From NCBI GenBank assembly GCA_019359235.1, contig JAHHHT010000036.1, positions 1 to 24,244 of the forward strand: a stretch of DNA of 24,244 nt. Reading direction: 5' to 3'. How positions within the stretch are numbered: the first letter of the stretch is position 1; the number at the start of each line of letters is the position of its first letter. The stretch comes from Oscillatoria princeps RMCB-10. Lineage in GTDB: Bacteria; Cyanobacteriota; Cyanobacteriia; Cyanobacteriales; Oscillatoriaceae. The position numbers were made by a program, and so were the translations under genes. The notes under the pieces are model-generated. The model ran no database searches. It was not told the origin of the DNA and saw only the letters and a list, made by a program, of their open reading frames with translations. Positions 1 through 24,244 of this stretch are shown here, in pieces.

Positions 1-215
1 TACGAACTTTTGGGCTGAAGCCCAACTACGAACTTTTGGGCTGAAGCCCAACTACGAACTTTTGGGCTGAAGCCCAACTACGAACTTTTGGGCTGAAGCC
101 CAACTACGAACTTTTGGGCTGAAGCCCAACTACGAACTTTTGGGCTGAAGCCCCATTGGGCTAAAGCCCAACTACGAACTTTGGGCTAAAGCCCAACTAC
201 GAACTTTGGGAGCAA
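1..215. repeat. Tandem array of a 26-bp unit (TACGAACTTTTGGGCTGAAGCCCAAC). There are about 6 perfect copies, then degenerate copies (GGGCTAAAGCCC variants). Each unit holds a palindrome TTGGGCT-GA-AGCCCAA. No spacers are present.
   Basis: The period-26 repetition from base 1 is directly visible. The array runs to the window edge and so may continue upstream. It lies just past the 3' end of the minus-strand tlyA-like gene. Confidence 0.9.
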
Positions 216-228
216 GCGTTCATCTGCG

Positions 229-1047
229 TTAATCTGCGGGTTTTAATTCCCTCTGGGCATTGCCGGCAATCTCTGCGATGGCGTCTAAATCGGGGGCAGG
301 CATTTGACTGTCCATCCCCAGCCACAAAAGATATTCAATATTGCCGGCGGGTCCCGTTACCGGCGACCAGGTTAAGCCGCGATATTTCCACCCTTGCTCG
401 ATAGCAAATTGCAAGACTTTGGCTATGGCACCGGCTTGAGCTGCTGTGTCGCGCACGACGCCTTTTTTGCCGACGCGCTCTCGCCCCACTTCAAATTGTG
501 GCTTCACCAGCAATACCGCTTCCCTCGGTGGCTGCAGGAGTTCCCACAGTGCCGGCATCACCTTGGTCAGGGAAATAAACGACAGGTCCGCGACGCCCAA
601 ATCTGCTGGCTCTTTACTAGCATATAACTCATCTTTTGTCAAGTAGCGCAGGTTGGTGCGCTCTCGCAAAATCACTCGCGGGTCGTTGCGGATGCCCCAG
701 TCAACTTGCCCGTAACCAACGTCAATGCCGTAGACAAGCTGGGCACCGGCTTGCAGGAGACAGTCGGTGAAGCCGCCGGTGGAGATGCCGCCATCGAGGC
801 ATATCCGACCGGCAGCGGATATGCCAAAGACTTCTAGGGCTTTGGCCAGTTTTTCGCCGCCTCTGGAGACGTAGCGGCTGTGCTGTTTAATCTGTATCTC
901 GGCGGTGATGTCAACTTCGGTGCCCGGTTTGTCGATGACTTGCCGGTTCACCATCACTTCGCCGGCGCGAATCAGTCGCTGCGCCAGCTGTCGCGAGGCG
1001 CACAGGTCCAGCTCTACTAAGAGGGTGTCGAGTCGCTGTTTGGTCAA
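229..1047 (-). CDS. tlyA: TlyA-family 16S/23S rRNA (cytidine-2'-O)-methyltransferase (hemolysin A-like), with an S4 RNA-binding N-terminus and an FtsJ-like methyltransferase domain.
   Basis: 272-aa ORF. The N-terminal KQRLDTLLVELDL...SRQLAQRLIRAGEV resembles an S4 domain. The RYVSRGGEKL and LDGGISTGGFTDCLL motifs match the TlyA/FtsJ fold. The apparent start codon is TTG. Confidence 0.85.
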   Translation of the reverse strand: MTKQRLDTLLVELDLCASRQLAQRLIRAGEVMVNRQVIDKPGTEVDITAEIQIKQHSRYVSRGGEKLAKALEVFGISAAGRICLDGGISTGGFTDCLLQAGAQLVYGIDVGYGQVDWGIRNDPRVILRERTNLRYLTKDELYASKEPADLGVADLSFISLTKVMPALWELLQPPREAVLLVKPQFEVGRERVGKKGVVRDTAAQAGAIAKVLQFAIEQGWKYRGLTWSPVTGPAGNIEYLLWLGMDSQMPAPDLDAIAEIAGNAQRELKPAD

Positions 1048-1175
1048 GGAACCTTAAGATTTAATGTTCTGATGGTTGTTTATTACGCATATCTCTTACT
1101 GGATAACTGTATTCTATGTTACAGTTTTACCAGAAATAACAGGATACAGTCCTGAAAGGCTAGGGAGAAATACCT

Positions 1176-1604
1176 ATGTCAGAAGCGAACCTGACTCCGT
1201 GCGCTCAGGAACTCTACGGCTGGATTGTGCGGCGAGAGGGTGCCGGTGGGAAGCAGAAAATTGACCTGCGGGACTTTCGCGCTTGGACGGAGGAGTATGG
1301 CGAGACACCCTGCAGGGAGCGGGAGATTTTGGAGGGGCTCAGACAGCTTGAGGAATTCGAGTTGATCAAGATTGCTAAAACGGAAGTGACGCTGGATGTC
1401 AAACCGGCTGGTTTCGGGAAGCCGGCGTTGGGCGAGCGCCCGAATCCATTCCGGCTGGTTTTCCTGTCAGTATTGAGTTCTTTTGCGGTGGGGCTGACTC
1501 CTCTGGCGGTCGGTTTAGCCTTTCCCCAAACACAGCCTCTGTTTCTCACGAGTGCCCACCCTTGGAGTGTCTTGGGTGAAACAGACACCGGCTCACCCCA
1601 CTGA
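1176..1604 (+). CDS. Hypothetical protein: a charged N-terminal half and a hydrophobic, low-complexity C-terminal half.
   Basis: 142-aa ORF with AGGGAG about 9 nt upstream of the ATG. I prefer it over the overlapping minus-strand ORF 1214..1588, whose S/R/P-rich composition looks antisense. I recognise no family. Confidence 0.4.
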   Translation: MSEANLTPCAQELYGWIVRREGAGGKQKIDLRDFRAWTEEYGETPCREREILEGLRQLEEFELIKIAKTEVTLDVKPAGFGKPALGERPNPFRLVFLSVLSSFAVGLTPLAVGLAFPQTQPLFLTSAHPWSVLGETDTGSPH

Positions 1605-1826
1605 CGGCGGTGGGGCGCGGTCGCTTTTGTTGCGGGTTGGAGTGCCGGTGGGACAGCAGTCCGGTTTGAGGCTATTTTGAAGCGTTTTAAAGCCGCCGCG
1701 GATCTGGGCTGACCGGTCAGAAGCCAGGACTCTTGGCCAACTTTTTATAGTTTCTGTTTAATCACTTATTTTTTGAAATGCCGGTTGGAAGGGCGGTGAG
1801 AAAGCCGGTTTCTGGATGCAAAAACA

Positions 1827-1863
1827 GTAGGGTGCGTTCCCCCTTTGGGGGAACGCACCCTAC
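1827..1863 (-). terminator. Perfect 17-bp stem / 3-nt loop hairpin GTAGGGTGCGTTCCCCC-TTT-GGGGGAACGCACCCTAC. On the minus strand it is followed by a T-run (the complement of AAAAACAG), so it is a candidate apcF terminator or a palindromic repeat element.
   Basis: Perfect inverted repeat read from the sequence. It shares the 12-mer AGTAGGGTGCGT with the 4726..5092 repeat family. It lies about 160 nt past the apcF stop. Confidence 0.5.
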
Positions 1864-2026
1864 CAATTTAAAAGAATTTGTTAAACCGGATTTTTTTATA
1901 CAAGACTTGCGGTGGAGCGGACTTTAGTTCGCGTGCGGGGCGAGAGCAGTTGCCACCGCACCGGCTGGGCGCGGGGGCGATAGCAACTGTCGCTCGCCAT
2001 TGGGTTCTCCGCAAGGGGGGAGTCCG

Positions 2027-2536
2027 TTAGATATCCTGTTCGCTCAGCTCGCGGGTCATGTGGTCAAAGGGCTGGTCGAGCCAAGGGCCAGGCTCAATTC
2101 CTGCAGATGCGACTTGTTGGCGGACAAGATCCTTGAGAATTTGAATCCCCAAAACGGTCGGGCCAATGGGCACGCCCAAAGAATTGTAGGTTTCCCGCAG
2201 ACCTTGCAGCACGCGCTCGTCGAGCACGTCCGTATCACCCGCCACTAGCGCGTAGGTGGCATAGCGGAGGTAATAGTCCATATCCCGCAGACAGGCTGCG
2301 TAGCGACGAGTGGTGTAGGCATTTCCACCAGGACGGATCAGTTCCGGCTGTTCGGCAAACAGCTGCGATCCAGCCTGCTTAACCAGCCCGGCTGCGTTAG
2401 CATTGATGGCAGCGGCGGCCTGAATCCGTGCCGTGCCGGTGGCAAAATAGGATTTCAGCCGGTCAATGGCATCCCGGTCGAGATAGCGACCCGTTACATC
2501 GTAGTTTTTAATCAGGCTTGTGATTGCGTCCCGCAT
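2027..2536 (-). CDS. apcF: Allophycocyanin beta-18 subunit ApcF, a phycobilisome core component.
   Basis: 169-aa ORF. MRDAITSLIKNYDVTGRYLDRDAIDRLKSYF...AAAAINANAAGLVKQAG..LFAEQPELIRPGGNAYTTRRYAACLRDMDYYLRYATYALVAGDTDVLDERVLQGLRETYNSLGVP matches the phycobiliprotein beta fold with the chromophore Cys in the CLRD motif. Length and N-terminus are typical of ApcF. A GGGAGAAG ribosome-binding site lies upstream. Confidence 0.85.
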   Translation of the reverse strand: MRDAITSLIKNYDVTGRYLDRDAIDRLKSYFATGTARIQAAAAINANAAGLVKQAGSQLFAEQPELIRPGGNAYTTRRYAACLRDMDYYLRYATYALVAGDTDVLDERVLQGLRETYNSLGVPIGPTVLGIQILKDLVRQQVASAGIEPGPWLDQPFDHMTRELSEQDI

Positions 2537-2774
2537 TAAATTCTTCTCCCAACAACTTCAACAGAAAAGCGAAAGCGACTCGTGACCGAAGTGCGCTCGC
2601 TGCCTGTAGCAGCGGCGCACTGACTTGCCCGCTCGGGCTCGGGCGCTATCCACCGGTCGGGCAGATAAGGCGTAGGGACAAGAGCAGCACCTGTTGTCCC
2701 GCTAGTCCGAGCGGTCGTCTGATAAATAGCCCATTGTAGTGTACTACAAAGCGCTCACCAGCAACATATGGGAG

Positions 2775-2935
2775 GCGGGTACTGGGCATGGGGCATGGGG
2801 CATGGGGCATGGGGTATGGGATTTCAGGACACCTAGCACCTAACCCCTAACTTCTAACCCCTGACCCCTAACACCTAACTTCTAACCCCTGACCCCTGAC
2901 CCCTAACCCCTAACCCCTTAGGGCGTGGGGGCTGG
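2775..2935. repeat. Heptanucleotide tandem repeats (STRR-like): GGGGCAT x4-5, then CCCTAAC / CCCTGAC / ACTTCTA variants x about 12.
   Basis: Period-7 repetition is visible in the apcF / glnA divergent intergenic region. The CCCTAAC units look telomere-like but have a 7-nt period. Confidence 0.8.
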
Positions 2936-3058
2936 CGGAGGCCAGCCTGTTTGGCAGCTCGACCGAACCCGCCGCGATTCTTAATCTTTTCTCTATGAGA
3001 GCGGAAGGGCGACTGTGGTTAGATCCATCTTGGATCGCAATCGAGCACACAATAAATT

Positions 3059-3101
3059 GTATCCAGCAATACAAAATCCTGAAAGTCCTAGTCCGTAGGA
3101 T
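3059..3101 (+). promoter_or_regulatory. Candidate NtcA-activated promoter for glnA: GTATCCAGCAATAC (GTA-N8-TAC), followed about 23 nt later by the -10-like TAGGAT (TAN3T).
   Basis: Both motifs were read directly, at 3059..3072 and 3096..3101. The geometry matches the canonical class II NtcA promoter, about 60-100 nt upstream of the glnA ATG. Confidence 0.5.
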
Positions 3102-3163
3102 GATTCGGGTTCAACAGAATGGCAATAGTTGAGCGATTAAGGACATAAGGTAAGGAGTCATTC

Positions 3164-4582
3164 ATGCCGCAAACCGCGCAAGAAGTCTTGCAGCTAATCC
3201 AAGAGCAAGATATAAAAATCGTAGACCTGAAATTTATCGACACGCCAGGGATCTGGCAGCACTGCTCGTTCTACCGCGACCTGATTGACGAGAGTGCCTT
3301 CGACGAGGGCGTGCCTTTCGACGGTTCCAGCATTCGGGGCTGGAAAGCCATCAACGAATCAGACATGTCAATGGTGCCCGATCCGACCACAGCTTGGATC
3401 GACCCGTTCATGAAAGAGAAGACCTTGAGCATGATCTGCAGCATCAAGGAACCGCGCACCAACGAGTGGTACAGCCGCGATCCGCGCACGATTGCTCAGA
3501 AGTCGATCGACTACCTGATTTCCACCGGCATTGGCGACACGGCTTTCATTGGCCCAGAAGCGGAGTTCTTCATCTTTGATGATGTCCGGTTTGACCAAAC
3601 CCAGAACACGGGCTATTACTATGTAGACTCAGTGGAAGGTCGCTGGAACTCCGGTAAAGAGGAAAAGCCAAACCTGGGTTACAAACCCCGCTACAAGGAA
3701 GGTTACTTCCCGGTTGCGCCAACGGACACGCAGCAGGACATCCGCACGGAGATGCTGCTGACGATGGCGGAATGCGGCGTCCCCATTGAAAAGCACCACC
3801 ACGAAGTGGCCACGGGCGGGCAGAACGAGCTGGGCTTCCGGTTTGACACTCTGGTGAAGGCCGCTGACTACCTGATGACTTATAAGTATGTCATCAAGAA
3901 CGTTGCCAAGAAGTACGGCAAAACCGTCACCTTCATGCCGAAACCGCTGTTTAACGACAACGGTTCTGGGATGCACACCCACCAGTCGATCTGGAAGGAT
4001 GGCCAACCCCTGTTCTGGGGCGATGGCTACGCCAACCTGAGCAAGACGGCGCTGCATTATATCGGCGGCTTGCTCAAGCACGCACCGGCGCTGCTGGCGC
4101 TCACCAACCCCACCACCAATTCCTACAAGCGGCTGGTTCCCGGGTTTGAAGCGCCGGTGAACTTGGCCTACTCCCAAGGCAACCGCTCAGCTTCGATTCG
4201 CATCCCGCTGTCGGGTACAAATCCCAAGGCCAAGCGGCTAGAGTTCCGCTGTCCCGACGCTACTTGCAACCCATACTTGGCGTTTGCGGCGATGCTGTGT
4301 GCCGGTTTGGATGGCATCAAGAACGAGATCGATCCGGGCGAGTCTCTGGATGTGGACATCTACGACCTGACCCCAGAAGAACTGGCCAAGGTGCCGTCCA
4401 CTCCCGGCTCTCTGCTAGACGCTCTCAAGGCGCTGGAAGCGGATCACGAGTTCCTGCTTGCCGGTGGGGTGTTCACGGAAGACTTCCTGACAACCTGGAT
4501 TGAGTACAAGATTGACAACGAAGTCAACCCGATGCGGCTGCGCCCGCACCCCTACGAGTTTGCGCTCTATTATGATTGCTAA
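3164..4582 (+). CDS. glnA: Glutamine synthetase type I (GlnA).
   Basis: 472-aa ORF with hallmark GSI regions throughout ([75 protein letters not shown]). AAGGAG ribosome-binding site. Confidence 0.97.
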
Positions 4583-4609
4583 TCTAGGCAATTCGTGAAC
4601 TTCTTAAGG

Positions 4610-4636
4610 ACGCCACCCTGCGGGGTGGCGTTTTTT
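4610..4636 (+). terminator. Rho-independent terminator of glnA: ACGCCACCC-TGCG-GGGTGGCGT followed by TTTTTT.
   Basis: A 9-bp GC-rich stem plus a T6 run, 28 nt after the glnA stop. Confidence 0.8.
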
Positions 4637-4643
4637 GTGATAA

Positions 4644-4712
4644 TGGGGCATGGGGCATGGGGTATGGGGCATGGGGGATTGGGCATTGGGCATTGGGCAT
4701 TGGGCATTGGTT
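4644..4712. repeat. Heptamer tandem repeats GGGGCAT / GGGGTAT / GGGCATT (about 9 units).
   Basis: Directly visible. Same family as the 2775..2935 array. Confidence 0.8.
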
Positions 4713-4725
4713 ACACCTAAGTATT

Positions 4726-5092
4726 AGTAGGGTGCGTGACGCCGCCGCACCGGCACTACTTGTGCGGAATTATCTCTTGGCGTCACGCACCCTACTGTAA
4801 AATAGTAGGCGTCACGCACCGCACGGCTGGACTTACTGGGGTGCGTGACGCCCCAACATAAGCGCACTATTTGTGCGGAATTATCTCTTGGCGGAAGGCA
4901 CCCTACTGTAAAATAGTGCGTGACGCCGCCGCACCGGCACTACTTGTGCGGAATTATCTCTTGGCATCACGCACCCTACTGTAAAATAGTAGGCGTCACG
5001 CACCGCACAGCTGGACTTACTGGGGTGCGTGACGCCGCCGCACAGGCGCACTACTTGTGCGGAATTATCTCTTGGCGTCACGCACCCTACTG
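4726..5092. repeat. Composite palindromic repeat array. Alternating modules A (AGTAGGGTGCGTGACGCC ... GGCGTCACGCACCCTACT around an inner CCGCAC..GTGCGG hairpin) and B (GGCGTCACGCACC ... GGTGCGTGACGCC), about 2.5 copies of a roughly 135-bp A+B unit.
   Basis: Nested inverted repeats and direct repetition were read from the sequence. The track ORF 4881..5081 (minus) lies wholly inside the array and is judged spurious. Confidence 0.85.
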
Positions 5093-5131
5093 CTGTTAAA
5101 ATTTGCTTCTCCCCCCAAAAGAGGAAAAATA

Positions 5132-5587
5132 ATGATGACCTCCGAAATTTTGAAAATCAATAGTCCTAAAGTAGTTCATGAAATCATTGACGGTGAAGTC
5201 GTAATTGTCCATCTGTTGAAAGGGCATTATTATAGCCTGGTCAAAACAGGGGCGGATATTTGGAGCGGAATTGAAAGAGGCATTTCTAGGGAGCGGATTC
5301 TGGAAGAGATGGTGAGCCGGTACGATGGCGATCCGGCAGATATTGAAAAGGCGGTAAACAATATGATAGAACAGTTGCAGGAGGAGGAACTGATCGCTGT
5401 CGCACAGACAGAGGAATCGGGAACTGCAGCCGCCGGCGCAATCGAAGCGAAGGCCAATCCAGAAAAGCTTAGCTTTGAGCCACCAAAGTTAGATAAGTAC
5501 ACGGATATGGAAGATTTGCTGCTGTTAGATCCCATCCATGAAGTTGATGAAACAGGCTGGCCCAATGTCAAGCCGGCGGGTGTGTGA
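5132..5587 (+). CDS. PqqD-family peptide chaperone / RiPP recognition element (RRE), with a roughly 60-aa acidic C-terminal extension.
   Basis: PKVVHEIIDGEVVIVHLLKGHYYSLVKTGADIWSGIERGISRERILEEMVSRYDGDPADIEKAVNNMIEQLQEEELI matches the PqqD / lasso B1 pattern (xxDGExVLLxxxxGxYYxLNxTGAxIWxLLxGxxxxxEIxxxLxxxYxxDxxxxxxDVxxFLxxLxxxGLI). The start was moved to the ATGATG at 5132, which has an AAGAGGA ribosome-binding site. The track start at 5057 lies inside the repeat array. Confidence 0.75.
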   Translation: MMTSEILKINSPKVVHEIIDGEVVIVHLLKGHYYSLVKTGADIWSGIERGISRERILEEMVSRYDGDPADIEKAVNNMIEQLQEEELIAVAQTEESGTAAAGAIEAKANPEKLSFEPPKLDKYTDMEDLLLLDPIHEVDETGWPNVKPAGV

Positions 5588-6678
5588 AAAGACTGATGAT
5601 AAACAAATTATTGCAGCCGGATATGGCAGCCAAGAATGCTATAATGGAGCCGCTGGAGTTTTTCGATGCGGTTTATCAAAAGTACGAAAAAGCTGAAGCT
5701 GCTGGCGGGGGGTGTGTTGAGCGTTATTATTGTATAGCCGGTTTTGCAGTTCGGTTGCGTTTTGCCGGAGGGGCGCTGCTACCATATATCACACCGGCTT
5801 TAGCGCACTTGGCGACAGAACCTGTTGGGGAGCCGGTGCTGACTGTGTGTTTGTGGGACAGTGACTCTACGAACACGGCAATGCCGCCGCCGCCTTGGCA
5901 AGCGGATGATTATCGAGATCGCGGGGAAATTCGAGGGTTCATCAACGAGCGAATTCAGACGATTTTCCAAGTAGGAGTGAATGCGCTGTCGCTTTTGGAC
6001 AGAGAGCGGAATTTGGGTATATACTGGGTTAAGACTGCCAAACAGATTCCCTACTATGAAAGTAGCGCTCCTCTGCGGGCAATTTTTCACTTGTGGATGA
6101 GTCAGCGGGGAATCCAACTGATTCATGCCGGTGCGGTGGGACTTCCCAGTGGGGGGGTGTTGCTGGTGGGAAAGGGGGGTTCGGGCAAATCGACCACAGC
6201 TCTAGCTTGTCTGAATTCCGAGCTTTTCTATGCTAGCGATGATTACTGTTTGCTGGCGCACCACCCCACCCCAACGGTTTTCAGTATTTACAGCACCGGC
6301 AAGAAAAATGCGGATGATGTGGGAAGATTGCCGTTTATGGTTTCACATATCAGCAATCCTGACCGGCTCGGTACAGAAAAAGCGGTTTATTTTTTGAGCG
6401 AGAGTTTTCCGGACAAACTTTTGCCAAGTTTTCCGCTCAGGGCAATTTTGATACCGCGCATTAGTGGGGGGAGAGAGACGGCATTGAAACCGGCATCGCC
6501 GGCTGCCGGTCTGGTGGCGCTGGCTCCGAGTACAATATTTCAATTGCCAGGTGCGGGGAAAGAGGCGTTTCAGACAATGGGACAACTTGTCAGGCAGGTT
6601 CCTTGCTATCAGCTGAACTTGGGCACTGACACCGGGCAAATTCCTGAGGTGATTTTAGAATTATTAGCGGATAATTAA
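5584..6678 (+). CDS. HPr kinase/phosphorylase-related kinase (HprK C-terminal-domain-like with a P-loop), of the kind seen as a RiPP or lasso-peptide tailoring kinase.
   Basis: GVLLVGKGGSGKSTTALACLNSELFYASDDYCLL parallels the HprK [30 protein letters not shown] core. The GTG start overlaps the upstream stop (GTGA), which suggests translational coupling with the RRE gene. Confidence 0.7.
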   Translation: MKRLMINKLLQPDMAAKNAIMEPLEFFDAVYQKYEKAEAAGGGCVERYYCIAGFAVRLRFAGGALLPYITPALAHLATEPVGEPVLTVCLWDSDSTNTAMPPPPWQADDYRDRGEIRGFINERIQTIFQVGVNALSLLDRERNLGIYWVKTAKQIPYYESSAPLRAIFHLWMSQRGIQLIHAGAVGLPSGGVLLVGKGGSGKSTTALACLNSELFYASDDYCLLAHHPTPTVFSIYSTGKKNADDVGRLPFMVSHISNPDRLGTEKAVYFLSESFPDKLLPSFPLRAILIPRISGGRETALKPASPAAGLVALAPSTIFQLPGAGKEAFQTMGQLVRQVPCYQLNLGTDTGQIPEVILELLADN

Positions 6679-6681
6679 GCC

Positions 6682-7458
6682 ATGCAATCTGACCAATTCT
6701 TTGTGAGCGTTATTATCCCCGTGTACAATGGAGAAGCTTTTTTGGCAGAAGCTGTTGAGAGTGTGCGGCAGCTTAATTACCATCCTCTAGAAATTCTCAT
6801 TGTAGACGATGGCTCGACAGATGGCACTGCCGTAATTGCCAAAAACTTCCAGGGGGATGTCCGCTATGTGTGGCAATCTAATAGTGGGCCATCTGCTGCC
6901 CGCAATACGGGACTGAAGATGGCAAGGGGGAACATTATCGCTTTTTTGGATGCGGACGATTTGTGGCCAAACAATAAATTAGAAATTCAGCTGGCGTGCT
7001 TGGCTGCAAATCCATCGGTCGAAATTGTCGGGGGGTACATACAGTATATGCGGCGCTCGGAGAGCGCTACAGACACACAATTATTGGTTGAATTTGCCGA
7101 ACCTATTGTTTCTTTTAACTTGGGGGGTGCGATTTTTAGGAGGCCGGTGTTTGACAGAATAGGCTTGTTTGACGAGAAGCTGCGTTACAGTGAGGATGTT
7201 GACTGGTTTATGCGAGCTTGGGAGAAGGGGGTTTCAATGCTTGTGTTGAAGCAGGTGACGCTGTTTTATCGAAGACACCTGGACAGCATGACTTATGGAA
7301 CCAATTTACACGATCTTAATTTCATTAAGATCCTCAAAAAATCTCTGGACCGGCGTCGGCAACAAAGCAATGGCTCAGCCGCGCCACTTCCTGGATTTTC
7401 CTATGTGGATGAACCTACAGGCAAGCCTACTGTAAACCACTTTGAAGAGGGATTATAA
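6682..7458 (+). CDS. Glycosyltransferase family 2 (short GT-A fold), paralog 1.
   Basis: VSVIIPVYNGEAFLAEAVESV..LEILIVDDGSTDGT...AARNTG...FLDADDLWPNNKL is the classic GT2 N-terminal domain with a DxD motif. Confidence 0.85.
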   Translation: MQSDQFFVSVIIPVYNGEAFLAEAVESVRQLNYHPLEILIVDDGSTDGTAVIAKNFQGDVRYVWQSNSGPSAARNTGLKMARGNIIAFLDADDLWPNNKLEIQLACLAANPSVEIVGGYIQYMRRSESATDTQLLVEFAEPIVSFNLGGAIFRRPVFDRIGLFDEKLRYSEDVDWFMRAWEKGVSMLVLKQVTLFYRRHLDSMTYGTNLHDLNFIKILKKSLDRRRQQSNGSAAPLPGFSYVDEPTGKPTVNHFEEGL

Positions 7459-7460
7459 CT

Positions 7461-8150
7461 GTGGAGAGACTGTTAGTGAGTGTTATTGTTCCTGTTTATA
7501 ATGGCGAGCGCTATTTATCGGCGGCGCTGGAAAGTATTTTCGCTCAGGACTATCATCCCTTCGAGGTGATTGTTGTGGATGATGGTTCGGTTGATAGCAC
7601 TGCGGCCATCGCCAAATCCTTCAAATCAGTTCAATATATCTACCAAACTAATCAGGGGATTGCTAATGCTATGAACAGGGGGATCGATGCTGCCGGTGGA
7701 GAATTGATTGCTTTTCTCGATCAAGATGACCTGTGGACACCCAACAAATTGAGGCTTCAGGTTGATTACTTGGTCAATCACCCAGAAATCCAATACGCGA
7801 TCTCCCTGGTGAAGTTTTTTCTGGAACCGGGGTGTTCTGTCCCGCCCGGCTTCAAAACAGAATTATTAGAGAAAGAACAGGTGGGTCGCATCCCCGGCGC
7901 TTTAATGGCCCGCAAATCTTTGTTGGCGCTAATCGGTCAATTTAATGCGGAGTTTACCATTGCATCCGATGCGGACTGGTTCGCCAGAGCTAAAGATAGT
8001 AACATACCTTGGGCTGTGATTCCTGAAGTTTTGCTTCACAAGCGCGTCCACAACACAAATGTTTCATCAAACGCACGATTGAACAACAAGGAGCTGTTGG
8101 CTTTACTGAGAAAATCAATTGCTCGCCAACAAAAATCCACTCAAGAATAG
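7461..8150 (+). CDS. Glycosyltransferase family 2, paralog 2.
   Basis: VSVIVPVYNGERYLSAALESI..FEVIVVDDGSVDSTA...FLDQDDLWTPNKL. Collinear with paralogs 1 and 3. It starts 2 nt after the previous stop. Confidence 0.85.
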   Translation: MERLLVSVIVPVYNGERYLSAALESIFAQDYHPFEVIVVDDGSVDSTAAIAKSFKSVQYIYQTNQGIANAMNRGIDAAGGELIAFLDQDDLWTPNKLRLQVDYLVNHPEIQYAISLVKFFLEPGCSVPPGFKTELLEKEQVGRIPGALMARKSLLALIGQFNAEFTIASDADWFARAKDSNIPWAVIPEVLLHKRVHNTNVSSNARLNNKELLALLRKSIARQQKSTQE

Positions 8151-8167
8151 CAAAAGGAATCCTCAAG

Positions 8168-8866
8168 ATGGGAAATCAGCCCCTAGTGAGCGCTATCGTA
8201 CCTGTGCGCAATTGCGAGCGCTATTTGGCAGAAGCGCTGGACAGTGCGCTGGCGCAGACTTACTTGCCGGTGGAGATATTTGTTGTGGATGACGGTTCAG
8301 CGGATGGGAGTGGGGAGATTGCCAAACGCTATGTGCCGGCTGTGCGGTATATCTTTCAAACCAGTGCCGGCGCTGCAGCAGCCAGAAACCGGGCAATTCC
8401 ACTAGCTAAGGGTGACTTTTTCGCTTTTCTGGATGCTGATGATGTCTGGCTTCCGGATAAACTTGCCCTGCAAATGGCAGCGTTTGATGCCGAACCAGAC
8501 CTTGACATTGTTACCGGCCATGTGCAACAATTTATCAGTCCAGAGTTAGACGCTGAAGGGATGAAAGGAGTTTATTGCCCACCTGAACCCATGCCAGGTT
8601 ATATCCCTACTGCTATACTCGTCAAGCGCGAAGCCTTTTTTCGGATTGGCTTGTTTGATGAAAATTATCCTGCCGAATATCAAATGGAATTTATCAACTG
8701 GTGTGCGCGTGCTGTGGAGCTTGGTTTGCATATAAAGGTGCTTCCCGAGTTAGTCGCGCGGCGGCGCTTGCACCAAACAAACCAGGAGCGCTCTCGCAAC
8801 TCGAGGCTGGAAATTGTGCGCATCCTGAAAGCTTCTCTCGACCGGCGGCGAGGTGAAAATGGGTAA
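8168..8866 (+). CDS. Glycosyltransferase family 2, paralog 3.
   Basis: VSAIVPVRNCERYLAEALDSA..VEIFVVDDGSADGS...AARNRAI..FLDADDVWLPDKL. Confidence 0.85.
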   Translation: MGNQPLVSAIVPVRNCERYLAEALDSALAQTYLPVEIFVVDDGSADGSGEIAKRYVPAVRYIFQTSAGAAAARNRAIPLAKGDFFAFLDADDVWLPDKLALQMAAFDAEPDLDIVTGHVQQFISPELDAEGMKGVYCPPEPMPGYIPTAILVKREAFFRIGLFDENYPAEYQMEFINWCARAVELGLHIKVLPELVARRRLHQTNQERSRNSRLEIVRILKASLDRRRGENG

Positions 8867-8898
8867 AAAATCGGGTTTCTTAAAGAAACCCGGTTTTT
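8865..8898 (+). terminator. Palindromic hairpin AAAAAATCGGGTTTCTT-A-AAGAAACCCGGTTTTT (10-bp stem flanked by an A-run and a T-run). It has a bidirectional terminator-like form and sits inside the operon between GT2 paralog 3 and the ABC gene.
   Basis: The perfect palindrome was read at 8872..8892. A T5 run lies downstream. It belongs to the dispersed GAAACCCGGTTTC family. Confidence 0.55.
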
Positions 8899-8929
8899 AG
8901 CCTCATGTGAAGGAAGTAAAGAACCGACA

Positions 8930-10588
8930 ATGAACTTACCAGCTTGGCGTTACTACAGTCAATTATACAAAGATTATTACCACTTGCTGTTCTGGAGCGT
9001 TGCAGCCTCCCTGGGGCAATCTGCGGTTTTCTTCCCCATTGCTTTGCTGGTACGCCATGTATTTGATGTCGCAATACCCACCGGCAACTTATCGCTTTTG
9101 GCGCTCACAGGAGTGGCGGTTCTTGTCCTGTACGCCGGCAACATGGCGCTGGCGCTCTGGACGAGATACATTATCCTTAAAATTACTAAAATTGCCATCC
9201 AGCGGCTGAGGGTTGAACTATTAAATAAGTTTTATGCTTTTTCGCGCTCCTACTACAGTCAAGCCGATACGAGCCAGTTGCACACGATTGCCGTTCAAGA
9301 TACCCTGCGCCTGGACATGATGAGCAATGCGCTAGTTGCCCAAGTCATCCCGGCACTGCTCATCTGTGCTGTTTTGAGCGCCGTGTTAATCGCAGTGAAT
9401 TGGTTTTTGTTTCTAGTGCTGGCGCTCGTCGCTCCTCTCATTTATCTGTTGAGCAAAAATCTGGGTAAAAAAGTAAAGCATTGGCTAAAAGCCTATCACC
9501 GCACATTTGAAAAATTCAGCAAAGGGATGCTATTTGTCCTGCAAAATATGGAACTCACCCAAATCCAATCGGCGGAGGAATTTGAAAGGGTGAGGCAAGG
9601 TAAATTGCTGAATGATGAGCGATTGACAAGCAGTGCGATGGCTTGGCTCTATACGGCTTACGGTCTGGCGCAAACCTTTACCGTCGCAGCAGCAAGTGTC
9701 CTGCTTTTAATGGCTGGCGGCTGGGCGATATCCGCCGGCTACATGACCTTAGGAGAGATGGTATCCTTTTATGTAGCGGCCAACTTGATGAGAACTTATG
9801 CCAACACAATTTCGCAAGCCATCCCCCAAATTATAGACGGAAATGAATCTCTGAGTGTTTTGTACGAGCTGTTACAGGTGAGCGACACAAGACCTTATGC
9901 CGGCACTGAAAAAATTGGCTTTCAGGGGAAAATCACTCTCAGGAACGTGAGTTTTTCTTACAGCGACAGGAGGATACTGTCAAATGTCACGCTGTCAGTC
10001 AATCCGGGAGAGACTGTAGCGATTGTCGGGCGCAACGGTGCCGGCAAAAGCACGATTCTTTATCTTATCTTAGGCTTTTACCGGCCACAAGAAGGAGAGC
10101 TGTGGGCAGATGACTGTCCCTTCAGCACACTGGACATTGCGCATCTGCGCCGGCAAATAGGAGTCGTCATGCAAAAGCCGGCAATCTTTGCGGGGACAAT
10201 TTGGGAAAATATCACCTATGGTGCGCCAGATGTGAGTTGCGAAAGGGTGATTGAATCTGCTAAAATAGCCACAGCCCATGAATTTATCCACCGGCTCCCA
10301 GAAGGCTACGAAACCTGTGTGGGAGAAGGGGGAATGCTGCTATCCGGTGGACAGCGCCAGCGGATAGCCATCGCCCGCGCTCTTGTGCGCCAACCCAAGC
10401 TCCTCATCCTCGATGAGCCAACCAATCATCTGGACGAAGCTGCTGTGAGCCAGCTGATAAAAAATCTCAAAGGCATGGCGGAAGCCCCCGCTATTCTTAT
10501 AATAAGTCATAATAGGGATATTGTGCGGGAAGCCAAACATGTGTATACTGTAAAAGATGGATGTCTGGTGGAAACCCTTTGGGGATGA
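8930..10588 (+). CDS. ABC transporter, fused permease/ATP-binding exporter. It resembles type I exporters of the kind that export lasso peptides and bacteriocins, and it has no peptidase domain.
   Basis: 552 aa. The N-terminal half is hydrophobic and reads as transmembrane. Walker [13 protein letters not shown] signature LSGGQRQR, Walker B LLILDEPT. Confidence 0.9.
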
Positions 10589-10615
10589 AAAGCAGAGAGG
10601 ATTTATCCCCCTTCC

Positions 10616-10697
10616 GTAGGACACGTCTCGTGTCCAAATCCAGGCGTAGGACAGGCGAGACGCCTGTCCAGACGCAGGACACGTCTCGTGTCCAAAT
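10616..10697. repeat. Three consecutive short hairpins: GGACACG-TCT-CGTGTCC, GGACAGGCG-AGA-CGCCTGTCC, GGACACG-TCT-CGTGTCC.
   Basis: Inverted repeats read at 10619..10635, 10649..10669 and 10677..10693, between the ABC gene and the nucleotidyltransferase gene. The middle hairpin recurs at 20413 and 22861. Confidence 0.7.
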
Positions 10698-10720
10698 TAG
10701 AACAAAAAAAAGGAGGTACA

Positions 10721-11941
10721 ATGCAAGAGTGGCAAATGAATACAAAGGAAAATATGGGCGGCTACAAGCCGACTCACCAGCAAGGATTGCTCTTACGAGC
10801 TGCGCTTTTGCAAGGTGAAAACGCCCTCGCAGCTTGGGAGGAATGGAGAGCGGCTGTTGATATTCAACGTCTCGATGCTGGTTCCTATCGGTTACTGCCT
10901 TTATTGTATCGCAATTTGTCGCTTCATGGGGTAAATGACCCCCTGATGGCAAAATTTAAGGGAGTCTACCGGAACACCTGGTGCAAAAACCAACTCTCAT
11001 TTAAGAAAGTCTCAGCTGTGATGCGGGCTTTTCACGAGGCGGGGATTCAAACCATGCTCCTGAAAGGGGCGGCTTTGTCCTTAAATTATTACCGAGATTA
11101 TGGCCTCCGTCCCATGAGTGATTTTGACCTTATCGTCCCTACTGCAGACGCTTTACCAGCAATGAAGTTGTTGAGGGAATTGGGGTGGGAAACTTCTGTA
11201 GAAAGACCGGAAAGATATATAGATTTAACGCACGCCGCCGGAGGATTTTCTGATGAATACGGAACAAAAATGGATCTCCACTGGCATGTATTACACCAGT
11301 GCCTTCAAGAGAATGCTGACGAGGATTTCTGGAAGGGCGCGATATCTGTTAAAATAGATGATTTGTCAACCCATGTCTTAAACCCGACCGATCAGTTATT
11401 TCACGTCTGCGTGCATGGATGGCATGGGGATGTATTTCCGACAATTCGCTGGGTGGCTGACGCGATGACGGTGATTAACTCATCTCCAGATGCAATTGAT
11501 TGGCACCGGCTAGTCGCACAGGCTGAAAAAAGACAATTGGTTTTGCGGTTAAAAGATACACTGCCGATATTGCGCGACCTTTTGGACGCCCCAGTACCCC
11601 TATCGATTATACAAGATATCGAAAAGCTACCCATTGCAGCAATTGAGCGGCTCGAATATAAGAGTTCACCAGGCAGACTGATACGAGGATTCGGGAGTTT
11701 GCCAATGATATATACTTCTTATGTGAGGCGGAGTATGAATGATGGCAGTTTCAACCTTTTAGGTTTGGCAAGGCATCTGCAATATTACTTGGGGTTGGAA
11801 CACTTATGGCAGCTTCCCTTGGATGTGATTAAGCGGGGTATAAGAAGGATTTGGATTGACCTCTTAGGAGGAAAGTCTGCGCCAATTCCAACAAAACGGG
11901 CATTTCGCCAGGAGCGCGAAGCCAGTAAAACTTCAGTTTAG
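10721..11941 (+). CDS. Nucleotidyltransferase-family protein (NTP_transf_5 / lasso-cluster-associated nucleotidyltransferase-like).
   Basis: MLLKGAALSLNYYRDYGLRPMSDFDLIVP...LGWE is the signature region as I remember it for that family. The start was moved to the ATG at 10721, which has an AAGGAGG ribosome-binding site. The track GTG start at 10688 lies inside a hairpin. Confidence 0.6.
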   Translation: MQEWQMNTKENMGGYKPTHQQGLLLRAALLQGENALAAWEEWRAAVDIQRLDAGSYRLLPLLYRNLSLHGVNDPLMAKFKGVYRNTWCKNQLSFKKVSAVMRAFHEAGIQTMLLKGAALSLNYYRDYGLRPMSDFDLIVPTADALPAMKLLRELGWETSVERPERYIDLTHAAGGFSDEYGTKMDLHWHVLHQCLQENADEDFWKGAISVKIDDLSTHVLNPTDQLFHVCVHGWHGDVFPTIRWVADAMTVINSSPDAIDWHRLVAQAEKRQLVLRLKDTLPILRDLLDAPVPLSIIQDIEKLPIAAIERLEYKSSPGRLIRGFGSLPMIYTSYVRRSMNDGSFNLLGLARHLQYYLGLEHLWQLPLDVIKRGIRRIWIDLLGGKSAPIPTKRAFRQEREASKTSV

Positions 11942-12006
11942 TTGCAGTGGCGCATTCGCCGCACAATCGCAATTATGGAGTTTCTCAGTTGGATGAAATA
12001 TGGCCC

Positions 12007-12040
12007 AAAAACCCGGTTTCTTTAAGAAACCGGGTTTCTC
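12007..12040. repeat. Palindromic hairpin AAACCCGGTTTCTT-TA-AAGAAACCGGGTTT of the GAAACCCGGTTTC family, 65 nt after the nucleotidyltransferase stop.
   Basis: Inverted repeat read directly. An A-run lies upstream, and there is only a weak U-tract downstream on the plus strand. Confidence 0.6.
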
Positions 12041-12218
12041 ACTACCTCACTAATATGAGGAATGCTATAGGGCATTTTAATGAATAAATCATAGTCAAAT
12101 TAAATGCCTAACAGCCGGCAGCTAGGGGGGAGCTGTCTGCCGGCTTGGCAAACGCTACCTTTATGTGTTACAATTATTTACAGTAGACGCCATTGCTTAC
12201 ACAGACCCAGCCATTCTT

Positions 12219-13277
12219 ATGTCTGACACCTTAACAAAACTGGCATACCAGACTTTTCAACAGGGCAAAAGTTACTTCGGTCTGGCTCACAAAGCCTTAA
12301 GTTCCAACTTGCGGAACTTATTGTATCCTGCTAGCACTCCTCAGACTAAACCTATCGGCTCGGCTCTGATAGAACTCCTTCAACAAAGGAGCGCTCAGCT
12401 CCTGGAAACAGACTGGCTGGATGCTGAGCGGGGCGTGTATCCCACCAGCTTGCTCTTTGACAATCCTTGGGAAGACTTCTTTCGCTACTATCCCGTGGTT
12501 TGCCTGGATCTGCCGCCAATCTGGGAGCGGATTCAGCAGAAGAAATCTCAGGAATTTTCGCCAGAGATTGAGACGGAAGGCTATCCCAACTACTATTTGC
12601 AAAACTTCCACCACCAGACAAACGGCTACTTGAGCGACATGTCAGCCAATCTCTATGACTTGCAGGTGGAGCTTCTTTTTGGTGGCACCGCCGATCCCAT
12701 GCGGCGGCGAATCCTGGCTCCTCTAAAGCAAGGGCTGAATGCTTTTAGCTCAACTCCTCCCCACCAAATCCGGGTTCTAGATATAGCTTGCGGAACCGGG
12801 CGCAGCCTGAAATTAATCCGAGCTGCTCTCCCTAAAGCATCCCTATTTGGCACTGACTTGTCACCGGCTTACTTGCGCAAGGCAAATCAGCTGCTGTCGC
12901 AAAATCCAGGGGAATTGCCGCAACTCCTGCAGGCTAATGCAGAGGAACTGCCCTATAAAGATAGCTACTTCCACGCAGTCACGAGCGTTTTTCTCTTCCA
13001 CGAACTTCCGCCGGCGGCGCGTCAGAAGGTGATCCAGCAGTGCTTCCGAGTCACTCAGCCAGGGGGAGTCTTTATTATCTGTGACGCTATTCAGGTGAGC
13101 GATTCTCCGGAATTCATGCCAATGATGGAAAACTTCCCAGATATGTTCCACGAACCCTACTACAAGCATTATATCACAGATGACCTGACAGAACGTTTAG
13201 AAAAAGCCGGCTTCACGAATATTTCTACTGAAGTCCACTTGTTTAGCAAGTATTGGGTCGCTCACAAGCCGGCCTAA
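12219..13277 (+). CDS. Class I SAM-dependent methyltransferase (Methyltransf_11/25-like).
   Basis: VLDIACGTGRSLKLI (SAM motif I), with an acidic motif II region and YKDSYFHAVTSVFLFHELP downstream. The start was taken at the ATG at 12219. The track lists an alternative GTG at 12165. Confidence 0.8.
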   Translation: MSDTLTKLAYQTFQQGKSYFGLAHKALSSNLRNLLYPASTPQTKPIGSALIELLQQRSAQLLETDWLDAERGVYPTSLLFDNPWEDFFRYYPVVCLDLPPIWERIQQKKSQEFSPEIETEGYPNYYLQNFHHQTNGYLSDMSANLYDLQVELLFGGTADPMRRRILAPLKQGLNAFSSTPPHQIRVLDIACGTGRSLKLIRAALPKASLFGTDLSPAYLRKANQLLSQNPGELPQLLQANAEELPYKDSYFHAVTSVFLFHELPPAARQKVIQQCFRVTQPGGVFIICDAIQVSDSPEFMPMMENFPDMFHEPYYKHYITDDLTERLEKAGFTNISTEVHLFSKYWVAHKPA

Positions 13278-13282
13278 GTAGT

Positions 13283-13341
13283 GAGGGGGATTGGGGAGGG
13301 GGAACTTGTTTTTACTCATCTTTAATCCCCCTCACTCCTCA
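13283..13341. repeat. Hairpin AGTGAGGGGGATT ... AATCCCCCTCACT (13-bp stem, about 33-nt loop), immediately after the methyltransferase stop.
   Basis: Inverted repeat read directly. It may act as a terminator; the loop contains a TTTTT run. Confidence 0.5.
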
Positions 13342-13475
13342 AATTCAAAAGAGTGAGTGCCAGACCAGTTTTATAAACAATCGCCACAAGGGGCGACTGT
13401 GGGGAATCGGGCGCGGAACAGCTAGAATGATTCCAGAATCCATAAACAACCCAACACGAGGAACTAGAAATTTGT

Positions 13476-13976
13476 ATGATTAGCAACGAGCCGACTCCGC
13501 AAACGGTTTCCACTGAGAGCTTGTCAGCTGAAGATACAATCACCAGCGAGCAGGTCGAAGGCGCAACAGCAGTCAACCTTGTAGAAGAGATTGGAACAGT
13601 CATTACCAGTCTGGCGGTAGACCAAAAGGTGATGGGTGGCCAAAGCGAAGAAGGCCATTTTTGGAAATTTAAGTATGGCAGCGTTGAGGTGTTTGTGCAA
13701 CTCACCGGCACCAGCAATGAAGATACCTTGACGGTTTGGTCTTTTGTGCTGCAGCTGCCGGCTAAGAACGAACCGCAGTTAACCCGCAAGCTGCTGGAGA
13801 TGAACGCCACGTCAACTTTTGAGTCCCATTTCGCCATTGTTGAGGACAAGGTGGCGGTGATATCGAGCCGAACGGTTCTGGATATTTCTCCGGCAGAAAT
13901 CTCCAGAACCATTACCGTTGTGGCCACTATCGCGGACGAGAACGACGAAGCCCTGCAAGCTGAATTTGGGCAGTAG
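13476..13976 (+). CDS. Conserved hypothetical protein, YbjN-like ('putative sensory transduction regulator' fold).
   Basis: 166 aa, acidic. GHFWKFKYGSVEVFVQL...DTLTVWSFVLQLP...HFAIVEDKVAVISSRTVLD resembles the duplicated YbjN domain pattern. The overlapping minus-strand ORF 13322..13927 is S/T/C-rich and antisense-like. Confidence 0.5.
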   Translation: MISNEPTPQTVSTESLSAEDTITSEQVEGATAVNLVEEIGTVITSLAVDQKVMGGQSEEGHFWKFKYGSVEVFVQLTGTSNEDTLTVWSFVLQLPAKNEPQLTRKLLEMNATSTFESHFAIVEDKVAVISSRTVLDISPAEISRTITVVATIADENDEALQAEFGQ

Positions 13977-14012
13977 ACAGCGCCCCACTCCCGCCGCTAT
14001 CCCCAATGCCCT

Positions 14013-14765
14013 ATGCCCAGTTCCCAAAGTTGGCGTTTGATTCCCTTGCTGCAAGCGCCCGGTGATATGCAAATGGCTATCGACCTGTGGTTGCTAGAGC
14101 AGCACCGGCAGGCGTTGCACCCGCCGGCACTGCGGTTTTACACTTGGTCGCCACCGGCCATTTCCCTGGGCTACCACCAGCGCCGGTGGCCAGAATTCTG
14201 GCAGCACCTGACTTGGCAAGGAGTGCCGGTGGATCTGGTGCGGCGTCCCACCGGCGGGCGGGCTGTCCTGCACCAAGGGGATTTAACGTATGCGGTGGTT
14301 ACTTCCGGATTTACCGGCAGCCGCCTCCAAACCTATCAAGAGATTTGCCAATTCTTGATCCAAGGCTGGCGCTCCCTGGGCGTCGAGTTGGGCTGCGGTG
14401 AGGCGGGGCGGGGTTACATCCACAACCCCAGCTGTTTTGGCACCGCAACCGGCGCTGATCTAATTATCCCCAGCGGCGCTAAGCTGGCAGGCAGCGCCCA
14501 GCTGCGGCGCGGACCGGCAATTTTGCAGCACGGCTCAATGCCGCTGCTGCAAGATAGCCAGCTATTCGAGCGGGTGTTTGGCACAGCGCCCGTGCCGGTG
14601 GAGTTACCCTTATCCCCGCACGGAGACACCCTAATTCAAACCGTCACCGATGCTTTAATTGCCGCTTTCAAAGACAGCTTCGGCGTCGCACTGGTGGAGC
14701 AACCCCTGTCAGACGCCGAGTGGCAGGCCATCCTAGAGTTTAGATCCCTCATTCCGGCGATCTAG
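14013..14765 (+). CDS. Lipoate-protein ligase / octanoyltransferase family protein (BPL_LplA_LipB domain).
   Basis: WRLIPL.....MQMAIDLWLLE..., then RRPTGGRAVLHQGDLTYAV and the downstream GSAQ motif, match the LplA/LipB catalytic domain. Confidence 0.75.
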   Translation: MPSSQSWRLIPLLQAPGDMQMAIDLWLLEQHRQALHPPALRFYTWSPPAISLGYHQRRWPEFWQHLTWQGVPVDLVRRPTGGRAVLHQGDLTYAVVTSGFTGSRLQTYQEICQFLIQGWRSLGVELGCGEAGRGYIHNPSCFGTATGADLIIPSGAKLAGSAQLRRGPAILQHGSMPLLQDSQLFERVFGTAPVPVELPLSPHGDTLIQTVTDALIAAFKDSFGVALVEQPLSDAEWQAILEFRSLIPAI

Positions 14766-14778
14766 AGCGCCGGTGTTG

Positions 14779-15125
14779 AAATCTCAGAAACCGGGTTTCT
14801 TTTGGTTTTCCCTGCAACAAATTGATTTTTCCCGGGAAAGAAACCCGGTTTCTTCACCCCGCCAGAAACTCTCAGAAACCGGGTTTCTTTTGGTTTTCCC
14901 TGCAACAAATTGATTTTTCCCGGGAAAGAAACCCGGTTTCTTCACCCCGCCAGAAACTCTCAGAAACCGGGTTTCTTTTGGTTTTCCCTGCAACAAATTG
15001 ATTTTTCCCGGGAAAGAAACCCGGTTTCTTCACCCCGCCAGAAACTCTCAGAAACCGGGTTTCTTTTGGTTTTCCCTGCAACAAATTGGTCTTGATAGGC
15101 ATTGAAACCCGGTTTCTTCACCCCG
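14779..15125. repeat. Tandem array of an 88-bp unit (3 perfect copies plus a divergent fourth). Each unit is a long hairpin AGAAACCGGGTTTCTTT...AAAGAAACCCGGTTTCT.
   Basis: Exact 88-bp periodicity, with unit starts at 14787, 14875 and 14963. The track ORFs 14784..14996 and 14872..15102 are frame artefacts of the repeat. Confidence 0.9.
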
Positions 15126-15130
15126 GCACT

Positions 15131-16357
15131 CTAGGGAGCCTGCAGACTTAGGGCGTCAGCAGTTGCTTTGGCGATTGCCGGCAGCTGCAAACCGGGAGGG
15201 TAAGTGCCCTCAGACTTAATGCGCTTGATCTCCGCCTCAGGAATCCGCAGTTGCAGCTTTTGGCACAAGGCACGCACAATGTCGCCCCTGTCGGTGACAC
15301 CGGCAACGGCACCGGCTCTGGAGAGGACAGTAATCCGGGGTAATTTGTGGGTTTCCAGCTGATTAATCACTTCAACCAGAGGCGTATTTTCTTCAGCGGT
15401 GACGATCTCCCTCAGGGGGCGGACAATGCTGTGCAGCGTCTGAGTTTCCCAGAGACTGCGCTCTGCGAATCTGATGTCATCAGGGACAACCATGCCGCGA
15501 TAGCGACCCTCCGAAGCGGCGTAGTAGGGTCTTTCTGGCCCTGGCAAGTCTGCCAGCAGGTACTGGTCGGCAAACTGGCGCAGGGTCATGCCGGCATCCA
15601 CCACCCGAAACTCGCGGCTCATGGCATCAGCGGCGCTCAGCTGCACCAAGGCTTCTTGCAGATCGGTGAGCCGGTCGTAGGCGCTGGCATTGCGGGTGAC
15701 AAACCAGCCGAGCATGGCAATCCAGATGCCAGCCACACCGCTCTCACCCGCGAGCAGCGCGACTGCGATTCCGAAGCTGACTGCTATCGCTCCCAGGGTT
15801 TGCCCCGCCTTCGCCGCCCAGTGGACGCCGGCAAACCGGTCGCCGGTCAGCTTCCAGACTGCAGCTTTGACAATCTGCCCCCCATCGAGGGGCAACCCGG
15901 GAATCATGTTGAACAGGGCCAGCACCAGGTTGATTCTGGCCAGATCCGCTGTTACAACTTTCACCGGCTCCGGCGCGGGCAGCAGCAGCCCCAGCAAGCT
16001 CAGCAGGCCGAACAGGAGGAAACTGACCGCAGGGCCGGCGATCGCCACTTGAAACGCTTGGCCCGGTGTCTTGGATTCTTGGTCAATGGCAGCCACCCCA
16101 CCAAACAGAAATAGGGTGATGGAATTGACTTTGATGCCCTGAGATCGCGCCACTAAACTGTGACCCAGTTCGTGGAGCAACACCGAGCCAAAAAGCAGCA
16201 GGGCCATTCCCAACCCAGCGCTCCAAGCAACTGCAGGCCCCCATTTGGCGTAGTCGAACTGGTTCACTAAGGTGAGTGCGGCTAAGATAATGAACCAAGA
16301 AGAATCTATATAAAGGGGGATGCCAAACAGAGAGCCAATTCGCCAACTTGTCTGCAT
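15131..16357 (-). CDS. Site-2 protease family (peptidase M50) with tandem CBS domains.
   Basis: HELGHSLVA (HExxH) lies in a transmembrane region, with later transmembrane helices and a C-terminal CBS-like region. The upstream ribosome-binding site reads AAGGAAAA. Confidence 0.85.
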   Translation of the reverse strand: MQTSWRIGSLFGIPLYIDSSWFIILAALTLVNQFDYAKWGPAVAWSAGLGMALLLFGSVLLHELGHSLVARSQGIKVNSITLFLFGGVAAIDQESKTPGQAFQVAIAGPAVSFLLFGLLSLLGLLLPAPEPVKVVTADLARINLVLALFNMIPGLPLDGGQIVKAAVWKLTGDRFAGVHWAAKAGQTLGAIAVSFGIAVALLAGESGVAGIWIAMLGWFVTRNASAYDRLTDLQEALVQLSAADAMSREFRVVDAGMTLRQFADQYLLADLPGPERPYYAASEGRYRGMVVPDDIRFAERSLWETQTLHSIVRPLREIVTAEENTPLVEVINQLETHKLPRITVLSRAGAVAGVTDRGDIVRALCQKLQLRIPEAEIKRIKSEGTYPPGLQLPAIAKATADALSLQAP

Positions 16358-16591
16358 AAAATTTTCCTTGATTATCGCAGCTATTTATCGGCGCAAGTGG
16401 GACAGAAGCGAAATTTCGCGTCTCCACACTCTTTAATTCTACTCCCAAGTGCCAGTTGTTGATGGGGGACGGACAGGCCGACCCCTCCGGCGAGCGCCTC
16501 TCGACTTGACGCCAGCCAATCTAGTCCCCGACGCCGGCTTTTCGGGCGCTCCCGGGCTGAAACCCCACACAAACCCAGCCCTAGCAAGGTT

Positions 16592-16795
16592 CAAAGGCCC
16601 TTTTAGATTTTAGATTTTGGATTTTAGATTTTGGATTGCCAATTCGGCAACACCATCTATAAAAAGGAATAGACGAATCCTTTTTTAATTTTTAATTTTT
16701 AATTTTTAATTGATAAGCTGGCCTGCTAATGGTTAATGGTTAATGGCACACCCCTTTATTGCCAATTAACAATTAACCATTAGAAATTAGCTGTG
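16592..16795. repeat. Heptamer arrays TTTTAGA/TTTTGGA (x5), TTTTTAA (x4) and TAATGGT (x3), which with TGCCAATTAACAATTAACCATTAG form a long imperfect hairpin just past the psaK 3' end.
   Basis: Period-7 repeats and the inverted arrangement were read from the sequence. Confidence 0.8.
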
Positions 16796-16803
16796 CCAAA
16801 ATC

Positions 16804-17076
16804 CTAGAGGACGCCGGCGTTGCTCAGCCCCAAGATGAAACCGGCACCCAGCACGTGGCCAAAGCTCGCGGTGGCCAGCAATTCTGGCCAGCCAAAGCCG
16901 GCAAACAGTCCGGGCAAGGGAAGGGGCAAAGACGGGCCCGCGCCGCGATTCTTGATGGCATAGTAGCCGATGGCGATGGCAAACAGATTGGAAAGAATCA
17001 TAACGAGAGCCACATTCGGAGACCAGGTGGGTGTCGCTGGCACTGCGGATGCCGCAAGTAAAGTAGAGTAAATCAT
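16804..17076 (-). CDS. psaK: Photosystem I reaction centre subunit PsaK.
   Basis: MIYSTLLAASAVPATPTWSPNVALVMILSNLFAIAIGYYAIKNR...FAGFGWPELLATASFGHVLGAGFILGL matches PsaK, with two transmembrane helices and the GFG...LATTSFGH motif. The start was moved to the internal ATG at 17076, which has an AGGGGA ribosome-binding site. Confidence 0.85.
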   Translation of the reverse strand: MIYSTLLAASAVPATPTWSPNVALVMILSNLFAIAIGYYAIKNRGAGPSLPLPLPGLFAGFGWPELLATASFGHVLGAGFILGLSNAGVL

Positions 17077-17223
17077 GCTTCTATCCCCTGCATTCGTAAA
17101 GGTGTACAAGTTAGACAAAGTATAAAGTTTTGCTCGCTAACCCATAAAATTTGTATAAAATATTTACATTAACGTAAATTTTTGCTACAAATATAGAAAA
17201 TCCACCGCGACTGAGGGGGGTTG

Positions 17224-17859
17224 ATGCGGGTCAAAATTTGCGGAATTACCAAACCAGAGCAGGGTGAGGCCATTGCCGGGCTGGGGGCAACGGCTTTAGG
17301 GTTTATCTGCGTGCCGGCTTCCCCCCGCTATGTGACGCCGGCTGGGATTCTGGCGGTGGTGGAGCGCCTGCCGGTGCCGGTTGACCGAATAGGGGTGTTT
17401 GCAAATACCACAAAAGAAGAAATTTGTCAAGTGGTGGCGGGTGCCCGACTGACCGGCGTGCAGCTGCACGGCGACGAATCGGCGGAATTTTGCGGGGAGT
17501 TGCGCCAGGCGCTTGCCGGTGTGGAGATCCTCAAAGCCGTGAGAGTGCGGACTCCCGAGGCTTTAAGTGGGGCAGCCGGTTACGCAGGGTGGGCCGATAC
17601 CCTGCTGCTGGACGCTTACCATGCCGAGCAGCTGGGGGGCACCGGCAAAACCCTGGACTGGTCAAGTCTGCGGCTGTTTCGCCCCAGCTGCCCTTGGCTG
17701 CTCGCCGGGGGGCTGACGCCAGAGAATGTGGTGGAGGCGCTCAGTGCAGTTCGCCCCGACGGTATTGATTTGTCGAGCGGTGTGGAGCGAGCGCCGGGGG
17801 ACAAGGATTTGGGTAAGGTGGCCAGGTTGTTTGAGCGGCTGCGCTTGTTGCGGTTTTGA
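17224..17859 (+). CDS. trpF: Phosphoribosylanthranilate isomerase (TrpF).
   Basis: MRVKICGIT at the N-terminus, a downstream GVQLHGDES motif, and a C-terminal GGL.PENV region. About 211 aa. Confidence 0.9.
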
Positions 17860-17949
17860 TCAACCGCCGCCGTGAAGGAGCGCCAAGGAAGAGGGAGAGG
17901 GGGAGAGGGCTTTCGGGGGTAGGTTTTTTAGAAGTTGTCTGTCGGTAGC

Positions 17950-18125
17950 GTTACGGGATAGGCGAAGCATGAGCGAATGTCCATCTTTTCTCTGATTGCA
18001 GATATCCTCGCGCTCATGCTTCGCCCCTACAGGAGATTCACTGTAGGGGCGAAGCATTTGCGCGGGAATCTTTACTGCCGCGCCCGGTATTTACATTCGC
18101 AAATGCTTCGCCCTCTTCGCTTCCC
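17950..18125. repeat. Cluster of nested hairpins built on GGCGAAGCATGAGCG / CGCTCATGCTTCGCC, CCCTACAG..CTGTAGGG and GCGAAGCATTTGCG / CGCAAATGCTTCGCC.
   Basis: The inverted repeats were read directly. The cluster overlaps the 3' end of the minus-strand ORF 18091..18711. Confidence 0.7.
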
Positions 18126-18711
18126 AACGAAAAAACGTACCCCTGAAAGGTGGGGGAGGGAGAGAAATTTTTATTGCTGTTGGTTGGGTGTGATTTGTTG
18201 CAGCTGGAAAACTTTCCGCCACTCGCGCAAAGGCATTGGGTGGGACGAGCAGTTCGACTGGGCGGCTGTTTTTTAGGGGTAACGACAGCCGCAGGGGGGT
18301 GTCTGAGTCCAACTGGGCCATGACTTGCAGGAAGTCGTACTCTCCAACGTTGGCCGGTAGGGATGAGTCAGCCCAGACATCGGGGGCTGTCCACACAACG
18401 CCTGTGCCGGTGGCAATCCGCAAGGGTGCGGTGCCGGCTAATTCGCCTATGCCGGGAAATCCCACTAGGCGCAGGCGCACGGAGTCTAGTTGACTGGATT
18501 TGAGTCGCTTATAGAGTACGGTTTGCCACGCTTTGTCTGTGGCATCGCGCAGGGTTTGTAGCGAGCGATACATCACTTGTGTGGGGGATTCTGGGTAGGT
18601 GTGGACAGAAGCGAAAGCCGGTTGTGAATTGCCGGCTGTCAGGGAGAGGCACAGGGCGAGCAACGCAATAAGCCGGTGCCACTGTTTGAGACGGCTGATA
18701 TTTTTCATCAT
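18091..18711 (-). CDS. Hypothetical secreted protein (N-terminal signal peptide).
   Basis: 206-aa ORF with the signal-like hydrophobic core LIALLALCLSLTAGNSQPAFA. I recognise no catalytic motifs. The C-terminal about 20 codons are encoded within the hairpin repeat cluster. Confidence 0.5.
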   Translation of the reverse strand: MMKNISRLKQWHRLIALLALCLSLTAGNSQPAFASVHTYPESPTQVMYRSLQTLRDATDKAWQTVLYKRLKSSQLDSVRLRLVGFPGIGELAGTAPLRIATGTGVVWTAPDVWADSSLPANVGEYDFLQVMAQLDSDTPLRLSLPLKNSRPVELLVPPNAFARVAESFPAATNHTQPTAIKISLPPPPFRGTFFRWEAKRAKHLRM

Positions 18712-18721
18712 TTTTAATAAT

Positions 18722-18860
18722 CCGGAGAGTGCTACCTCTCGCTCCTCGTTTTCAGGCAGAATAATCGGGAGGGTGCTGCCTCTCGCTCCTCGTTTTCAGG
18801 CAATCGGGAGGCAGAGCCGACCGAGTCTCGTTCCCAGGCTCTGCCTGGGAACGAGAAAAT
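18722..18860. repeat. Direct repeat of about 30 bp (TGC(T)ACCTCTCGCTCCTCGTTTTCAGGCA x2), plus a hairpin CGTTCCCAGGCTCTGCCTGGGAACG that recurs at 22806..22836.
   Basis: Read directly. Lies between the divergent hypothetical gene and crtI. Confidence 0.7.
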
Positions 18861-18882
18861 TGGTATAACAGGGGGAGTGAGG

Positions 18883-20358
18883 ATGAACATCGCTGTGATC
18901 GGGAGTGGATTTGGCGGGTTGTCTGCTGCGATTCGGCTAGCCGCACGGGGATATAATGTGACTGTGATTGAGAAGCGGGACAAGCCAGGGGGGCGGGCTT
19001 ATGTGTGGCAGCAGGACGGCTTCACGTTTGATGCCGGTCCCACTATTATTACTGCGCCGCAGTTCATCCGCGAGCTGTTCCAGCTGAGTGGGAAAAAGAC
19101 GGAAGACTATGTGAAGCTGGTTCCGCTTGACCCGTTCTACTGCGTGCGCTTCTGCGACGGGTCTGTGTTCCGCTACACCGGCGACACGGAAAGCATTCTC
19201 CGGCAGATTCGCGAGTTTAACCCAGAGGATGAGGAGGGCTACCGCAGGTTTTACAAGGCAGCGGAGACTGTCTTTAAAAAAGGGCTGCCGCTGATGGAGC
19301 AACCGTTCACCCGCTTTGGGGACATGCTGAAAGTTGCCCCAGATATGGTTCAATTACAATCTTACAAATCTGTGGCGGGATTTGTCAATCAGTATATCAA
19401 AGATGAGCGGCTGCGGCAAGTTTTCAGCTTCCACCCGCTTTTGATTGGGGGCAATCCTTTTCAAAGCACCTCGATTTACGCGATGATCCACAAGCTGGAG
19501 CAGGAATTTGGCATTTGGTTCGCGATCGGGGGGACGGGAGCCTTGGTGAAGGGGCTGGTTCAACTTTTTCAAGACATCGGGGGGAAACTGCTGCTGGGTG
19601 CGGAAGTGGCGGAAATTGGGATGGATGAGAAAACGGGGCGGGCGACCGGCGTGGCGCTCAAAACAGGTGAATTTGTGCCGGCGGATGCGGTGGTGAGCAA
19701 TGCGGATGTGGCGCACACCTATCTGAATTTAGTGCCGGCAAGGTTTCGGCGCAAGTACACCGACCGAAAGGTGCGGGGGATGCGATACTCAATGTCGCTG
19801 TTTGTGGTGTATTTCGGCACCGATTGCCGGTACGAGAGCATGGCTCACCACGAGATTATCATGGGCCCGCGATACCGGGAGCTGATGCGCGATATTTTTC
19901 AGCGGAAGCGTTTAGCAGAAGACTTCTCGCTATATTTGCACCGCCCGACAGCAACCGATCCGTCGCTAGCACCTCCGGGGTGTGACTGCTGGTACGCGCT
20001 GTCGCCGGTGCCCAATTTGGACAGCCAGACCGATTGGAAAGCGATGGCGAAGCCCTACCGGGATGCTATCATCCAGTTTTTGGAACAGCGCTATCTGCCA
20101 GATTTGTCAAAACACATTGTTACCGAACGTTACATTGACCCTTTGCACTTCCGGGATACGCTGAATAGCTACAAGGGCAGCGCTTTTTCTGTGGAGCCAA
20201 TTCTCACGCAATCGGCTTGGTTCCGCCCCCACAACCAAAGTGAAGATGTGCCCAATCTCTATTTTGTGGGGGCGGGAACCCATCCGGGCGCGGGGCTGCC
20301 TGGGGTGATGAGTTCAGGTAAAATTGTGGCGGAGATGATTGGGCGGGTTTCAGTGTAA
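18883..20358 (+). CDS. crtI: Phytoene desaturase family protein, bacterial CrtI type (FAD-dependent). It could alternatively be a CrtD-like carotenoid 3',4'-desaturase.
   Basis: N-terminal Rossmann motif IAVIGSGFGGLSAAIRLAARGYNVTVIEKRDKPGGRAYV. The blocks DGFTFDAGPTIITAP, RQVFSFHPLLIGGNPFQSTSIYAMIH, EDFSLYLHRPTATDPSLAPPGC and GSAFSVEPILTQSAWFRPHN...LYFVGAGTHPGAGLPGV are characteristic of CrtI. Start taken at the ATG at 18883, with a GGGGGAG ribosome-binding site. Confidence 0.8.
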   Translation: MNIAVIGSGFGGLSAAIRLAARGYNVTVIEKRDKPGGRAYVWQQDGFTFDAGPTIITAPQFIRELFQLSGKKTEDYVKLVPLDPFYCVRFCDGSVFRYTGDTESILRQIREFNPEDEEGYRRFYKAAETVFKKGLPLMEQPFTRFGDMLKVAPDMVQLQSYKSVAGFVNQYIKDERLRQVFSFHPLLIGGNPFQSTSIYAMIHKLEQEFGIWFAIGGTGALVKGLVQLFQDIGGKLLLGAEVAEIGMDEKTGRATGVALKTGEFVPADAVVSNADVAHTYLNLVPARFRRKYTDRKVRGMRYSMSLFVVYFGTDCRYESMAHHEIIMGPRYRELMRDIFQRKRLAEDFSLYLHRPTATDPSLAPPGCDCWYALSPVPNLDSQTDWKAMAKPYRDAIIQFLEQRYLPDLSKHIVTERYIDPLHFRDTLNSYKGSAFSVEPILTQSAWFRPHNQSEDVPNLYFVGAGTHPGAGLPGVMSSGKIVAEMIGRVSV

Positions 20359-20412
20359 AATAAGCTGGTGAGCGGAACAACCCCACCCCCCCTAATTCCC
20401 GTTTTTGAGGGA

Positions 20413-20433
20413 CAGGCGGGACGCCTGTCCTGC
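20413..20433. repeat. Hairpin GGACAGGCG-GGA-CGCCTGTCC.
   Basis: Same 9-bp stem as at 10649 and 22861. Located in the crtI-tex intergenic region. Confidence 0.7.
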
Positions 20434-20536
20434 GCTTTCCGGGGGTTGGGCAGAGTTGCAGGGGGTGGGGCTGAACAGTTTACGCTTAATTTTGTCCGCA
20501 AAATTACCCACTGGCAATCGCTTTTACTCGCACTCG

Positions 20537-22726
20537 ATGCTGAACATTCCTCAAATACTGGCTGATGAGCTTTCTCTGAAGCCTTTTCAGGTTCAAAATG
20601 CGCTCGAACTTTTCGCCGAGGGGGCGACGATTCCTTTTGTCGCTCGCTACCGCAAAGAGCGCACCGGCTCTCTGGACGAAATCCAGCTTCGCAACCTCTC
20701 TGAGCGACACACTTATCTCACGGAGCTTGAGGAGCGCAAGGCGGCGATTCTGGAGGCAATCGCCTCGCAAGGGAAGCTCACCGATGAGCTGAAATCCAAA
20801 ATCGAATCCTGTCTGCAAAAAACGGAACTCGAAGACCTTTATCTTCCTTATAAACCGAAACGGCGCACGCGGGCAACTGCCGCTCGCGAAAAAGGCTTGT
20901 CACCGCTGGCTGAGTTTCTCAAGTCGCTGAATAGTCCCAGCGCCAAACCGGCATCTCTGGAAGAGGAAGCCGCCAAATATCTCTCGGAGGAGAAAGGTGT
21001 CTTGACGGTAGGGGACGCTCTGAAAGGCGCTTCTGACATTTTAGCGGAAGAAGTGTCGGAAAAGGCAGAGTTGCGGGCTTACCTGCGAGACTACTTGATG
21101 AAATCGGGGGGGTTCGTTTCGCGGATTAAAGATGAGTATCCGGAGGGCAGCACTAAGTTCGAGATGTACCGCAACTTTCAGGTCAGGGTGAGAGATGTTG
21201 CGCCGCACAATATGCTGGCGCTGCTGCGGGGCGAGGCTGAGGGAGTGCTGAGCGTGGAGCTTGACTTTGACGAGTCGGCTGTGCTATCTTATTTGCAGGC
21301 GCAGGAGATTAAGACGAAGGTGCCGGCGGTGCGGGAGTTTTACCGGCAGATGCTGGAGGACGCCTTCAGCCGGCTGATGAAAACCTCCCTGACGACTGAA
21401 GTGCGGTCCGACAGGAAAGCCTCTGCGGATGTCGAGTCAATTAAGACCTTTGAGGAGAATCTGCGGGAGTTGCTGCTGTCGGCTCCCGCCGGCATGAAAC
21501 CAACTTTGGGAGTCGATCCGGGATTTCGCACCGGCTGCAAGGTTGCTGTCCTCGACGAAACGGGTAAATTTTTGGAATACCAGACGGTGTTCCCCCACCA
21601 AAGTGCGGCGCAGCGGGCTGAGGCTGCTCGCACGGTTAAGAATCTGGTTGAAAAGTACAAGATTGAGCTGATTGCGATTGGTAACGGTACGGCTTCCCGC
21701 GAGACGGATGAGTTTATTGCTGAGGTGCTGGCGGCGCTGGAGCGCAAGCCGGTTAAAGTGATAGTGAATGAGTCGGGCGCGTCGATTTATTCCGCTTCGG
21801 ATGTGGCGCGAGACGAGTTTCCCGAGCTGGACCTGACAGTGCGGGGTGCGATCAGCATCGGACGCCGGTTGCAAGACCCACTGGCTGAGCTGGTTAAGAT
21901 TGACCCGAAGTCGATTGGTGTGGGACAGTACCAGCACGATGTTGACCAAAAACTGCTCAAGAAAAAGCTAGACGAGACGGTTGAAAGCTGCGTGAACTAT
22001 GTGGGCGTGGATCTGAACACCGCCTCGAAGGAACTTTTGACCTTTGTGTCTGGGATTACGCCAACCGTTGCCAAAAATATTGTAGCCTATCGCAACGAGC
22101 GCGGCGCTTTCAAAAATCGCCGGGAGCTGCTCAAGGTGTCCAAGCTTGGCCCGAAAACATTTGAGCAGGCGGCTGGCTTTTTGAGGATTCGTGGCGGAGA
22201 CAATCCGCTGGACAATACGGCGGTGCACCCGGAGAGTTATTTTGTGGTGCAGGCGATTGCTAAGGATGTGGATGTGGCGCTGGATAAGATAGCGCAGGCG
22301 GCTGAGCGGCTGAAGTCGGTTAATCTGAAAAAATATGTTAGCGATACTGTCGGGTTGCCTACGCTTCGCGATATAATGAGCGAACTGGAAAAGCCGGGAA
22401 GGGACCCGCGCGAGCAGTTCAAATATGCGACCTTCAAAGAAGGCGTTAAGGAAATCAAAGACTTAACGGTTGGCATGGAACTGGAGGGAATTGTCACGAA
22501 TGTGGCGAATTTTGGCGCGTTCGTGGATATCGGCGTGCACCAGGACGGTTTGGTGCATATTTCGCAGCTGGCTGACCGCTTTGTTGACGACCCCAAGAAG
22601 GTGGTGAAAGTGGGGCAGGTTGTGAAGGTGCGGGTGCTGGAAGTGAATGAGAAATTGAAGCGGATCGGCTTGTCGATGCGGTCGCCAGATAAGCCAAATA
22701 GCGGGCGTGCCGGCAGGAGCCGGTGA
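20537..22726 (+). CDS. tex: Transcription accessory protein Tex (YqgF/RNase H-like, HhH and C-terminal S1 domains).
   Basis: ILADELSLKPFQVQNALELFAEGATIPFVARYRKERTGSLDE is the canonical Tex N-terminus. A C-terminal S1 domain follows (GMELEGIVTNVANFGAFVDIG...GLVHISQL). The start was moved to the ATG at 20537. Confidence 0.9.
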   Translation: MLNIPQILADELSLKPFQVQNALELFAEGATIPFVARYRKERTGSLDEIQLRNLSERHTYLTELEERKAAILEAIASQGKLTDELKSKIESCLQKTELEDLYLPYKPKRRTRATAAREKGLSPLAEFLKSLNSPSAKPASLEEEAAKYLSEEKGVLTVGDALKGASDILAEEVSEKAELRAYLRDYLMKSGGFVSRIKDEYPEGSTKFEMYRNFQVRVRDVAPHNMLALLRGEAEGVLSVELDFDESAVLSYLQAQEIKTKVPAVREFYRQMLEDAFSRLMKTSLTTEVRSDRKASADVESIKTFEENLRELLLSAPAGMKPTLGVDPGFRTGCKVAVLDETGKFLEYQTVFPHQSAAQRAEAARTVKNLVEKYKIELIAIGNGTASRETDEFIAEVLAALERKPVKVIVNESGASIYSASDVARDEFPELDLTVRGAISIGRRLQDPLAELVKIDPKSIGVGQYQHDVDQKLLKKKLDETVESCVNYVGVDLNTASKELLTFVSGITPTVAKNIVAYRNERGAFKNRRELLKVSKLGPKTFEQAAGFLRIRGGDNPLDNTAVHPESYFVVQAIAKDVDVALDKIAQAAERLKSVNLKKYVSDTVGLPTLRDIMSELEKPGRDPREQFKYATFKEGVKEIKDLTVGMELEGIVTNVANFGAFVDIGVHQDGLVHISQLADRFVDDPKKVVKVGQVVKVRVLEVNEKLKRIGLSMRSPDKPNSGRAGRSR

Positions 22727-22744
22727 GATATATAGCGCGTCCTA

Positions 22745-22957
22745 TACCTTCGTGTAAATTTCAGAACCCCGGTTTCGTAGGGGCGGGCCCCCGTGCCCGC
22801 CCTCTTGCCTCGTTCCCAGGCTCCCGCCTGGGAACGATACAATAGAGGCTCTGACTTGAAAATAGGACAGGCGTCCCGCCTGTCCTACGTCTTTTTTTTA
22901 CATACGCCGCTTCCCCTCGGTGTGAGGTGGGTGACGCTGCGCGTCACCCACCCTACT
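22745..22957. repeat. Cluster of structured repeats: an AACCCCGGTTTC element, GGGGCGGGCCCCCGTGCCCGCCC, a CGTTCCCAGGC..GCCTGGGAACG hairpin, GGACAGGCG-TCC-CGCCTGTCC followed by T8 (a likely bidirectional terminator for tex and the convergent methyltransferase gene), and GGTGGGTGACGC-TGC-GCGTCACCCACC.
   Basis: All inverted repeats were read directly. The T-run TTTTTTTT lies at 22885..22892. Confidence 0.75.
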
Positions 22958-23693
22958 TCTGGAAGATCAGAATATGCTGCTGGGGTAAGGAACTGTTGGT
23001 TTCCCGCCAGGACAGCCCCACCGCCGCCATTTCTTGGCGCACTTGCTTCTGGGTCATTTTGTGGAGAGCTTTGATGGGGATGAAAGGATTCTCGCCCCGG
23101 TACTCCACGAGAACCGCACGCCCCCCCGGTTTGAGCGCTCGCACCACACCTTCCATCATCTCTTTTGGATGCTCAAACTCGTGGTAGGCATCCACCATGA
23201 GCGCTAAGTCAACGCTTGATTCTGGAAGGTTGGGGGAAGTCAGGCTGCCTAAAACCGGCTCGACGCTGGCAATCTTTTTTTCGCTTTTGAAGAATTCAAT
23301 AATGTCGAGCATCTCCGGCTGAATGTCCACTGCCATAACTTTTCCTTGTGGCACTAGGGGGGCGATGCGAAAGCTGAAATAGCCGGTGCCGGCTCCGATG
23401 TCCGCCACAACATCGGTTGGTTTGAGCTTCAGGGCGCTCACCACTTTAGAAGGCTGCTCCTCACTCTCGCGAGAAGCTCGCTCCAGCCAGCCTGCTCCCT
23501 GATGTCCCATCACTTGAGCGATTTCTCGCTTCATGTAGAATTTGCCAATTCCGTCCGGACTGTGGAATTGCCGGTACTGGTAAATCTCTGCCGGTTCAGT
23601 TCCTGCAAAAGCTAGTGGCGTTCCGCCGGCAAGAAGCCACCCGCACAGGATAGCAAAGATAGTCGCTGTCAGACGTAACCAATAGGATTTCAT
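22953..23693 (-). CDS. Class I SAM-dependent methyltransferase with an N-terminal signal peptide (predicted exported or membrane-anchored).
   Basis: MKSYWLRLTATIFAILCGWLLAGGTPLAFAG is signal-like. VADIGAGTGYFS is SAM motif I, and VLVEYRGENPF lies downstream. The start was taken at the internal ATG at 23693. The track lists an alternative upstream start at 23810. Confidence 0.7.
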   Translation of the reverse strand: MKSYWLRLTATIFAILCGWLLAGGTPLAFAGTEPAEIYQYRQFHSPDGIGKFYMKREIAQVMGHQGAGWLERASRESEEQPSKVVSALKLKPTDVVADIGAGTGYFSFRIAPLVPQGKVMAVDIQPEMLDIIEFFKSEKKIASVEPVLGSLTSPNLPESSVDLALMVDAYHEFEHPKEMMEGVVRALKPGGRAVLVEYRGENPFIPIKALHKMTQKQVRQEMAAVGLSWRETNSSLPQQHILIFQK

Positions 23694-23864
23694 GCTATTT
23701 TTCGCCTTCACTGGCACTCCACGTTTGATGGGGCTCTCAAAAAGCTGCCCTGCTTTGAACAATACCTGACGGCTGCGTTCGGGCGAGACAGCGCGGGGTT
23801 TAGAGGTCATTTATAGCGGTTCTCAGTTTGATGTATAGCAGTATTCACTTAGTTTAGGACATTT

Positions 23865-23945
23865 GAAACCCGGAAGGGGGCGGGCACGGGACTCAGGGGG
23901 CGGGCACGGGGGCCCGCCCCTACAAAACCGGGTTTCTCAGTACAT
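23865..23945. repeat. Nested element: GAAACCCGG ... CCGGGTTTC outer arms around GGGGGCGGGCACGGG x2 and a GGGCGGGC..GCCCGCCC hairpin. Related to the element at 22755..22800.
   Basis: Read directly. Confidence 0.7.
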
Positions 23946-23997
23946 GTAATCTAGGATTTTAGGTTTTGGAGTCTTGGCTGTCAACCCCTATTTCCTG

Positions 23998-24244
23998 CTA
24001 ACTTACTGCCGGCACCAGAAGTTTGCCGGCGTAACCGGCACAACTGTAGCGTTCCAGCACATCTTTTGCGATCTCCCCACCCTTACCGGCAGCCACCAAA
24101 GCAACGCAAGCGCCCCCAAAACCAGCGCCAGTCAGACGCGCCCCGAAAACTCCGGGAGTTTCTTGCAACATCCCCACCAGCACATCCAGCGCCGGCACGG
24201 AAACCTCGTAATCGTCGCGCAAACTGGCGTGAGAAGCGTTCATC
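23998..24244 (-). CDS. galK: Galactokinase (GHMP kinase) C-terminal fragment. The gene continues beyond the window end.
   Basis: [17 protein letters not shown] and [17 protein letters not shown] (the GHMP kinase C-terminal motif) are present. The stop is at 23998, and the ORF is still open at the window boundary. Confidence 0.7.

What the first reader, a model, noticed from the sequence alone, without database searches (positions are those of the whole stretch)
4726..5092. Composite A/B palindromic module array after glnA, with a related perfect hairpin at 1827 and a cousin at 22925
About 2.5 copies of a roughly 135-bp unit are made of two different nested-hairpin modules sharing GGTGCGTGACGCC arms. 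The 12-mer AGTAGGGTGCGT also begins the perfect 17-bp hairpin at 1827..1863, and CACCCTACT ends the hairpin at 22925..22957. This looks like a family of MITE-like or REP-like elements, possibly transcribed as a structured RNA trailing the highly expressed glnA. It also supplies the artefactual 25-codon upstream extension of the RRE ORF.
Basis: seen in the sequence. Interest (0 to 1): 0.5.

Follow-up and report, generated by a model that had tools for sequence, protein, structure and literature searches.

The report
Cyanobacterial REP hairpin cluster after glnA
The repeat block after glnA is four side-by-side copies of a GTAG-headed palindromic hairpin, the cyanobacterial version of bacterial REP elements, copied locally from one old resident element; it is an ordinary selfish-type repeat, with one unexplained oddity in how well it is conserved.

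Summary
The repeat is real. It is 2.0 copies of a 184-bp unit, not about 2.5 copies of 135 bp. That makes four head-to-tail hairpin units (short, long, short, long) separated by GTAAAAT. All use the arm GTAG-GGTGCGTGACGCC.

The array lies downstream of glnA's own intrinsic terminator and just upstream of the true ATG (5132) of a PqqD-like gene.

The exact 17-nt arm occurs 95 times in eight cyanobacterial genomes (Calothrix, Dulcicalothrix, Phormidium, Oscillatoria). It nearly always forms a roughly 65-70-bp hairpin with a 32-40-nt loop. At least 11 stem variants have matching changes on both arms.

The head plus basal stem, GTAGGGTGCGT...ACGCACC, is the same as in the REPs that flank REP-associated tyrosine transposase (RAYT) genes in Limnospira, Okeania and another cyanobacterium. 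In Limnospira these REPs also form long-loop tandem arrays.

Relatives carry one (Kamptonema) or two homologous units at the same site. The array is therefore a local amplification of an old resident REP, like a BIME cluster.

No RAYT gene could be checked in the source genome, and no consistent target-site duplication was found.

One thing is unexplained: the array plus leader shows 1 mismatch in 472 bp against a sister lineage that is 5% diverged elsewhere.

Verdict: new member of a known kind; modest interest.

The parts
4606..4637 (+). Intrinsic terminator of glnA (AAGGACGCCACCC-TGCG-GGGTGGCGTTTTTT). It separates glnA from the array.
   Evidence: Sequence. It is the first strong hairpin in the RNA fold. 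It is conserved in Kamptonema and ERZ28782765. Only weak Rfam matches to sRNA 3' terminators occur here.
4643..4710 (.). Heptamer microsatellite (GGGCATG/GGGCATT)n directly upstream of the array.
   Evidence: TRF 4646-4710, period 7. It is the most variable stretch against the sister lineage: 83% identity plus a 19-nt indel. The Calothrix elements also sit in heptamer arrays.
4726..4796 (.). Unit U1, short form: AGTAG-GGTGCGTGACGCC, 35-nt loop with an inner CCGCAC/GTGCGG stem, GGCGTCACGCACC-CTACT. The GTAG head is present on both strands.
   Evidence: Perfect 18-nt arms (I3). DNA fold -29.4 kcal/mol, z = -9.1.
4804..4907 (.). Unit U2, long form: AGTA + right-type arm (4808-4820) + 19 nt + left arm (4840-4852) + loop + degenerate right arm GGCGGAAGGCACCCTACT. 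The degenerate arm resembles the Kamptonema arm GGCGGAACGCACC.
   Evidence: It folds as the inside-out 'B' hairpin, z = -4.7. Comparison with L190.
4915..4980 (.). Unit U3, short form with a truncated head (AGT|GCGTGACGCC) and one arm mismatch (GGCATCACGCACC).
   Evidence: DNA fold -16.9 kcal/mol, z = -4.4.
4988..5091 (.). Unit U4, long form: inside-out junction hairpin 4992-5036, then an intact left arm, a 37-nt loop and the right arm GGCGTCACGCACCCTACT.
   Evidence: DNA fold -30.2 kcal/mol, z = -5.1.
5092..5131 (+). 40-nt leader with AAGAGGA ribosome-binding site upstream of the true ATG of the PqqD-like gene (5132-5587). It is identical in the sister lineage.
1827..1863 (.). Short family member: GTAG-GGTGCGTTCCCCC-TTT-GGGGGAACGCACC-CTAC, between convergent genes. 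On the minus strand it is followed by TGTTTTTG.
   Evidence: DNA fold -22.5 kcal/mol, z = -8.9. The orthologue in L123 keeps the stem with a changed loop.
22926..22957 (-). Canonical REP shape on the minus strand: unpaired 5' GTAG, 12-bp stem GGTGGGTGACGC/GCGTCACCCACC, 3-nt loop. The head overlaps the TAG stop of the methyltransferase gene.
   Evidence: DNA fold z = -6.6.

Best explanation
The block is a cluster of four REP-type elements. Each has a GTAG tag next to a G+C-rich stem, here with an unusually long loop of 35-37 nt. It belongs to the cyanobacterial REP superfamily whose head and basal stem read GTAG-GGTGCGT...ACGCACC.

Shown:
- The hairpin family is dispersed across cyanobacteria.
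- The stem is kept by compensatory changes while the loops drift to the host's base composition.
- The same head and basal stem flank RAYT genes in other cyanobacteria.
- The same spacer holds one homologous unit in Kamptonema, two in a second relative and four here.

Inferred:
- As shown for E. coli RayT, the element folds as a hairpin in single-stranded DNA. A RAYT (HUH/Y1 transposase) then binds the stem and cuts at the GTAG tag, which is how family members spread.
- This particular array grew afterwards by local tandem duplication and deletion. Recombination or slippage between the identical arms would do this, and it produced the inside-out 'B' junction hairpins.
- Any effect on glnA or the downstream PqqD operon would be a by-product of the stable hairpins.
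For: 1. Dispersal. The exact 17-mer gives 95 cyanobacterial stretches in eight genomes, 53 of them in one Calothrix MAG. The other 15 hits are single chance-level matches in unrelated phyla.
2. Structure. 116 arm pairs have loops of 32-40 nt.
3. Covariation. When sites are anchored only on GGTGCGT...ACGCACC, the variable hexamers are complementary in at least 11 different types, such as GACGCC/GGCGTC, GAAAGC/GCTTTC, TCCCCC/GGGGGA, TCCGCC/GGCGGA and CACCCC/GGGGTG. The mean is 4.98 of 6 paired, against 4.08 when partners are shuffled.
4. Composition. Loops are 24-30% G+C in Calothrix and 47-57% in Oscillatoria and Phormidium, while the arms stay at 77%.
5. Link to RAYT. RAYT genes in Limnospira (L198), Okeania (L197) and a JGI 7.8-Mb cyanobacterium (L199) are flanked by GTAGGGTG[CT]GTTA...TAACGCACC. 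Those in Kovacikia, Gloeocapsa and Calothrix PCC 7507 are flanked by GTAGGATGCGTTA.... A Planctomycete RAYT is flanked by GTAGGGTGCGTCGCGACGCACC (PMC6006769 supplement).
6. Arrays elsewhere. Limnospira has 108-bp x12 and 81-bp x7 arrays of long-loop REPs beside its RAYT gene.
7. Local origin. Orthologous spacers have 1, 2 and 4 units with homologous loops that share the ACTTGTGCGGA motif. These loops occur nowhere else in the sequence held.
8. Density in the source genome. 40.6 kb holds four GTAG-hairpin loci, and GTAGGGTG occurs 9 times against 1.2 expected.
9. Mechanism precedent. E. coli RAYT binds single-stranded REP DNA and cuts at GTAG, as summarised in PMC3733652.
Against: - No RAYT gene was seen in the 40.6 kb of the source genome, nor in any 8-kb block around the 95 cyanobacterial hits. 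Linkage in the genomes that carry this exact arm is therefore unproven.
- The units are larger than canonical REPs: 13-18-bp stem with a 35-nt loop, against 20-40 bp in total. In the O. princeps lineage the GTAG head is paired with CTAC rather than left unpaired.
- The four loci in the source genome each have a different distal stem, unlike the near-identical copies of classic REP families.
- The near-perfect conservation of the array between two lineages is not predicted by a purely selfish element.
Confidence: 0.65

Rival explanations
1. The array, or its last unit plus leader, is a co-opted functional element of this locus. It could be a 5' leader or promoter module of the PqqD-type operon, or an insulator or terminator stack between the highly expressed glnA and that operon, kept by purifying selection. 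This does not exclude a REP origin.
For: - A homologous unit sits at the same place in all four lineages examined.
- 4704-5175 has 1 mismatch in 472 bp against 5.1% elsewhere, and it contains the longest mismatch-free runs of the alignment.
- The RNA fold is -244.7 kcal/mol, z = -6.6.
- TAAAAT, which resembles a -10 box, lies in each spacer and before the leader.
Against: - Unit number varies among relatives (1, 2, 4, and possibly 1 in L189).
- Positions that differ between the two repeat copies are still identical between lineages. That points to a recent shared origin (a recombination tract) rather than constraint on each base.
- Loops are only about as conserved as neutral spacer at genus distance.
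- The same arms occur in unrelated contexts.
- The promoter scan is weak and the spacing is off.
- glnA already has its own terminator.
Confidence: 0.15
2. The units are classical MITEs: a deleted DDE insertion sequence with 17-18-bp terminal inverted repeats, moved by cut-and-paste.
For: - The arms are inverted and perfect, and the unit is about 70 bp.
- One Calothrix copy carries a nested insertion of a related element.
- There is a slight excess of 2-3-nt identical flanks: 12 of 105 against 3.6 expected for 3-mers.
Against: - There is no fixed-length target duplication.
- Nearly all arm sites pair at 30-70 nt. No pair encloses a gene anywhere in 1.4 Mb.
- Short members with 3-nt loops (1827, 22926) cannot be deleted insertion sequences.
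- The head is the REP tag GTAG, and it matches REPs that flank RAYT genes.
- A true MITE with a TA duplication sits next to the orthologous REP in L192 and looks quite different.
Confidence: 0.08
3. It is a purely local duplication of a chance palindrome, with no wider family.
For: The loops and the B loop are unique to this locus.
Against: There are 95 exact-arm sites in eight cyanobacterial genomes and related hairpins elsewhere in the same genome. Covariation across stem types also argues against chance.
Confidence: 0.02

Closest known systems
GTAG-tagged REPs and REPtrons (REP + RAYT/TnpA_REP), including the cyanobacterial families GTAG-12/15/16 of Di Nocera et al. 2013 (PMC3733652) and the RAYT subclasses found in Cyanobacteria (Quentin et al. 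2018, PMC6006769)
   Same: - A 5' GTAG tag directly next to a G+C-rich stem.
- Extragenic position at gene 3' ends.
- Occurrence as singletons, dimers and clusters.
- Head and basal stem identical to the REPs that flank RAYT genes in Limnospira, Okeania and a JGI cyanobacterium.
   Different: - The loop is 32-40 nt, against 2-5 nt in canonical REPs and 9-15 nt in GTAG-15.
- In the O. princeps lineage the tag is present, and paired, on both sides.
- The distal stem is GACGCC or TCCCCC rather than TTAGCG.
- Linkage to a RAYT gene in the same genome is not shown.
- The published consensus sequences are in a figure I could not read.
BIMEs (bacterial interspersed mosaic elements) of E. coli: clusters of REPs with fixed linkers
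   Same: Several REP units are packed in one intergenic spacer with a constant short linker (GTAAAAT). Copy number differs between relatives.
   Different: BIMEs alternate REPs in inverted orientation with defined linker motifs and protein-binding sites (from my own knowledge). Here the units are head-to-tail, and each unit is itself symmetric.
REPINs (REP doublets forming hairpins; Bertels and Rainey 2011, PMC3116915)
   Same: Two inverted tagged arms separated by a spacer fold into one long hairpin. The elements persist and are inherited vertically at orthologous sites.
   Different: Each REPIN arm is itself a REP palindrome. Here a single arm (GGTGCGTGACGCC) is not a stable hairpin on its own.
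Limnospira/Arthrospira RAYT-flanking arrays
   Same: Units of GTAG-GGTGCGTTAGGCAC, a loop of about 39 nt, then GTGCCGTAACGCACC, repeated head-to-tail 7-12 times. This is the same architecture as the window's array.
   Different: They lie directly beside a RAYT gene, have a different distal stem and loop, and have higher copy numbers.

Membership tests
REP (GTAG super-family) | GT[AG]G tetranucleotide 0-2 nt 5' of a hairpin whose basal stem is G+C-rich | tested here: met
   GTAG abuts the stem in U1, U4 (minus strand), 1827 (both strands) and 22926 (minus strand). 105 head-oriented elements were found in other genomes.
REP (GTAG super-family) | Short imperfect palindrome of 20-40 bp with a small loop | tested here: inconclusive
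   Met by 1827 (37 bp) and 22926 (about 31 bp). The array units are 66-104 bp with 35-37-nt loops. Comparable long-loop units flank a RAYT gene in Limnospira.
REP (GTAG super-family) | Many dispersed, mostly extragenic copies in one genome | tested here: inconclusive
   There are 53 exact-arm stretches in the Calothrix FI2-JRJ7 MAG. For the source genome only 40.6 kb could be read: four loci, GTAGGGTG 9 times against 1.2 expected. The whole genome was not scanned.
REP (GTAG super-family) | Stem maintained by selection (compensatory changes) | tested here: met
   At least 11 complementary hexamer types lie between the constant anchors, above the shuffled control. The orthologous unit has TTCC/GGAA in Kamptonema and TGAC/GTCA here.
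REPtron (REP + RAYT) | A RAYT (Y1/HUH, PF01797) gene in the same genome, flanked by the cognate REPs | not testable with these tools
   No RAYT was found in the window, in the 40.6 kb, or in the 1.4 Mb of loci. Two protein searches listed only the best 120 hits, and none came from the 8,634,711-bp contig.
REPtron (REP + RAYT) | Sequence identity of the tag and basal stem with REPs that flank RAYT genes in related organisms | tested here: met
   GTAGGGTGCGT(T) is shared with the RAYT-flanking REPs of L198 and L199, and with L197 bar one base. L194-L196 differ by one base (GTAGGATGCGT). PMC6006769 lists GTAGGGTGCGTCGCGACGCACC.
MITE | Terminal inverted repeats plus a fixed-length target-site duplication, related to a full-length insertion sequence | tested here: not met
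   Inverted arms are present. There is no fixed duplication and no longer element with these ends.
REPIN | Two REP palindromes in inverted orientation forming a long hairpin | tested here: inconclusive
   Two inverted tagged arms with a spacer are present, but a single arm is not itself a hairpin-forming REP (sequence).
Known structured RNA family (Rfam 15) | Match to a covariance model | tested here: not met
   No match at gathering score in the window. At E <= 1 only weak terminator-type matches occur at 4560-4641, and none in the array.
glnA 3' UTR | Lies between the stop codon and the first terminator | tested here: not met
   The terminator hairpin plus T-run at 4606-4637 precedes the array. 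Read-through cannot be tested without RNA data.

The most novel reading that the evidence does not exclude
The REP array together with the 40-nt leader has been co-opted as a selectively maintained cis element. It might act as a promoter or 5'-leader module, or as an insulator stack, controlling the PqqD-type RiPP-like operon next to the nitrogen-regulated glnA. That would explain why 472 bp show one change between lineages that differ by 5% elsewhere, and why a homologous unit has stayed at this exact site across genera.
Probability: 0.12. Interest if true: 0.55.

Novelty: new member of a known kind. Interest (0 to 1): 0.3.

Why it matters
It explains a confusing repeat block, removes a false N-terminal extension from a RiPP-recognition gene, and shows the array is not part of the glnA transcript unit.

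More broadly, cyanobacterial REPs have a conserved foot, GTAG-GGTGCGT. Behind it the distal stem and a long loop vary freely. One exact 17-nt arm is shared between Nostocales and Oscillatoriales.

This gives a simple search key for annotating such elements and for pairing them with the widespread 183-aa cyanobacterial RAYT family. It also offers a natural series of 1, 2 and 4 units for studying how REP clusters grow.

Tried and rejected
- Rfam at gathering score and at E <= 1: no match in the array.
- Literature search by sequence strings: only chance primer matches.
- Elhai et al. 2008 on small dispersed repeats in Nostoc is not held, so I could not compare with the SDR families.
- The Di Nocera consensus sequences are only in a figure, and the supplements lack them.
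- RAYT search in all fetched loci found nothing. I used E. coli RayT, the Kovacikia RAYT, and HUH/Y motif patterns.
- I looked for the source genome's RAYT with two protein searches. Only 120 hits are listed per search, and none came from the 8.63-Mb contig or from Kamptonema.
- A plasmid search found only two cyanobacterial RAYTs.
- A search for a long element bounded by the arms found none.
- The target-duplication test gave no fixed length.
- An NtcA site (GTA-N8-TAC) and a sigma-70 promoter in the spacers were considered. By eye and by scan these are only partial matches, so I make no claim.
- The metagenome scan did not contain the source contig, so there is no genome-wide copy number for the source.

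Full report
**What is there**

The window is a reversed piece of an 8.63-Mb JGI contig. Its PqqD-like protein is identical to that of Oscillatoria princeps RMCB-10.

The layout runs as follows:
- glnA ends at 4582.
- A textbook intrinsic terminator follows at 4606-4637 (ACGCCACCC-TGCG-GGGTGGCGT plus a T-run). It is conserved in relatives. It is also the only part of the spacer with even weak Rfam matches, to sRNA 3' ends.
- A heptamer microsatellite occupies 4643-4710.
- The array occupies 4726-5092.
- A 40-nt leader with a ribosome-binding site comes next.
- The true ATG of the PqqD-like gene is at 5132.

**Anatomy**

Tandem Repeats Finder gives period 184, 2.0 copies, 93% matches. Read by eye, there are four head-to-tail units separated by GTAAAAT.

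- U1 (4726-4796) and U3 (4915-4980) are short. Their form is AGTAG-GGTGCGTGACGCC, a 35-nt loop with an inner CCGCAC/GTGCGG stem, then GGCGTCACGCACC-CTACT.
- U2 (4804-4907) and U4 (4988-5091) are long. After AGTA they carry a right-type arm, 19 nt, then a normal left arm, loop and right arm.

The same inside-out hairpins appear wherever two units stand in tandem in other genomes.

The arm 17-mer has 12 matches with up to 3 mismatches in the window, against 0.08 expected. Folding is far beyond shuffled controls: DNA z = -11.1 for the array, and -4.4 to -9.1 for single units.

**A dispersed family**

Exact-match scans with GTAGGGTGCGTGACGCC found 71 stretches in metagenome contigs and 110 in species-representative genomes. 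Of the 110, 95 lie in eight cyanobacteria:

| Genome | Stretches |
|---|---|
| Calothrix sp. FI2-JRJ7 | 53 |
| Calothrix PCC 7103 | 11 |
| Phormidium CCY1219 | 8 |
| Calothrix NIES-4105 | 7 |
| Calothrix HK-06 | 7 |
| Dulcicalothrix PCC 7102 | 4 |
| Oscillatoria MAG | 4 |
| Oscillatoria Prado101 | 1 |

The other 15 are single hits in unrelated phyla, as chance allows.

Nearly every site is one arm of a hairpin with a 32-40-nt loop. Loops are alignable within Calothrix but unrelated to those of Oscillatoria. They follow the host's base composition: 24-30% G+C in Calothrix and 47-57% in Oscillatoria and Phormidium. The arms stay at 77%.

When sites are anchored only on the constant GGTGCGT...ACGCACC, the six variable stem positions are complementary in at least 11 different versions. 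The stem, not the loop, is what is maintained.

**Link to REP-associated transposases**

GTAG-tagged REPs are known in cyanobacteria (PMC3733652). RAYT subclasses flanked by 'long canonical REPs with 5' GT[AG]G' are also known there (PMC6006769). That paper's supplement lists GTAGGGTGCGTCGCGACGCACC beside a RAYT gene.

Starting from E. coli RayT, I found cyanobacterial RAYT genes and a widespread 183-aa family. I then read the flanks of six of these genes.

| RAYT locus | Flanking REP |
|---|---|
| Kovacikia, Gloeocapsa, Calothrix PCC 7507 | GTAGGATGCGTTA...TAACGCATC |
| Okeania, Limnospira, a JGI 7.8-Mb genome | GTAGGGTG[CT]GTTA...TAACGCACC |

The window's elements share GTAGGGTGCGT(T) exactly. 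In Limnospira the RAYT gene is embedded in arrays of long-loop REPs (108 bp x12 and 81 bp x7). That is the same architecture as here.

The family assignment therefore rests on the tag, the basal stem and the architecture. Linkage to a RAYT in the source genome could not be tested. None lies in 40.6 kb of that genome or in 1.4 Mb of flanks.

**History of this array**

glnA and the PqqD gene are also neighbours in relatives.
- Kamptonema formosum has one homologous unit: arms GCGTTCCGCC/GGCGGAACGC, with the ACTTGTGCGGA-type motif in the loop.
- A second relative (ERZ28782765) has two units.
- The O. princeps lineages have four.

The arm difference TTCC/GGAA versus TGAC/GTCA is compensatory. U2's degenerate right arm still resembles the Kamptonema type.

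The loop and the 19-nt junction sequence occur nowhere else in the sequence held. So an old resident REP was amplified on the spot, and the composite units as such are not mobile.

One short-read contig shows a single unit. This is either real copy-number variation or an assembly collapse.

**Unexplained conservation**

Against the orthologous contig of an Oscillatoria MAG, the 4.47-kb alignment differs at 5.1% overall. glnA is 96.8% identical, the PqqD gene 96.3%, the next ORF 93.1% and the upstream spacer 93.6%.

Yet 4704-5175 has a single mismatch, and it contains the longest mismatch-free run of the whole alignment, 351 bp.

Even positions that differ between the two 184-bp copies are identical in both lineages. 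I therefore favour a recent shared origin of this tract (recombination) over base-by-base selection. With only two lineages this stays open. It is the basis of the 'novel case'.

**Other members in the source genome**

40.6 kb of the source genome holds four tagged hairpin loci:
- one 4.3 kb upstream of the window (GTAGGGTGCGCCCGGCGCACCCTAT)
- 1827-1863
- the array
- 22926-22957

Each has a different distal stem. All lie at gene ends. The 22926 head supplies the TAG stop of the neighbouring gene.

**Verdict**

This is a REP cluster of a cyanobacterial GTAG family: a new member of a known kind. The mobilisation mechanism is inferred by analogy, and the one real oddity is the conservation.

Noticed in passing
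window 1-217: Tandem array of a 26-bp unit, TACGAACTTTTGGGCTGAAGCCCAAC, x5.9. Each unit holds a small hairpin, TTGGGC-TGAA-GCCCAA. It is a different repeat family at the window edge.
   Followed up: no
window 14778-15125: An 88-bp unit repeated 4.0 times (96% matches), with GAAACCGGGTTTC-type hairpins. It lies between a lipoate-ligase-like gene and an M50 peptidase gene.
   Followed up: no
window 2784-2918 and 4643-4710: Heptamer microsatellites (GGGCATG, CCTAACC, GGGCATT). The one next to the array is the fastest-changing stretch against the sister lineage: 83% identity plus a 19-nt indel. Calothrix REPs are also embedded in heptamer arrays.
   Followed up: partly
L192 2654-2797 (orthologous spacer of ERZ28782765): A 144-bp element with terminal inverted repeats (TAGCAGTTTTCAC... 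/ ...AAAATCTGCTA) is inserted at a TA, 8 bp upstream of the REP, with the TA duplicated. This looks like a true MITE. It is absent from the window.
   Followed up: partly
window 5132-13277: A RiPP-like gene cluster lies directly after the array. It holds a PqqD-like recognition protein, a ScmC-like protein (faint hit), three family-2 glycosyltransferases, an ABC exporter, an NTP_transf_5 protein and a methyltransferase. It is syntenic with glnA in Kamptonema.
   Followed up: no
window 22953-22956: The GTAG tag of the minus-strand REP overlaps the TAG stop codon of the methyltransferase gene 22953-23810(-).
   Followed up: no
window 1815-1863, minus strand: On the minus strand the perfect hairpin is followed by TGTTTTTG. 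It may therefore serve as the terminator of the phycobilisome-family gene 2027-2536(-).
   Followed up: no
L199 1905-1950: Next to a RAYT gene, the REP tail is extended into (ACCCTACAA)x5. Short tandem repeats may arise by slippage of REP heads.
   Followed up: no
L198 186-1891 and 2557-3114: The Limnospira RAYT gene is embedded in very large arrays of long-loop REPs: 108 bp x11.9, 144 bp x3.6 and 81 bp x6.9. A second 183-aa ORF is called right after it.
   Followed up: partly
L189 1-170: A short-read contig of the sister lineage carries one unit (U1 left side joined to the exit of U4) instead of four. This is either real copy-number polymorphism or an assembly collapse.
   Followed up: partly
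L154 / L023 (Calothrix FI2-JRJ7): A member of a second family (arms GTAGGGTGCGTGAAAGC) is nested inside the loop of a GACGCC-type element, replacing 8 nt of the loop. This suggests insertion of one element into another.
   Followed up: partly

Follow-up and report, generated by a model that had tools for sequence, protein, structure and literature searches.

A tightly packed operon of seven genes, all on the forward strand, is inserted beside glnA at positions 5132 to 11941 of the analyzed window, a 24,244-nucleotide stretch of Oscillatoria princeps RMCB-10 DNA, and is foreign to the conserved neighborhood of glnA. The insertion is supported more strongly by synteny than by base composition. 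The best explanation as a whole, with a probability of about 0.7, is that the cassette was inserted beside glnA in an ancestor of the clade, likely by lateral transfer, that its GC3 is stable, and that it functions in peptide or protein tailoring. The features are listed in Table 1.

Table 1. Features of the cassette and its borders
Feature	Position	Strand	Remarks
glnA, glutamine synthetase type I	3164..4582	+	472-aa ORF; conserved left neighbor of cassette
glnA terminator, hairpin and T-run	4606..4634	+	Read from sequence; left edge, ancestral glnA-MTase spacer
Heptamer array GGGCATT/GGGGCAT	4646..4710		TRF: period 7, 9.3 copies
Hairpin-unit repeat, two 184-nt units; GGGTGCGTGACGCC arms form four hairpins	4720..5092		glnA-pqqD spacer; array 4732-5092
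PqqD-family protein	5132..5587	+	Pfam PqqD, 6.7e-14; 100% identical to O. princeps RMCB-10 "PqqD family protein"
P-loop kinase, PEPCK/HprK fold ("serine kinase")	5596..6678	+	From M5 onward, 100% identity to O. princeps RMCB-10 protein MBW4497058.1
GT2 glycosyltransferase a	6682..7458	+	Pfam Glycos_transf_2, 4e-35
GT2 glycosyltransferase b	7461..8150	+	Pfam, 9e-34; allele replaced in some relatives
GT2 glycosyltransferase c	8168..8866	+	Pfam, 1.5e-33
GAAACCCGGTTT palindrome copy, dispersed	8872..8897		GT2c-ABC spacer inside cassette
MsbA/HepA-type ABC exporter, fused TMD-NBD half-transporter	8930..10588	+	Pfam ABC_membrane and ABC_tran
PF14907 (NTP_transf_5) nucleotidyltransferase	10721..11941	+	Pfam, 2.4e-41
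GAAACCGGGTTTC palindrome	12008..12038		Dispersed host repeat
MTase promoter-like site, TTGGCA-18-TACAAT with TG	12145..12174	+	Right edge, ancestral glnA-MTase spacer
Class I SAM methyltransferase (MTase)	12219..13277	+	Pfam and synteny; conserved right neighbor of cassette

The gene order TlyA-ApcB-like-glnA-MTase-YbjN-LplA/B-S2P-trpF is widely conserved in cyanobacteria, with the MTase gene directly 3' of glnA. The glnA protein was 78 to 93% identical to those of 80 cyanobacterial genomes, and the cassette genes were present at none of the 80 fetched cyanobacterial glnA loci. Whether glnA is normally followed by the methyltransferase gene at 12219 had been raised by the sequence-only reading. 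An MTase homologue was found within 1.5 kb after glnA at 21 of the 56 informative loci (those with at least 2.5 kb of downstream sequence), including the nearest nonclade relatives (L001 to L004, L006, and L007), in which the gap is 134 to 312 bp. The adjacency occurs in Oscillatoriales, Coleofasciculaceae, Nostocales, and Leptolyngbya-like genomes, where, with one exception, the two genes are separated by 126 to 890 bp. The spacer of L001 and L002 contains both the terminator and the promoter box, and in the window these same elements still border the cassette. The glnA 3' hairpin and T-run is also present in L090, the GTTACAAT box lies at an equal distance from the MTase ATG in L001, L002, and L081, and the MTase start is conserved in the relatives compared. 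The event would have placed about 7.5 kb (roughly 4640 to 12140) between the glnA terminator and the MTase promoter, in a gap of roughly 30 bp such as that of L001. No integrase, transposase, or other mobility genes, tRNA genes, or att-like direct repeats were found at the insertion, and no direct repeat of at least 10 nt is common to the left and right cassette junctions.

Repeats do lie at 4646-4710, 4732-5092, and 12008-12038, where the cassette had been described as bracketed by them, but none of them marks the border of an island. Both the heptamers and the palindrome recur as dispersed repeats of the host, and most repeats around the cassette are ordinary for the genome. Similar heptamer arrays are located at 2784-2918, upstream of glnA, and the array at 4646-4710 also precedes pqqD in L081 and L090. 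The GAAACCGGGTTTC palindrome had 23 matches in the window versus 0.04 expected. One match falls within the cassette (8885), and eight positions that matched on both strands lie at 14787-15116. In L081, which shares the cassette, the position corresponding to 12008-12038 has no palindrome. Other tandem arrays in the window lie at 1-217, 2784-2918, 14778-15125, 16601-16711, and 18716-18802. The hairpin-unit repeat (RNA fold z-score of -10) is present at the same position in one copy in L081 and in two copies in L090 and L093 to L095, and it was not seen elsewhere among the fetched loci. The cassette spacers have been colonized by host repeats since the insertion.

The GC content of the cassette is 0.484, versus 0.546 in the rest of the window, and nonoverlapping 500-nt windows averaged 0.487 inside (n = 12) and 0.546 outside (n = 34; Mann-Whitney P = 1e-5). 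The proposed GC dip is thus present, although of the two spot counts offered for it only the value of 0.45 at 6721-6780 was reproduced, that at 3661-3720 being 0.55 instead of 0.57. Cassette codons also end in A or T more often, as claimed: GC3 was 0.46 to 0.53 in the seven cassette genes and 0.57 to 0.74 in the 13 other window genes, the two ranges being fully separate (U = 0, P = 1.3e-5), and typical values in this comparison within the 24-kb window were about 0.50 for the cassette and 0.64 for the flanking genes. The synonymous-codon heterogeneity of the cassette (chi2 = 240) exceeded the mean of 66 and the maximum of 130 from 300 core-versus-core splits. A two-change-point fit of raw GC placed the low-GC block at 5050-13750. 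Its left edge agrees with the 5.1 to 11.9 kb proposed, but the dip overshoots the cassette by 1.8 kb and covers the MTase and YbjN genes (GC, 0.50 to 0.51; GC3, 0.57 to 0.59). Both are conserved syntenic core genes, which composition alone would wrongly take in. In composition-normalized tetranucleotide usage the cassette was not distinct, with an r of 0.68 to 0.81 to the other thirds, versus 0.70 to 0.75 among the other thirds. The low GC is also not a fading foreign signature: polarized substitutions accumulated after three relatives diverged were balanced (380 AT>GC versus 378 GC>AT), with no drift toward host GC, and the window's own branch leans toward AT (57 versus 89 substitutions, summed). 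The lower GC3 is a stable property of the cassette.

There is a slightly less than even chance that the low GC is gene-intrinsic or expression-linked codon usage of weakly expressed accessory genes and not foreign, in which case composition would be uninformative on horizontal transfer. The balanced substitutions, the AT-leaning branch, the host-like tetranucleotide signature, and the lowish GC of the two core genes are all consistent with this. In addition, GC3 among the window genes peaks in glnA (0.74), for which high expression is expected, and the homologous cassettes of Laspinema (0.41 versus 0.53) and Coleofasciculus (0.39 versus 0.44) are likewise below their flanks in GC3. The cassette of L082, however, exceeds its flanks in GC (0.45 versus 0.38), indicating that low GC is not intrinsic to the cassette genes. 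Codon usage would account for the composition but leaves the synteny break unexplained, and it is compatible with an insertion.

The PqqD-family protein, for which an AF2 model was made, consists of an RRE domain (residues 1 to 91) and a C-terminal tail that is invariant, joined by a variable linker. Among NCBIfam models it matched the lasso PqqD chaperone best, with a value of 2.8e-14 that is below the cutoff of that model. The kinase has the Walker A motif GKGGSGKST, and its AF2 model (pLDDT, 91.7) matched ATP-PEPCK best in Foldseek (E = 1.8e-12), the fold match being to PEPCK and not specifically to HPrK/P. Weak, partial NCBIfam matches of the kinase were to HprK_rel_A (4e-9, 36 bits) and HprK_rel_B (1e-4, 21 bits), versus a cutoff of 200 bits, and its homologues have faint or weak PF27840 ScmC matches in the source database. 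In NCBIfam the ABC exporter matched the models for MsbA, HepA, and bacteriocin exporters without reaching any of their cutoffs, and the GT2s matched many polysaccharide glycosyltransferase models equally weakly. The nucleotidyltransferase likely starts at the ATG at 10721, after a GGAGG site. Based on these assignments, and with lower confidence, the RRE protein would recruit a peptide or protein substrate, which the kinase would phosphorylate; the GT2s and the nucleotidyltransferase would attach groups derived from sugars or nucleotides, and export of the product would fall to the MsbA-like pump.

It is possible, but rather unlikely, that the cassette is instead a surface-polysaccharide or glycolipid module, in which the three GT2s build a lipid-linked oligosaccharide that the pump flips, and the PqqD protein, kinase, and nucleotidyltransferase are regulators or sugar-activating enzymes. 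A deltaproteobacterial core module lies among LpxB/LpxK/KdtA, heptosyltransferase, Kdo-kinase, and MsbA genes, the Laspinema cassette is near a Wzy_C gene, and the GT2s match exopolysaccharide, teichuronic-acid, and O-antigen glycosyltransferase models, below cutoffs. Against such a module, the Pfam matches of the cassette include neither a priming phosphoglycosyl transferase nor Wzx/Wzy or Wzm/Wzt. Moreover, in the cassettes compared, the PqqD/RRE gene is invariably first and the kinase gene overlaps it or closely follows, and RRE-kinase pairing is a hallmark of peptide-modifying systems (PMC13381572).

Five close relatives (L081, L090, and L093 to L095), including Oscillatoria sp. Prado101, have the order glnA-cassette-MTase-YbjN at the same site, a finding that the sequence-only reading had held would speak against its island. 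Nucleotide identity to them was 90 to 97% in core genes and 88 to 93% in the cassette (about 88 to 97% overall). The insertion is therefore old and common to the clade, not recent or strain specific. It most likely dates to the common ancestor of a small clade of Oscillatoria, made up of O. princeps, Oscillatoria sp. Prado101, and metagenome bins related to them, and was followed by vertical inheritance. The cassette is mosaic, with identity to two relatives switching from gene to gene: GT2b shares 95.5% nucleotide identity with L081 and only 66% with L090/L094, and the nucleotidyltransferase gene shares 81% with L081 and 91% with L094. The cassettes of relatives contain extra Methyltransf_24 and Methyltransf_11 genes, absent in the window. 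Gene content has changed since the insertion through the absence of these two genes here and the swapping of GT2b, nucleotidyltransferase, PqqD, and GT2a alleles.

Related cassettes, with a conserved core of PqqD/RRE, PEPCK/HprK-fold kinase, three GT2s, and PF14907 nucleotidyltransferase, are patchily distributed among cyanobacteria and other phyla. They occupy unrelated loci in Laspinema, Planktothrix, Coleofasciculus, and a JGI contig, lie within an LPS-core locus in a deltaproteobacterium (where a single 732-aa protein combines the three GT2s), and in one case are carried by a plasmid, the mobilizable Crinalium pCRI9333.04 (MOBP). The nearest out-of-clade cassette of the same architecture, ABC exporter included, is that of L082, whose kinase is 77% identical. 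Of the horizontally acquired island proposed earlier, the insertion is borne out by the synteny break; that it came from another organism, and did not move within the genome, is inferred from the distribution of cassettes, which occupy different loci in other hosts, extend to other phyla, and include one on a mobilizable plasmid. Acquisition was most likely by lateral transfer and recombination.

Relocation of an old set of cyanobacterial genes to the glnA site from another place in the same genome, without transfer between organisms, is improbable. In a rough neighbor-joining tree of the kinase, most identified cyanobacterial sequences grouped together, with one Thermodesulfobacteriota sequence among them and Geminocystis outside, so distant transfer, a cyanobacterial donor, and relocation inside the genome fit equally well. 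The host-like oligonucleotide signature also favors relocation, as does the rearrangement of the region downstream of glnA elsewhere (desaturase and TetR genes in L073; DUF928, cyclase, and MscS genes in L002). However, the L082 cassette has different neighbors and lies in host sequence of about 42% GC, a mobilizable plasmid bears a related cassette, and no native gene sampled in the 24-kb window has a GC3 as low as that of the cassette. Differential loss of a cassette ancestral at the glnA locus is very improbable, even though all five close relatives found have it at the same site and no mobility genes or insertion scars are seen, since it would demand many independent precise deletions, and it is opposed by the wide spread of the glnA-MTase adjacency (in the present sample apparently the basal state around the clade), the terminator and promoter box in the L001/L002 spacer, and the unrelated loci occupied in other hosts.

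Like horizontally transferred genomic islands and glycosylation cassettes, the cassette breaks a conserved gene order, has lower GC3 and shifted codon usage, occurs patchily at varied loci with a plasmid copy, and varies in glycosyltransferase and methyltransferase content, mosaic between relatives. It differs in being without an integrase, transposase, tRNA target, flanking direct repeats, or ongoing amelioration, in its host-like oligonucleotide signature, and in being common to the whole clade at about 90% nucleotide identity. With paeninodin-type lasso tailoring genes it shares the enzyme classes HprK-like kinase, nucleotidyltransferase, PqqD-like B1, and ABC exporter. The lasso cyclase (C), B2 protease, and precursor are all absent; therefore, it is not a lasso peptide cluster, and this assignment was rejected. 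HprK-related kinase A/B systems and SynChlorMet ScmC (TIGR04352, TIGR04355, and PF27840) have PqqD-linked gene contexts, and the cassette kinase matches them weakly or partially, but its scores are far below the curated cutoffs and radical-SAM partners are absent.

With lower confidence, the cassette resembles lasso and linear polyphosphorylated peptide (LPP) tailoring sets. The experimentally studied core set of Bacillota LPP clusters comprises an RRE protein, an HprK-like kinase that polyphosphorylates core Ser, an NTP transferase, as well as an MsbA-like exporter, and these clusters are frequently found in glycosyltransferase-rich loci (Popov et al. 2026, PMC13381572). The cassette differs from them in having neither an SpI-like leader peptidase nor a recognizable precursor gene with the YxxPxVLxHQxIxFETxxS motif, in the three GT2 genes of its conserved core, in the conserved C-terminal tail of its RRE protein, and in its hosts, which are cyanobacteria and other Gram-negative bacteria. 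If the functional reading is true, the cassette would be a cyanobacterial relative of the paeninodin-type lasso and LPP tailoring sets.

The seven-gene cassette (pqqD, a kinase gene, GT2a, GT2b, GT2c, an ABC exporter gene and NTP5) breaks a gene order that is conserved in relatives. A glnA-anchored scan with one genome per species gave 80 cyanobacterial loci, which were compared by tblastn with all window proteins. The order TlyA, ApcB-like, glnA, methyltransferase (MTase), YbjN, LplA/B, S2P-CBS, trpF was widely kept, and an MTase homologue was located within 1.5 kb of glnA in 21 of the 56 loci whose sequence reached 2.5 kb or more past glnA. Cassette genes were present in none of the 80 loci. 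In the closest genomes outside the clade (L001-L004, L006 and L007), the gap between glnA and the MTase gene was 134 to 312 bp, so that there the MTase gene follows glnA directly, the arrangement that the sequence-only reading had proposed to look for. The short spacer of two of these genomes, L001 and L002, contains the terminator hairpin of glnA and, before the MTase ATG, a GTTACAAT promoter box. The same terminator and promoter flank the cassette in the window, indicating that the segment of about 4640-12140, which comprises the cassette, its leader repeats and the trailing spacer, was inserted between them; in L001 the terminator-to-promoter gap is only about 30 bp. Together with the scan, this supports the proposed insertion adjoining glnA. 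Other lineages, too, vary in what lies downstream of glnA: a desaturase and a TetR gene are located between glnA and the MTase gene in locus L073, and DUF928, CHASE2 cyclase and MscS genes sit between MTase and YbjN in L002.

The GC content in a 500-nt sliding window was about 0.45-0.53 over about 4.75-13.75 kb, compared with about 0.51-0.64 on both sides. The cassette as a whole had a GC content of 0.484, and the remaining window 0.546. In independent 500-nt windows, the mean was 0.487 inside (12 windows) and 0.546 outside (34 windows; p = 1e-5). The GC3 ranges of the seven cassette genes (0.46-0.53) and the 13 other genes (0.57-0.74) were disjoint (U = 0, p = 1.3e-5), and the heterogeneity of synonymous codons (chi2 = 240) exceeded that of 300 random core-versus-core splits (mean 66, maximum 130). 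The claim that cassette codons end more often in A or T is thus confirmed. The spot counts behind the earlier claim were reproduced for 6721-6780 (0.45), but 3661-3720 gave 0.55 and not 57%. The cassette is therefore distinct in GC, GC3 and codon usage, but this distinctness did not extend to composition-normalised tetranucleotides, in which the cassette correlated with the other window thirds at r = 0.68-0.81 and those thirds with each other at 0.70-0.75. Moreover, the low-GC block placed by a two-change-point fit on raw GC takes in the MTase and YbjN genes. HIP1 (GCGATCGC) was not enriched. Apart from this block, GC drops clearly only in the gene-free spacer between S2P-CBS and trpF.

Low GC is a stable feature of the cassette. 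Substitutions polarised to single lineages (window, L081 and L094, the latter two being close relatives with the cassette) were balanced, with 380 AT>GC and 378 GC>AT, and those on the window's own branch were tilted to AT (57 versus 89). No amelioration toward host GC was seen in these three lineages, indicating that the low GC3 is being maintained. Across hosts, the cassette GC3 varied from 0.31 to 0.73 and broadly tracked the host GC3; it was mostly a little under that of the flanks, and over it in L082, a JGI contig with the ABC-containing architecture.

The kinase and PqqD proteins were 100% identical to Oscillatoria princeps RMCB-10 proteins, and the true start of the kinase is M5 of the 364-aa open reading frame. 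The cassette was found at the same site in five related contigs: L081 (Logan), L090, L093, L094 (JGI) and L095 (Oscillatoria sp. Prado101), the others besides Prado101 being metagenome bins; L090 was among the four loci from the JGI metagenome scan. The glnA gene was visible to the left of the cassette in L090 and L093-L095, and MTase-YbjN to the right in L081, L090 and L094. Nucleotide identity to the relatives was 90-97% for core genes and 88-93% for cassette genes. In the next tier of relatives (L001-L007), the cassette was absent from the glnA locus. The core MTase gene appears split or frameshifted into two open reading frames in L090 (12387-13499) and L094 (14086-15144), as a pseudogene or by an assembly error.

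The cassettes of the relatives differ in content. A Methyltransf_24 gene follows the kinase gene in relatives, and L090 and L093-L095 additionally carry a GT2 fragment, a gene for a 285-aa Methyltransf_11-like protein and a GT2b allele with 66% nucleotide identity. NTP5 was closer to L094 (91% identity) than to L081 (81%), whereas GT2b was closer to L081 (95.5%) than to L094 (66%). The best-matching relative thus changes gene by gene, indicating recombination within the cassette. The island is thus an old one with a mosaic interior, shared across the clade. The sequence-only reading had named the same cassette at the same locus in close relatives as evidence against its island; formally, L081, L090 and L093-L095 provide this evidence, but they refute the recency of the insertion and not the insertion itself. 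Composition alone misdrew the island, with a 1.8-kb overshoot into core genes and a recency that the relatives contradict, and synteny settled the question.

The repeat elements that were said to bracket the cassette are real but do not delimit it; apart from the hairpin-unit array, they are of dispersed types. Tandem arrays were present in 6 of about 14 long spacers. The GAAACCGGGTTTC palindrome had 23 matches in the window against 0.04 expected, one of them inside the cassette (at 8885), and the copy downstream of the cassette was missing at the corresponding site of L081, which has the same cassette. Extra copies occurred downstream of the MTase gene in L090. Heptamer microsatellites (GGGCATG, CCTAACC, GGGCATT) lie on both sides of glnA, and the contig end of L081 falls exactly within such an array. 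The spacer between the ABC and NTP5 genes carries a second family of short palindromic repeats within the cassette. The GAAACCSGGTTTC palindrome of the window was also found shortly downstream of glnA in the distant cyanobacterial loci L005 (an Oscillatoriaceae MAG), L011 (Prochloron) and L026 (Scytonema), which may point to a short repeat dispersed throughout the phylum or to a terminator motif.

The array directly upstream of pqqD consists of four strong hairpin units with 18-nt arms AGTAGGGTGCGTGACGCC (fold z = -10). Among the fetched DNA it was confined to the glnA-pqqD spacer, where relatives have one or two units. Neither Rfam families nor tRNA genes were detected in the window, indicating that the array is no known RNA. 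It could serve the operon as a cis-regulatory leader, or be a MITE-like element that was amplified locally.

Repeats, junction elements and composition features of the window, and occurrences of related sequences elsewhere
Feature	Position	Description
Cassette	5132-11941	seven genes, forward strand
glnA terminator	4606-4634	left of cassette
MTase promoter	12145-12174	TTGGCA-18-TACAAT; right of cassette
Low-GC block	5050-13750	two-change-point fit
Heptamer array	4646-4710	named in the sequence-only reading, confirmed present
Hairpin-unit array	4720-5092	184-nt unit x2 at 4732-5092, named in the sequence-only reading, confirmed present; directly upstream of pqqD
Palindrome	12008-12038	GAAACCGGGTTTC copy; named in the sequence-only reading, confirmed present
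Further tandem array	1-217	downstream of TlyA-like gene; perfect 26-nt array (TACGAACTTTTGGGCTGAAGCCCAAC, about 6 copies) together with 25-nt variants; short hairpin TTGGGCTGAAGCCCAA in every unit
Further tandem array	2784-2918	heptamer microsatellite, other side of glnA
Further tandem array	14778-15125	88-nt unit x4, 96% identity, between convergent LplA/B and S2P-CBS; two GAAACCGGGTTTC palindromes per unit, eight in all, both strands
Further tandem array	16601-16711	
Further tandem array	18716-18802	
S2P-CBS to trpF spacer	16358-17220	863 bp; GC about 0.45-0.49; TTTTAGA/TTTTTAA heptamer arrays
ABC-NTP5 spacer	10589-10720	GTAGGACACGTCTCGTGTCCAAAT x2 and GGACAGGCGAGACGCCTGTCC palindrome
GAAACCSGGTTTC palindrome, L005	11468	
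GAAACCSGGTTTC palindrome, L011	11120-11185	
GAAACCSGGTTTC palindrome, L026	2120-2239	
Laspinema olomoucense		cassette near Wzy_C gene
Planktothrix pseudagardhii		cassette between amylase genes
Coleofasciculus		cassette at a locus unrelated to the glnA site
L082, JGI contig		same architecture including ABC; other neighbours; flanks about 42% GC
Deltaproteobacterial MAG, L084/L085	11084-13282	three GT2s as one fused 732-aa triple-GT2 protein
Deltaproteobacterial module		inside lipid A/LPS-core locus: LpxB, LpxK, KdtA, heptosyltransferases, Kdo kinases
L096 (NC_019735.1)	5896-17248	rearranged cassette on the mobilizable (MOBP) 44-kb plasmid pCRI9333.04 of Crinalium epipsammum PCC 9333

More than 2,600 database sequences match the kinase family; they occur in cyanobacteria and, as far as the hits carry names, in Deltaproteobacteria, Nitrospirae, Chloroflexi (Ardenticatenaceae) and Thermodesulfobacteriota. 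The core conserved across hosts consists of PqqD, the kinase, three GT2s and PF14907, and its positions are unrelated. The cassette of plasmid pCRI9333.04 contains genes for PqqD, an NTP-transferase, an HPr kinase, an FkbM methyltransferase, two GT-A proteins, SDR, SMP-30, a TPR protein, a second NTP-transferase and an ABC exporter, with a group II intron alongside. Relocation within the genome is a possible route by which the cassette reached glnA; given its occurrence at unrelated loci and on a mobilizable plasmid, its origin is best explained by lateral transfer. In a rough neighbour-joining tree of the kinase, most identified cyanobacterial sequences grouped together, with one Thermodesulfobacteriota sequence inside and Geminocystis outside the group, which suggests that the donor was probably another cyanobacterium.

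The cassette shares with genomic islands the broken gene order, the deviant composition and homologues in unrelated contexts and on a mobile replicon. Unlike them, it lacks an integrase or transposase (no such mobility domains in the cassette proteins or the scanned window proteins), a tRNA target (no tRNA genes in the window) and flanking direct repeats (no target-site duplication or shared direct repeat of at least 10 nt between the two junctions), and it is not absent from close relatives. The insertion that had been proposed holds and transfer is its best explanation; hallmarks of mobility are missing, and the event is not recent. As a genomic island it is ordinary, as accessory glycosylation cassettes in conserved neighbourhoods are common.

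The seven genes are separated by spacers of 2-147 nt, and this tight packing is consistent with a single operon. The first gene encodes a PqqD-family protein with an RRE domain (Pfam PqqD, 6.7e-14), whose best NCBIfam match was the lasso PqqD chaperone model, under its cutoff. The three GT2 glycosyltransferases identified with Pfam and NCBIfam are soluble proteins of 229-258 aa, the exporter is a fused MsbA/HepA-type protein (ABC_membrane plus ABC_tran in Pfam), and NTP5 is a PF14907 nucleotidyltransferase (2.4e-41). The second gene had no Pfam match in the local library. In its product, a Walker A motif was present, and HprK-related kinases A and B were matched weakly. Both domains of the AF2 model (pLDDT 91.7) were covered by the match to ATP-dependent PEP carboxykinase (TM about 0.55, E = 1.8e-12), whose fold class HPrK/P shares. 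Assignment to HprK/P or to HprK-related kinase A or B was rejected, as all scores of the curated models were under the cutoffs (TIGR04352, 35.9 bits against 200; TIGR04355, 21.1 against 200; TIGR00679, 17.5 against 240) and the likeness ends at the fold class and the Walker A motif. Neither the kinase nor the PF14907 protein had a match in sequence searches of the PDB.

The RRE protein extends about 60 residues beyond plain PqqD, with a variable linker, disordered in the AF2 model, followed by a conserved tail (residues 111-147; consensus FExPxLxKYTDMEDLLLLDPIHEVDExGWP). In an alignment of 40 sequences from cyanobacteria and other phyla (the window protein and 39 of the 823 database matches), F115, T124-D-M, D133-P-I-H and G142-W-P were invariant, and the tail was kept from cyanobacteria to Chloroflexi and deltaproteobacteria. 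It starts with the FExPxL motif, which is predicted by AF2 to form beta-strands (pLDDT about 82). The RREs of lasso peptide and linear polyphosphorylated peptide (LPP) systems bind a [Y/W]xxPx[L/V/I] leader motif (PMC13381572), which FExPxL resembles. No other small gene was conserved among the cassettes examined; speculatively, the tail might for this reason act in cis as a leader-like ligand or even be the substrate.

As a working model, the RRE would guide a substrate peptide or protein to the tailoring enzymes for phosphorylation and glycosylation, and the product would then be exported. The main rival is a lipid-linked glycan pathway, which is favoured by the location of the cassette beside LPS genes in the deltaproteobacterium and beside Wzy_C in Laspinema. 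Polysaccharide loci of the Wzx/Wzy- or ABC-2-dependent type have a priming transferase, a flippase/polymerase or a Wzm/Wzt pair, whereas the cassette has none of these and only GT2s and an MsbA-type half-transporter. An improbable variant of RRE-guided tailoring is a RiPP-like system that does without a precursor because its RRE protein bears the substrate itself. The co-translated PEPCK/HprK-fold kinase would then phosphorylate the tail, for example at T124, and the three GT2s and the PF14907 enzyme would build a phospho-glycan on it, followed by export or transfer. If true, the cassette would represent a widespread and uncharacterised glycan pathway with a protein or peptide as primer.

No study of the cassette was found in the literature on SynChlorMet, PF14907 or cyanobacterial PqqD with HPr kinase. 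The RRE protein, the PEPCK/HprK-fold kinase, the triple GT2 and PF14907 apparently form a conserved, unstudied module, which in cyanobacteria may make an undescribed exported phospho-glyco product. The module also offers a route to the role of PF14907 NTP transferases.

In LPP clusters, polyphosphorylation of a core serine is the work of the kinase, and no role of the NTP transferase could be detected in a heterologous host (PMC13381572). The cassette shares with them a stand-alone RRE, a kinase of HprK-like type (P-loop, PEPCK/HprK fold), an NTP transferase, compared here as an enzyme class, and an MsbA-like exporter. In contrast, the SpI-like (SipW-type) leader peptidase is missing, and none of the seven cassette proteins has a peptidase domain. 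A six-frame regex scan of 4583-12218 did not detect the N-terminal LPP precursor motif YxxPxVLxHQxIxFETxxS, and no precursor peptide was recognisable in the repeat region and the spacers, where the small open reading frames are repeat-encoded. Lasso clusters differ from the cassette in having an Asn-synthetase-like cyclase (C) and a transglutaminase-like protease (B/B2). Lacking the SpI peptidase, the lasso cyclase and protease and a recognisable precursor, the cassette belongs to neither the LPP nor the lasso family. The module has its enzyme classes in common with the tailoring systems recently described for LPP and paeninodin, but neither precursor nor peptidase, and the cargo of the island is a modestly interesting, uncharacterised variant of the RRE/kinase/NTP-transferase peptide-tailoring systems. 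Its closest studied counterparts are the paeninodin-type lasso tailoring set and the LPP clusters of Bacillota.

What the first reader, a model, noticed from the sequence alone, without database searches (positions are those of the whole stretch)
6682..8866. Three tandem short GT2 paralogs between the kinase and the exporter
Three consecutive proteins of about 230-260 aa share a collinear N-terminal GT-A domain (S/AVIIPVYNGE.YL..A..S...Q.Y...E...VDDGS.DGT, then FLDADDLW.PNKL), with gaps of 2 to 17 nt. A local triplication inside a peptide-modification-like operon suggests sequential addition of up to three sugars, or differing sugar specificity. Paralog 2 diverges most (DQDD; ANAMNRG in place of AARN).
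Basis: seen in the sequence. Interest (0 to 1): 0.5.

Follow-up and report, generated by a model that had tools for sequence, protein, structure and literature searches.

The report
Three glycosyltransferases in a peptide-tailoring-like operon
Three adjacent sugar-adding enzymes are real and are fixed parts of a widespread, uncharacterised seven-gene operon resembling the machinery that phosphorylates and glycosylates ribosomal peptides, but they are three ancient enzyme types, not a recent local triplication.

Summary
Three collinear, soluble GT2 (GT-A) genes lie at 6682-7458, 7461-8150 and 8168-8866, separated by 2 and 17 nt, between a P-loop kinase-like gene and an ABC exporter.

They belong to one operon: PqqD-type RRE, HprK/PEPCK-like kinase, GT-A, GT-B, GT-C, ABC exporter, NTP_transf_5.

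The cassette recurs across Cyanobacteria, Chloroflexota, Acidobacteriota, Nitrospirota, Desulfobacterota and Ignavibacteriae. Its 194 GT2 domains fall into three old clades (A, B, C) in a conserved order. In one genome they are fused into a single 732-aa protein. Copy number runs from 1 to 4. C is present in 62 of 66 complete cassettes; A and B are optional.

Against the nearest genome, every gene is 88-95% identical except the middle GT (59%). That is a precise allele swap.

No precursor peptide, lasso cyclase or leader peptidase is present.

The most likely function is stepwise assembly of a short, strain-variable glycan on a phosphorylated acceptor. This is an uncharacterised relative of the pseudomycoidin and LPP tailoring modules. 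The acceptor is unknown.

The parts
5132..5587 (+). PqqD-family RRE protein (151 aa): N-terminal RRE, variable Ser/Thr/Ala/Glu-rich linker, conserved C-terminal tail FExPxLxKYTDMEDLLLLDPIHEVDExGWP
   Evidence: Pfam PF05402, E = 7e-14. In the AF2 model the RRE has pLDDT about 90 and tail residues 111-125 about 88. The best PDB matches are lasso B1 RREs TbiB1 5v1v/5v1u. The tail is conserved in 76 of 80 loci. The stop codon overlaps the kinase start.
5584..6678 (+). P-loop kinase-like protein (HprK/PEPCK-like fold; database family PF27840 'ScmC'); an alternative ATG start lies at 5596
   Evidence: The motifs GKGGSGKST and DD are invariant. There are weak NCBIfam hits to HprK_rel_A, HprK_rel_B and hpr-ser. 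A profile of the family hits HPr kinase 1knx at E = 0.0012. The AF2 model has pLDDT 93 and its best Foldseek matches are ATP-dependent PEP carboxykinases.
6682..7458 (+). GT2 paralog 1 = cassette clade A (soluble GT-A; DDGS, DADD, ED motif present)
   Evidence: PF00535, E = 4e-35. Clade assignment. 90% identical to the L006 ortholog. No TM segment.
7461..8150 (+). GT2 paralog 2 = cassette clade B; a divergent allele compared with the nearest relatives
   Evidence: PF00535, E = 9e-34. Clade B. Only 59% identical to the L006/L004/L005 orthologs while its neighbours are 88-97% identical.
7372..8185 (.). Recombined (swapped) segment: 3' end of GT2-1, all of GT2-2, and the spacer before GT2-3
   Evidence: DNA identity to Oscillatoria sp. 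PCC 10802 falls from 86-99% to 21-73% exactly here, then returns to 94-99%.
8168..8866 (+). GT2 paralog 3 = cassette clade C, the near-universal and usually last GT; it has Phe where clades A and B have the Asp of the E-D motif
   Evidence: PF00535, E = 1.5e-33. Clade C is present in 62 of 66 untruncated cassettes. Alignment column 172 is F in 85% of C versus D in 96-98% of A and B. 95% identical to L006.
8868..8896 (.). 29-nt palindrome AAA(T/C)CGGGTTTCTTAAAGAAACCCGGTTT between GT2-3 and the exporter; a second copy lies at 12009-12037
   Evidence: 4 matches against 0 expected by chance. It also scores as a terminator-like hairpin on the minus strand.
8930..10588 (+). ABC exporter (TMD + NBD half-transporter, MsbA/TAP/HepA-like, no peptidase domain)
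   Evidence: PF00664 and PF00005. All NCBIfam hits are below their cut-offs. A homologous exporter sits between GT-C and NTP_transf_5 in 13 of the 80 kinase-seeded loci, e.g. L054, L042, L068.
10721..11941 (+). NTP_transf_5 'uncharacterised nucleotidyltransferase' (406 aa from the ATG after an AGGAGG; the ORF opens at GTG 10688)
   Evidence: PF14907, E = 2e-41. The start region was read. The gene is conserved in the cassettes.

Best explanation
The three genes are the clade-A, clade-B and clade-C members of a cassette-specific subfamily of small soluble GT-A (GT2) glycosyltransferases. They are translated from a single seven-gene operon with four partners: a lasso-B1-type RRE protein, a P-loop HprK/PEPCK-like kinase, an MsbA-like ABC exporter and an NTP_transf_5 enzyme.

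The proposed mechanism is inferred by analogy, not shown. The kinase phosphorylates a hydroxyl group on an acceptor that the RRE protein presents. That acceptor is most likely a peptide or protein Ser. The phosphate is then capped with a first sugar, with NTP_transf_5 and/or GT-C involved. The remaining GT2s each add one further sugar. The result would be a short oligosaccharide, three GT-dependent steps in this strain, and the product leaves through the ABC exporter.

GT-C is the core step. GT-A and GT-B are optional, duplicable extension modules. The middle module has been exchanged by recombination in this lineage, so the glycan probably differs between close relatives.

The acceptor is not encoded as a recognisable small gene in the window.
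For: Operon:
- The reading frames overlap or are 2-17 nt apart from PqqD through GT2-3. All seven genes are on the + strand.

The cassette is real and ancient:
- 168 species genomes encode the kinase.
- All 78 kinase-seeded loci that extend more than 400 bp past the kinase carry cassette GT2s; the other two are cut off there. 76 of 80 carry the PqqD gene, and most carry NTP_transf_5.
- Identical gene order (Kin-A-B-C-ABC-NTP5) occurs in an Ignavibacteriae genome, L054.

Three clades:
- 194 GT domains split into A (58), B (62) and C (74) by both NJ and UPGMA. Assignment was stable in 99.97% of cases across 100 bootstraps.
- Identity to the own clade has a median of 0.50-0.52, against 0.36 to the other clades.

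Modularity in 66 complete cassettes:
- ABC 18, AC 15, BC 7, C 7, BBC 4, AABC 3, BBBC 3.
- Fused forms occur: A~B~C (732 aa) and A~A.

Specificity:
- GT-seeded searches return the cassette.

Allele swap:
- Shown. The same junction is a site of gene gain in L004 and L005.

Enzyme features:
- DDGS and DxDD motifs are conserved. There are no TM segments.
- Clade C lacks the Asp of the E-D motif. This would fit an acceptor that needs no deprotonation, such as phosphate, but that is inference.

RRE and kinase folds:
-.

Precedent:
- PsmK phosphorylates a Ser, and PsmN, an uncharacterised NTP transferase, is required for hexose on that phosphate (PMC6993621).
[quoted passage not shown] LppN appears to need an unidentified partner (PMC13381572).
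- GT2 enzymes are known to glycosylate RiPPs (PMC11912497).
Against: - No precursor gene was found. No small intergenic ORF is conserved across the loci. No lasso- or LPP-type leader motif occurs in any frame of the window. YxxPxL-bearing small ORFs are not enriched on the cassette strand (17 of 698 versus 15 of 692).
- No leader peptidase or cyclase is present.
- The kinase is only distantly HprK-like. Its best fold matches are PEP carboxykinases, so a small-molecule substrate is not excluded.
- In two genomes the cassette sits inside an LPS core / lipid A locus. Elsewhere it lies next to a Wzx-like flippase, GT4s and several sulfotransferases. This also fits an envelope-glycan role.
- The order of action, the donor sugars and the first glycosyl transfer are all unknown.
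- That PsmN and LppN belong to PF14907 is inferred from their description, not verified (one search found nothing).
Confidence: 0.5

Rival explanations
1. Envelope-glycan function. The cassette decorates or builds a cell-surface glycoconjugate (LPS core, sheath or exopolysaccharide) rather than a free peptide product. The GT2s act on a lipid- or polysaccharide-linked acceptor and the ABC protein acts as a flippase.
For: - The cassette is embedded between GT9 heptosyltransferases, Kdo-family kinases, LpxK, WaaA, an MsbA-like ABC protein and LpxB in a deltaproteobacterium and a Binatia genome.
- It lies next to a Polysacc_synt flippase in an acidobacterium.
- It co-occurs with GT4s, SDRs, epimerases and multiple sulfotransferases.
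- LPP clusters also sit in capsule loci (PMC13381572).
- The allele swap of the middle GT resembles O-antigen or capsule GT replacement.
Against: - A lasso-B1-type peptide-binding RRE is present in 76 of 80 cassettes.
- The window has no initiating phosphoglycosyltransferase, Wzx/Wzy or sugar-nucleotide genes, and its flanks are housekeeping genes.
- The GT2s have no membrane segment.
- Generic polysaccharide-type GT2s in the metagenome scan carry no cassette genes, and cassette-type GT2s almost always do.
Confidence: 0.2
2. Self-contained system. The RRE protein itself is the acceptor or carrier. Its C-terminal tail carries a leader-like FExPxL motif that binds its own RRE in cis. The adjacent Ser/Thr-rich linker or the conserved tail is what gets phosphorylated and glycosylated.
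For: - No separate precursor gene was found.
- F115, P118 and L120 are invariant or nearly invariant, with the same spacing as the [Y/W]xxPx[L/V/I/F/A] motif that lasso RREs bind (motif from PMC13381572).
- AF2 places tail residues 111-125 with pLDDT about 88 and beta strands, while the linker is disordered.
- The RRE is 32-35% identical to TbiB1, which was crystallised with such a leader.
Against: - No Ser or Thr is invariant in the tail. T124 is replaced by D, E, A or N in some phyla.
- The tail is far more conserved than a typical RiPP core, so it could be a docking motif for the kinase or the GTs.
- Contacts in the AF2 model could not be inspected.
- No protease is present that could release a product.
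Confidence: 0.15
3. Parallel rather than sequential action. The three GTs are alternatives, each putting a different sugar on a different site or acceptor, or partly redundant, instead of building one chain.
For: - Cassettes work with any of C, AC, BC or ABC.
- The clades differ at catalytic-region positions.
- Clade B shows variation in its donor-binding motif: DDGS versus DG[QHN]S, and D or S in DxDD.
Against: - The conserved order A-B-C and the fusion into one polypeptide favour a coordinated assembly line.
- C is almost never missing, whereas A and B are duplicated, as expected for extension steps.
Confidence: 0.15
4. A recent local triplication, or a chance juxtaposition of ordinary cell-wall GT2 genes next to an unrelated kinase.
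For: Public annotation is only 'glycosyltransferase family 2 / involved in cell wall biosynthesis'.
Against: - The paralogs are 35-40% identical to each other but 50-60% identical to orthologs in other phyla.
- Three stable clades exist.
- The association with the cassette is tight in both directions.
Confidence: 0.01

Closest known systems
Linear polyphosphorylated peptide (LPP) clusters of Bacillota (Popov et al. 2026, PMC13381572)
   Same: [quoted passage not shown] Frequent association with glycan loci. The final glycosylated product is unknown.
   Different: - The window has no SpI-type leader peptidase and no LppA-type precursor or YxxPxVLxHQ motif.
- It has dedicated cassette-specific GT2 genes inside the operon, and an RRE with a conserved C-terminal tail.
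- The kinase belongs to a different subfamily (PF27840-like, PEPCK-like two-domain fold).
- It occurs in Cyanobacteria and other didermic phyla.
Paeninodin / pseudomycoidin lasso-peptide tailoring module (PadeK/PsmK kinase + PsmN; PMC6993621)
   Same: A kinase plus NTP transferase that yields Ser-phosphate carrying one or two hexoses. ABC exporter. B1-type RRE.
   Different: The window has no cyclase, B2 protease or precursor. In pseudomycoidin no recognisable GT is in the cluster, whereas here one to four GT2s are core members.
GT2 enzymes that glycosylate RiPP-derived molecules (MftF of mycofactocin, SunS-type glycocin GTs, IgtG)
   Same: GT-A / GT2 fold with a DxD motif, acting in an RRE-containing pathway. 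MftF is the top NCBIfam hit of paralog 1 (93.8 bits).
   Different: All scores are far below the family cut-offs (MftF cut-off 280; SunS 19 bits). There is no radical SAM partner. Here the enzymes are short single-domain proteins, whereas IgtG is a membrane protein with a deacetylase domain.
SynChlorMet cassette (ScmC with a PqqD homolog and two radical SAM/SPASM proteins; named from my own knowledge of TIGRFAMs)
   Same: The kinase-like protein is tagged PF27840 'ScmC' in the database and is paired with a PqqD-family protein. From my own recollection, no precursor has been identified there either.
   Different: The window has no radical SAM/SPASM genes. Several PF27840 hits are only 'faint'. 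GT2s and NTP_transf_5 take their place.
O-antigen / capsule / EPS glycosyltransferase gene clusters
   Same: Tandem soluble GT2s, one sugar per enzyme, GT allele replacement between close strains, and sometimes the same chromosomal neighbourhood.
   Different: The window has no initiating transferase, polymerase, flippase or sugar-nucleotide genes. The GT clades are tied to an RRE/kinase/NTP_transf_5 set and not to polysaccharide machinery.

Membership tests
Glycosyltransferase family 2 (GT-A fold, Pfam PF00535) | Match to PF00535 above the gathering score | tested here: met
   121.5, 117.2 and 116.6 bits against a cut-off of 23.3.
Glycosyltransferase family 2 (GT-A fold, Pfam PF00535) | Nucleotide-sugar binding DDGS-type motif and a DxD metal-binding motif | tested here: met
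   VDDGS and DADD/DQDD are present in all three. D41, D46, D91 and D92 are 95-100% conserved in every clade.
Glycosyltransferase family 2 (GT-A fold, Pfam PF00535) | Acidic catalytic base in the E-D region | tested here: inconclusive
   Clades A and B keep Asp (96-98%). Clade C, including paralog 3, has Phe (85%) there but keeps the preceding Glu. Activity was not tested.
LPP (linear polyphosphorylated peptide) biosynthetic cluster | Discrete RRE, HprK-like kinase, uncharacterised NTP transferase and MsbA-like exporter | tested here: met
   PF05402, PF14907 and ABC_membrane + ABC_tran. The kinase-like P-loop protein has weak HprK hits and a PEPCK/HprK-superfamily fold. That LppN is PF14907 is inferred from its description.
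LPP (linear polyphosphorylated peptide) biosynthetic cluster | Archaeal-type signal peptidase I (LppS) as leader peptidase | tested here: not met
   No peptidase domain is found in any operon gene or flank except an unrelated M50 protease 3 kb away on the other strand. None appears among the recurrent accessory families.
LPP (linear polyphosphorylated peptide) biosynthetic cluster | Precursor with an N-terminal YxxPxVLxHQxIxFETxxS motif | tested here: not met
   A regex search over all six frames of the window found none. No small ORF is conserved across the loci.
Lasso peptide cluster (paeninodin type) | Asn-synthetase-like lasso cyclase, transglutaminase-like B2 protease, and a precursor with YxxPxL...T | tested here: not met
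   None is present in the 24 kb window.
Mycofactocin glycosyltransferase MftF | Score above the TIGR03965 cut-off and the presence of MftA-E | tested here: not met
   Best score is 93.8 bits against a cut-off of 280. No radical SAM or Mft genes are present.
SynChlorMet cassette | ScmC-family protein with a PqqD homolog and two radical SAM/SPASM proteins | tested here: not met
   ScmC-like (PF27840, database annotation) and PqqD are present. No radical SAM gene is in the window.
Polysaccharide / O-antigen assembly locus | Initiating phosphoglycosyltransferase, Wzx/Wzy or Wzm/Wzt, and sugar-nucleotide synthesis genes beside the GTs | tested here: not met
   All are absent from the window. Some occur near the cassette in other genomes.

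The most novel reading that the evidence does not exclude
The cassette is a precursor-less, RiPP-like pathway in which the RRE protein is its own substrate or carrier. A leader-like FExPxL motif in its conserved C-terminal tail docks in cis onto the RRE. The kinase, NTP_transf_5 and the A/B/C glycosyltransferases then build a phosphate-linked, strain-variable oligosaccharide on that protein or on a peptide released from it. This would be a conserved phosphoglycosylated molecule made in many bacterial phyla, and a new class of RRE-dependent product.
Probability: 0.15. Interest if true: 0.85.

Novelty: new variant of a known kind. Interest (0 to 1): 0.6.

Why it matters
The RRE + HprK-like kinase + NTP-transferase module is known from pseudomycoidin-type lasso peptides and from the recently described LPPs. 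In both cases the glycosylation chemistry and the final products remain unresolved.

This operon is a compact version that spans many phyla. In it the glycosyltransferases are fixed, cassette-specific members: one core clade plus two optional, duplicable and swappable clades. It therefore offers a defined minimal gene set for working out how phosphate-linked glycans are built on peptide-like acceptors.

It also shows that such pathways are not restricted to Bacillota. Allele replacement of a single GT between near-identical cassettes suggests that the glycan is under diversifying selection, as surface antigens are.

Tractable carriers exist. One example is Trichormus variabilis (locus L084).

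Tried and rejected
- Conserved small ORFs (18-110 aa) were sought in and around 80 cassettes. Only shadow ORFs inside genes and lineage-restricted ORFs appeared.
- Lasso and LPP leader motifs were searched in all six frames of the window. Only the RRE protein's own tail was found.
- YxxPxL-bearing intergenic ORFs are not enriched on the cassette strand.
- A 69-aa ORF with YQFPNL occurs upstream of the cassette in L012, L014 and L018, but nowhere else and not in the window. It was rejected as a general precursor.
- The repeat-encoded 'GHGAWGMGHG...' ORF at 4595-4720 was rejected as a translation of a simple tandem repeat that overlaps the glnA terminator.
- Literature searches for PF14907, SynChlorMet, and combinations of HPr kinase / PqqD / nucleotidyltransferase / glycosyltransferase found no description of this cassette.
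- The supplements of PMC13381572 contain no Pfam accessions that would tie LppN to PF14907.
- A three-cluster UPGMA bootstrap reproduced the exact partition in only 88 of 200 replicates. Centroid and nearest-neighbour assignment were used instead and were stable.
- PDB sequence searches for NTP_transf_5 gave nothing usable.
- One exception to the GT-cassette link was found. In L100 a clade-A-like domain is fused to DUF1919 in a glycan-type locus with no kinase.
Full report
OBSERVATION

The three ORFs exist exactly as described: 6682-7458 (258 aa), 7461-8150 (229 aa) and 8168-8866 (232 aa), all on the + strand. The gaps between them are 2 and 17 nt, and 3 nt separate the first from the upstream gene. 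Each is a confident GT2 domain, with PF00535 E-values of 4e-35, 9e-34 and 1.5e-33. They align collinearly from end to end, with 35% and 40% identity to paralog 1 and 55 invariant columns. None has a hydrophobic stretch compatible with a membrane helix; the highest 19-residue Kyte-Doolittle mean is 1.43 or less. PDB sequence matches are ordinary inverting GT-A enzymes: chondroitin polymerase, GalT1, SpsA, PglI and 6p61.

THE OPERON

The three genes lie in a seven-gene, same-strand unit:
- a PqqD-family protein at 5132-5587, whose stop overlaps the next start;
- a 364-aa P-loop protein at 5584-6678;
- the three GT2s;
- an ABC half-transporter at 8930-10588;
- an NTP_transf_5 protein (PF14907) at 10721-11941.

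The flanks are housekeeping genes: glnA and a phycobiliprotein upstream; a methyltransferase, YbjN and a lipoate ligase downstream. G+C across the cassette is 0.46-0.51, against 0.52-0.59 outside it. The exact protein sequences occur in Oscillatoria princeps RMCB-10 and in an 8.6-Mb genome, where they are annotated only as family 2 glycosyltransferases.

The 'kinase' gets no hit in the local Pfam copy. Evidence for its identity is as follows:
- It carries an invariant GKGGSGKST P-loop and a DD pair.
- It has weak NCBIfam matches to HprK-related kinases A and B and to HPr kinase.
- A profile of the family hits HPr kinase 1knx at E = 0.0012.
- Its AlphaFold model has pLDDT 93, and its best matches are ATP-dependent PEP carboxykinases with TM about 0.55. 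From established structural knowledge, that is the superfamily to which HPr kinase belongs.
- The protein database tags the family PF27840 'ScmC'.

The PqqD protein models as a canonical RRE. Its closest solved relatives are the lasso B1 proteins TbiB1 (32-35% identity, TM 0.9 on the target) and 6jx3.

CONSERVATION ELSEWHERE

The kinase has 45-68% identical homologs in many phyla. A scan of one genome per species found 168 genomes with it, and 80 loci were fetched. The taxa include Cyanobacteria, Chloroflexota, Acidobacteriota, Nitrospirota, Desulfobacterota, Myxococcota, Ignavibacteriae, Verrucomicrobiota, Omnitrophota and Abditibacteriota.

All 78 loci that extend more than 400 bp past the kinase carry short GT2s of this type; the other two are cut off there. 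76 of 80 have the PqqD gene immediately upstream, and most have NTP_transf_5. Thirteen of the 80 have a homologous exporter between the last GT and NTP_transf_5, and two more have one after the last GT. An Ignavibacteriae genome (L054) has exactly the window's order, with overlapping stops and starts. Recurrent accessory genes are:
- a TPR-containing protein of about 460 aa after the kinase;
- an SDR;
- an SGL-type lactonase;
- an epimerase;
- sulfotransferases;
- GT4s;
- a second divergent NTP_transf_5.

THREE OLD CLADES, NOT A LOCAL TRIPLICATION

The 194 GT2 domains taken from these cassettes split into three groups. Each contains one window paralog: A (58 domains), B (62) and C (74). Neighbour-joining and average-linkage clustering agree. 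Centroid assignment agrees with this partition in 99.97% of cases over 100 bootstraps. Each window paralog is 50-52% (median) identical to members of its own clade in other phyla, but only about 36% (at most 42%) to the other clades.

Among 66 loci that are not cut short, the architectures are ABC 18, AC 15, BC 7, C alone 7, BBC 4, AABC 3, BBBC 3 and AAC 2, plus a few others. Clade C is present in 62 of 66 and is almost always last. A and B are optional and can be duplicated. Composition differs even within genera: Planktothrix has ABC and AC, Coleofasciculus and its relatives have ABC, AC and BC. In a deltaproteobacterium the three are fused in the order A~B~C into one 732-aa protein, and an A~A fusion also exists.

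So the window shows the commonest form of an ancient modular set. The idea of up to three glycosylation steps fits the modularity.

IS THE LINK SPECIFIC?

- Three clade-C homologs from unrelated organisms were looked up: Trichormus variabilis, Merismopedia glauca and an acidobacterium. Each sits with PqqD and NTP_transf_5. One of the three has no kinase gene called.
- A metagenome scan was seeded with clade B and returned 80 loci. Fifteen score at least 140 bits to any window paralog, and 13 of these have some room on the contig (the other two are 1.1 and 1.9 kb). Twelve of the 13 carry at least one cassette partner: kinase, PqqD or NTP_transf_5 in eleven, and an exporter homolog in L093. The one exception (L100) is a clade-A-like domain fused to DUF1919 in a glycan-type locus.
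- Of the 65 loci scoring 130 bits or less, which are generic GT2s, one has a weak kinase-like match. The rest have no kinase, PqqD or NTP_transf_5 match; three have weak ABC matches.

These GT2 clades are therefore essentially cassette-specific.

STRAIN-LEVEL VARIATION

Against the closest genome (Oscillatoria sp. PCC 10802, L006), identities are PqqD 89%, kinase 90%, GT-A 90%, GT-C 95%, ABC 94% and NTP_transf_5 88%. GT-B is only 59%. DNA identity is 86-99% on both sides and falls to 21-73% between about 7372 and 8185. That span covers the 3' end of GT2-1, all of GT2-2 and the spacer.

In two other relatives the same junction holds a duplicated 5' fragment of the B gene and an inserted 243-aa ORF. 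In L005 the fragment is joined to a remnant of a kinase 3' end. The middle position is thus a recombination hot spot. This resembles glycosyltransferase replacement in surface-glycan loci, and I infer that the product's glycan differs between close strains.

CATALYTIC FEATURES

All clades keep the DDGS-type and DxDD motifs. Some clade-B members vary in these motifs. Clades A and B keep the Asp of an E-D motif (96-98%). Clade C has Phe there (85%; the window reads EEFINW) but retains the preceding Glu. A core transferase without the usual base would suit a pre-ionised nucleophile such as a phosphate. This is an inference only.

WHAT IS THE ACCEPTOR?

None was found.
- There is no lasso cyclase, B2 protease or signal-peptidase-type leader peptidase.
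- No lasso or LPP leader motif occurs in any frame of the window.
- No small intergenic ORF is conserved across cassettes.
- YxxPxL-bearing ORFs are not enriched on the cassette strand.

The one unusual element is the RRE protein itself. After the RRE and a variable, Ser/Thr/Ala/Glu-rich linker comes a tail, FExPxLxKYTDM[EQ][ED]LLLLDPIHEVDExGWP, which is conserved across phyla. Its F-x-x-P-x-L has the same spacing as the [Y/W]xxPx[L/V/I/F/A] motif bound by lasso RREs (PMC13381572). AlphaFold places residues 111-125 with high confidence and beta structure, while the linker is disordered. This suggests binding in cis. However, contacts could not be inspected and no Ser or Thr in the tail is invariant.

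COMPARISON WITH KNOWN SYSTEMS

In pseudomycoidin, the HprK-like PsmK phosphorylates the C-terminal Ser. PsmN, an uncharacterised NTP transferase, is required for one or two hexoses on that phosphate. The authors left open whether PsmN is itself the transferase (PMC6993621).

[quoted passage not shown] They lie in capsule loci. LppN was inactive in the heterologous host and is thought to need a partner, and the final product is unknown (PMC13381572).

The window shares four of those components. It lacks the peptidase and the precursor, and it adds dedicated GT2s. It therefore works like these modules but fails the membership test for both LPP and lasso clusters. GT2 enzymes acting on RiPPs have precedent. 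The MftF and SunS models score far below their cut-offs here. No paper describing this cassette was found.

MECHANISM AND RIVALS

The reading I consider most likely (confidence about 0.5) runs as follows. The RRE protein presents an acceptor. The kinase phosphorylates it. NTP_transf_5 and/or GT-C add the first sugar to the phosphate. GT-B and GT-A extend the chain by one sugar each. The ABC protein exports the product.

What is shown: the gene set, its conservation, the three clades, their modularity and the allele swap. What is inferred: every biochemical step and the nature of the acceptor.

The main rival is an envelope-glycan role. It is supported by cassettes embedded in LPS core / lipid A loci and by neighbouring flippase, GT4 and sulfotransferase genes. 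It is weakened by the near-universal peptide-binding RRE and by the absence of polysaccharide machinery in the window. The two readings are not fully exclusive, because the product could be a surface-exposed glycopeptide.

VERDICT

The 'triplication' interpretation is wrong. It is an uncharacterised variant, spanning many phyla, of the kinase / NTP-transferase peptide-tailoring module, with its own family of glycosyltransferases.

Noticed in passing
window 5132-5587 (tail = residues 111-144, nt about 5462-5563): The PqqD/RRE protein has a C-terminal tail, FExPxLxKYTDMEDLLLLDPIHEVDExGWP, conserved across phyla. It contains a lasso-leader-like FxxPxL motif. AF2 models residues 111-125 confidently next to the RRE. 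It may be a cis-bound pseudo-leader, a docking motif, or the substrate itself.
   Followed up: partly
window 4643-4705 and 4732-5092: Directly after the glnA terminator there are about nine tandem ATGGGGC/ATTGGGC heptamers. They are followed by two tandem copies of a 177-nt unit (94% identical, 184-nt spacing) with internal inverted repeats, ending 40 nt before the operon's first start codon. The function is unknown; it could be a promoter or regulatory region, or a MITE-like insertion.
   Followed up: partly
window 8868-8896 and 12009-12037: Two copies of a 29-nt palindrome (AAACCCGGTTTCTTTAAGAAACCGGGTTT), with none expected by chance, bracket the ABC and NTP_transf_5 genes.
   Followed up: partly
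window about 10619-10696: The 132-nt spacer between the ABC stop and the NTP_transf_5 start holds two copies of the palindrome GGACACGTCTCGTGTCC and a third palindrome (GGACAGGCGAGACGCCTGTCC). This could be RNA structure or a regulatory element inside the operon.
   Followed up: no
window 5001-13000: G+C of the cassette region is 0.46-0.51, against 0.52-0.59 in the flanks. This is consistent with horizontal acquisition.
   Followed up: no
L004 5782-6935; L005 6377-7577: In close relatives the GT-A/GT-B junction carries a duplicated 5' fragment of the B gene and an inserted 243-aa ORF. In L005 the fragment is joined to a remnant of a kinase 3' end. These are scars of rearrangement at the same spot where the window's B allele was swapped.
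   Followed up: partly
L085 (Merismopedia glauca) 7814-12918: This cassette has PqqD, two GT2s, an SDR, an SGL lactonase and NTP_transf_5, but no kinase gene was called. The kinase may therefore be dispensable, or it may be encoded elsewhere.
   Followed up: no
L012 4572-4781, L014 6782-6991, L018 6085-6294: A conserved 69-aa ORF with an N-terminal YQFPNL (YxxPxL) motif lies about 3-4 kb upstream of the kinase in three related cyanobacterial loci. It is absent from the window and from all other loci.
   Followed up: yes
L084 (Trichormus variabilis) 3715-12725 and many cyanobacterial loci: Many cyanobacterial cassettes carry extra genes: a second, very divergent NTP_transf_5 upstream of PqqD, a TPR-containing protein of about 460 aa directly after the kinase, and an SDR plus an SGL-type lactonase after GT-C. 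The window has an ABC exporter at the position after GT-C instead.
   Followed up: partly
L001-L003, L043, L089: In a deltaproteobacterium and a Binatia genome the cassette sits inside an LPS core / lipid A locus. The neighbours are GT9 heptosyltransferases, Kdo-family kinases, PMT_2, LpxK, WaaA, an MsbA-like ABC protein and LpxB.
   Followed up: partly

What the first reader, a model, noticed from the sequence alone, without database searches (positions are those of the whole stretch)
14779..15125. 88-bp tandem hairpin array that shares a core palindrome with dispersed intergenic elements
Three perfect copies and one divergent copy of an 88-bp unit each fold as AGAAACCGGGTTTCTTT / AAAGAAACCCGGTTTCT. 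The same GAAACC(C/G)GGTTTC core appears as single palindromes at 8872, 12009, about 22758 and about 23925, and as CCGGTTTCTGG near 1795 and 1811. This is a genome-specific repeat family, often at gene ends, that has expanded into a tandem array between the lplA-like gene and the convergent M50 protease gene. Perfect copy identity suggests recent expansion and possible copy-number variation.
Basis: seen in the sequence. Interest (0 to 1): 0.5.

Follow-up and report, generated by a model that had tools for sequence, protein, structure and literature searches.

The report
REPIN cluster of a cyanobacterial REP family
The 88-bp tandem array is a cluster of small hairpin-forming repeats (a "REPIN cluster") from a repeat family shared by many filamentous cyanobacteria and partnered with a dedicated transposase; this is a known kind of selfish or domesticated DNA, here in a version I found no description of.

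Summary
Positions 14786-15049 hold three identical 88-bp units, and 15050-15117 holds a fourth unit with a divergent loop. Each unit is an inverted doublet of the near-palindromic arm AGAAACC(G/C)GGTTTCT. The 13-mer occurs 14 times in the window against 0.06 expected.

The family is not genome-specific. The same arm occurs in dozens of filamentous cyanobacteria in three forms:
- tight hairpins (arm, 5 nt, arm);
- doublets of about 65 bp;
- tandem arrays, 22 of 31 with an 80-90 bp period.

At six independent loci in other organisms, a REP-associated tyrosine transposase (RAYT) gene is flanked on both sides by these arms. The gene matches Pfam Y1_Tnp and NCBIfam NF047646, and its only solved relative is 4ER8. 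The family is therefore the REP/REPIN partner of a cyanobacterial RAYT clade, and the window's array is an ordered REPIN cluster between convergent genes.

Two close relatives carry different versions at the same site (2 x 51 bp; at least 2 non-identical units). Oxynema has no element there.

The elements favour gene 3' ends and fold at about -28 kcal/mol, so terminator activity is plausible but untested.

Two features are unusual: there is no GTAG/CGTC tag, and the arms are almost invariant across orders. Verdict: new member of a known kind, moderate interest.

The parts
14778..15125 (.). Whole tandem array (REPIN cluster). It fills the 365-bp gap between two convergent stop codons.
   Evidence: TRF: period 88, 4.0 copies, 96% matches; direct and inverted repeat families.
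14786..15049 (.). Three identical 88-bp units. Each is G-arm (AGAAACCGGGTTTCTTT), 34-nt loop, C-arm (AAAGAAACCCGGTTTCT), 20-nt spacer TCACCCCGCCAGAAACTCTC.
   Evidence: 0 differences between the three 88-mers. The spacer equals the start of the right flank plus the end of the left flank, the signature of tandem duplication of a doublet with its flanks.
15050..15117 (.). Fourth doublet: same arms (the C-arm match is shortened to 14 nt), and the distal half of the loop is different (GGTCTTGATAGGCATT).
   Evidence: The same divergent last unit is seen in independent short-read contigs L005 and L006.
14013..14765 (+). Upstream flanking gene, an LplA/LipB-type lipoate ligase. Its stop codon lies 21 nt before the first arm.
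   Evidence: Pfam PF21948 and PF03099.
15131..16357 (-). Convergent flanking gene, an M50 site-2 protease with a CBS domain. Its stop codon lies 13 nt after the last arm.
   Evidence: Pfam PF02163 and PF00571.
8866..8898 (.). Dispersed family member: a tight hairpin AAAAATCGGGTTTC-TTAAA-GAAACCCGGTTTTT. It starts at the stop codon of a GT2 glycosyltransferase gene and is flanked by A5 and T5 runs.
   Evidence: RNA fold -18.3 kcal/mol, z -5.1. Flagged as terminator-like. Conserved at the orthologous site in relative L122.
12008..12038 (.). Dispersed family member: a tight hairpin (C-arm, TTTAA, G-arm) 66 nt downstream of the NTP_transf_5 gene. It is nested in a degenerate larger palindrome (about 11974-12070).
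   Evidence: RNA fold -19.1 kcal/mol, z -6.4. Conserved in L122.
22764..22776 (.). Single arm (GAACCCCGGTTTC) 38 nt after the Tex gene stop, abutting a GTAG-tagged GC-rich palindrome.
23865..23936 (.). Split hairpin GAAACCCGG ... AAAACCGGGTTTC, with two GC-rich GTAG-type palindromes inserted between the halves.
1800..1812 (.). Degenerate single arm GAAAGCCGGTTTC.

Best explanation
The array is an ordered REPIN cluster: head-to-tail copies of one REP doublet together with about 20 nt of its flanks.

The REP is the 15-nt near-palindrome AGAAACC(G/C)GGTTTCT. Two copies in inverted orientation, separated by a poorly conserved loop of about 36 nt, form the doublet (a hairpin of about 65-70 bp).

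The family belongs to a REP/REPIN-RAYT system that is widespread in filamentous cyanobacteria. A single-copy IS200-like HUH tyrosine transposase (RAYT) is flanked by these repeats and, by analogy with characterised RAYTs, recognises the folded repeats on single-stranded DNA and disseminates or maintains them in trans.

At this locus a doublet landed in the tolerant 3'-3' junction of lplA-like and M50 genes. That junction is essentially empty in Oxynema. The doublet was then amplified by tandem duplication (unequal recombination or replication slippage between arms), most recently giving three identical copies.

Because the array is probably transcribed as the 3' ends of both genes, its 15-17-bp stems probably also act as a transcription terminator or insulator and as a barrier to 3' exonucleases.

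Shown: anatomy, distribution, RAYT adjacency in other genomes, bias to 3' ends, differences between strains, compensated arm variants.
Inferred: RAYT-dependent spread, the duplication mechanism, terminator activity, and the presence of the RAYT in this particular genome.
For: 1. Anatomy. Three identical units plus one variant. The spacer is right-flank start plus left-flank end.

2. Family.

3. Spacing between arms is sharply bimodal and orientation-specific. At 18 nt the order is C-arm then G-arm in 68 cases against 8. At 49-53 nt it is G-arm then C-arm in 91 cases against 7.

4. Arrays. 31 arrays were found, and 22 have a period of 80-90 bp. In the arrays whose ends I read (window, L002, L011, L012, L050, L055, L059, L112) the first arm is a G-arm and the last a C-arm, so the doublet is the unit.

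5. Arms are kept as mutual reverse complements through compensated changes. The inner pair is C:G in 41 cases, T:A in 45 and other in 4. Both subtypes occur in one genome.

6. RAYT link.
- L082:4325-4882(-) matches Pfam Y1_Tnp at E 1.3e-11 and NCBIfam NF047646 'REP-associated tyrosine transposase' at 81.6 bits, cutoff 80.
- Its only match among solved structures is E. coli TnpA-REP, 4ER8.
- It lies between a 2-unit array and a doublet followed by an array of at least 8 units of this family.
- Homologues in Phormidium R1S1, Kamptonema animale, Planktothrix FACHB-1365, Nostoc PCC 7524 and a soil-metagenome allele (one allele carried on three metagenome contigs) are all flanked on both sides. The nearest arms are 4-63 nt away, with 2-10 arms within 450 nt on each side.

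7. Turnover at this locus, and an insertion/deletion polymorphism of a hairpin-bearing element near 13280.

8. Bias to 3' ends, chi-square about 27. Stable folds of -27.7 and -27.8 kcal/mol per hairpin.

9. Literature. [quoted passage not shown] Di Nocera 2013 (PMC3733652) describes REP clusters as dimers reiterated in tandem with flanking DNA.
Against: - The RAYT of the source genome was not located. There is none in the 24-kb window, and the 8.63-Mb contig could not be scanned.
- The family lacks the GTAG/CGTC terminal tag of canonical RAYT-associated REPs.
- Loops differ widely among doublets within one genome. This looks like old, slowly turning-over copies rather than a recent transposition burst.
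- No target-site duplication is evident.
- The array itself grew by duplication, not by repeated insertion.
- No transcript or termination data exist. On the minus strand the hairpins are followed by only UUU.
- Gene context was judged from crude ORF calls.
Confidence: 0.75

Rival explanations
1. The hairpins are simply intrinsic terminators kept by selection for termination between convergent genes. The array is a duplicated terminator with no mobile-element biology behind it.
For: - Copies are enriched at 3' ends and in convergent junctions.
- On the plus strand each C-arm/spacer/G-arm hairpin is followed by UUUUGGUUUU.
- The 8866-8898 hairpin has A5 and U5 flanks and was flagged by the terminator scan.
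- Dispersed copies are conserved at orthologous sites in a relative.
Against: - Terminators do not share a 15-nt sequence across cyanobacterial orders.
- The orientation rule for C-arm and G-arm order is not explained by hairpin stability.
- Compensated arm subtypes behave as families.
- RAYT genes are flanked by the same repeats at 6 of 6 loci examined.
- Most tight hairpins are followed by only TTTCT, not a U-run.
Confidence: 0.12
2. The array is a tandem small-RNA gene cluster like NsiR1. Each 88-bp unit would have its own promoter and terminator and produce a regulatory RNA.
For: - Tandem units each contain a strong hairpin.
- Arrays of similar period recur in many genomes.
- NsiR1 is a precedent for tandem sRNA arrays in cyanobacteria.
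Against: - No sigma-70-like hexamer pair lies inside 14766-15130.
- There is no Rfam match at gathering thresholds, and only generic hairpin hits far below threshold in the permissive search.
- Loop and spacer sequences are not conserved between genomes.
- Arrays show no consistent strand relative to neighbouring genes.
Confidence: 0.04
3. The arms are double-stranded DNA binding sites for a dimeric protein (nucleoid, partition or regulatory). The roughly 84-bp period (8 helical turns) would phase the sites on one face of the helix.
For: - Each arm is a 7-1-7 palindrome.
- The period clusters at 83-88 bp even though loop sequences are unrelated.
Against: - In the T:A subtype each arm loses its own palindromy, while complementarity between the two arms is kept. 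This points to a single-strand hairpin rather than a duplex operator.
- Copies are dispersed by the hundreds at gene ends.
- The RAYT association offers a simpler trans-acting factor.
Confidence: 0.05
4. The array is an assembly artefact or collapsed repeat with no biological copy number of four.
For: Short-read assemblies break in the array. The count of four comes from one assembly.
Against: - Both junctions and the divergent last unit are reproduced in independent read sets.
- Arrays occur at the same site in two other strains.
- Thirty comparable arrays exist in other genomes.
Confidence: 0.03

Closest known systems
REPINs and ordered REPIN clusters with their RAYT (Pseudomonas fluorescens SBW25; Bertels & Rainey 2011, PMC3116915)
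   Same: - Short extragenic palindromes are organised as inverted doublets that form a long hairpin.
- The spacer is less conserved than the REP.
- Clusters are tandem repeats of near-identical doublets including flanking sequence.
- Clusters sit next to a single-copy Y1/HUH transposase gene.
- Several sequence subtypes occur per genome.
   Different: - The arm is only 15 nt and is itself an almost perfect palindrome.
- There is no GTAG tag.
- The doublet is about 65-70 bp, and a second 'tight' form of 33 nt is common.
- The family is nearly invariant across Oscillatoriales and Nostocales rather than species-specific.
- Loops within a genome are very divergent.
- No excision or transposition evidence was obtained here.
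Enterobacterial REP/BIME mosaics (for example BIME-2); from my own knowledge, not a paper read here
   Same: Palindromic units of alternating orientation are separated by two alternating spacer types, reiterated in tandem, and located at gene 3' ends and between convergent genes.
   Different: The sequence is unrelated. E. coli REPs carry GTAG and have longer, bulged stems. The BIME spacer motifs (and their IHF or gyrase sites) have no counterpart shown here.
GTAG-tagged cyanobacterial REPs (GTAG-12, -15, -16; Di Nocera 2013, PMC3733652) and cyanobacterial TnpA-REP subclasses 2.4, 2.7 and 2.8 (Quentin 2018, PMC6006769)
   Same: - Both are REP families of cyanobacteria linked to RAYT genes.
- Dimers and tandem clusters include flanking DNA.
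- Dimers are nested inside longer 'TATAGGA...' palindromes. This resembles the TATAGCGGTTTTCA... palindrome that wraps tight hairpins here.
   Different: - This family has no GT[AG]G tag.
- The RAYT carries NHYH ... WE ... YIHLNP, which does not fit cleanly into any subclass signature listed in that paper.
- GTAG-tagged GC-rich palindromes do occur in the window, but they are a separate family.
Intrinsic (Rho-independent) terminators, bidirectional type
   Same: Stable stem-loops lie directly after stop codons. Some copies have A-run and T-run flanks. Copies are enriched in convergent junctions.
   Different: The stem sequence is shared across genomes and orders, multiplied in arrays, and associated with a transposase. 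Most copies have a short U-tract.
NsiR1 tandem sRNA array of heterocystous cyanobacteria
   Same: It is a tandem array of short units, each ending in a hairpin, in a cyanobacterial intergenic region.
   Different: No promoter per unit, no conserved unit sequence, and no Rfam match.

Membership tests
REP/REPIN-RAYT system | A short palindromic sequence, extragenic and strongly over-represented | tested here: met
   14 copies in the window against 0.06 expected. Additional, non-selected clusters occur at 0.3-1.4 per 10 kb in other cyanobacterial loci. Only about 15 of roughly 170 clusters lie inside called ORFs.
REP/REPIN-RAYT system | REPs organised mainly as inverted doublets able to form a hairpin, with the spacer less conserved than the REP | tested here: met
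   Spacing peaks at 18 nt and at 49-53 nt, each with a fixed arm orientation. Arms are nearly invariant and loops divergent. Compensated arm changes. Folds of about -28 kcal/mol.
REP/REPIN-RAYT system | A RAYT (Y1/HUH, IS200-like) gene flanked by the same REPs | tested here: met
   Met at 6 of 6 independent loci in other organisms (L082, L129, L131, L133, L134, L135). Not testable for the window's own genome: there is no RAYT in the 24 kb, and the full contig was not searchable.
REP/REPIN-RAYT system | A conserved terminal GTAG or CGTC tetranucleotide next to the palindrome | tested here: not met
   The bases before the arm are cA, tA or gA, and the base after is T. No GT[AG]G or CGTC appears in 90 doublets or 52 tight hairpins.
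REP/REPIN-RAYT system | Ordered clusters are tandem repeats of the doublet plus flanking sequence | tested here: met
   Window: 3 identical units plus 1 variant, with a spacer made of right-flank start plus left-flank end. 31 arrays in other genomes.
REP/REPIN-RAYT system | Evidence of mobility (excision or insertion events) | tested here: inconclusive
   There are presence/absence and structural differences between relatives with 91-96% identical DNA, and absence in Oxynema. There is no clean empty-site/filled-site pair and no population data.
Intrinsic terminator | A stable stem-loop followed by a U-tract on the transcribed strand | tested here: inconclusive
   Plus strand: hairpins are followed by UUUUGGUUUU. 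Minus strand: only UUU. The 8866-8898 hairpin has U5 and A5 flanks.
Intrinsic terminator | Located downstream of genes | tested here: met
   48 convergent, 67 tandem and 16 divergent sites, against a baseline of 95:279:113. In tandem contexts the median distance is 56 nt from the upstream gene end and 109 nt from the next gene start.
Intrinsic terminator | Terminates transcription in vivo | not testable with these tools
   No transcript data were available.
MITE | Terminal inverted repeats plus a target-site duplication, and a parent IS with the same ends | tested here: not met
   Inverted arms are present, but no direct duplication flanks the doublets. No transposase-sized unit bounded by arms was found in the one candidate arm pair I inspected (L050). 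The associated transposase is the Y1 type, which makes no target-site duplication.
NsiR1-like tandem sRNA array | A promoter and a terminator in every unit, and a conserved sRNA sequence | tested here: not met
   No promoter-like hexamer pairs in the array. No Rfam family. Unit sequence is not conserved between genomes.
CRISPR array | Identical repeats separated by unique spacers | tested here: not met
   Both spacers are repeated identically. No CRISPR family was found in the Rfam scan.

The most novel reading that the evidence does not exclude
This may be an untagged REP family whose 15-nt arm has stayed almost invariant, together with its RAYT, from Oscillatoriales to Nostocales. That would imply a very old, vertically co-inherited REPIN-RAYT partnership with a recognition and cleavage rule different from the GTAG/CGTC rule. 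The fixed geometry of the doublets and arrays (about 50 + 35 = about 84 bp) would then reflect a host-level function, such as bidirectional insulation of 3' ends or a structural role, rather than pure selfish spread.
Probability: 0.3. Interest if true: 0.6.

Novelty: new member of a known kind. Interest (0 to 1): 0.4.

Why it matters
REPIN-RAYT systems have been studied mostly in proteobacteria, where the repeats carry a GTAG or CGTC tag. This family lacks such a tag. It has an unusually short, self-palindromic arm and a strict orientation-and-spacing grammar. It is shared by dozens of ecologically important filamentous cyanobacteria, including Microcoleus, Planktothrix, Oscillatoria, Phormidium, Kamptonema, Scytonema and Nostoc. 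It therefore offers a second, phylogenetically distant system in which three questions can be tested:
- how RAYTs recognise their repeats;
- how long such partnerships persist;
- why ordered clusters form.

There are also practical consequences. These arrays break short-read assemblies (six contigs here end inside arrays). They attract spurious gene calls. They vary in length between close strains, which makes them possible typing markers. Finally, they are candidate natural terminators or insulators for cyanobacterial engineering.

Tried and rejected
- Rfam at gathering thresholds on the whole window, and a permissive scan on 14600-15300, gave nothing but generic hairpin noise.
- A full-text search for the arm sequence found no relevant paper. 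Elhai 2008 on small dispersed repeats is not held. The Trichodesmium repeat-derived ncRNAs are unrelated, with units of 736-973 bp.
- The PLSDB plasmid search with the array gave no match. IMG/VR gave only 2 hits, so there is no phage link.
- A metagenome scan with the window-specific loop found only the orthologous locus of one more strain. It gave no second locus, but the source genome is not in that collection.
- Coding potential: 88 is not a multiple of 3, and there is no ORF of 80 aa or more in the array. The 76-aa JGI gene call there is an artefact.
- CRISPR was rejected because the spacers are identical.
- Gene-family association of array-flanking ORFs: only Uma2 recurred, in 7 of 119 flanking ORFs against 4 of 148 controls, which I judge not significant (no formal test was run).
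- Strand preference of arrays relative to genes was inconclusive, 5 against 2.
- A conserved structure inside the loop was not established. There are hints of a small ACGAA...TTCGT hairpin in the T:A subtype and of an internal direct repeat. The MAFFT orientation of these near-palindromic units is unreliable.
- Locating the RAYT of the close relative through cluster membership failed, because no assembly accessions were returned. An equal contig length of 11,344 nt turned out to be a coincidence.
- A look for a parent IS bounded by arms, in the one candidate arm pair I inspected (L050), found none.

Full report

Yes. Tandem Repeats Finder reports 14778-15125 with period 88, 4.0 copies and 96% matches. 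In the phase that starts at the arm, the three 88-mers at 14786, 14874 and 14962 are identical. The fourth unit (15050-15117) keeps both arms but has a different distal half-loop, then runs into unique flank.

The 17-nt arms AGAAACCGGGTTTCTTT and AAAGAAACCCGGTTTCT are perfectly complementary. They alternate with a 34-nt and a 20-nt spacer.

The core GAAACCSGGTTTC, allowing one mismatch, occurs 14 times in 24 kb against 0.06 expected, and no shuffle reached this. The non-array copies are:
- two tight hairpins, at 8866-8898 and 12008-12038;
- two single or split arms next to other repeats, at 22764 and 23865-23936;
- one degenerate copy, at 1800.

The flanking genes are a convergent LplA/LipB-type ligase and an M50 site-2 protease.

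The window is 100% identical to part of an 8.63-Mb JGI contig. Independent short-read contigs reproduce both array junctions and the divergent last unit, but they break inside the array.

**2. The family is not genome-specific.**

The organism is a filamentous cyanobacterium. Its best named relatives for the M50 protein are Oxynema, at 68% identity.

The hits are overwhelmingly from filamentous cyanobacteria:
- Oscillatoriales: Oscillatoria, Microcoleus, Tychonema, Planktothrix, Phormidium, Lyngbya, Arthrospira, Kamptonema-like and others.
- Nostocales: Scytonema, Stigonema, Dulcicalothrix, Iningainema.
- A minority of tight hairpins come from unrelated phyla and may be chance terminators.

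The two arm forms differ only in the central base and are reverse complements of each other. Their order is not random:
- Arms 18 nt apart run C-arm then G-arm in 68 cases against 8. These are the tight hairpins, consensus A-GAAACCCGGTTTC-TTnAA-GAAACCGGGTTTC-T.
- Arms 49-53 nt apart run G-arm then C-arm in 91 cases against 7. These are the doublets, with a loop of about 36 nt.

Doublets are often reiterated with a spacer of about 20 nt. I found 31 arrays, 22 of them with a period of 80-90 bp and 1.9 to more than 8 copies. In the arrays whose ends I read (window, L002, L011, L012, L050, L055, L059, L112) the first arm is a G-arm and the last a C-arm. The doublet is therefore the unit, and the window's 88 bp x 4 array is a typical example.

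Arms are almost invariant, while loops and spacers diverge even within one genome. The inner arm pair exists in two compensated states: C:G in 41 cases, T:A in 45, and other combinations in 4. Other compensated double changes also occur (GATACC/GGTATC, GAATCC/GGATTC). In the T:A type each arm loses its own palindromy but stays complementary to its partner. Both types coexist in Microcoleus A006_D1 (L059 and L075). This argues for single-strand hairpin pairing and for sequence subfamilies, not for a duplex operator.

**3. The decisive link: a RAYT gene.**

I screened all 1,838 open frames in the fetched DNA with a regular expression for HUH...Y motifs. It hit one ORF, L082:4325-4882(-) in Oscillatoria sp. 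HE19RPO.
- It matches Pfam Y1_Tnp at E 1.3e-11.
- It matches NCBIfam NF047646 'REP-associated tyrosine transposase' at 81.6 bits, cutoff 80.
- Its only solved relative is E. coli TnpA-REP, 4ER8.
- It lies between a 2-unit array and a doublet followed by an array of at least 8 units of exactly this family.

Its homologues are named RayT or REP-associated tyrosine transposase by JGI and NCBI. They occur in the same genera that carry the repeats.

I looked up five further loci: Phormidium R1S1, Kamptonema animale CS-326, Planktothrix FACHB-1365, Nostoc PCC 7524, and a soil-metagenome allele carried on three metagenome contigs. In every case the gene is flanked on both sides by arms, doublets or arrays. 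The nearest arm is 4-63 nt away, and 2-10 arms lie within 450 nt on each side.

RAYT genes flanked by their cognate REP clusters are the hallmark of REPIN-RAYT systems. [quoted passage not shown] Di Nocera et al. describe REP clusters as dimers reiterated in tandem with flanking DNA, and REP dimers nested in longer TATAGGA-type palindromes (PMC3733652). That nesting matches the TATAGCGGTTTTCA... palindrome that wraps tight hairpins here.

**4. History of this locus.**

- The 20-nt spacer TCACCCCG|CCAGAAACTCTC equals the first bases of the right flank (TCACCCCGG...) plus the last bases of the left flank (...GAAATCTC). The array therefore grew by tandem duplication of a doublet with its flanks.
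- A relative with 92-96% identical DNA (GCA_964546515.1) has only 2 x 51 bp at the same site. Its arms are the same, but the loop is the 7-nt GGGTGGG and the spacer is 10 nt.
- Another relative, at 91-95% identity (Ga0185317_100274), has at least two non-identical units of about 87 bp. Their loops look like recombinants of the window's loop types.
- In Oxynema aestuarii the same gene order is kept, but the two stop codons are 2 bp apart and there is no element.
- The dispersed tight hairpins at 8866 and 12008 are conserved in the relative. An extra hairpin-bearing palindrome is present in the relative but absent from the window near 13280.

The element therefore arrived after the split from Oxynema. 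It has been restructured repeatedly, and the three identical copies are recent.

**5. What it probably does.**

Across all loci the elements favour convergent junctions (48 observed against about 26 expected) and avoid divergent ones (16 against about 30). In tandem contexts they sit closer to the upstream gene's end (based on crude ORF calls).

Each hairpin folds at about -28 kcal/mol, and the tight ones at -18 to -19 kcal/mol. On the plus strand the short-loop hairpins are followed by UUUUGGUUUU. On the minus strand they are followed by only UUU.

Terminator or insulator activity, and 3'-end protection, are therefore plausible by-products or co-opted roles, but they are untested.

There is no promoter-like site in the array, no Rfam family, no strand preference and no phage or plasmid link.

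**6. Comparison and verdict.**

The array works like, and passes most membership tests for, a REPIN cluster of a REP-RAYT system.

The main defining feature that fails is the GTAG/CGTC tag. Evidence for mobility was inconclusive. The RAYT motif set (NHYH, WE, YIHLNP) also does not fit cleanly into the published cyanobacterial subclasses, which are described as flanked by GT[AG]G-tagged REPs (PMC6006769).

I found no description of this particular arm in the held literature.

It is best filed as a new member of a known kind. Three points remain unexplained:
- the orientation and spacing grammar;
- the period of about 84 bp;
- the near-invariance of the arm across orders.

The main gap is that the RAYT of the window's own genome could not be located with the tools available.

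Noticed in passing
window 1-217: A 26-bp tandem array (TACGAACTTTTGGGCTGAAGCCCAAC, about 6-8 copies, first copies 100% identical). Each unit holds a small GGGCT-GAAGCCC hairpin. The window starts inside the array.
   Followed up: no
window 2784-2918, 4646-4710, 16601-16782: Several heptamer tandem repeats (GGGCATG, CCTAACC, GGGCATT, TTTTAGA, TTTTTAA, TAATGGT). They resemble the STRR repeats of filamentous cyanobacteria.
   Followed up: no
window 4732-5092: A 184-bp unit repeated twice (93% matches), containing GTGCGTGACGCC / GGCGTCACGCAC palindromes.
   Followed up: no
window 1828-1860, 22778-22806, 23874-23923: GC-rich palindromes that do carry a 5' GTAG (GTAGGGTGCGTTCCCCC-TTT-GGGGGAACGCACCC; GTAGGGGCGGGC-CCCCGT-GCCCGCCC). 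This is a second, canonical-looking REP family in the same genome.
   Followed up: partly
window 23865-23936: Two of the GTAG-type palindromes sit between the two halves of a GAAACCCGG...CCGGGTTTC hairpin. One repeat family is nested inside another.
   Followed up: partly
window 11974-12070; L092, L106, L058, L090, L104; L122 1760-1900: Tight hairpins are often wrapped in a longer palindrome (TATAGCGGTTTTCAyTTGGATGAAGTAC ... GTACCTCA..ATGAAAACCGCTATA). The copy in the window is degenerate. An extra copy is present in relative L122 but absent from the orthologous window site near 13280. A similar nesting in TATAGGA... palindromes is reported for other cyanobacterial REPs.
   Followed up: partly
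L002 1602-1632, in an indel relative to window 18760-18863: The close relative carries a tight hairpin with an A/T centre (GAAACCAGGTTTC-5 nt-GAAACCTGGTTTC) inside about 200 extra bases that are missing from the window.
   Followed up: no
L004 11256-11486 (window array, minus strand): The JGI annotation calls a 76-aa gene inside the array. The unit length of 88 is not a multiple of 3 and there is no family hit, so this is most likely a spurious call.
   Followed up: partly
L001, L003, L005, L006, L082, L122: Short-read or metagenome contigs end inside arrays of this family. These arrays are systematic assembly breakpoints.
   Followed up: partly
ORFs flanking arrays in L007-L121; L134 2208-2849: Uma2 (PF05685) putative endonuclease genes flank arrays in 7 of 119 cases, against 4 of 148 control ORFs. 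I judge this not significant (no formal test was run). One Uma2 gene also sits next to the Nostoc PCC 7524 RAYT.
   Followed up: yes
window 18716-18802 and 18830-18870, 22806-22835: A 44-bp tandem duplication, and GTTCCCAGGC...GCCTGGGAAC hairpins. These belong to further small repeat families in the intergenic DNA.
   Followed up: no

What the first reader, a model, noticed from the sequence alone, without database searches (positions are those of the whole stretch)
18883..20358. Bacterial-type CrtI phytoene desaturase in a cyanobacterial genome
The genome context (psaK, apcF, glnA with an NtcA box, STRR repeats) is cyanobacterial. Cyanobacteria normally desaturate phytoene with plant-type CrtP/CrtQ, and Gloeobacter is the textbook exception that uses CrtI. 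This ORF carries the full set of CrtI-diagnostic blocks, not only the generic FAD fold. Possible roles are a CrtD-like 3',4'-desaturase for myxoxanthophyll-type carotenoids, a pro-lycopene isomerase-like enzyme, or a true four-step CrtI acquired laterally. It stands alone here, with no crtB or crtY nearby.
Basis: partly seen in the sequence, partly recalled or inferred. Interest (0 to 1): 0.55.

Follow-up and report, generated by a model that had tools for sequence, protein, structure and literature searches.

The report
Bacterial-type CrtI desaturase in Oscillatoria
This filamentous cyanobacterium carries an intact, conserved copy of the one-enzyme bacterial route from phytoene to lycopene (CrtI), which reviews say occurs among cyanobacteria only in Gloeobacter, and the same gene is present in many other mat- and soil-dwelling cyanobacteria.

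Summary
The ORF at 18883-20358 (+) encodes a 491-aa protein that is a true CrtI-type phytoene desaturase.

- It scores 630 bits on NCBIfam crtI_fam (cut-off 238).
- It is 52.5% identical over its full length to crystallised Pantoea CrtI (4DGK).
- The FAD fold, the C-terminal signature and the substrate-pocket residues are kept.
- It fails the equivalog cut-offs for cyanobacterial CrtD, CrtH and CrtO by a wide margin.
- It is only 32% identical to Nostoc CrtQa.

The window is a chromosomal stretch of Oscillatoria princeps RMCB-10 (an 8.63-Mb contig). It also carries phycobilisome, PsaK and DUF3122 genes.

The gene is not a recent import:
- Its GC3 matches that of its neighbours.
- The DUF3122-crtI-tex order is shared with Lyngbya aestuarii.
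- CrtI has diverged about as much as Tex (75% versus 76% identity).
- dN/dS is 0.07-0.09.

Close homologues (69-98% identity) occur in at least 15 other cyanobacterial species genomes. They form a clade with 91-96% bootstrap support, nested among soil Ktedonobacteria, Acidobacteria and Gemmatimonadota.

Two clade members also carry the plant-type crtP-crtB operon. I could not check this for O. princeps itself.

Best reading: a second, one-enzyme route to all-trans-lycopene. It is a new member of a known kind, under-recognised rather than new, and of moderate interest.

The parts
18883..20358 (+). crtI coding sequence (491 aa plus stop): bacterial-type phytoene desaturase
   Evidence: ORF. TIGR02734: 629.8 bits against a cut-off of 238. 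4DGK: 563 bits, 52.5% identity. 100% identical to 'phytoene desaturase [Oscillatoria princeps RMCB-10]'. dN/dS 0.07-0.09 against close relatives.
18871..18882 (+). Purine-rich Shine-Dalgarno-like stretch GGGGGAGTGAGG directly before ATG 18883
   Evidence: Read from the sequence. The same GGGGGAGTGAGGATGAAC is kept in the 98%-identical relative L001, although the rest of the intergenic region differs.
18886..18993 (+). N-terminal FAD-binding Rossmann beta-alpha-beta (aa 2-37; G7-x-G9-x-x-G12, E30)
   Evidence: Pfam NAD_binding_8, DAO and Pyr_redox hits on residues 2-60. Glycines at G7, G9 and G12 are invariant in 83 of 85 aligned sequences (one has C and one a gap at the G7 column), and E/D is kept at position 30.
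19306..19332 (+). Substrate-tunnel segment F142-K150 (FTRFGDMLK). It contains D147, equivalent to Pantoea D149 (proposed catalytic base), and K150, equivalent to R152.
   Evidence: Column counts on the 85-sequence alignment. D147 is found in all 25 sequences of the cyanobacterial set (21 named plus 4 unnamed) and in 54 of 58 other CrtI. Position 150 is K or R in 79 of 83. The roles of these residues are as proposed in PMC3382138.
19846..19851 (+). H322-H323, the conserved histidine pair lining the end of the substrate tunnel
   Evidence: Invariant in all 83 CrtI sequences aligned. In Pantoea CrtI, mutating this pair changes the number of double bonds introduced (PMC3382138).
20254..20316 (+). 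C-terminal bacterial-type phytoene dehydrogenase signature NLYFVGAGTHPGAGLPGVMSS (aa 458-478)
   Evidence: Regular-expression match. The pattern was recalled from PROSITE PS00982 and not checked against the database. The block aligns with Pantoea NLYLVGAGTHPGAGIPGVIGS.
18712..18882 (.). Divergent intergenic region between the DUF3122 gene and crtI. It holds an exact 23-bp direct repeat (18736-18758 and 18780-18802) and a perfect 13-bp-stem palindrome (18827-18855). The promoter was not identified.
   Evidence: No sigma-70-like site was found here by the consensus scan. The region is not conserved in relatives.
18091..18711 (-). Conserved syntenic neighbour (context): DUF3122 protein, divergently transcribed
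   Evidence: Pfam PF11320, 131 bits. It holds the same position next to crtI in L001, L002, L012 (Lyngbya aestuarii BL J) and L015.
20537..22726 (+). Conserved syntenic neighbour (context): Tex-like transcription accessory protein, downstream and co-directional
   Evidence: Pfam Tex_N, Tex_YqgF, HHH and S1 domains. The start is taken from the JGI gene call. Tex lies downstream of crtI also in L012 and L015, at 76% identity.

Best explanation
The ORF encodes a functional, membrane-peripheral, FAD-dependent CrtI-type phytoene desaturase. By analogy with Pantoea CrtI, it would take 15-cis-phytoene made by the cell's CrtB. It would introduce four double bonds stepwise and isomerise the central bond, giving all-trans-lycopene. 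Reduced FAD would be reoxidised by O2 or a quinone.

In this cyanobacterium it most likely works as a second route alongside the plant-type CrtP/CrtQ/(Z-ISO)/CrtH route, not in place of it. That second route needs one enzyme, no light-driven or enzymatic cis-trans isomerisation, and is not obligatorily tied to plastoquinone.

The gene entered an ancestor of a group of crown cyanobacteria from, or shares a source with, soil bacteria (Ktedonobacteria, Acidobacteria, Gemmatimonadota). It has since been kept under purifying selection.

What is shown: family identity, intact motifs, selection, synteny, phylogenetic position, and co-occurrence with crtP-crtB in two related genomes.

What is inferred: the substrate and product, the electron acceptor, the co-existence with crtP in O. 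princeps itself, and any conditional role (dark, anoxia, an over-reduced plastoquinone pool, or resistance to CrtP inhibitors).
For: Family identity:
- TIGR02734: 629.8 bits against a cut-off of 238.
- All equivalog models for CrtD, CrtH and CrtO fall far below their cut-offs.
- 52.5% identity over 480 aligned residues to crystallised Pantoea CrtI, and 56.8% to Thiodictyon CrtI, which is encoded next to crtB.

Intact machinery:
- GxGxxG and E30.
- P53/T54, F142, D147, K150, L187, H322/H323, Y351, H353 and Y371 match the Pantoea pocket and candidate catalytic residues (PMC3382138).
- The C-terminal signature is present.

Tree: the CrtI clade has 100% bootstrap support against CrtQa and CrtD.

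Selection: dN/dS is 0.093 against L001 and 0.070 against L002.

Residency:
- GC3 is 0.65, against 0.59-0.68 for the four nearest genes.
- The DUF3122-crtI-tex order is shared with Lyngbya aestuarii BL J and with J06592_8.
- CrtI identity is 74-75% and Tex identity 76% in those same pairs.

Distribution: 15 other named cyanobacterial species genomes plus 4 unnamed ones form a clade with the window at 91-96% support. That clade lies inside a 100%-supported group with Ktedonobacteria, Pyrinomonadaceae and Gemmatimonadota.

Co-occurrence with the plant-type pathway. The crtP-crtB operon and this CrtI are in the same assembly for:
- Allocoleopsis sp., GCA_036703385.1 (L083 and L004).
- Oculatellaceae bins.114, GCA_033764315.1 (L087 and L088).

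Mechanism of the reference enzyme: FAD is the sole cofactor, O2 is the acceptor and is replaceable by quinones, and the enzyme has isomerase activity (PMC3382138).
Against: - No enzymatic, pigment or expression data exist for this protein.
- crtP, crtQ and crtH were not located in O. princeps itself. Two protein searches did not list a hit from its 8.63-Mb contig among their best 120, so 'second route' rather than 'sole route' is inferred from relatives and from general knowledge.
- No crtB, crtE or cyclase gene is linked to it, unlike most bacterial crtI genes.
- Pantoea R148, one of three candidate acid/base residues, is Gly here. That column is variable across bona fide CrtI (S, T, G, W, R), so this argues little.
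- Sequence cannot tell a 3-step (neurosporene), 4-step (lycopene) or 5-step product apart.
- The proposed conditional role rests only on the habitats suggested by organism names.
Confidence: 0.72

Rival explanations
1. The protein is a CrtI by descent but has taken a different job in a host that already has CrtP/CrtQ/CrtH. It could desaturate zeta-carotene or neurosporene and isomerise poly-cis intermediates (a CrtQa- or CrtH-like role). Or it could add 3,4-double bonds to acyclic ends for myxol- or oscillol-type carotenoids (a CrtD-like role).
For: - It has no linkage to crtB, and it co-occurs with a complete crtP-crtB operon in relatives, so a strictly redundant function needs explaining.
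- Pantoea CrtI itself isomerises prolycopene and makes bisdehydrolycopene in vivo (PMC3382138).
- The protein scores 329 bits on the bifunctional CrtID model.
- Oscillatoria species are known producers of oscillol and myxol glycosides (own knowledge).
Against: - All specialised models fall far below their cut-offs: CrtID 329 against 640, proteobacterial CrtD 228 against 580 and 223 against 500, cyanobacterial CrtD 72 against 550, CrtH 123 against 587.
- It is 32% identical to CrtQa and 28% to the solved gamma-carotene desaturase 4REP, against 52-57% to true phytoene desaturases.
- Pocket residues match CrtI where CrtD and CrtQa differ, at F142, M148, L187, H353 and Y371.
Confidence: 0.17
2. 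CrtI is the only phytoene desaturase of this organism, having replaced CrtP/CrtQ/CrtH as in Gloeobacter.
For: No crtP from the 8.63-Mb contig appeared among the best 120 hits of two CrtP searches.
Against: - Those lists show only the 120 best of more than 5,000 CrtP clusters that are 82-88% alike. Absence from them is expected and is not informative.
- Two members of the same CrtI clade carry crtP-crtB.
- The plant-type pathway is reported in all cyanobacteria except Gloeobacter (10.1101/2021.02.18.431691).
Confidence: 0.05
3. The gene is an ordinary cyanobacterial CrtD, CrtH or CrtO paralogue, or the plasmid-type CrtQa, mislabelled as CrtI.
For: All of these belong to the same superfamily and share the Amino_oxidase fold.
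Against: - The equivalog cut-offs are missed by factors of 4 to 9.
- There is 100% bootstrap separation from CrtQa and CrtD.
- Identity to CrtQa is 32%.
Confidence: 0.02
4. The gene is a decaying relic, or comes from contaminating non-cyanobacterial DNA.
For: Its closest non-cyanobacterial relatives are soil heterotrophs at 72-76% identity. One relative (L018) has an in-frame stop.
Against: - The ORF is intact and dN/dS is 0.07-0.09.
- It is embedded between psaK, trpF and DUF3122 on one side and tex on the other, on an 8.63-Mb contig.
- Synteny is conserved in other Oscillatoriaceae.
- GC3 matches the host.
Confidence: 0.02

Closest known systems
Pantoea ananatis CrtI (P21685; PDB 4DGK), the reference four-step phytoene desaturase/isomerase
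   Same: - Full-length colinear alignment at 52.5% identity and the same length class.
- Same FAD motif and C-terminal signature.
- Same pocket residues: P-T, F144, D149, L189, H322/H323, Y351, H353, Y371.
- By inference, the same chemistry: FAD, O2 or quinone as acceptor, all-trans product (PMC3382138).
   Different: - The host is an oxygenic phototroph that normally uses CrtP/CrtQ.
- The gene is not in a crtEXYIBZ-type cluster.
- R148 is replaced by Gly, and R152 by Lys, which is the majority state in the family.
- Activity is untested.
Gloeobacter violaceus CrtI (Q7NM99), called the sole cyanobacterial CrtI in reviews
   Same: It is a bacterial-type CrtI encoded in a cyanobacterial chromosome.
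   Different: - Gloeobacter lacks crtP, crtQ and crtH, so CrtI is its only route (PMC11857680; 10.1101/2021.02.18.431691). Relatives of this gene co-occur with crtP-crtB.
- No Gloeobacter protein is among the 120 best hits, all of which are at least 72% identical.
- The literature places Gloeobacter CrtI next to Deinococcus (supplement of PMC7713294) or next to Chloroflexi (PMC2889829).
- Thermus CrtI, used here as a stand-in for Deinococcota, is 50% identical and falls outside all the other CrtI sequences in my tree.
- I could not obtain the Gloeobacter sequence, so a direct comparison was not made.
CrtQa of Nostoc/Anabaena sp. PCC 7120 (plasmid alpha, WP_010999808), a CrtI-like zeta-carotene desaturase
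   Same: It is a CrtI-superfamily desaturase present in a crown cyanobacterium alongside the plant-type enzymes, and it forms all-trans products (PMC2889829).
   Different: - Only 32% identical.
- It branches outside the CrtI clade at 100% support.
- It is plasmid-borne and has no clear orthologues elsewhere (PMC2889829), whereas this gene is chromosomal and widespread.
- It differs at pocket positions F142, D147, M148, L187, H353 and Y371.
Cyanobacterial CrtH (cis-carotene isomerase), CrtD (C-3',4' desaturase) and CrtO (ketolase)
   Same: Same flavoprotein superfamily and overall fold, and all act on carotenoids.
   Different: Scores against their equivalog models are 123 against a cut-off of 587, 72 against 550 and 110 against 1000. 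The protein is therefore not a member of any of them.
CrtI of Ktedonobacteria (for example Dictyobacter aurantiacus), Pyrinomonadaceae and Gemmatimonadota
   Same: These are the nearest non-cyanobacterial relatives, at 67-76% identity. Together with the cyanobacterial sequences they form a clade with 100% support. In Ktedonobacteria the gene also has no adjacent crtB.
   Different: The hosts are non-phototrophs or anoxygenic phototrophs in which CrtI is presumably the only desaturase. The cyanobacterial sequences form their own sub-clade at 91-96% support.

Membership tests
CrtI, bacterial-type phytoene desaturase (NCBIfam TIGR02734; EC 1.3.99.31 and relatives) | Full-length match to the family profile above the curated cut-off | tested here: met
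   629.8 bits against a cut-off of 238.1, covering residues 4-486 and profile positions 2-488 of 504.
CrtI, bacterial-type phytoene desaturase | Groups with functionally characterised phytoene desaturases rather than with CrtD, CrtQa or other paralogues in a phylogeny | tested here: met
   Neighbour-joining tree on 482 columns with 100 bootstraps. The clade with Pantoea and Thiodictyon CrtI has 100% support, and CrtQa and a CrtD (4REP) fall outside it. CrtN, CrtH and CrtO references were not in the tree; they were judged from HMM scores only.
CrtI, bacterial-type phytoene desaturase | N-terminal dinucleotide (FAD) binding beta-alpha-beta with GxGxxG and an acidic residue at the end of the second strand | tested here: met
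   G7, G9, G12 and E30 are present. Pfam NAD_binding_8 scores 62.7 bits.
CrtI, bacterial-type phytoene desaturase | C-terminal 'bacterial-type phytoene dehydrogenase' signature | tested here: met
   NLYFVGAGTHPGAGLPGVMSS at aa 458-478 matches the pattern. The pattern was recalled from PROSITE PS00982 and not checked against the database.
CrtI, bacterial-type phytoene desaturase | Substrate-tunnel and candidate catalytic residues of the Pantoea structure (P54, T55, F144, D149, R152, L189, H322, H323, Y351, H353, Y371) | tested here: met
   All are identical except R152, which is Lys here, the majority state in the family. R148 is Gly, but that column is variable in bona fide CrtI. The residue list is from PMC3382138.
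CrtI, bacterial-type phytoene desaturase | Catalyses the desaturation of phytoene to neurosporene or lycopene | not testable with these tools
   This needs complementation of a phytoene-accumulating E. coli or a liposome assay.
CrtI, bacterial-type phytoene desaturase | Genomic linkage to crtB, crtE or crtY (typical of the family but not defining) | tested here: not met
   There is no carotenoid gene in the 24-kb window, and none next to crtI in any member of the main cyanobacterial clade. crtB is adjacent only in the separate Pseudanabaenaceae-type lineage.
Cyanobacterial CrtD (TIGR02733), C-3',4' desaturase | Score above the equivalog cut-off | tested here: not met
   71.9 bits against 549.7, and the best-scoring stretch covers only the N-terminal Rossmann part (residues 2-56).
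CrtH / CRTISO carotenoid isomerase (TIGR02730) | Score above the equivalog cut-off | tested here: not met
   123 bits against 586.9.
CrtO beta-carotene ketolase (NF045689) | Score above the equivalog cut-off | tested here: not met
   110.5 bits against 1000.
CrtQa (Nostoc PCC 7120 CrtI-like zeta-carotene desaturase) | Orthology to the PCC 7120 plasmid-alpha protein | tested here: not met
   32% identity, and it lies outside the CrtI clade at 100% bootstrap.
CrtP/PDS and CrtQ/ZDS plant-type desaturases | Full-length similarity to the plant-type family | tested here: not met
   TIGR02732 scores 25.5 bits against a cut-off of 622, on residues 3-47 only. Genuine CrtP proteins retrieved form a separate family.

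The most novel reading that the evidence does not exclude
A CrtI clade specific to cyanobacteria is kept, alongside the plant-type CrtP/CrtQ/CrtH pathway, in many benthic, mat-forming and soil-crust cyanobacteria. These include Oscillatoria, Lyngbya, Coleofasciculus, Allocoleopsis, Microseira, Trichocoleus, Oculatellaceae, Scytonematopsis and Crocosphaera.

In this reading the clade provides a conditional route to all-trans-lycopene that does not depend on light or on plastoquinone. It would be used when the poly-cis route is limited: in darkness, when there is no photoisomerisation; under anoxia or with an over-reduced plastoquinone pool; or in the presence of natural CrtP inhibitors.

That would overturn the review statement that Gloeobacter is the only cyanobacterium with CrtI. 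It also predicts intrinsic tolerance of these organisms to norflurazon-type bleaching herbicides.
Probability: 0.3. Interest if true: 0.6.

Novelty: new member of a known kind. Interest (0 to 1): 0.42.

Why it matters
Reviews as recent as 2025 state that bacterial-type CrtI occurs among cyanobacteria only in Gloeobacter (PMC11857680; supplement of PMC7713294). That exception is used in arguments about how the poly-cis plant-type pathway arose (10.1101/2021.02.18.431691).

This gene shows that a true CrtI is a stable chromosomal resident of a crown-group filamentous cyanobacterium. It also shows that close homologues are spread over several families, together with crtP-crtB in at least two genomes.

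If the gene is active, three things follow:
- These organisms run two routes from phytoene to lycopene that are not homologous in mechanism. This poses a concrete physiological question: when is each route used?
- It gives a natural test of the cost and benefit of the four-enzyme poly-cis route.
- It predicts herbicide tolerance in these organisms.

The finding is also a clear case of gene sharing between phyla among soil and mat bacteria. It is not a new enzyme type, and public annotation already labels it 'phytoene desaturase'.

Tried and rejected
1. **Looking for crtP of O. princeps itself.** I searched with S. elongatus Pds and then with Allocoleopsis CrtP. I looked for a hit whose longest contig is 8,634,711 bp and found none among the best 120 of either search. 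CrtP proteins are 82-88% alike across orders, so these lists are saturated by nearer relatives. The result is uninformative, not negative.

2. **The metagenome scan.** I considered it for the same purpose and did not run it, because it keeps only the 80 best matches and would be saturated in the same way.

3. **Obtaining Gloeobacter CrtI (Q7NM99) for the tree.**
   - It is not among the 120 best hits.
   - It is not among the 80 loci kept by the genome scan. That scan seeded on six exact 8-residue peptides of the query, so it is biased.
   - Only its accession, not its sequence, turned up when I searched the supplement of PMC7713294. Searches were rejected for syntax.
   - I used Thermus CrtI as a weak stand-in for the Deinococcus-like lineage.

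4. **Conserved regulatory motif upstream of crtI.** The intergenic regions of the window, L001, L002, L012 and L015 are not alignable except L012 with L015. The sigma-70 scan found nothing in 18712-18882.

5. **RNA elements.** There were no Rfam matches and no tRNAs in the window.

6. **Conserved functional partner gene.** Clustering the neighbours of 81 loci found none for the cyanobacterial clade. DUF3122 and tex are shared only within Oscillatoriaceae, and Uma2-family genes are scattered.

7. **Structure prediction.** Not run. With 52.5% identity to a crystal structure it would add nothing.

8. **Recent horizontal transfer.** Rejected on composition, synteny and divergence.

One search failed because I gave wrong coordinates for one ORF.
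Full report
**The observation.** The + strand carries one long ORF from 18877 (GTG) or 18883 (ATG) to the stop at 20356-20358. ATG 18883 is the probable start for three reasons. It follows the purine-rich stretch GGGGGAGTGAGG. That stretch and the first codons are kept in the 98%-identical relative L001, although the rest of the intergenic DNA differs. JGI's own gene call gives the same 491-aa product.

**What the protein is.**
- Against NCBIfam it scores 629.8 bits on TIGR02734 (crtI_fam, cut-off 238.1) over its whole length.
- Every specialised paralogue model is far below its cut-off:
  - bifunctional CrtID: 329 against 640
  - proteobacterial CrtD: 228 against 580 and 223 against 500
  - CrtH/carotenoid isomerase: 123 against 587
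  - CrtO: 110 against 1000
  - cyanobacterial CrtD: 72 against 550
  - zeta-carotene desaturase: 25 against 622
- Pfam finds Amino_oxidase plus the N-terminal dinucleotide-binding domain.
- Among solved structures the best match is Pantoea ananatis CrtI (4DGK) at 563 bits, colinear over residues 4-485. The next is the gamma-carotene desaturase 4REP at 211 bits.
- On an 85-sequence alignment the protein is 52.5% identical to Pantoea CrtI and 56.8% to Thiodictyon CrtI, whose gene sits beside crtB and puf genes. It is 32.6% identical to Nostoc PCC 7120 CrtQa and 28.1% to 4REP.

**Functional residues.** Schaub et al. (PMC3382138) list the Pantoea residues for the substrate tunnel and the candidate acid/base groups.
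- The following are present here: G7/G9/G12, E30, R38, P53-T54, F142, D147 (Pantoea D149, the proposed base), M148, K150 (R152; Lys is the majority state), L187, H322/H323, Y351, H353 and Y371.
- Most of them are invariant or nearly so in the other 82 CrtI sequences aligned.
- Pantoea R148 is Gly here, but that column varies (S, T, G, W, R) in the family.
- At F142, M148, L187, H353 and Y371 the protein agrees with CrtI where CrtQa and CrtD differ.
- The C-terminal block NLYFVGAGTHPGAGLPGVMSS fits the bacterial phytoene dehydrogenase signature. I recalled that pattern from PROSITE.

**Where it comes from.**
- The protein is 100% identical to 'phytoene desaturase [Oscillatoria princeps RMCB-10]'.
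- The window maps to positions about 1.94-1.96 Mb of an 8,634,711-bp JGI contig.
- The window also encodes an allophycocyanin-family protein, GlnA, PsaK, TrpF, a DUF3122 protein and Tex. The host is plainly a cyanobacterium and the gene is chromosomal.
- No carotenoid gene is nearby.

**Age of the gene in this lineage.**
- The GC3 of crtI (0.652) lies within the range of the four nearest genes (0.585-0.681). A cluster at 5-13 kb is visibly lower, at 0.46-0.56.
- The order DUF3122 (divergent) - crtI - tex recurs in Lyngbya aestuarii BL J (L012) and in cyanobacterium J06592_8 (L015). DUF3122-crtI recurs in L001 and L002.
- Between O. princeps and L. aestuarii, CrtI is 74.6% identical and the adjacent Tex 76.5%. 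The gene was therefore already at this locus in their common ancestor and has evolved at a housekeeping-like rate.
- dN/dS is 0.093 against L001 and 0.070 against L002. Synonymous sites are saturated against more distant relatives.
- The gene is under purifying selection and is not a relic.

**Distribution and phylogeny.**
- A scan of one genome per species found 274 relatives. The best 80 include 20 named cyanobacterial genomes:
  - an Oscillatoria MAG at 98% identity
  - Allocoleopsis at 78-79%
  - Elainellaceae at 77%
  - Coleofasciculaceae and Coleofasciculus at 76-77%
  - FACHB-502 at 76%
  - Lyngbya aestuarii, Microseira and UBA11372 at 75%
  - J06592_8 and a Leptolyngbyaceae MAG at 74%
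  - Crocosphaera at 69%
  - four Pseudanabaenaceae/Synechococcales MAGs at 61-62%
- The protein search adds Trichocoleus spp., Lyngbya sp. CCY1209, Scytonematopsis contorta and an Oculatellaceae MAG.
- Equally close (67-76%) are Ktedonobacteria, Pyrinomonadaceae (Acidobacteriota) and Gemmatimonadota.
- In neighbour-joining trees (482 columns, Kimura distances, 100 bootstraps) the results are:
  - All these sequences group with Pantoea and Thiodictyon CrtI at 100% support, apart from CrtQa and CrtD.
  - Cyanobacteria, Ktedonobacteria, Pyrinomonadaceae and Gemmatimonadota form a 100%-supported group.
  - Sixteen cyanobacterial sequences (the window plus 15 others), together with four from unnamed MAGs, form a sub-clade at 91% support, or 96% in the second run. 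At least two of the four unnamed MAGs have cyanobacterial neighbour genes.
- The Pseudanabaenaceae-type sequences form a second cyanobacterial lineage with crtB divergently adjacent. One Leptolyngbyaceae sequence sits with the Acidobacteria and Ktedonobacteria.
- The pattern indicates exchange between phyla among soil and mat bacteria, followed by retention and possibly further spread within cyanobacteria. The direction of transfer is not resolved.

**Relation to the plant-type pathway.**
- I could not retrieve crtP from O. princeps itself. CrtP is so conserved that the lists of 120 best hits never reached it.
- Two members of the CrtI clade do have both systems in one assembly:
  - Allocoleopsis sp., GCA_036703385.1: crtP-crtB on DATNPA010000076 and CrtI on DATNPA010000813 (L004).
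  - Oculatellaceae bins.114, GCA_033764315.1: CrtI on JANRJA010000247 and crtP-crtB on JANRJA010000211.
- The plant-type pathway is reported in all cyanobacteria except Gloeobacter (10.1101/2021.02.18.431691). Coexistence is therefore the likely state in O. princeps too.

**How it most likely works.** By homology with Pantoea CrtI, the protein is a membrane-peripheral flavoprotein. It performs all four desaturations and the central 15-cis to trans isomerisation. FAD is the only redox cofactor, and O2 or quinones reoxidise it (PMC3382138).

In a cell that also has CrtP/CrtQ/CrtH, this gives a route to all-trans-lycopene with three properties:
- It needs no CrtH, Z-ISO or light-driven isomerisation.
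- It is not obligatorily coupled to plastoquinone.
- From established knowledge of CrtI, it is insensitive to norflurazon-type CrtP inhibitors.

The carriers named above are mostly benthic, mat-forming or soil forms. That is a suggestion drawn from their names, not a test. The product chain length (3, 4 or 5 steps) cannot be read from the sequence.

**Comparison with what is known.**
- Reviews state that CrtI among cyanobacteria is found only in Gloeobacter (PMC11857680; supplement of PMC7713294). They also state that the CrtI-like CrtQa is unique to Anabaena PCC 7120 (PMC2889829).
- In the library I searched, I found only passing mentions of crtI genes in crown cyanobacteria. One is a gene table for Chroococcidiopsis CCMEE 029, listing two crtI genes beside crtP, crtQ and crtH (PMC7345886). 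The other is an automatic annotation of a Phormidium MAG (PMC8002359).
- Public databases already label this protein 'phytoene desaturase'.
- The enzyme type is therefore known. What is under-recognised is its stable and fairly wide presence in crown-group cyanobacteria together with the plant-type pathway.
- Its relationship to Gloeobacter CrtI could not be tested. No Gloeobacter protein is among the 120 best hits, all at least 72% identical. Thermus CrtI, a stand-in for the Deinococcus-like lineage to which one paper assigns Gloeobacter CrtI, is 50% identical and branches outside all the other CrtI sequences in my tree.

**Verdict.** The gene is a true CrtI, not CrtD, CrtH, CrtO or CrtQa. 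Its lateral origin is ancient and it is a settled resident of the genome. It is a new member of a known kind and of moderate interest. The interest lies in the contradiction with a textbook statement and in the testable question of why two routes to lycopene coexist.

Noticed in passing
window 5057-13277: A co-directional gene cluster with clearly lower GC (0.46-0.52, GC3 0.46-0.56) than the rest of the window. It encodes a PqqD-like protein, an unknown 364-aa protein, three family-2 glycosyltransferases, an ABC transporter, an NTP_transf_5 nucleotidyltransferase and a methyltransferase. It may be a horizontally acquired island for a modified peptide or a polysaccharide.
   Followed up: no
window 18712-18882: The intergenic region upstream of crtI holds an exact 23-bp direct repeat (18736-18758 and 18780-18802) and a perfect 13-bp-stem palindrome (18827-18855). 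The 98%-identical relative L001 has an unrelated intergenic sequence with a different palindrome. This spot seems to collect small repeat elements.
   Followed up: partly
L046 8447-11518; L049 8700-11530: A second cyanobacterial CrtI lineage, 61-62% identical to the window protein, occurs in Pseudanabaenaceae/Synechococcales MAGs. Here a phytoene synthase gene (crtB) lies divergently adjacent to crtI. I did not examine whether these genomes also have crtP.
   Followed up: partly
L018 4279-5736: The crtI homologue of a Coleofasciculus MAG has an in-frame stop and splits into two ORFs. L051 (a Herpetosiphonaceae MAG) also has one in-frame stop. Either could be a pseudogene or an assembly error.
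   Followed up: no
L023 10001-11464: The CrtI of a Leptolyngbyaceae MAG does not fall in the main cyanobacterial clade. It sits next to the Pyrinomonadaceae and Ktedonobacteria sequences, with weak support. This could be a separate transfer or a binning error.
   Followed up: no
L083 3001-5414; L084 144-2543; L086 3001-5390; L088 3001-5491: In all four cyanobacterial loci fetched for CrtP, crtP is followed directly by crtB (SQS_PSY). This is the usual plant-type operon, in contrast with the stand-alone crtI.
   Followed up: partly
window 18937-19716 (- strand): Two antisense ORFs of 138 and 120 aa lie inside crtI. They are most likely artefacts of a long GC-rich coding region and were not examined.
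   Followed up: no
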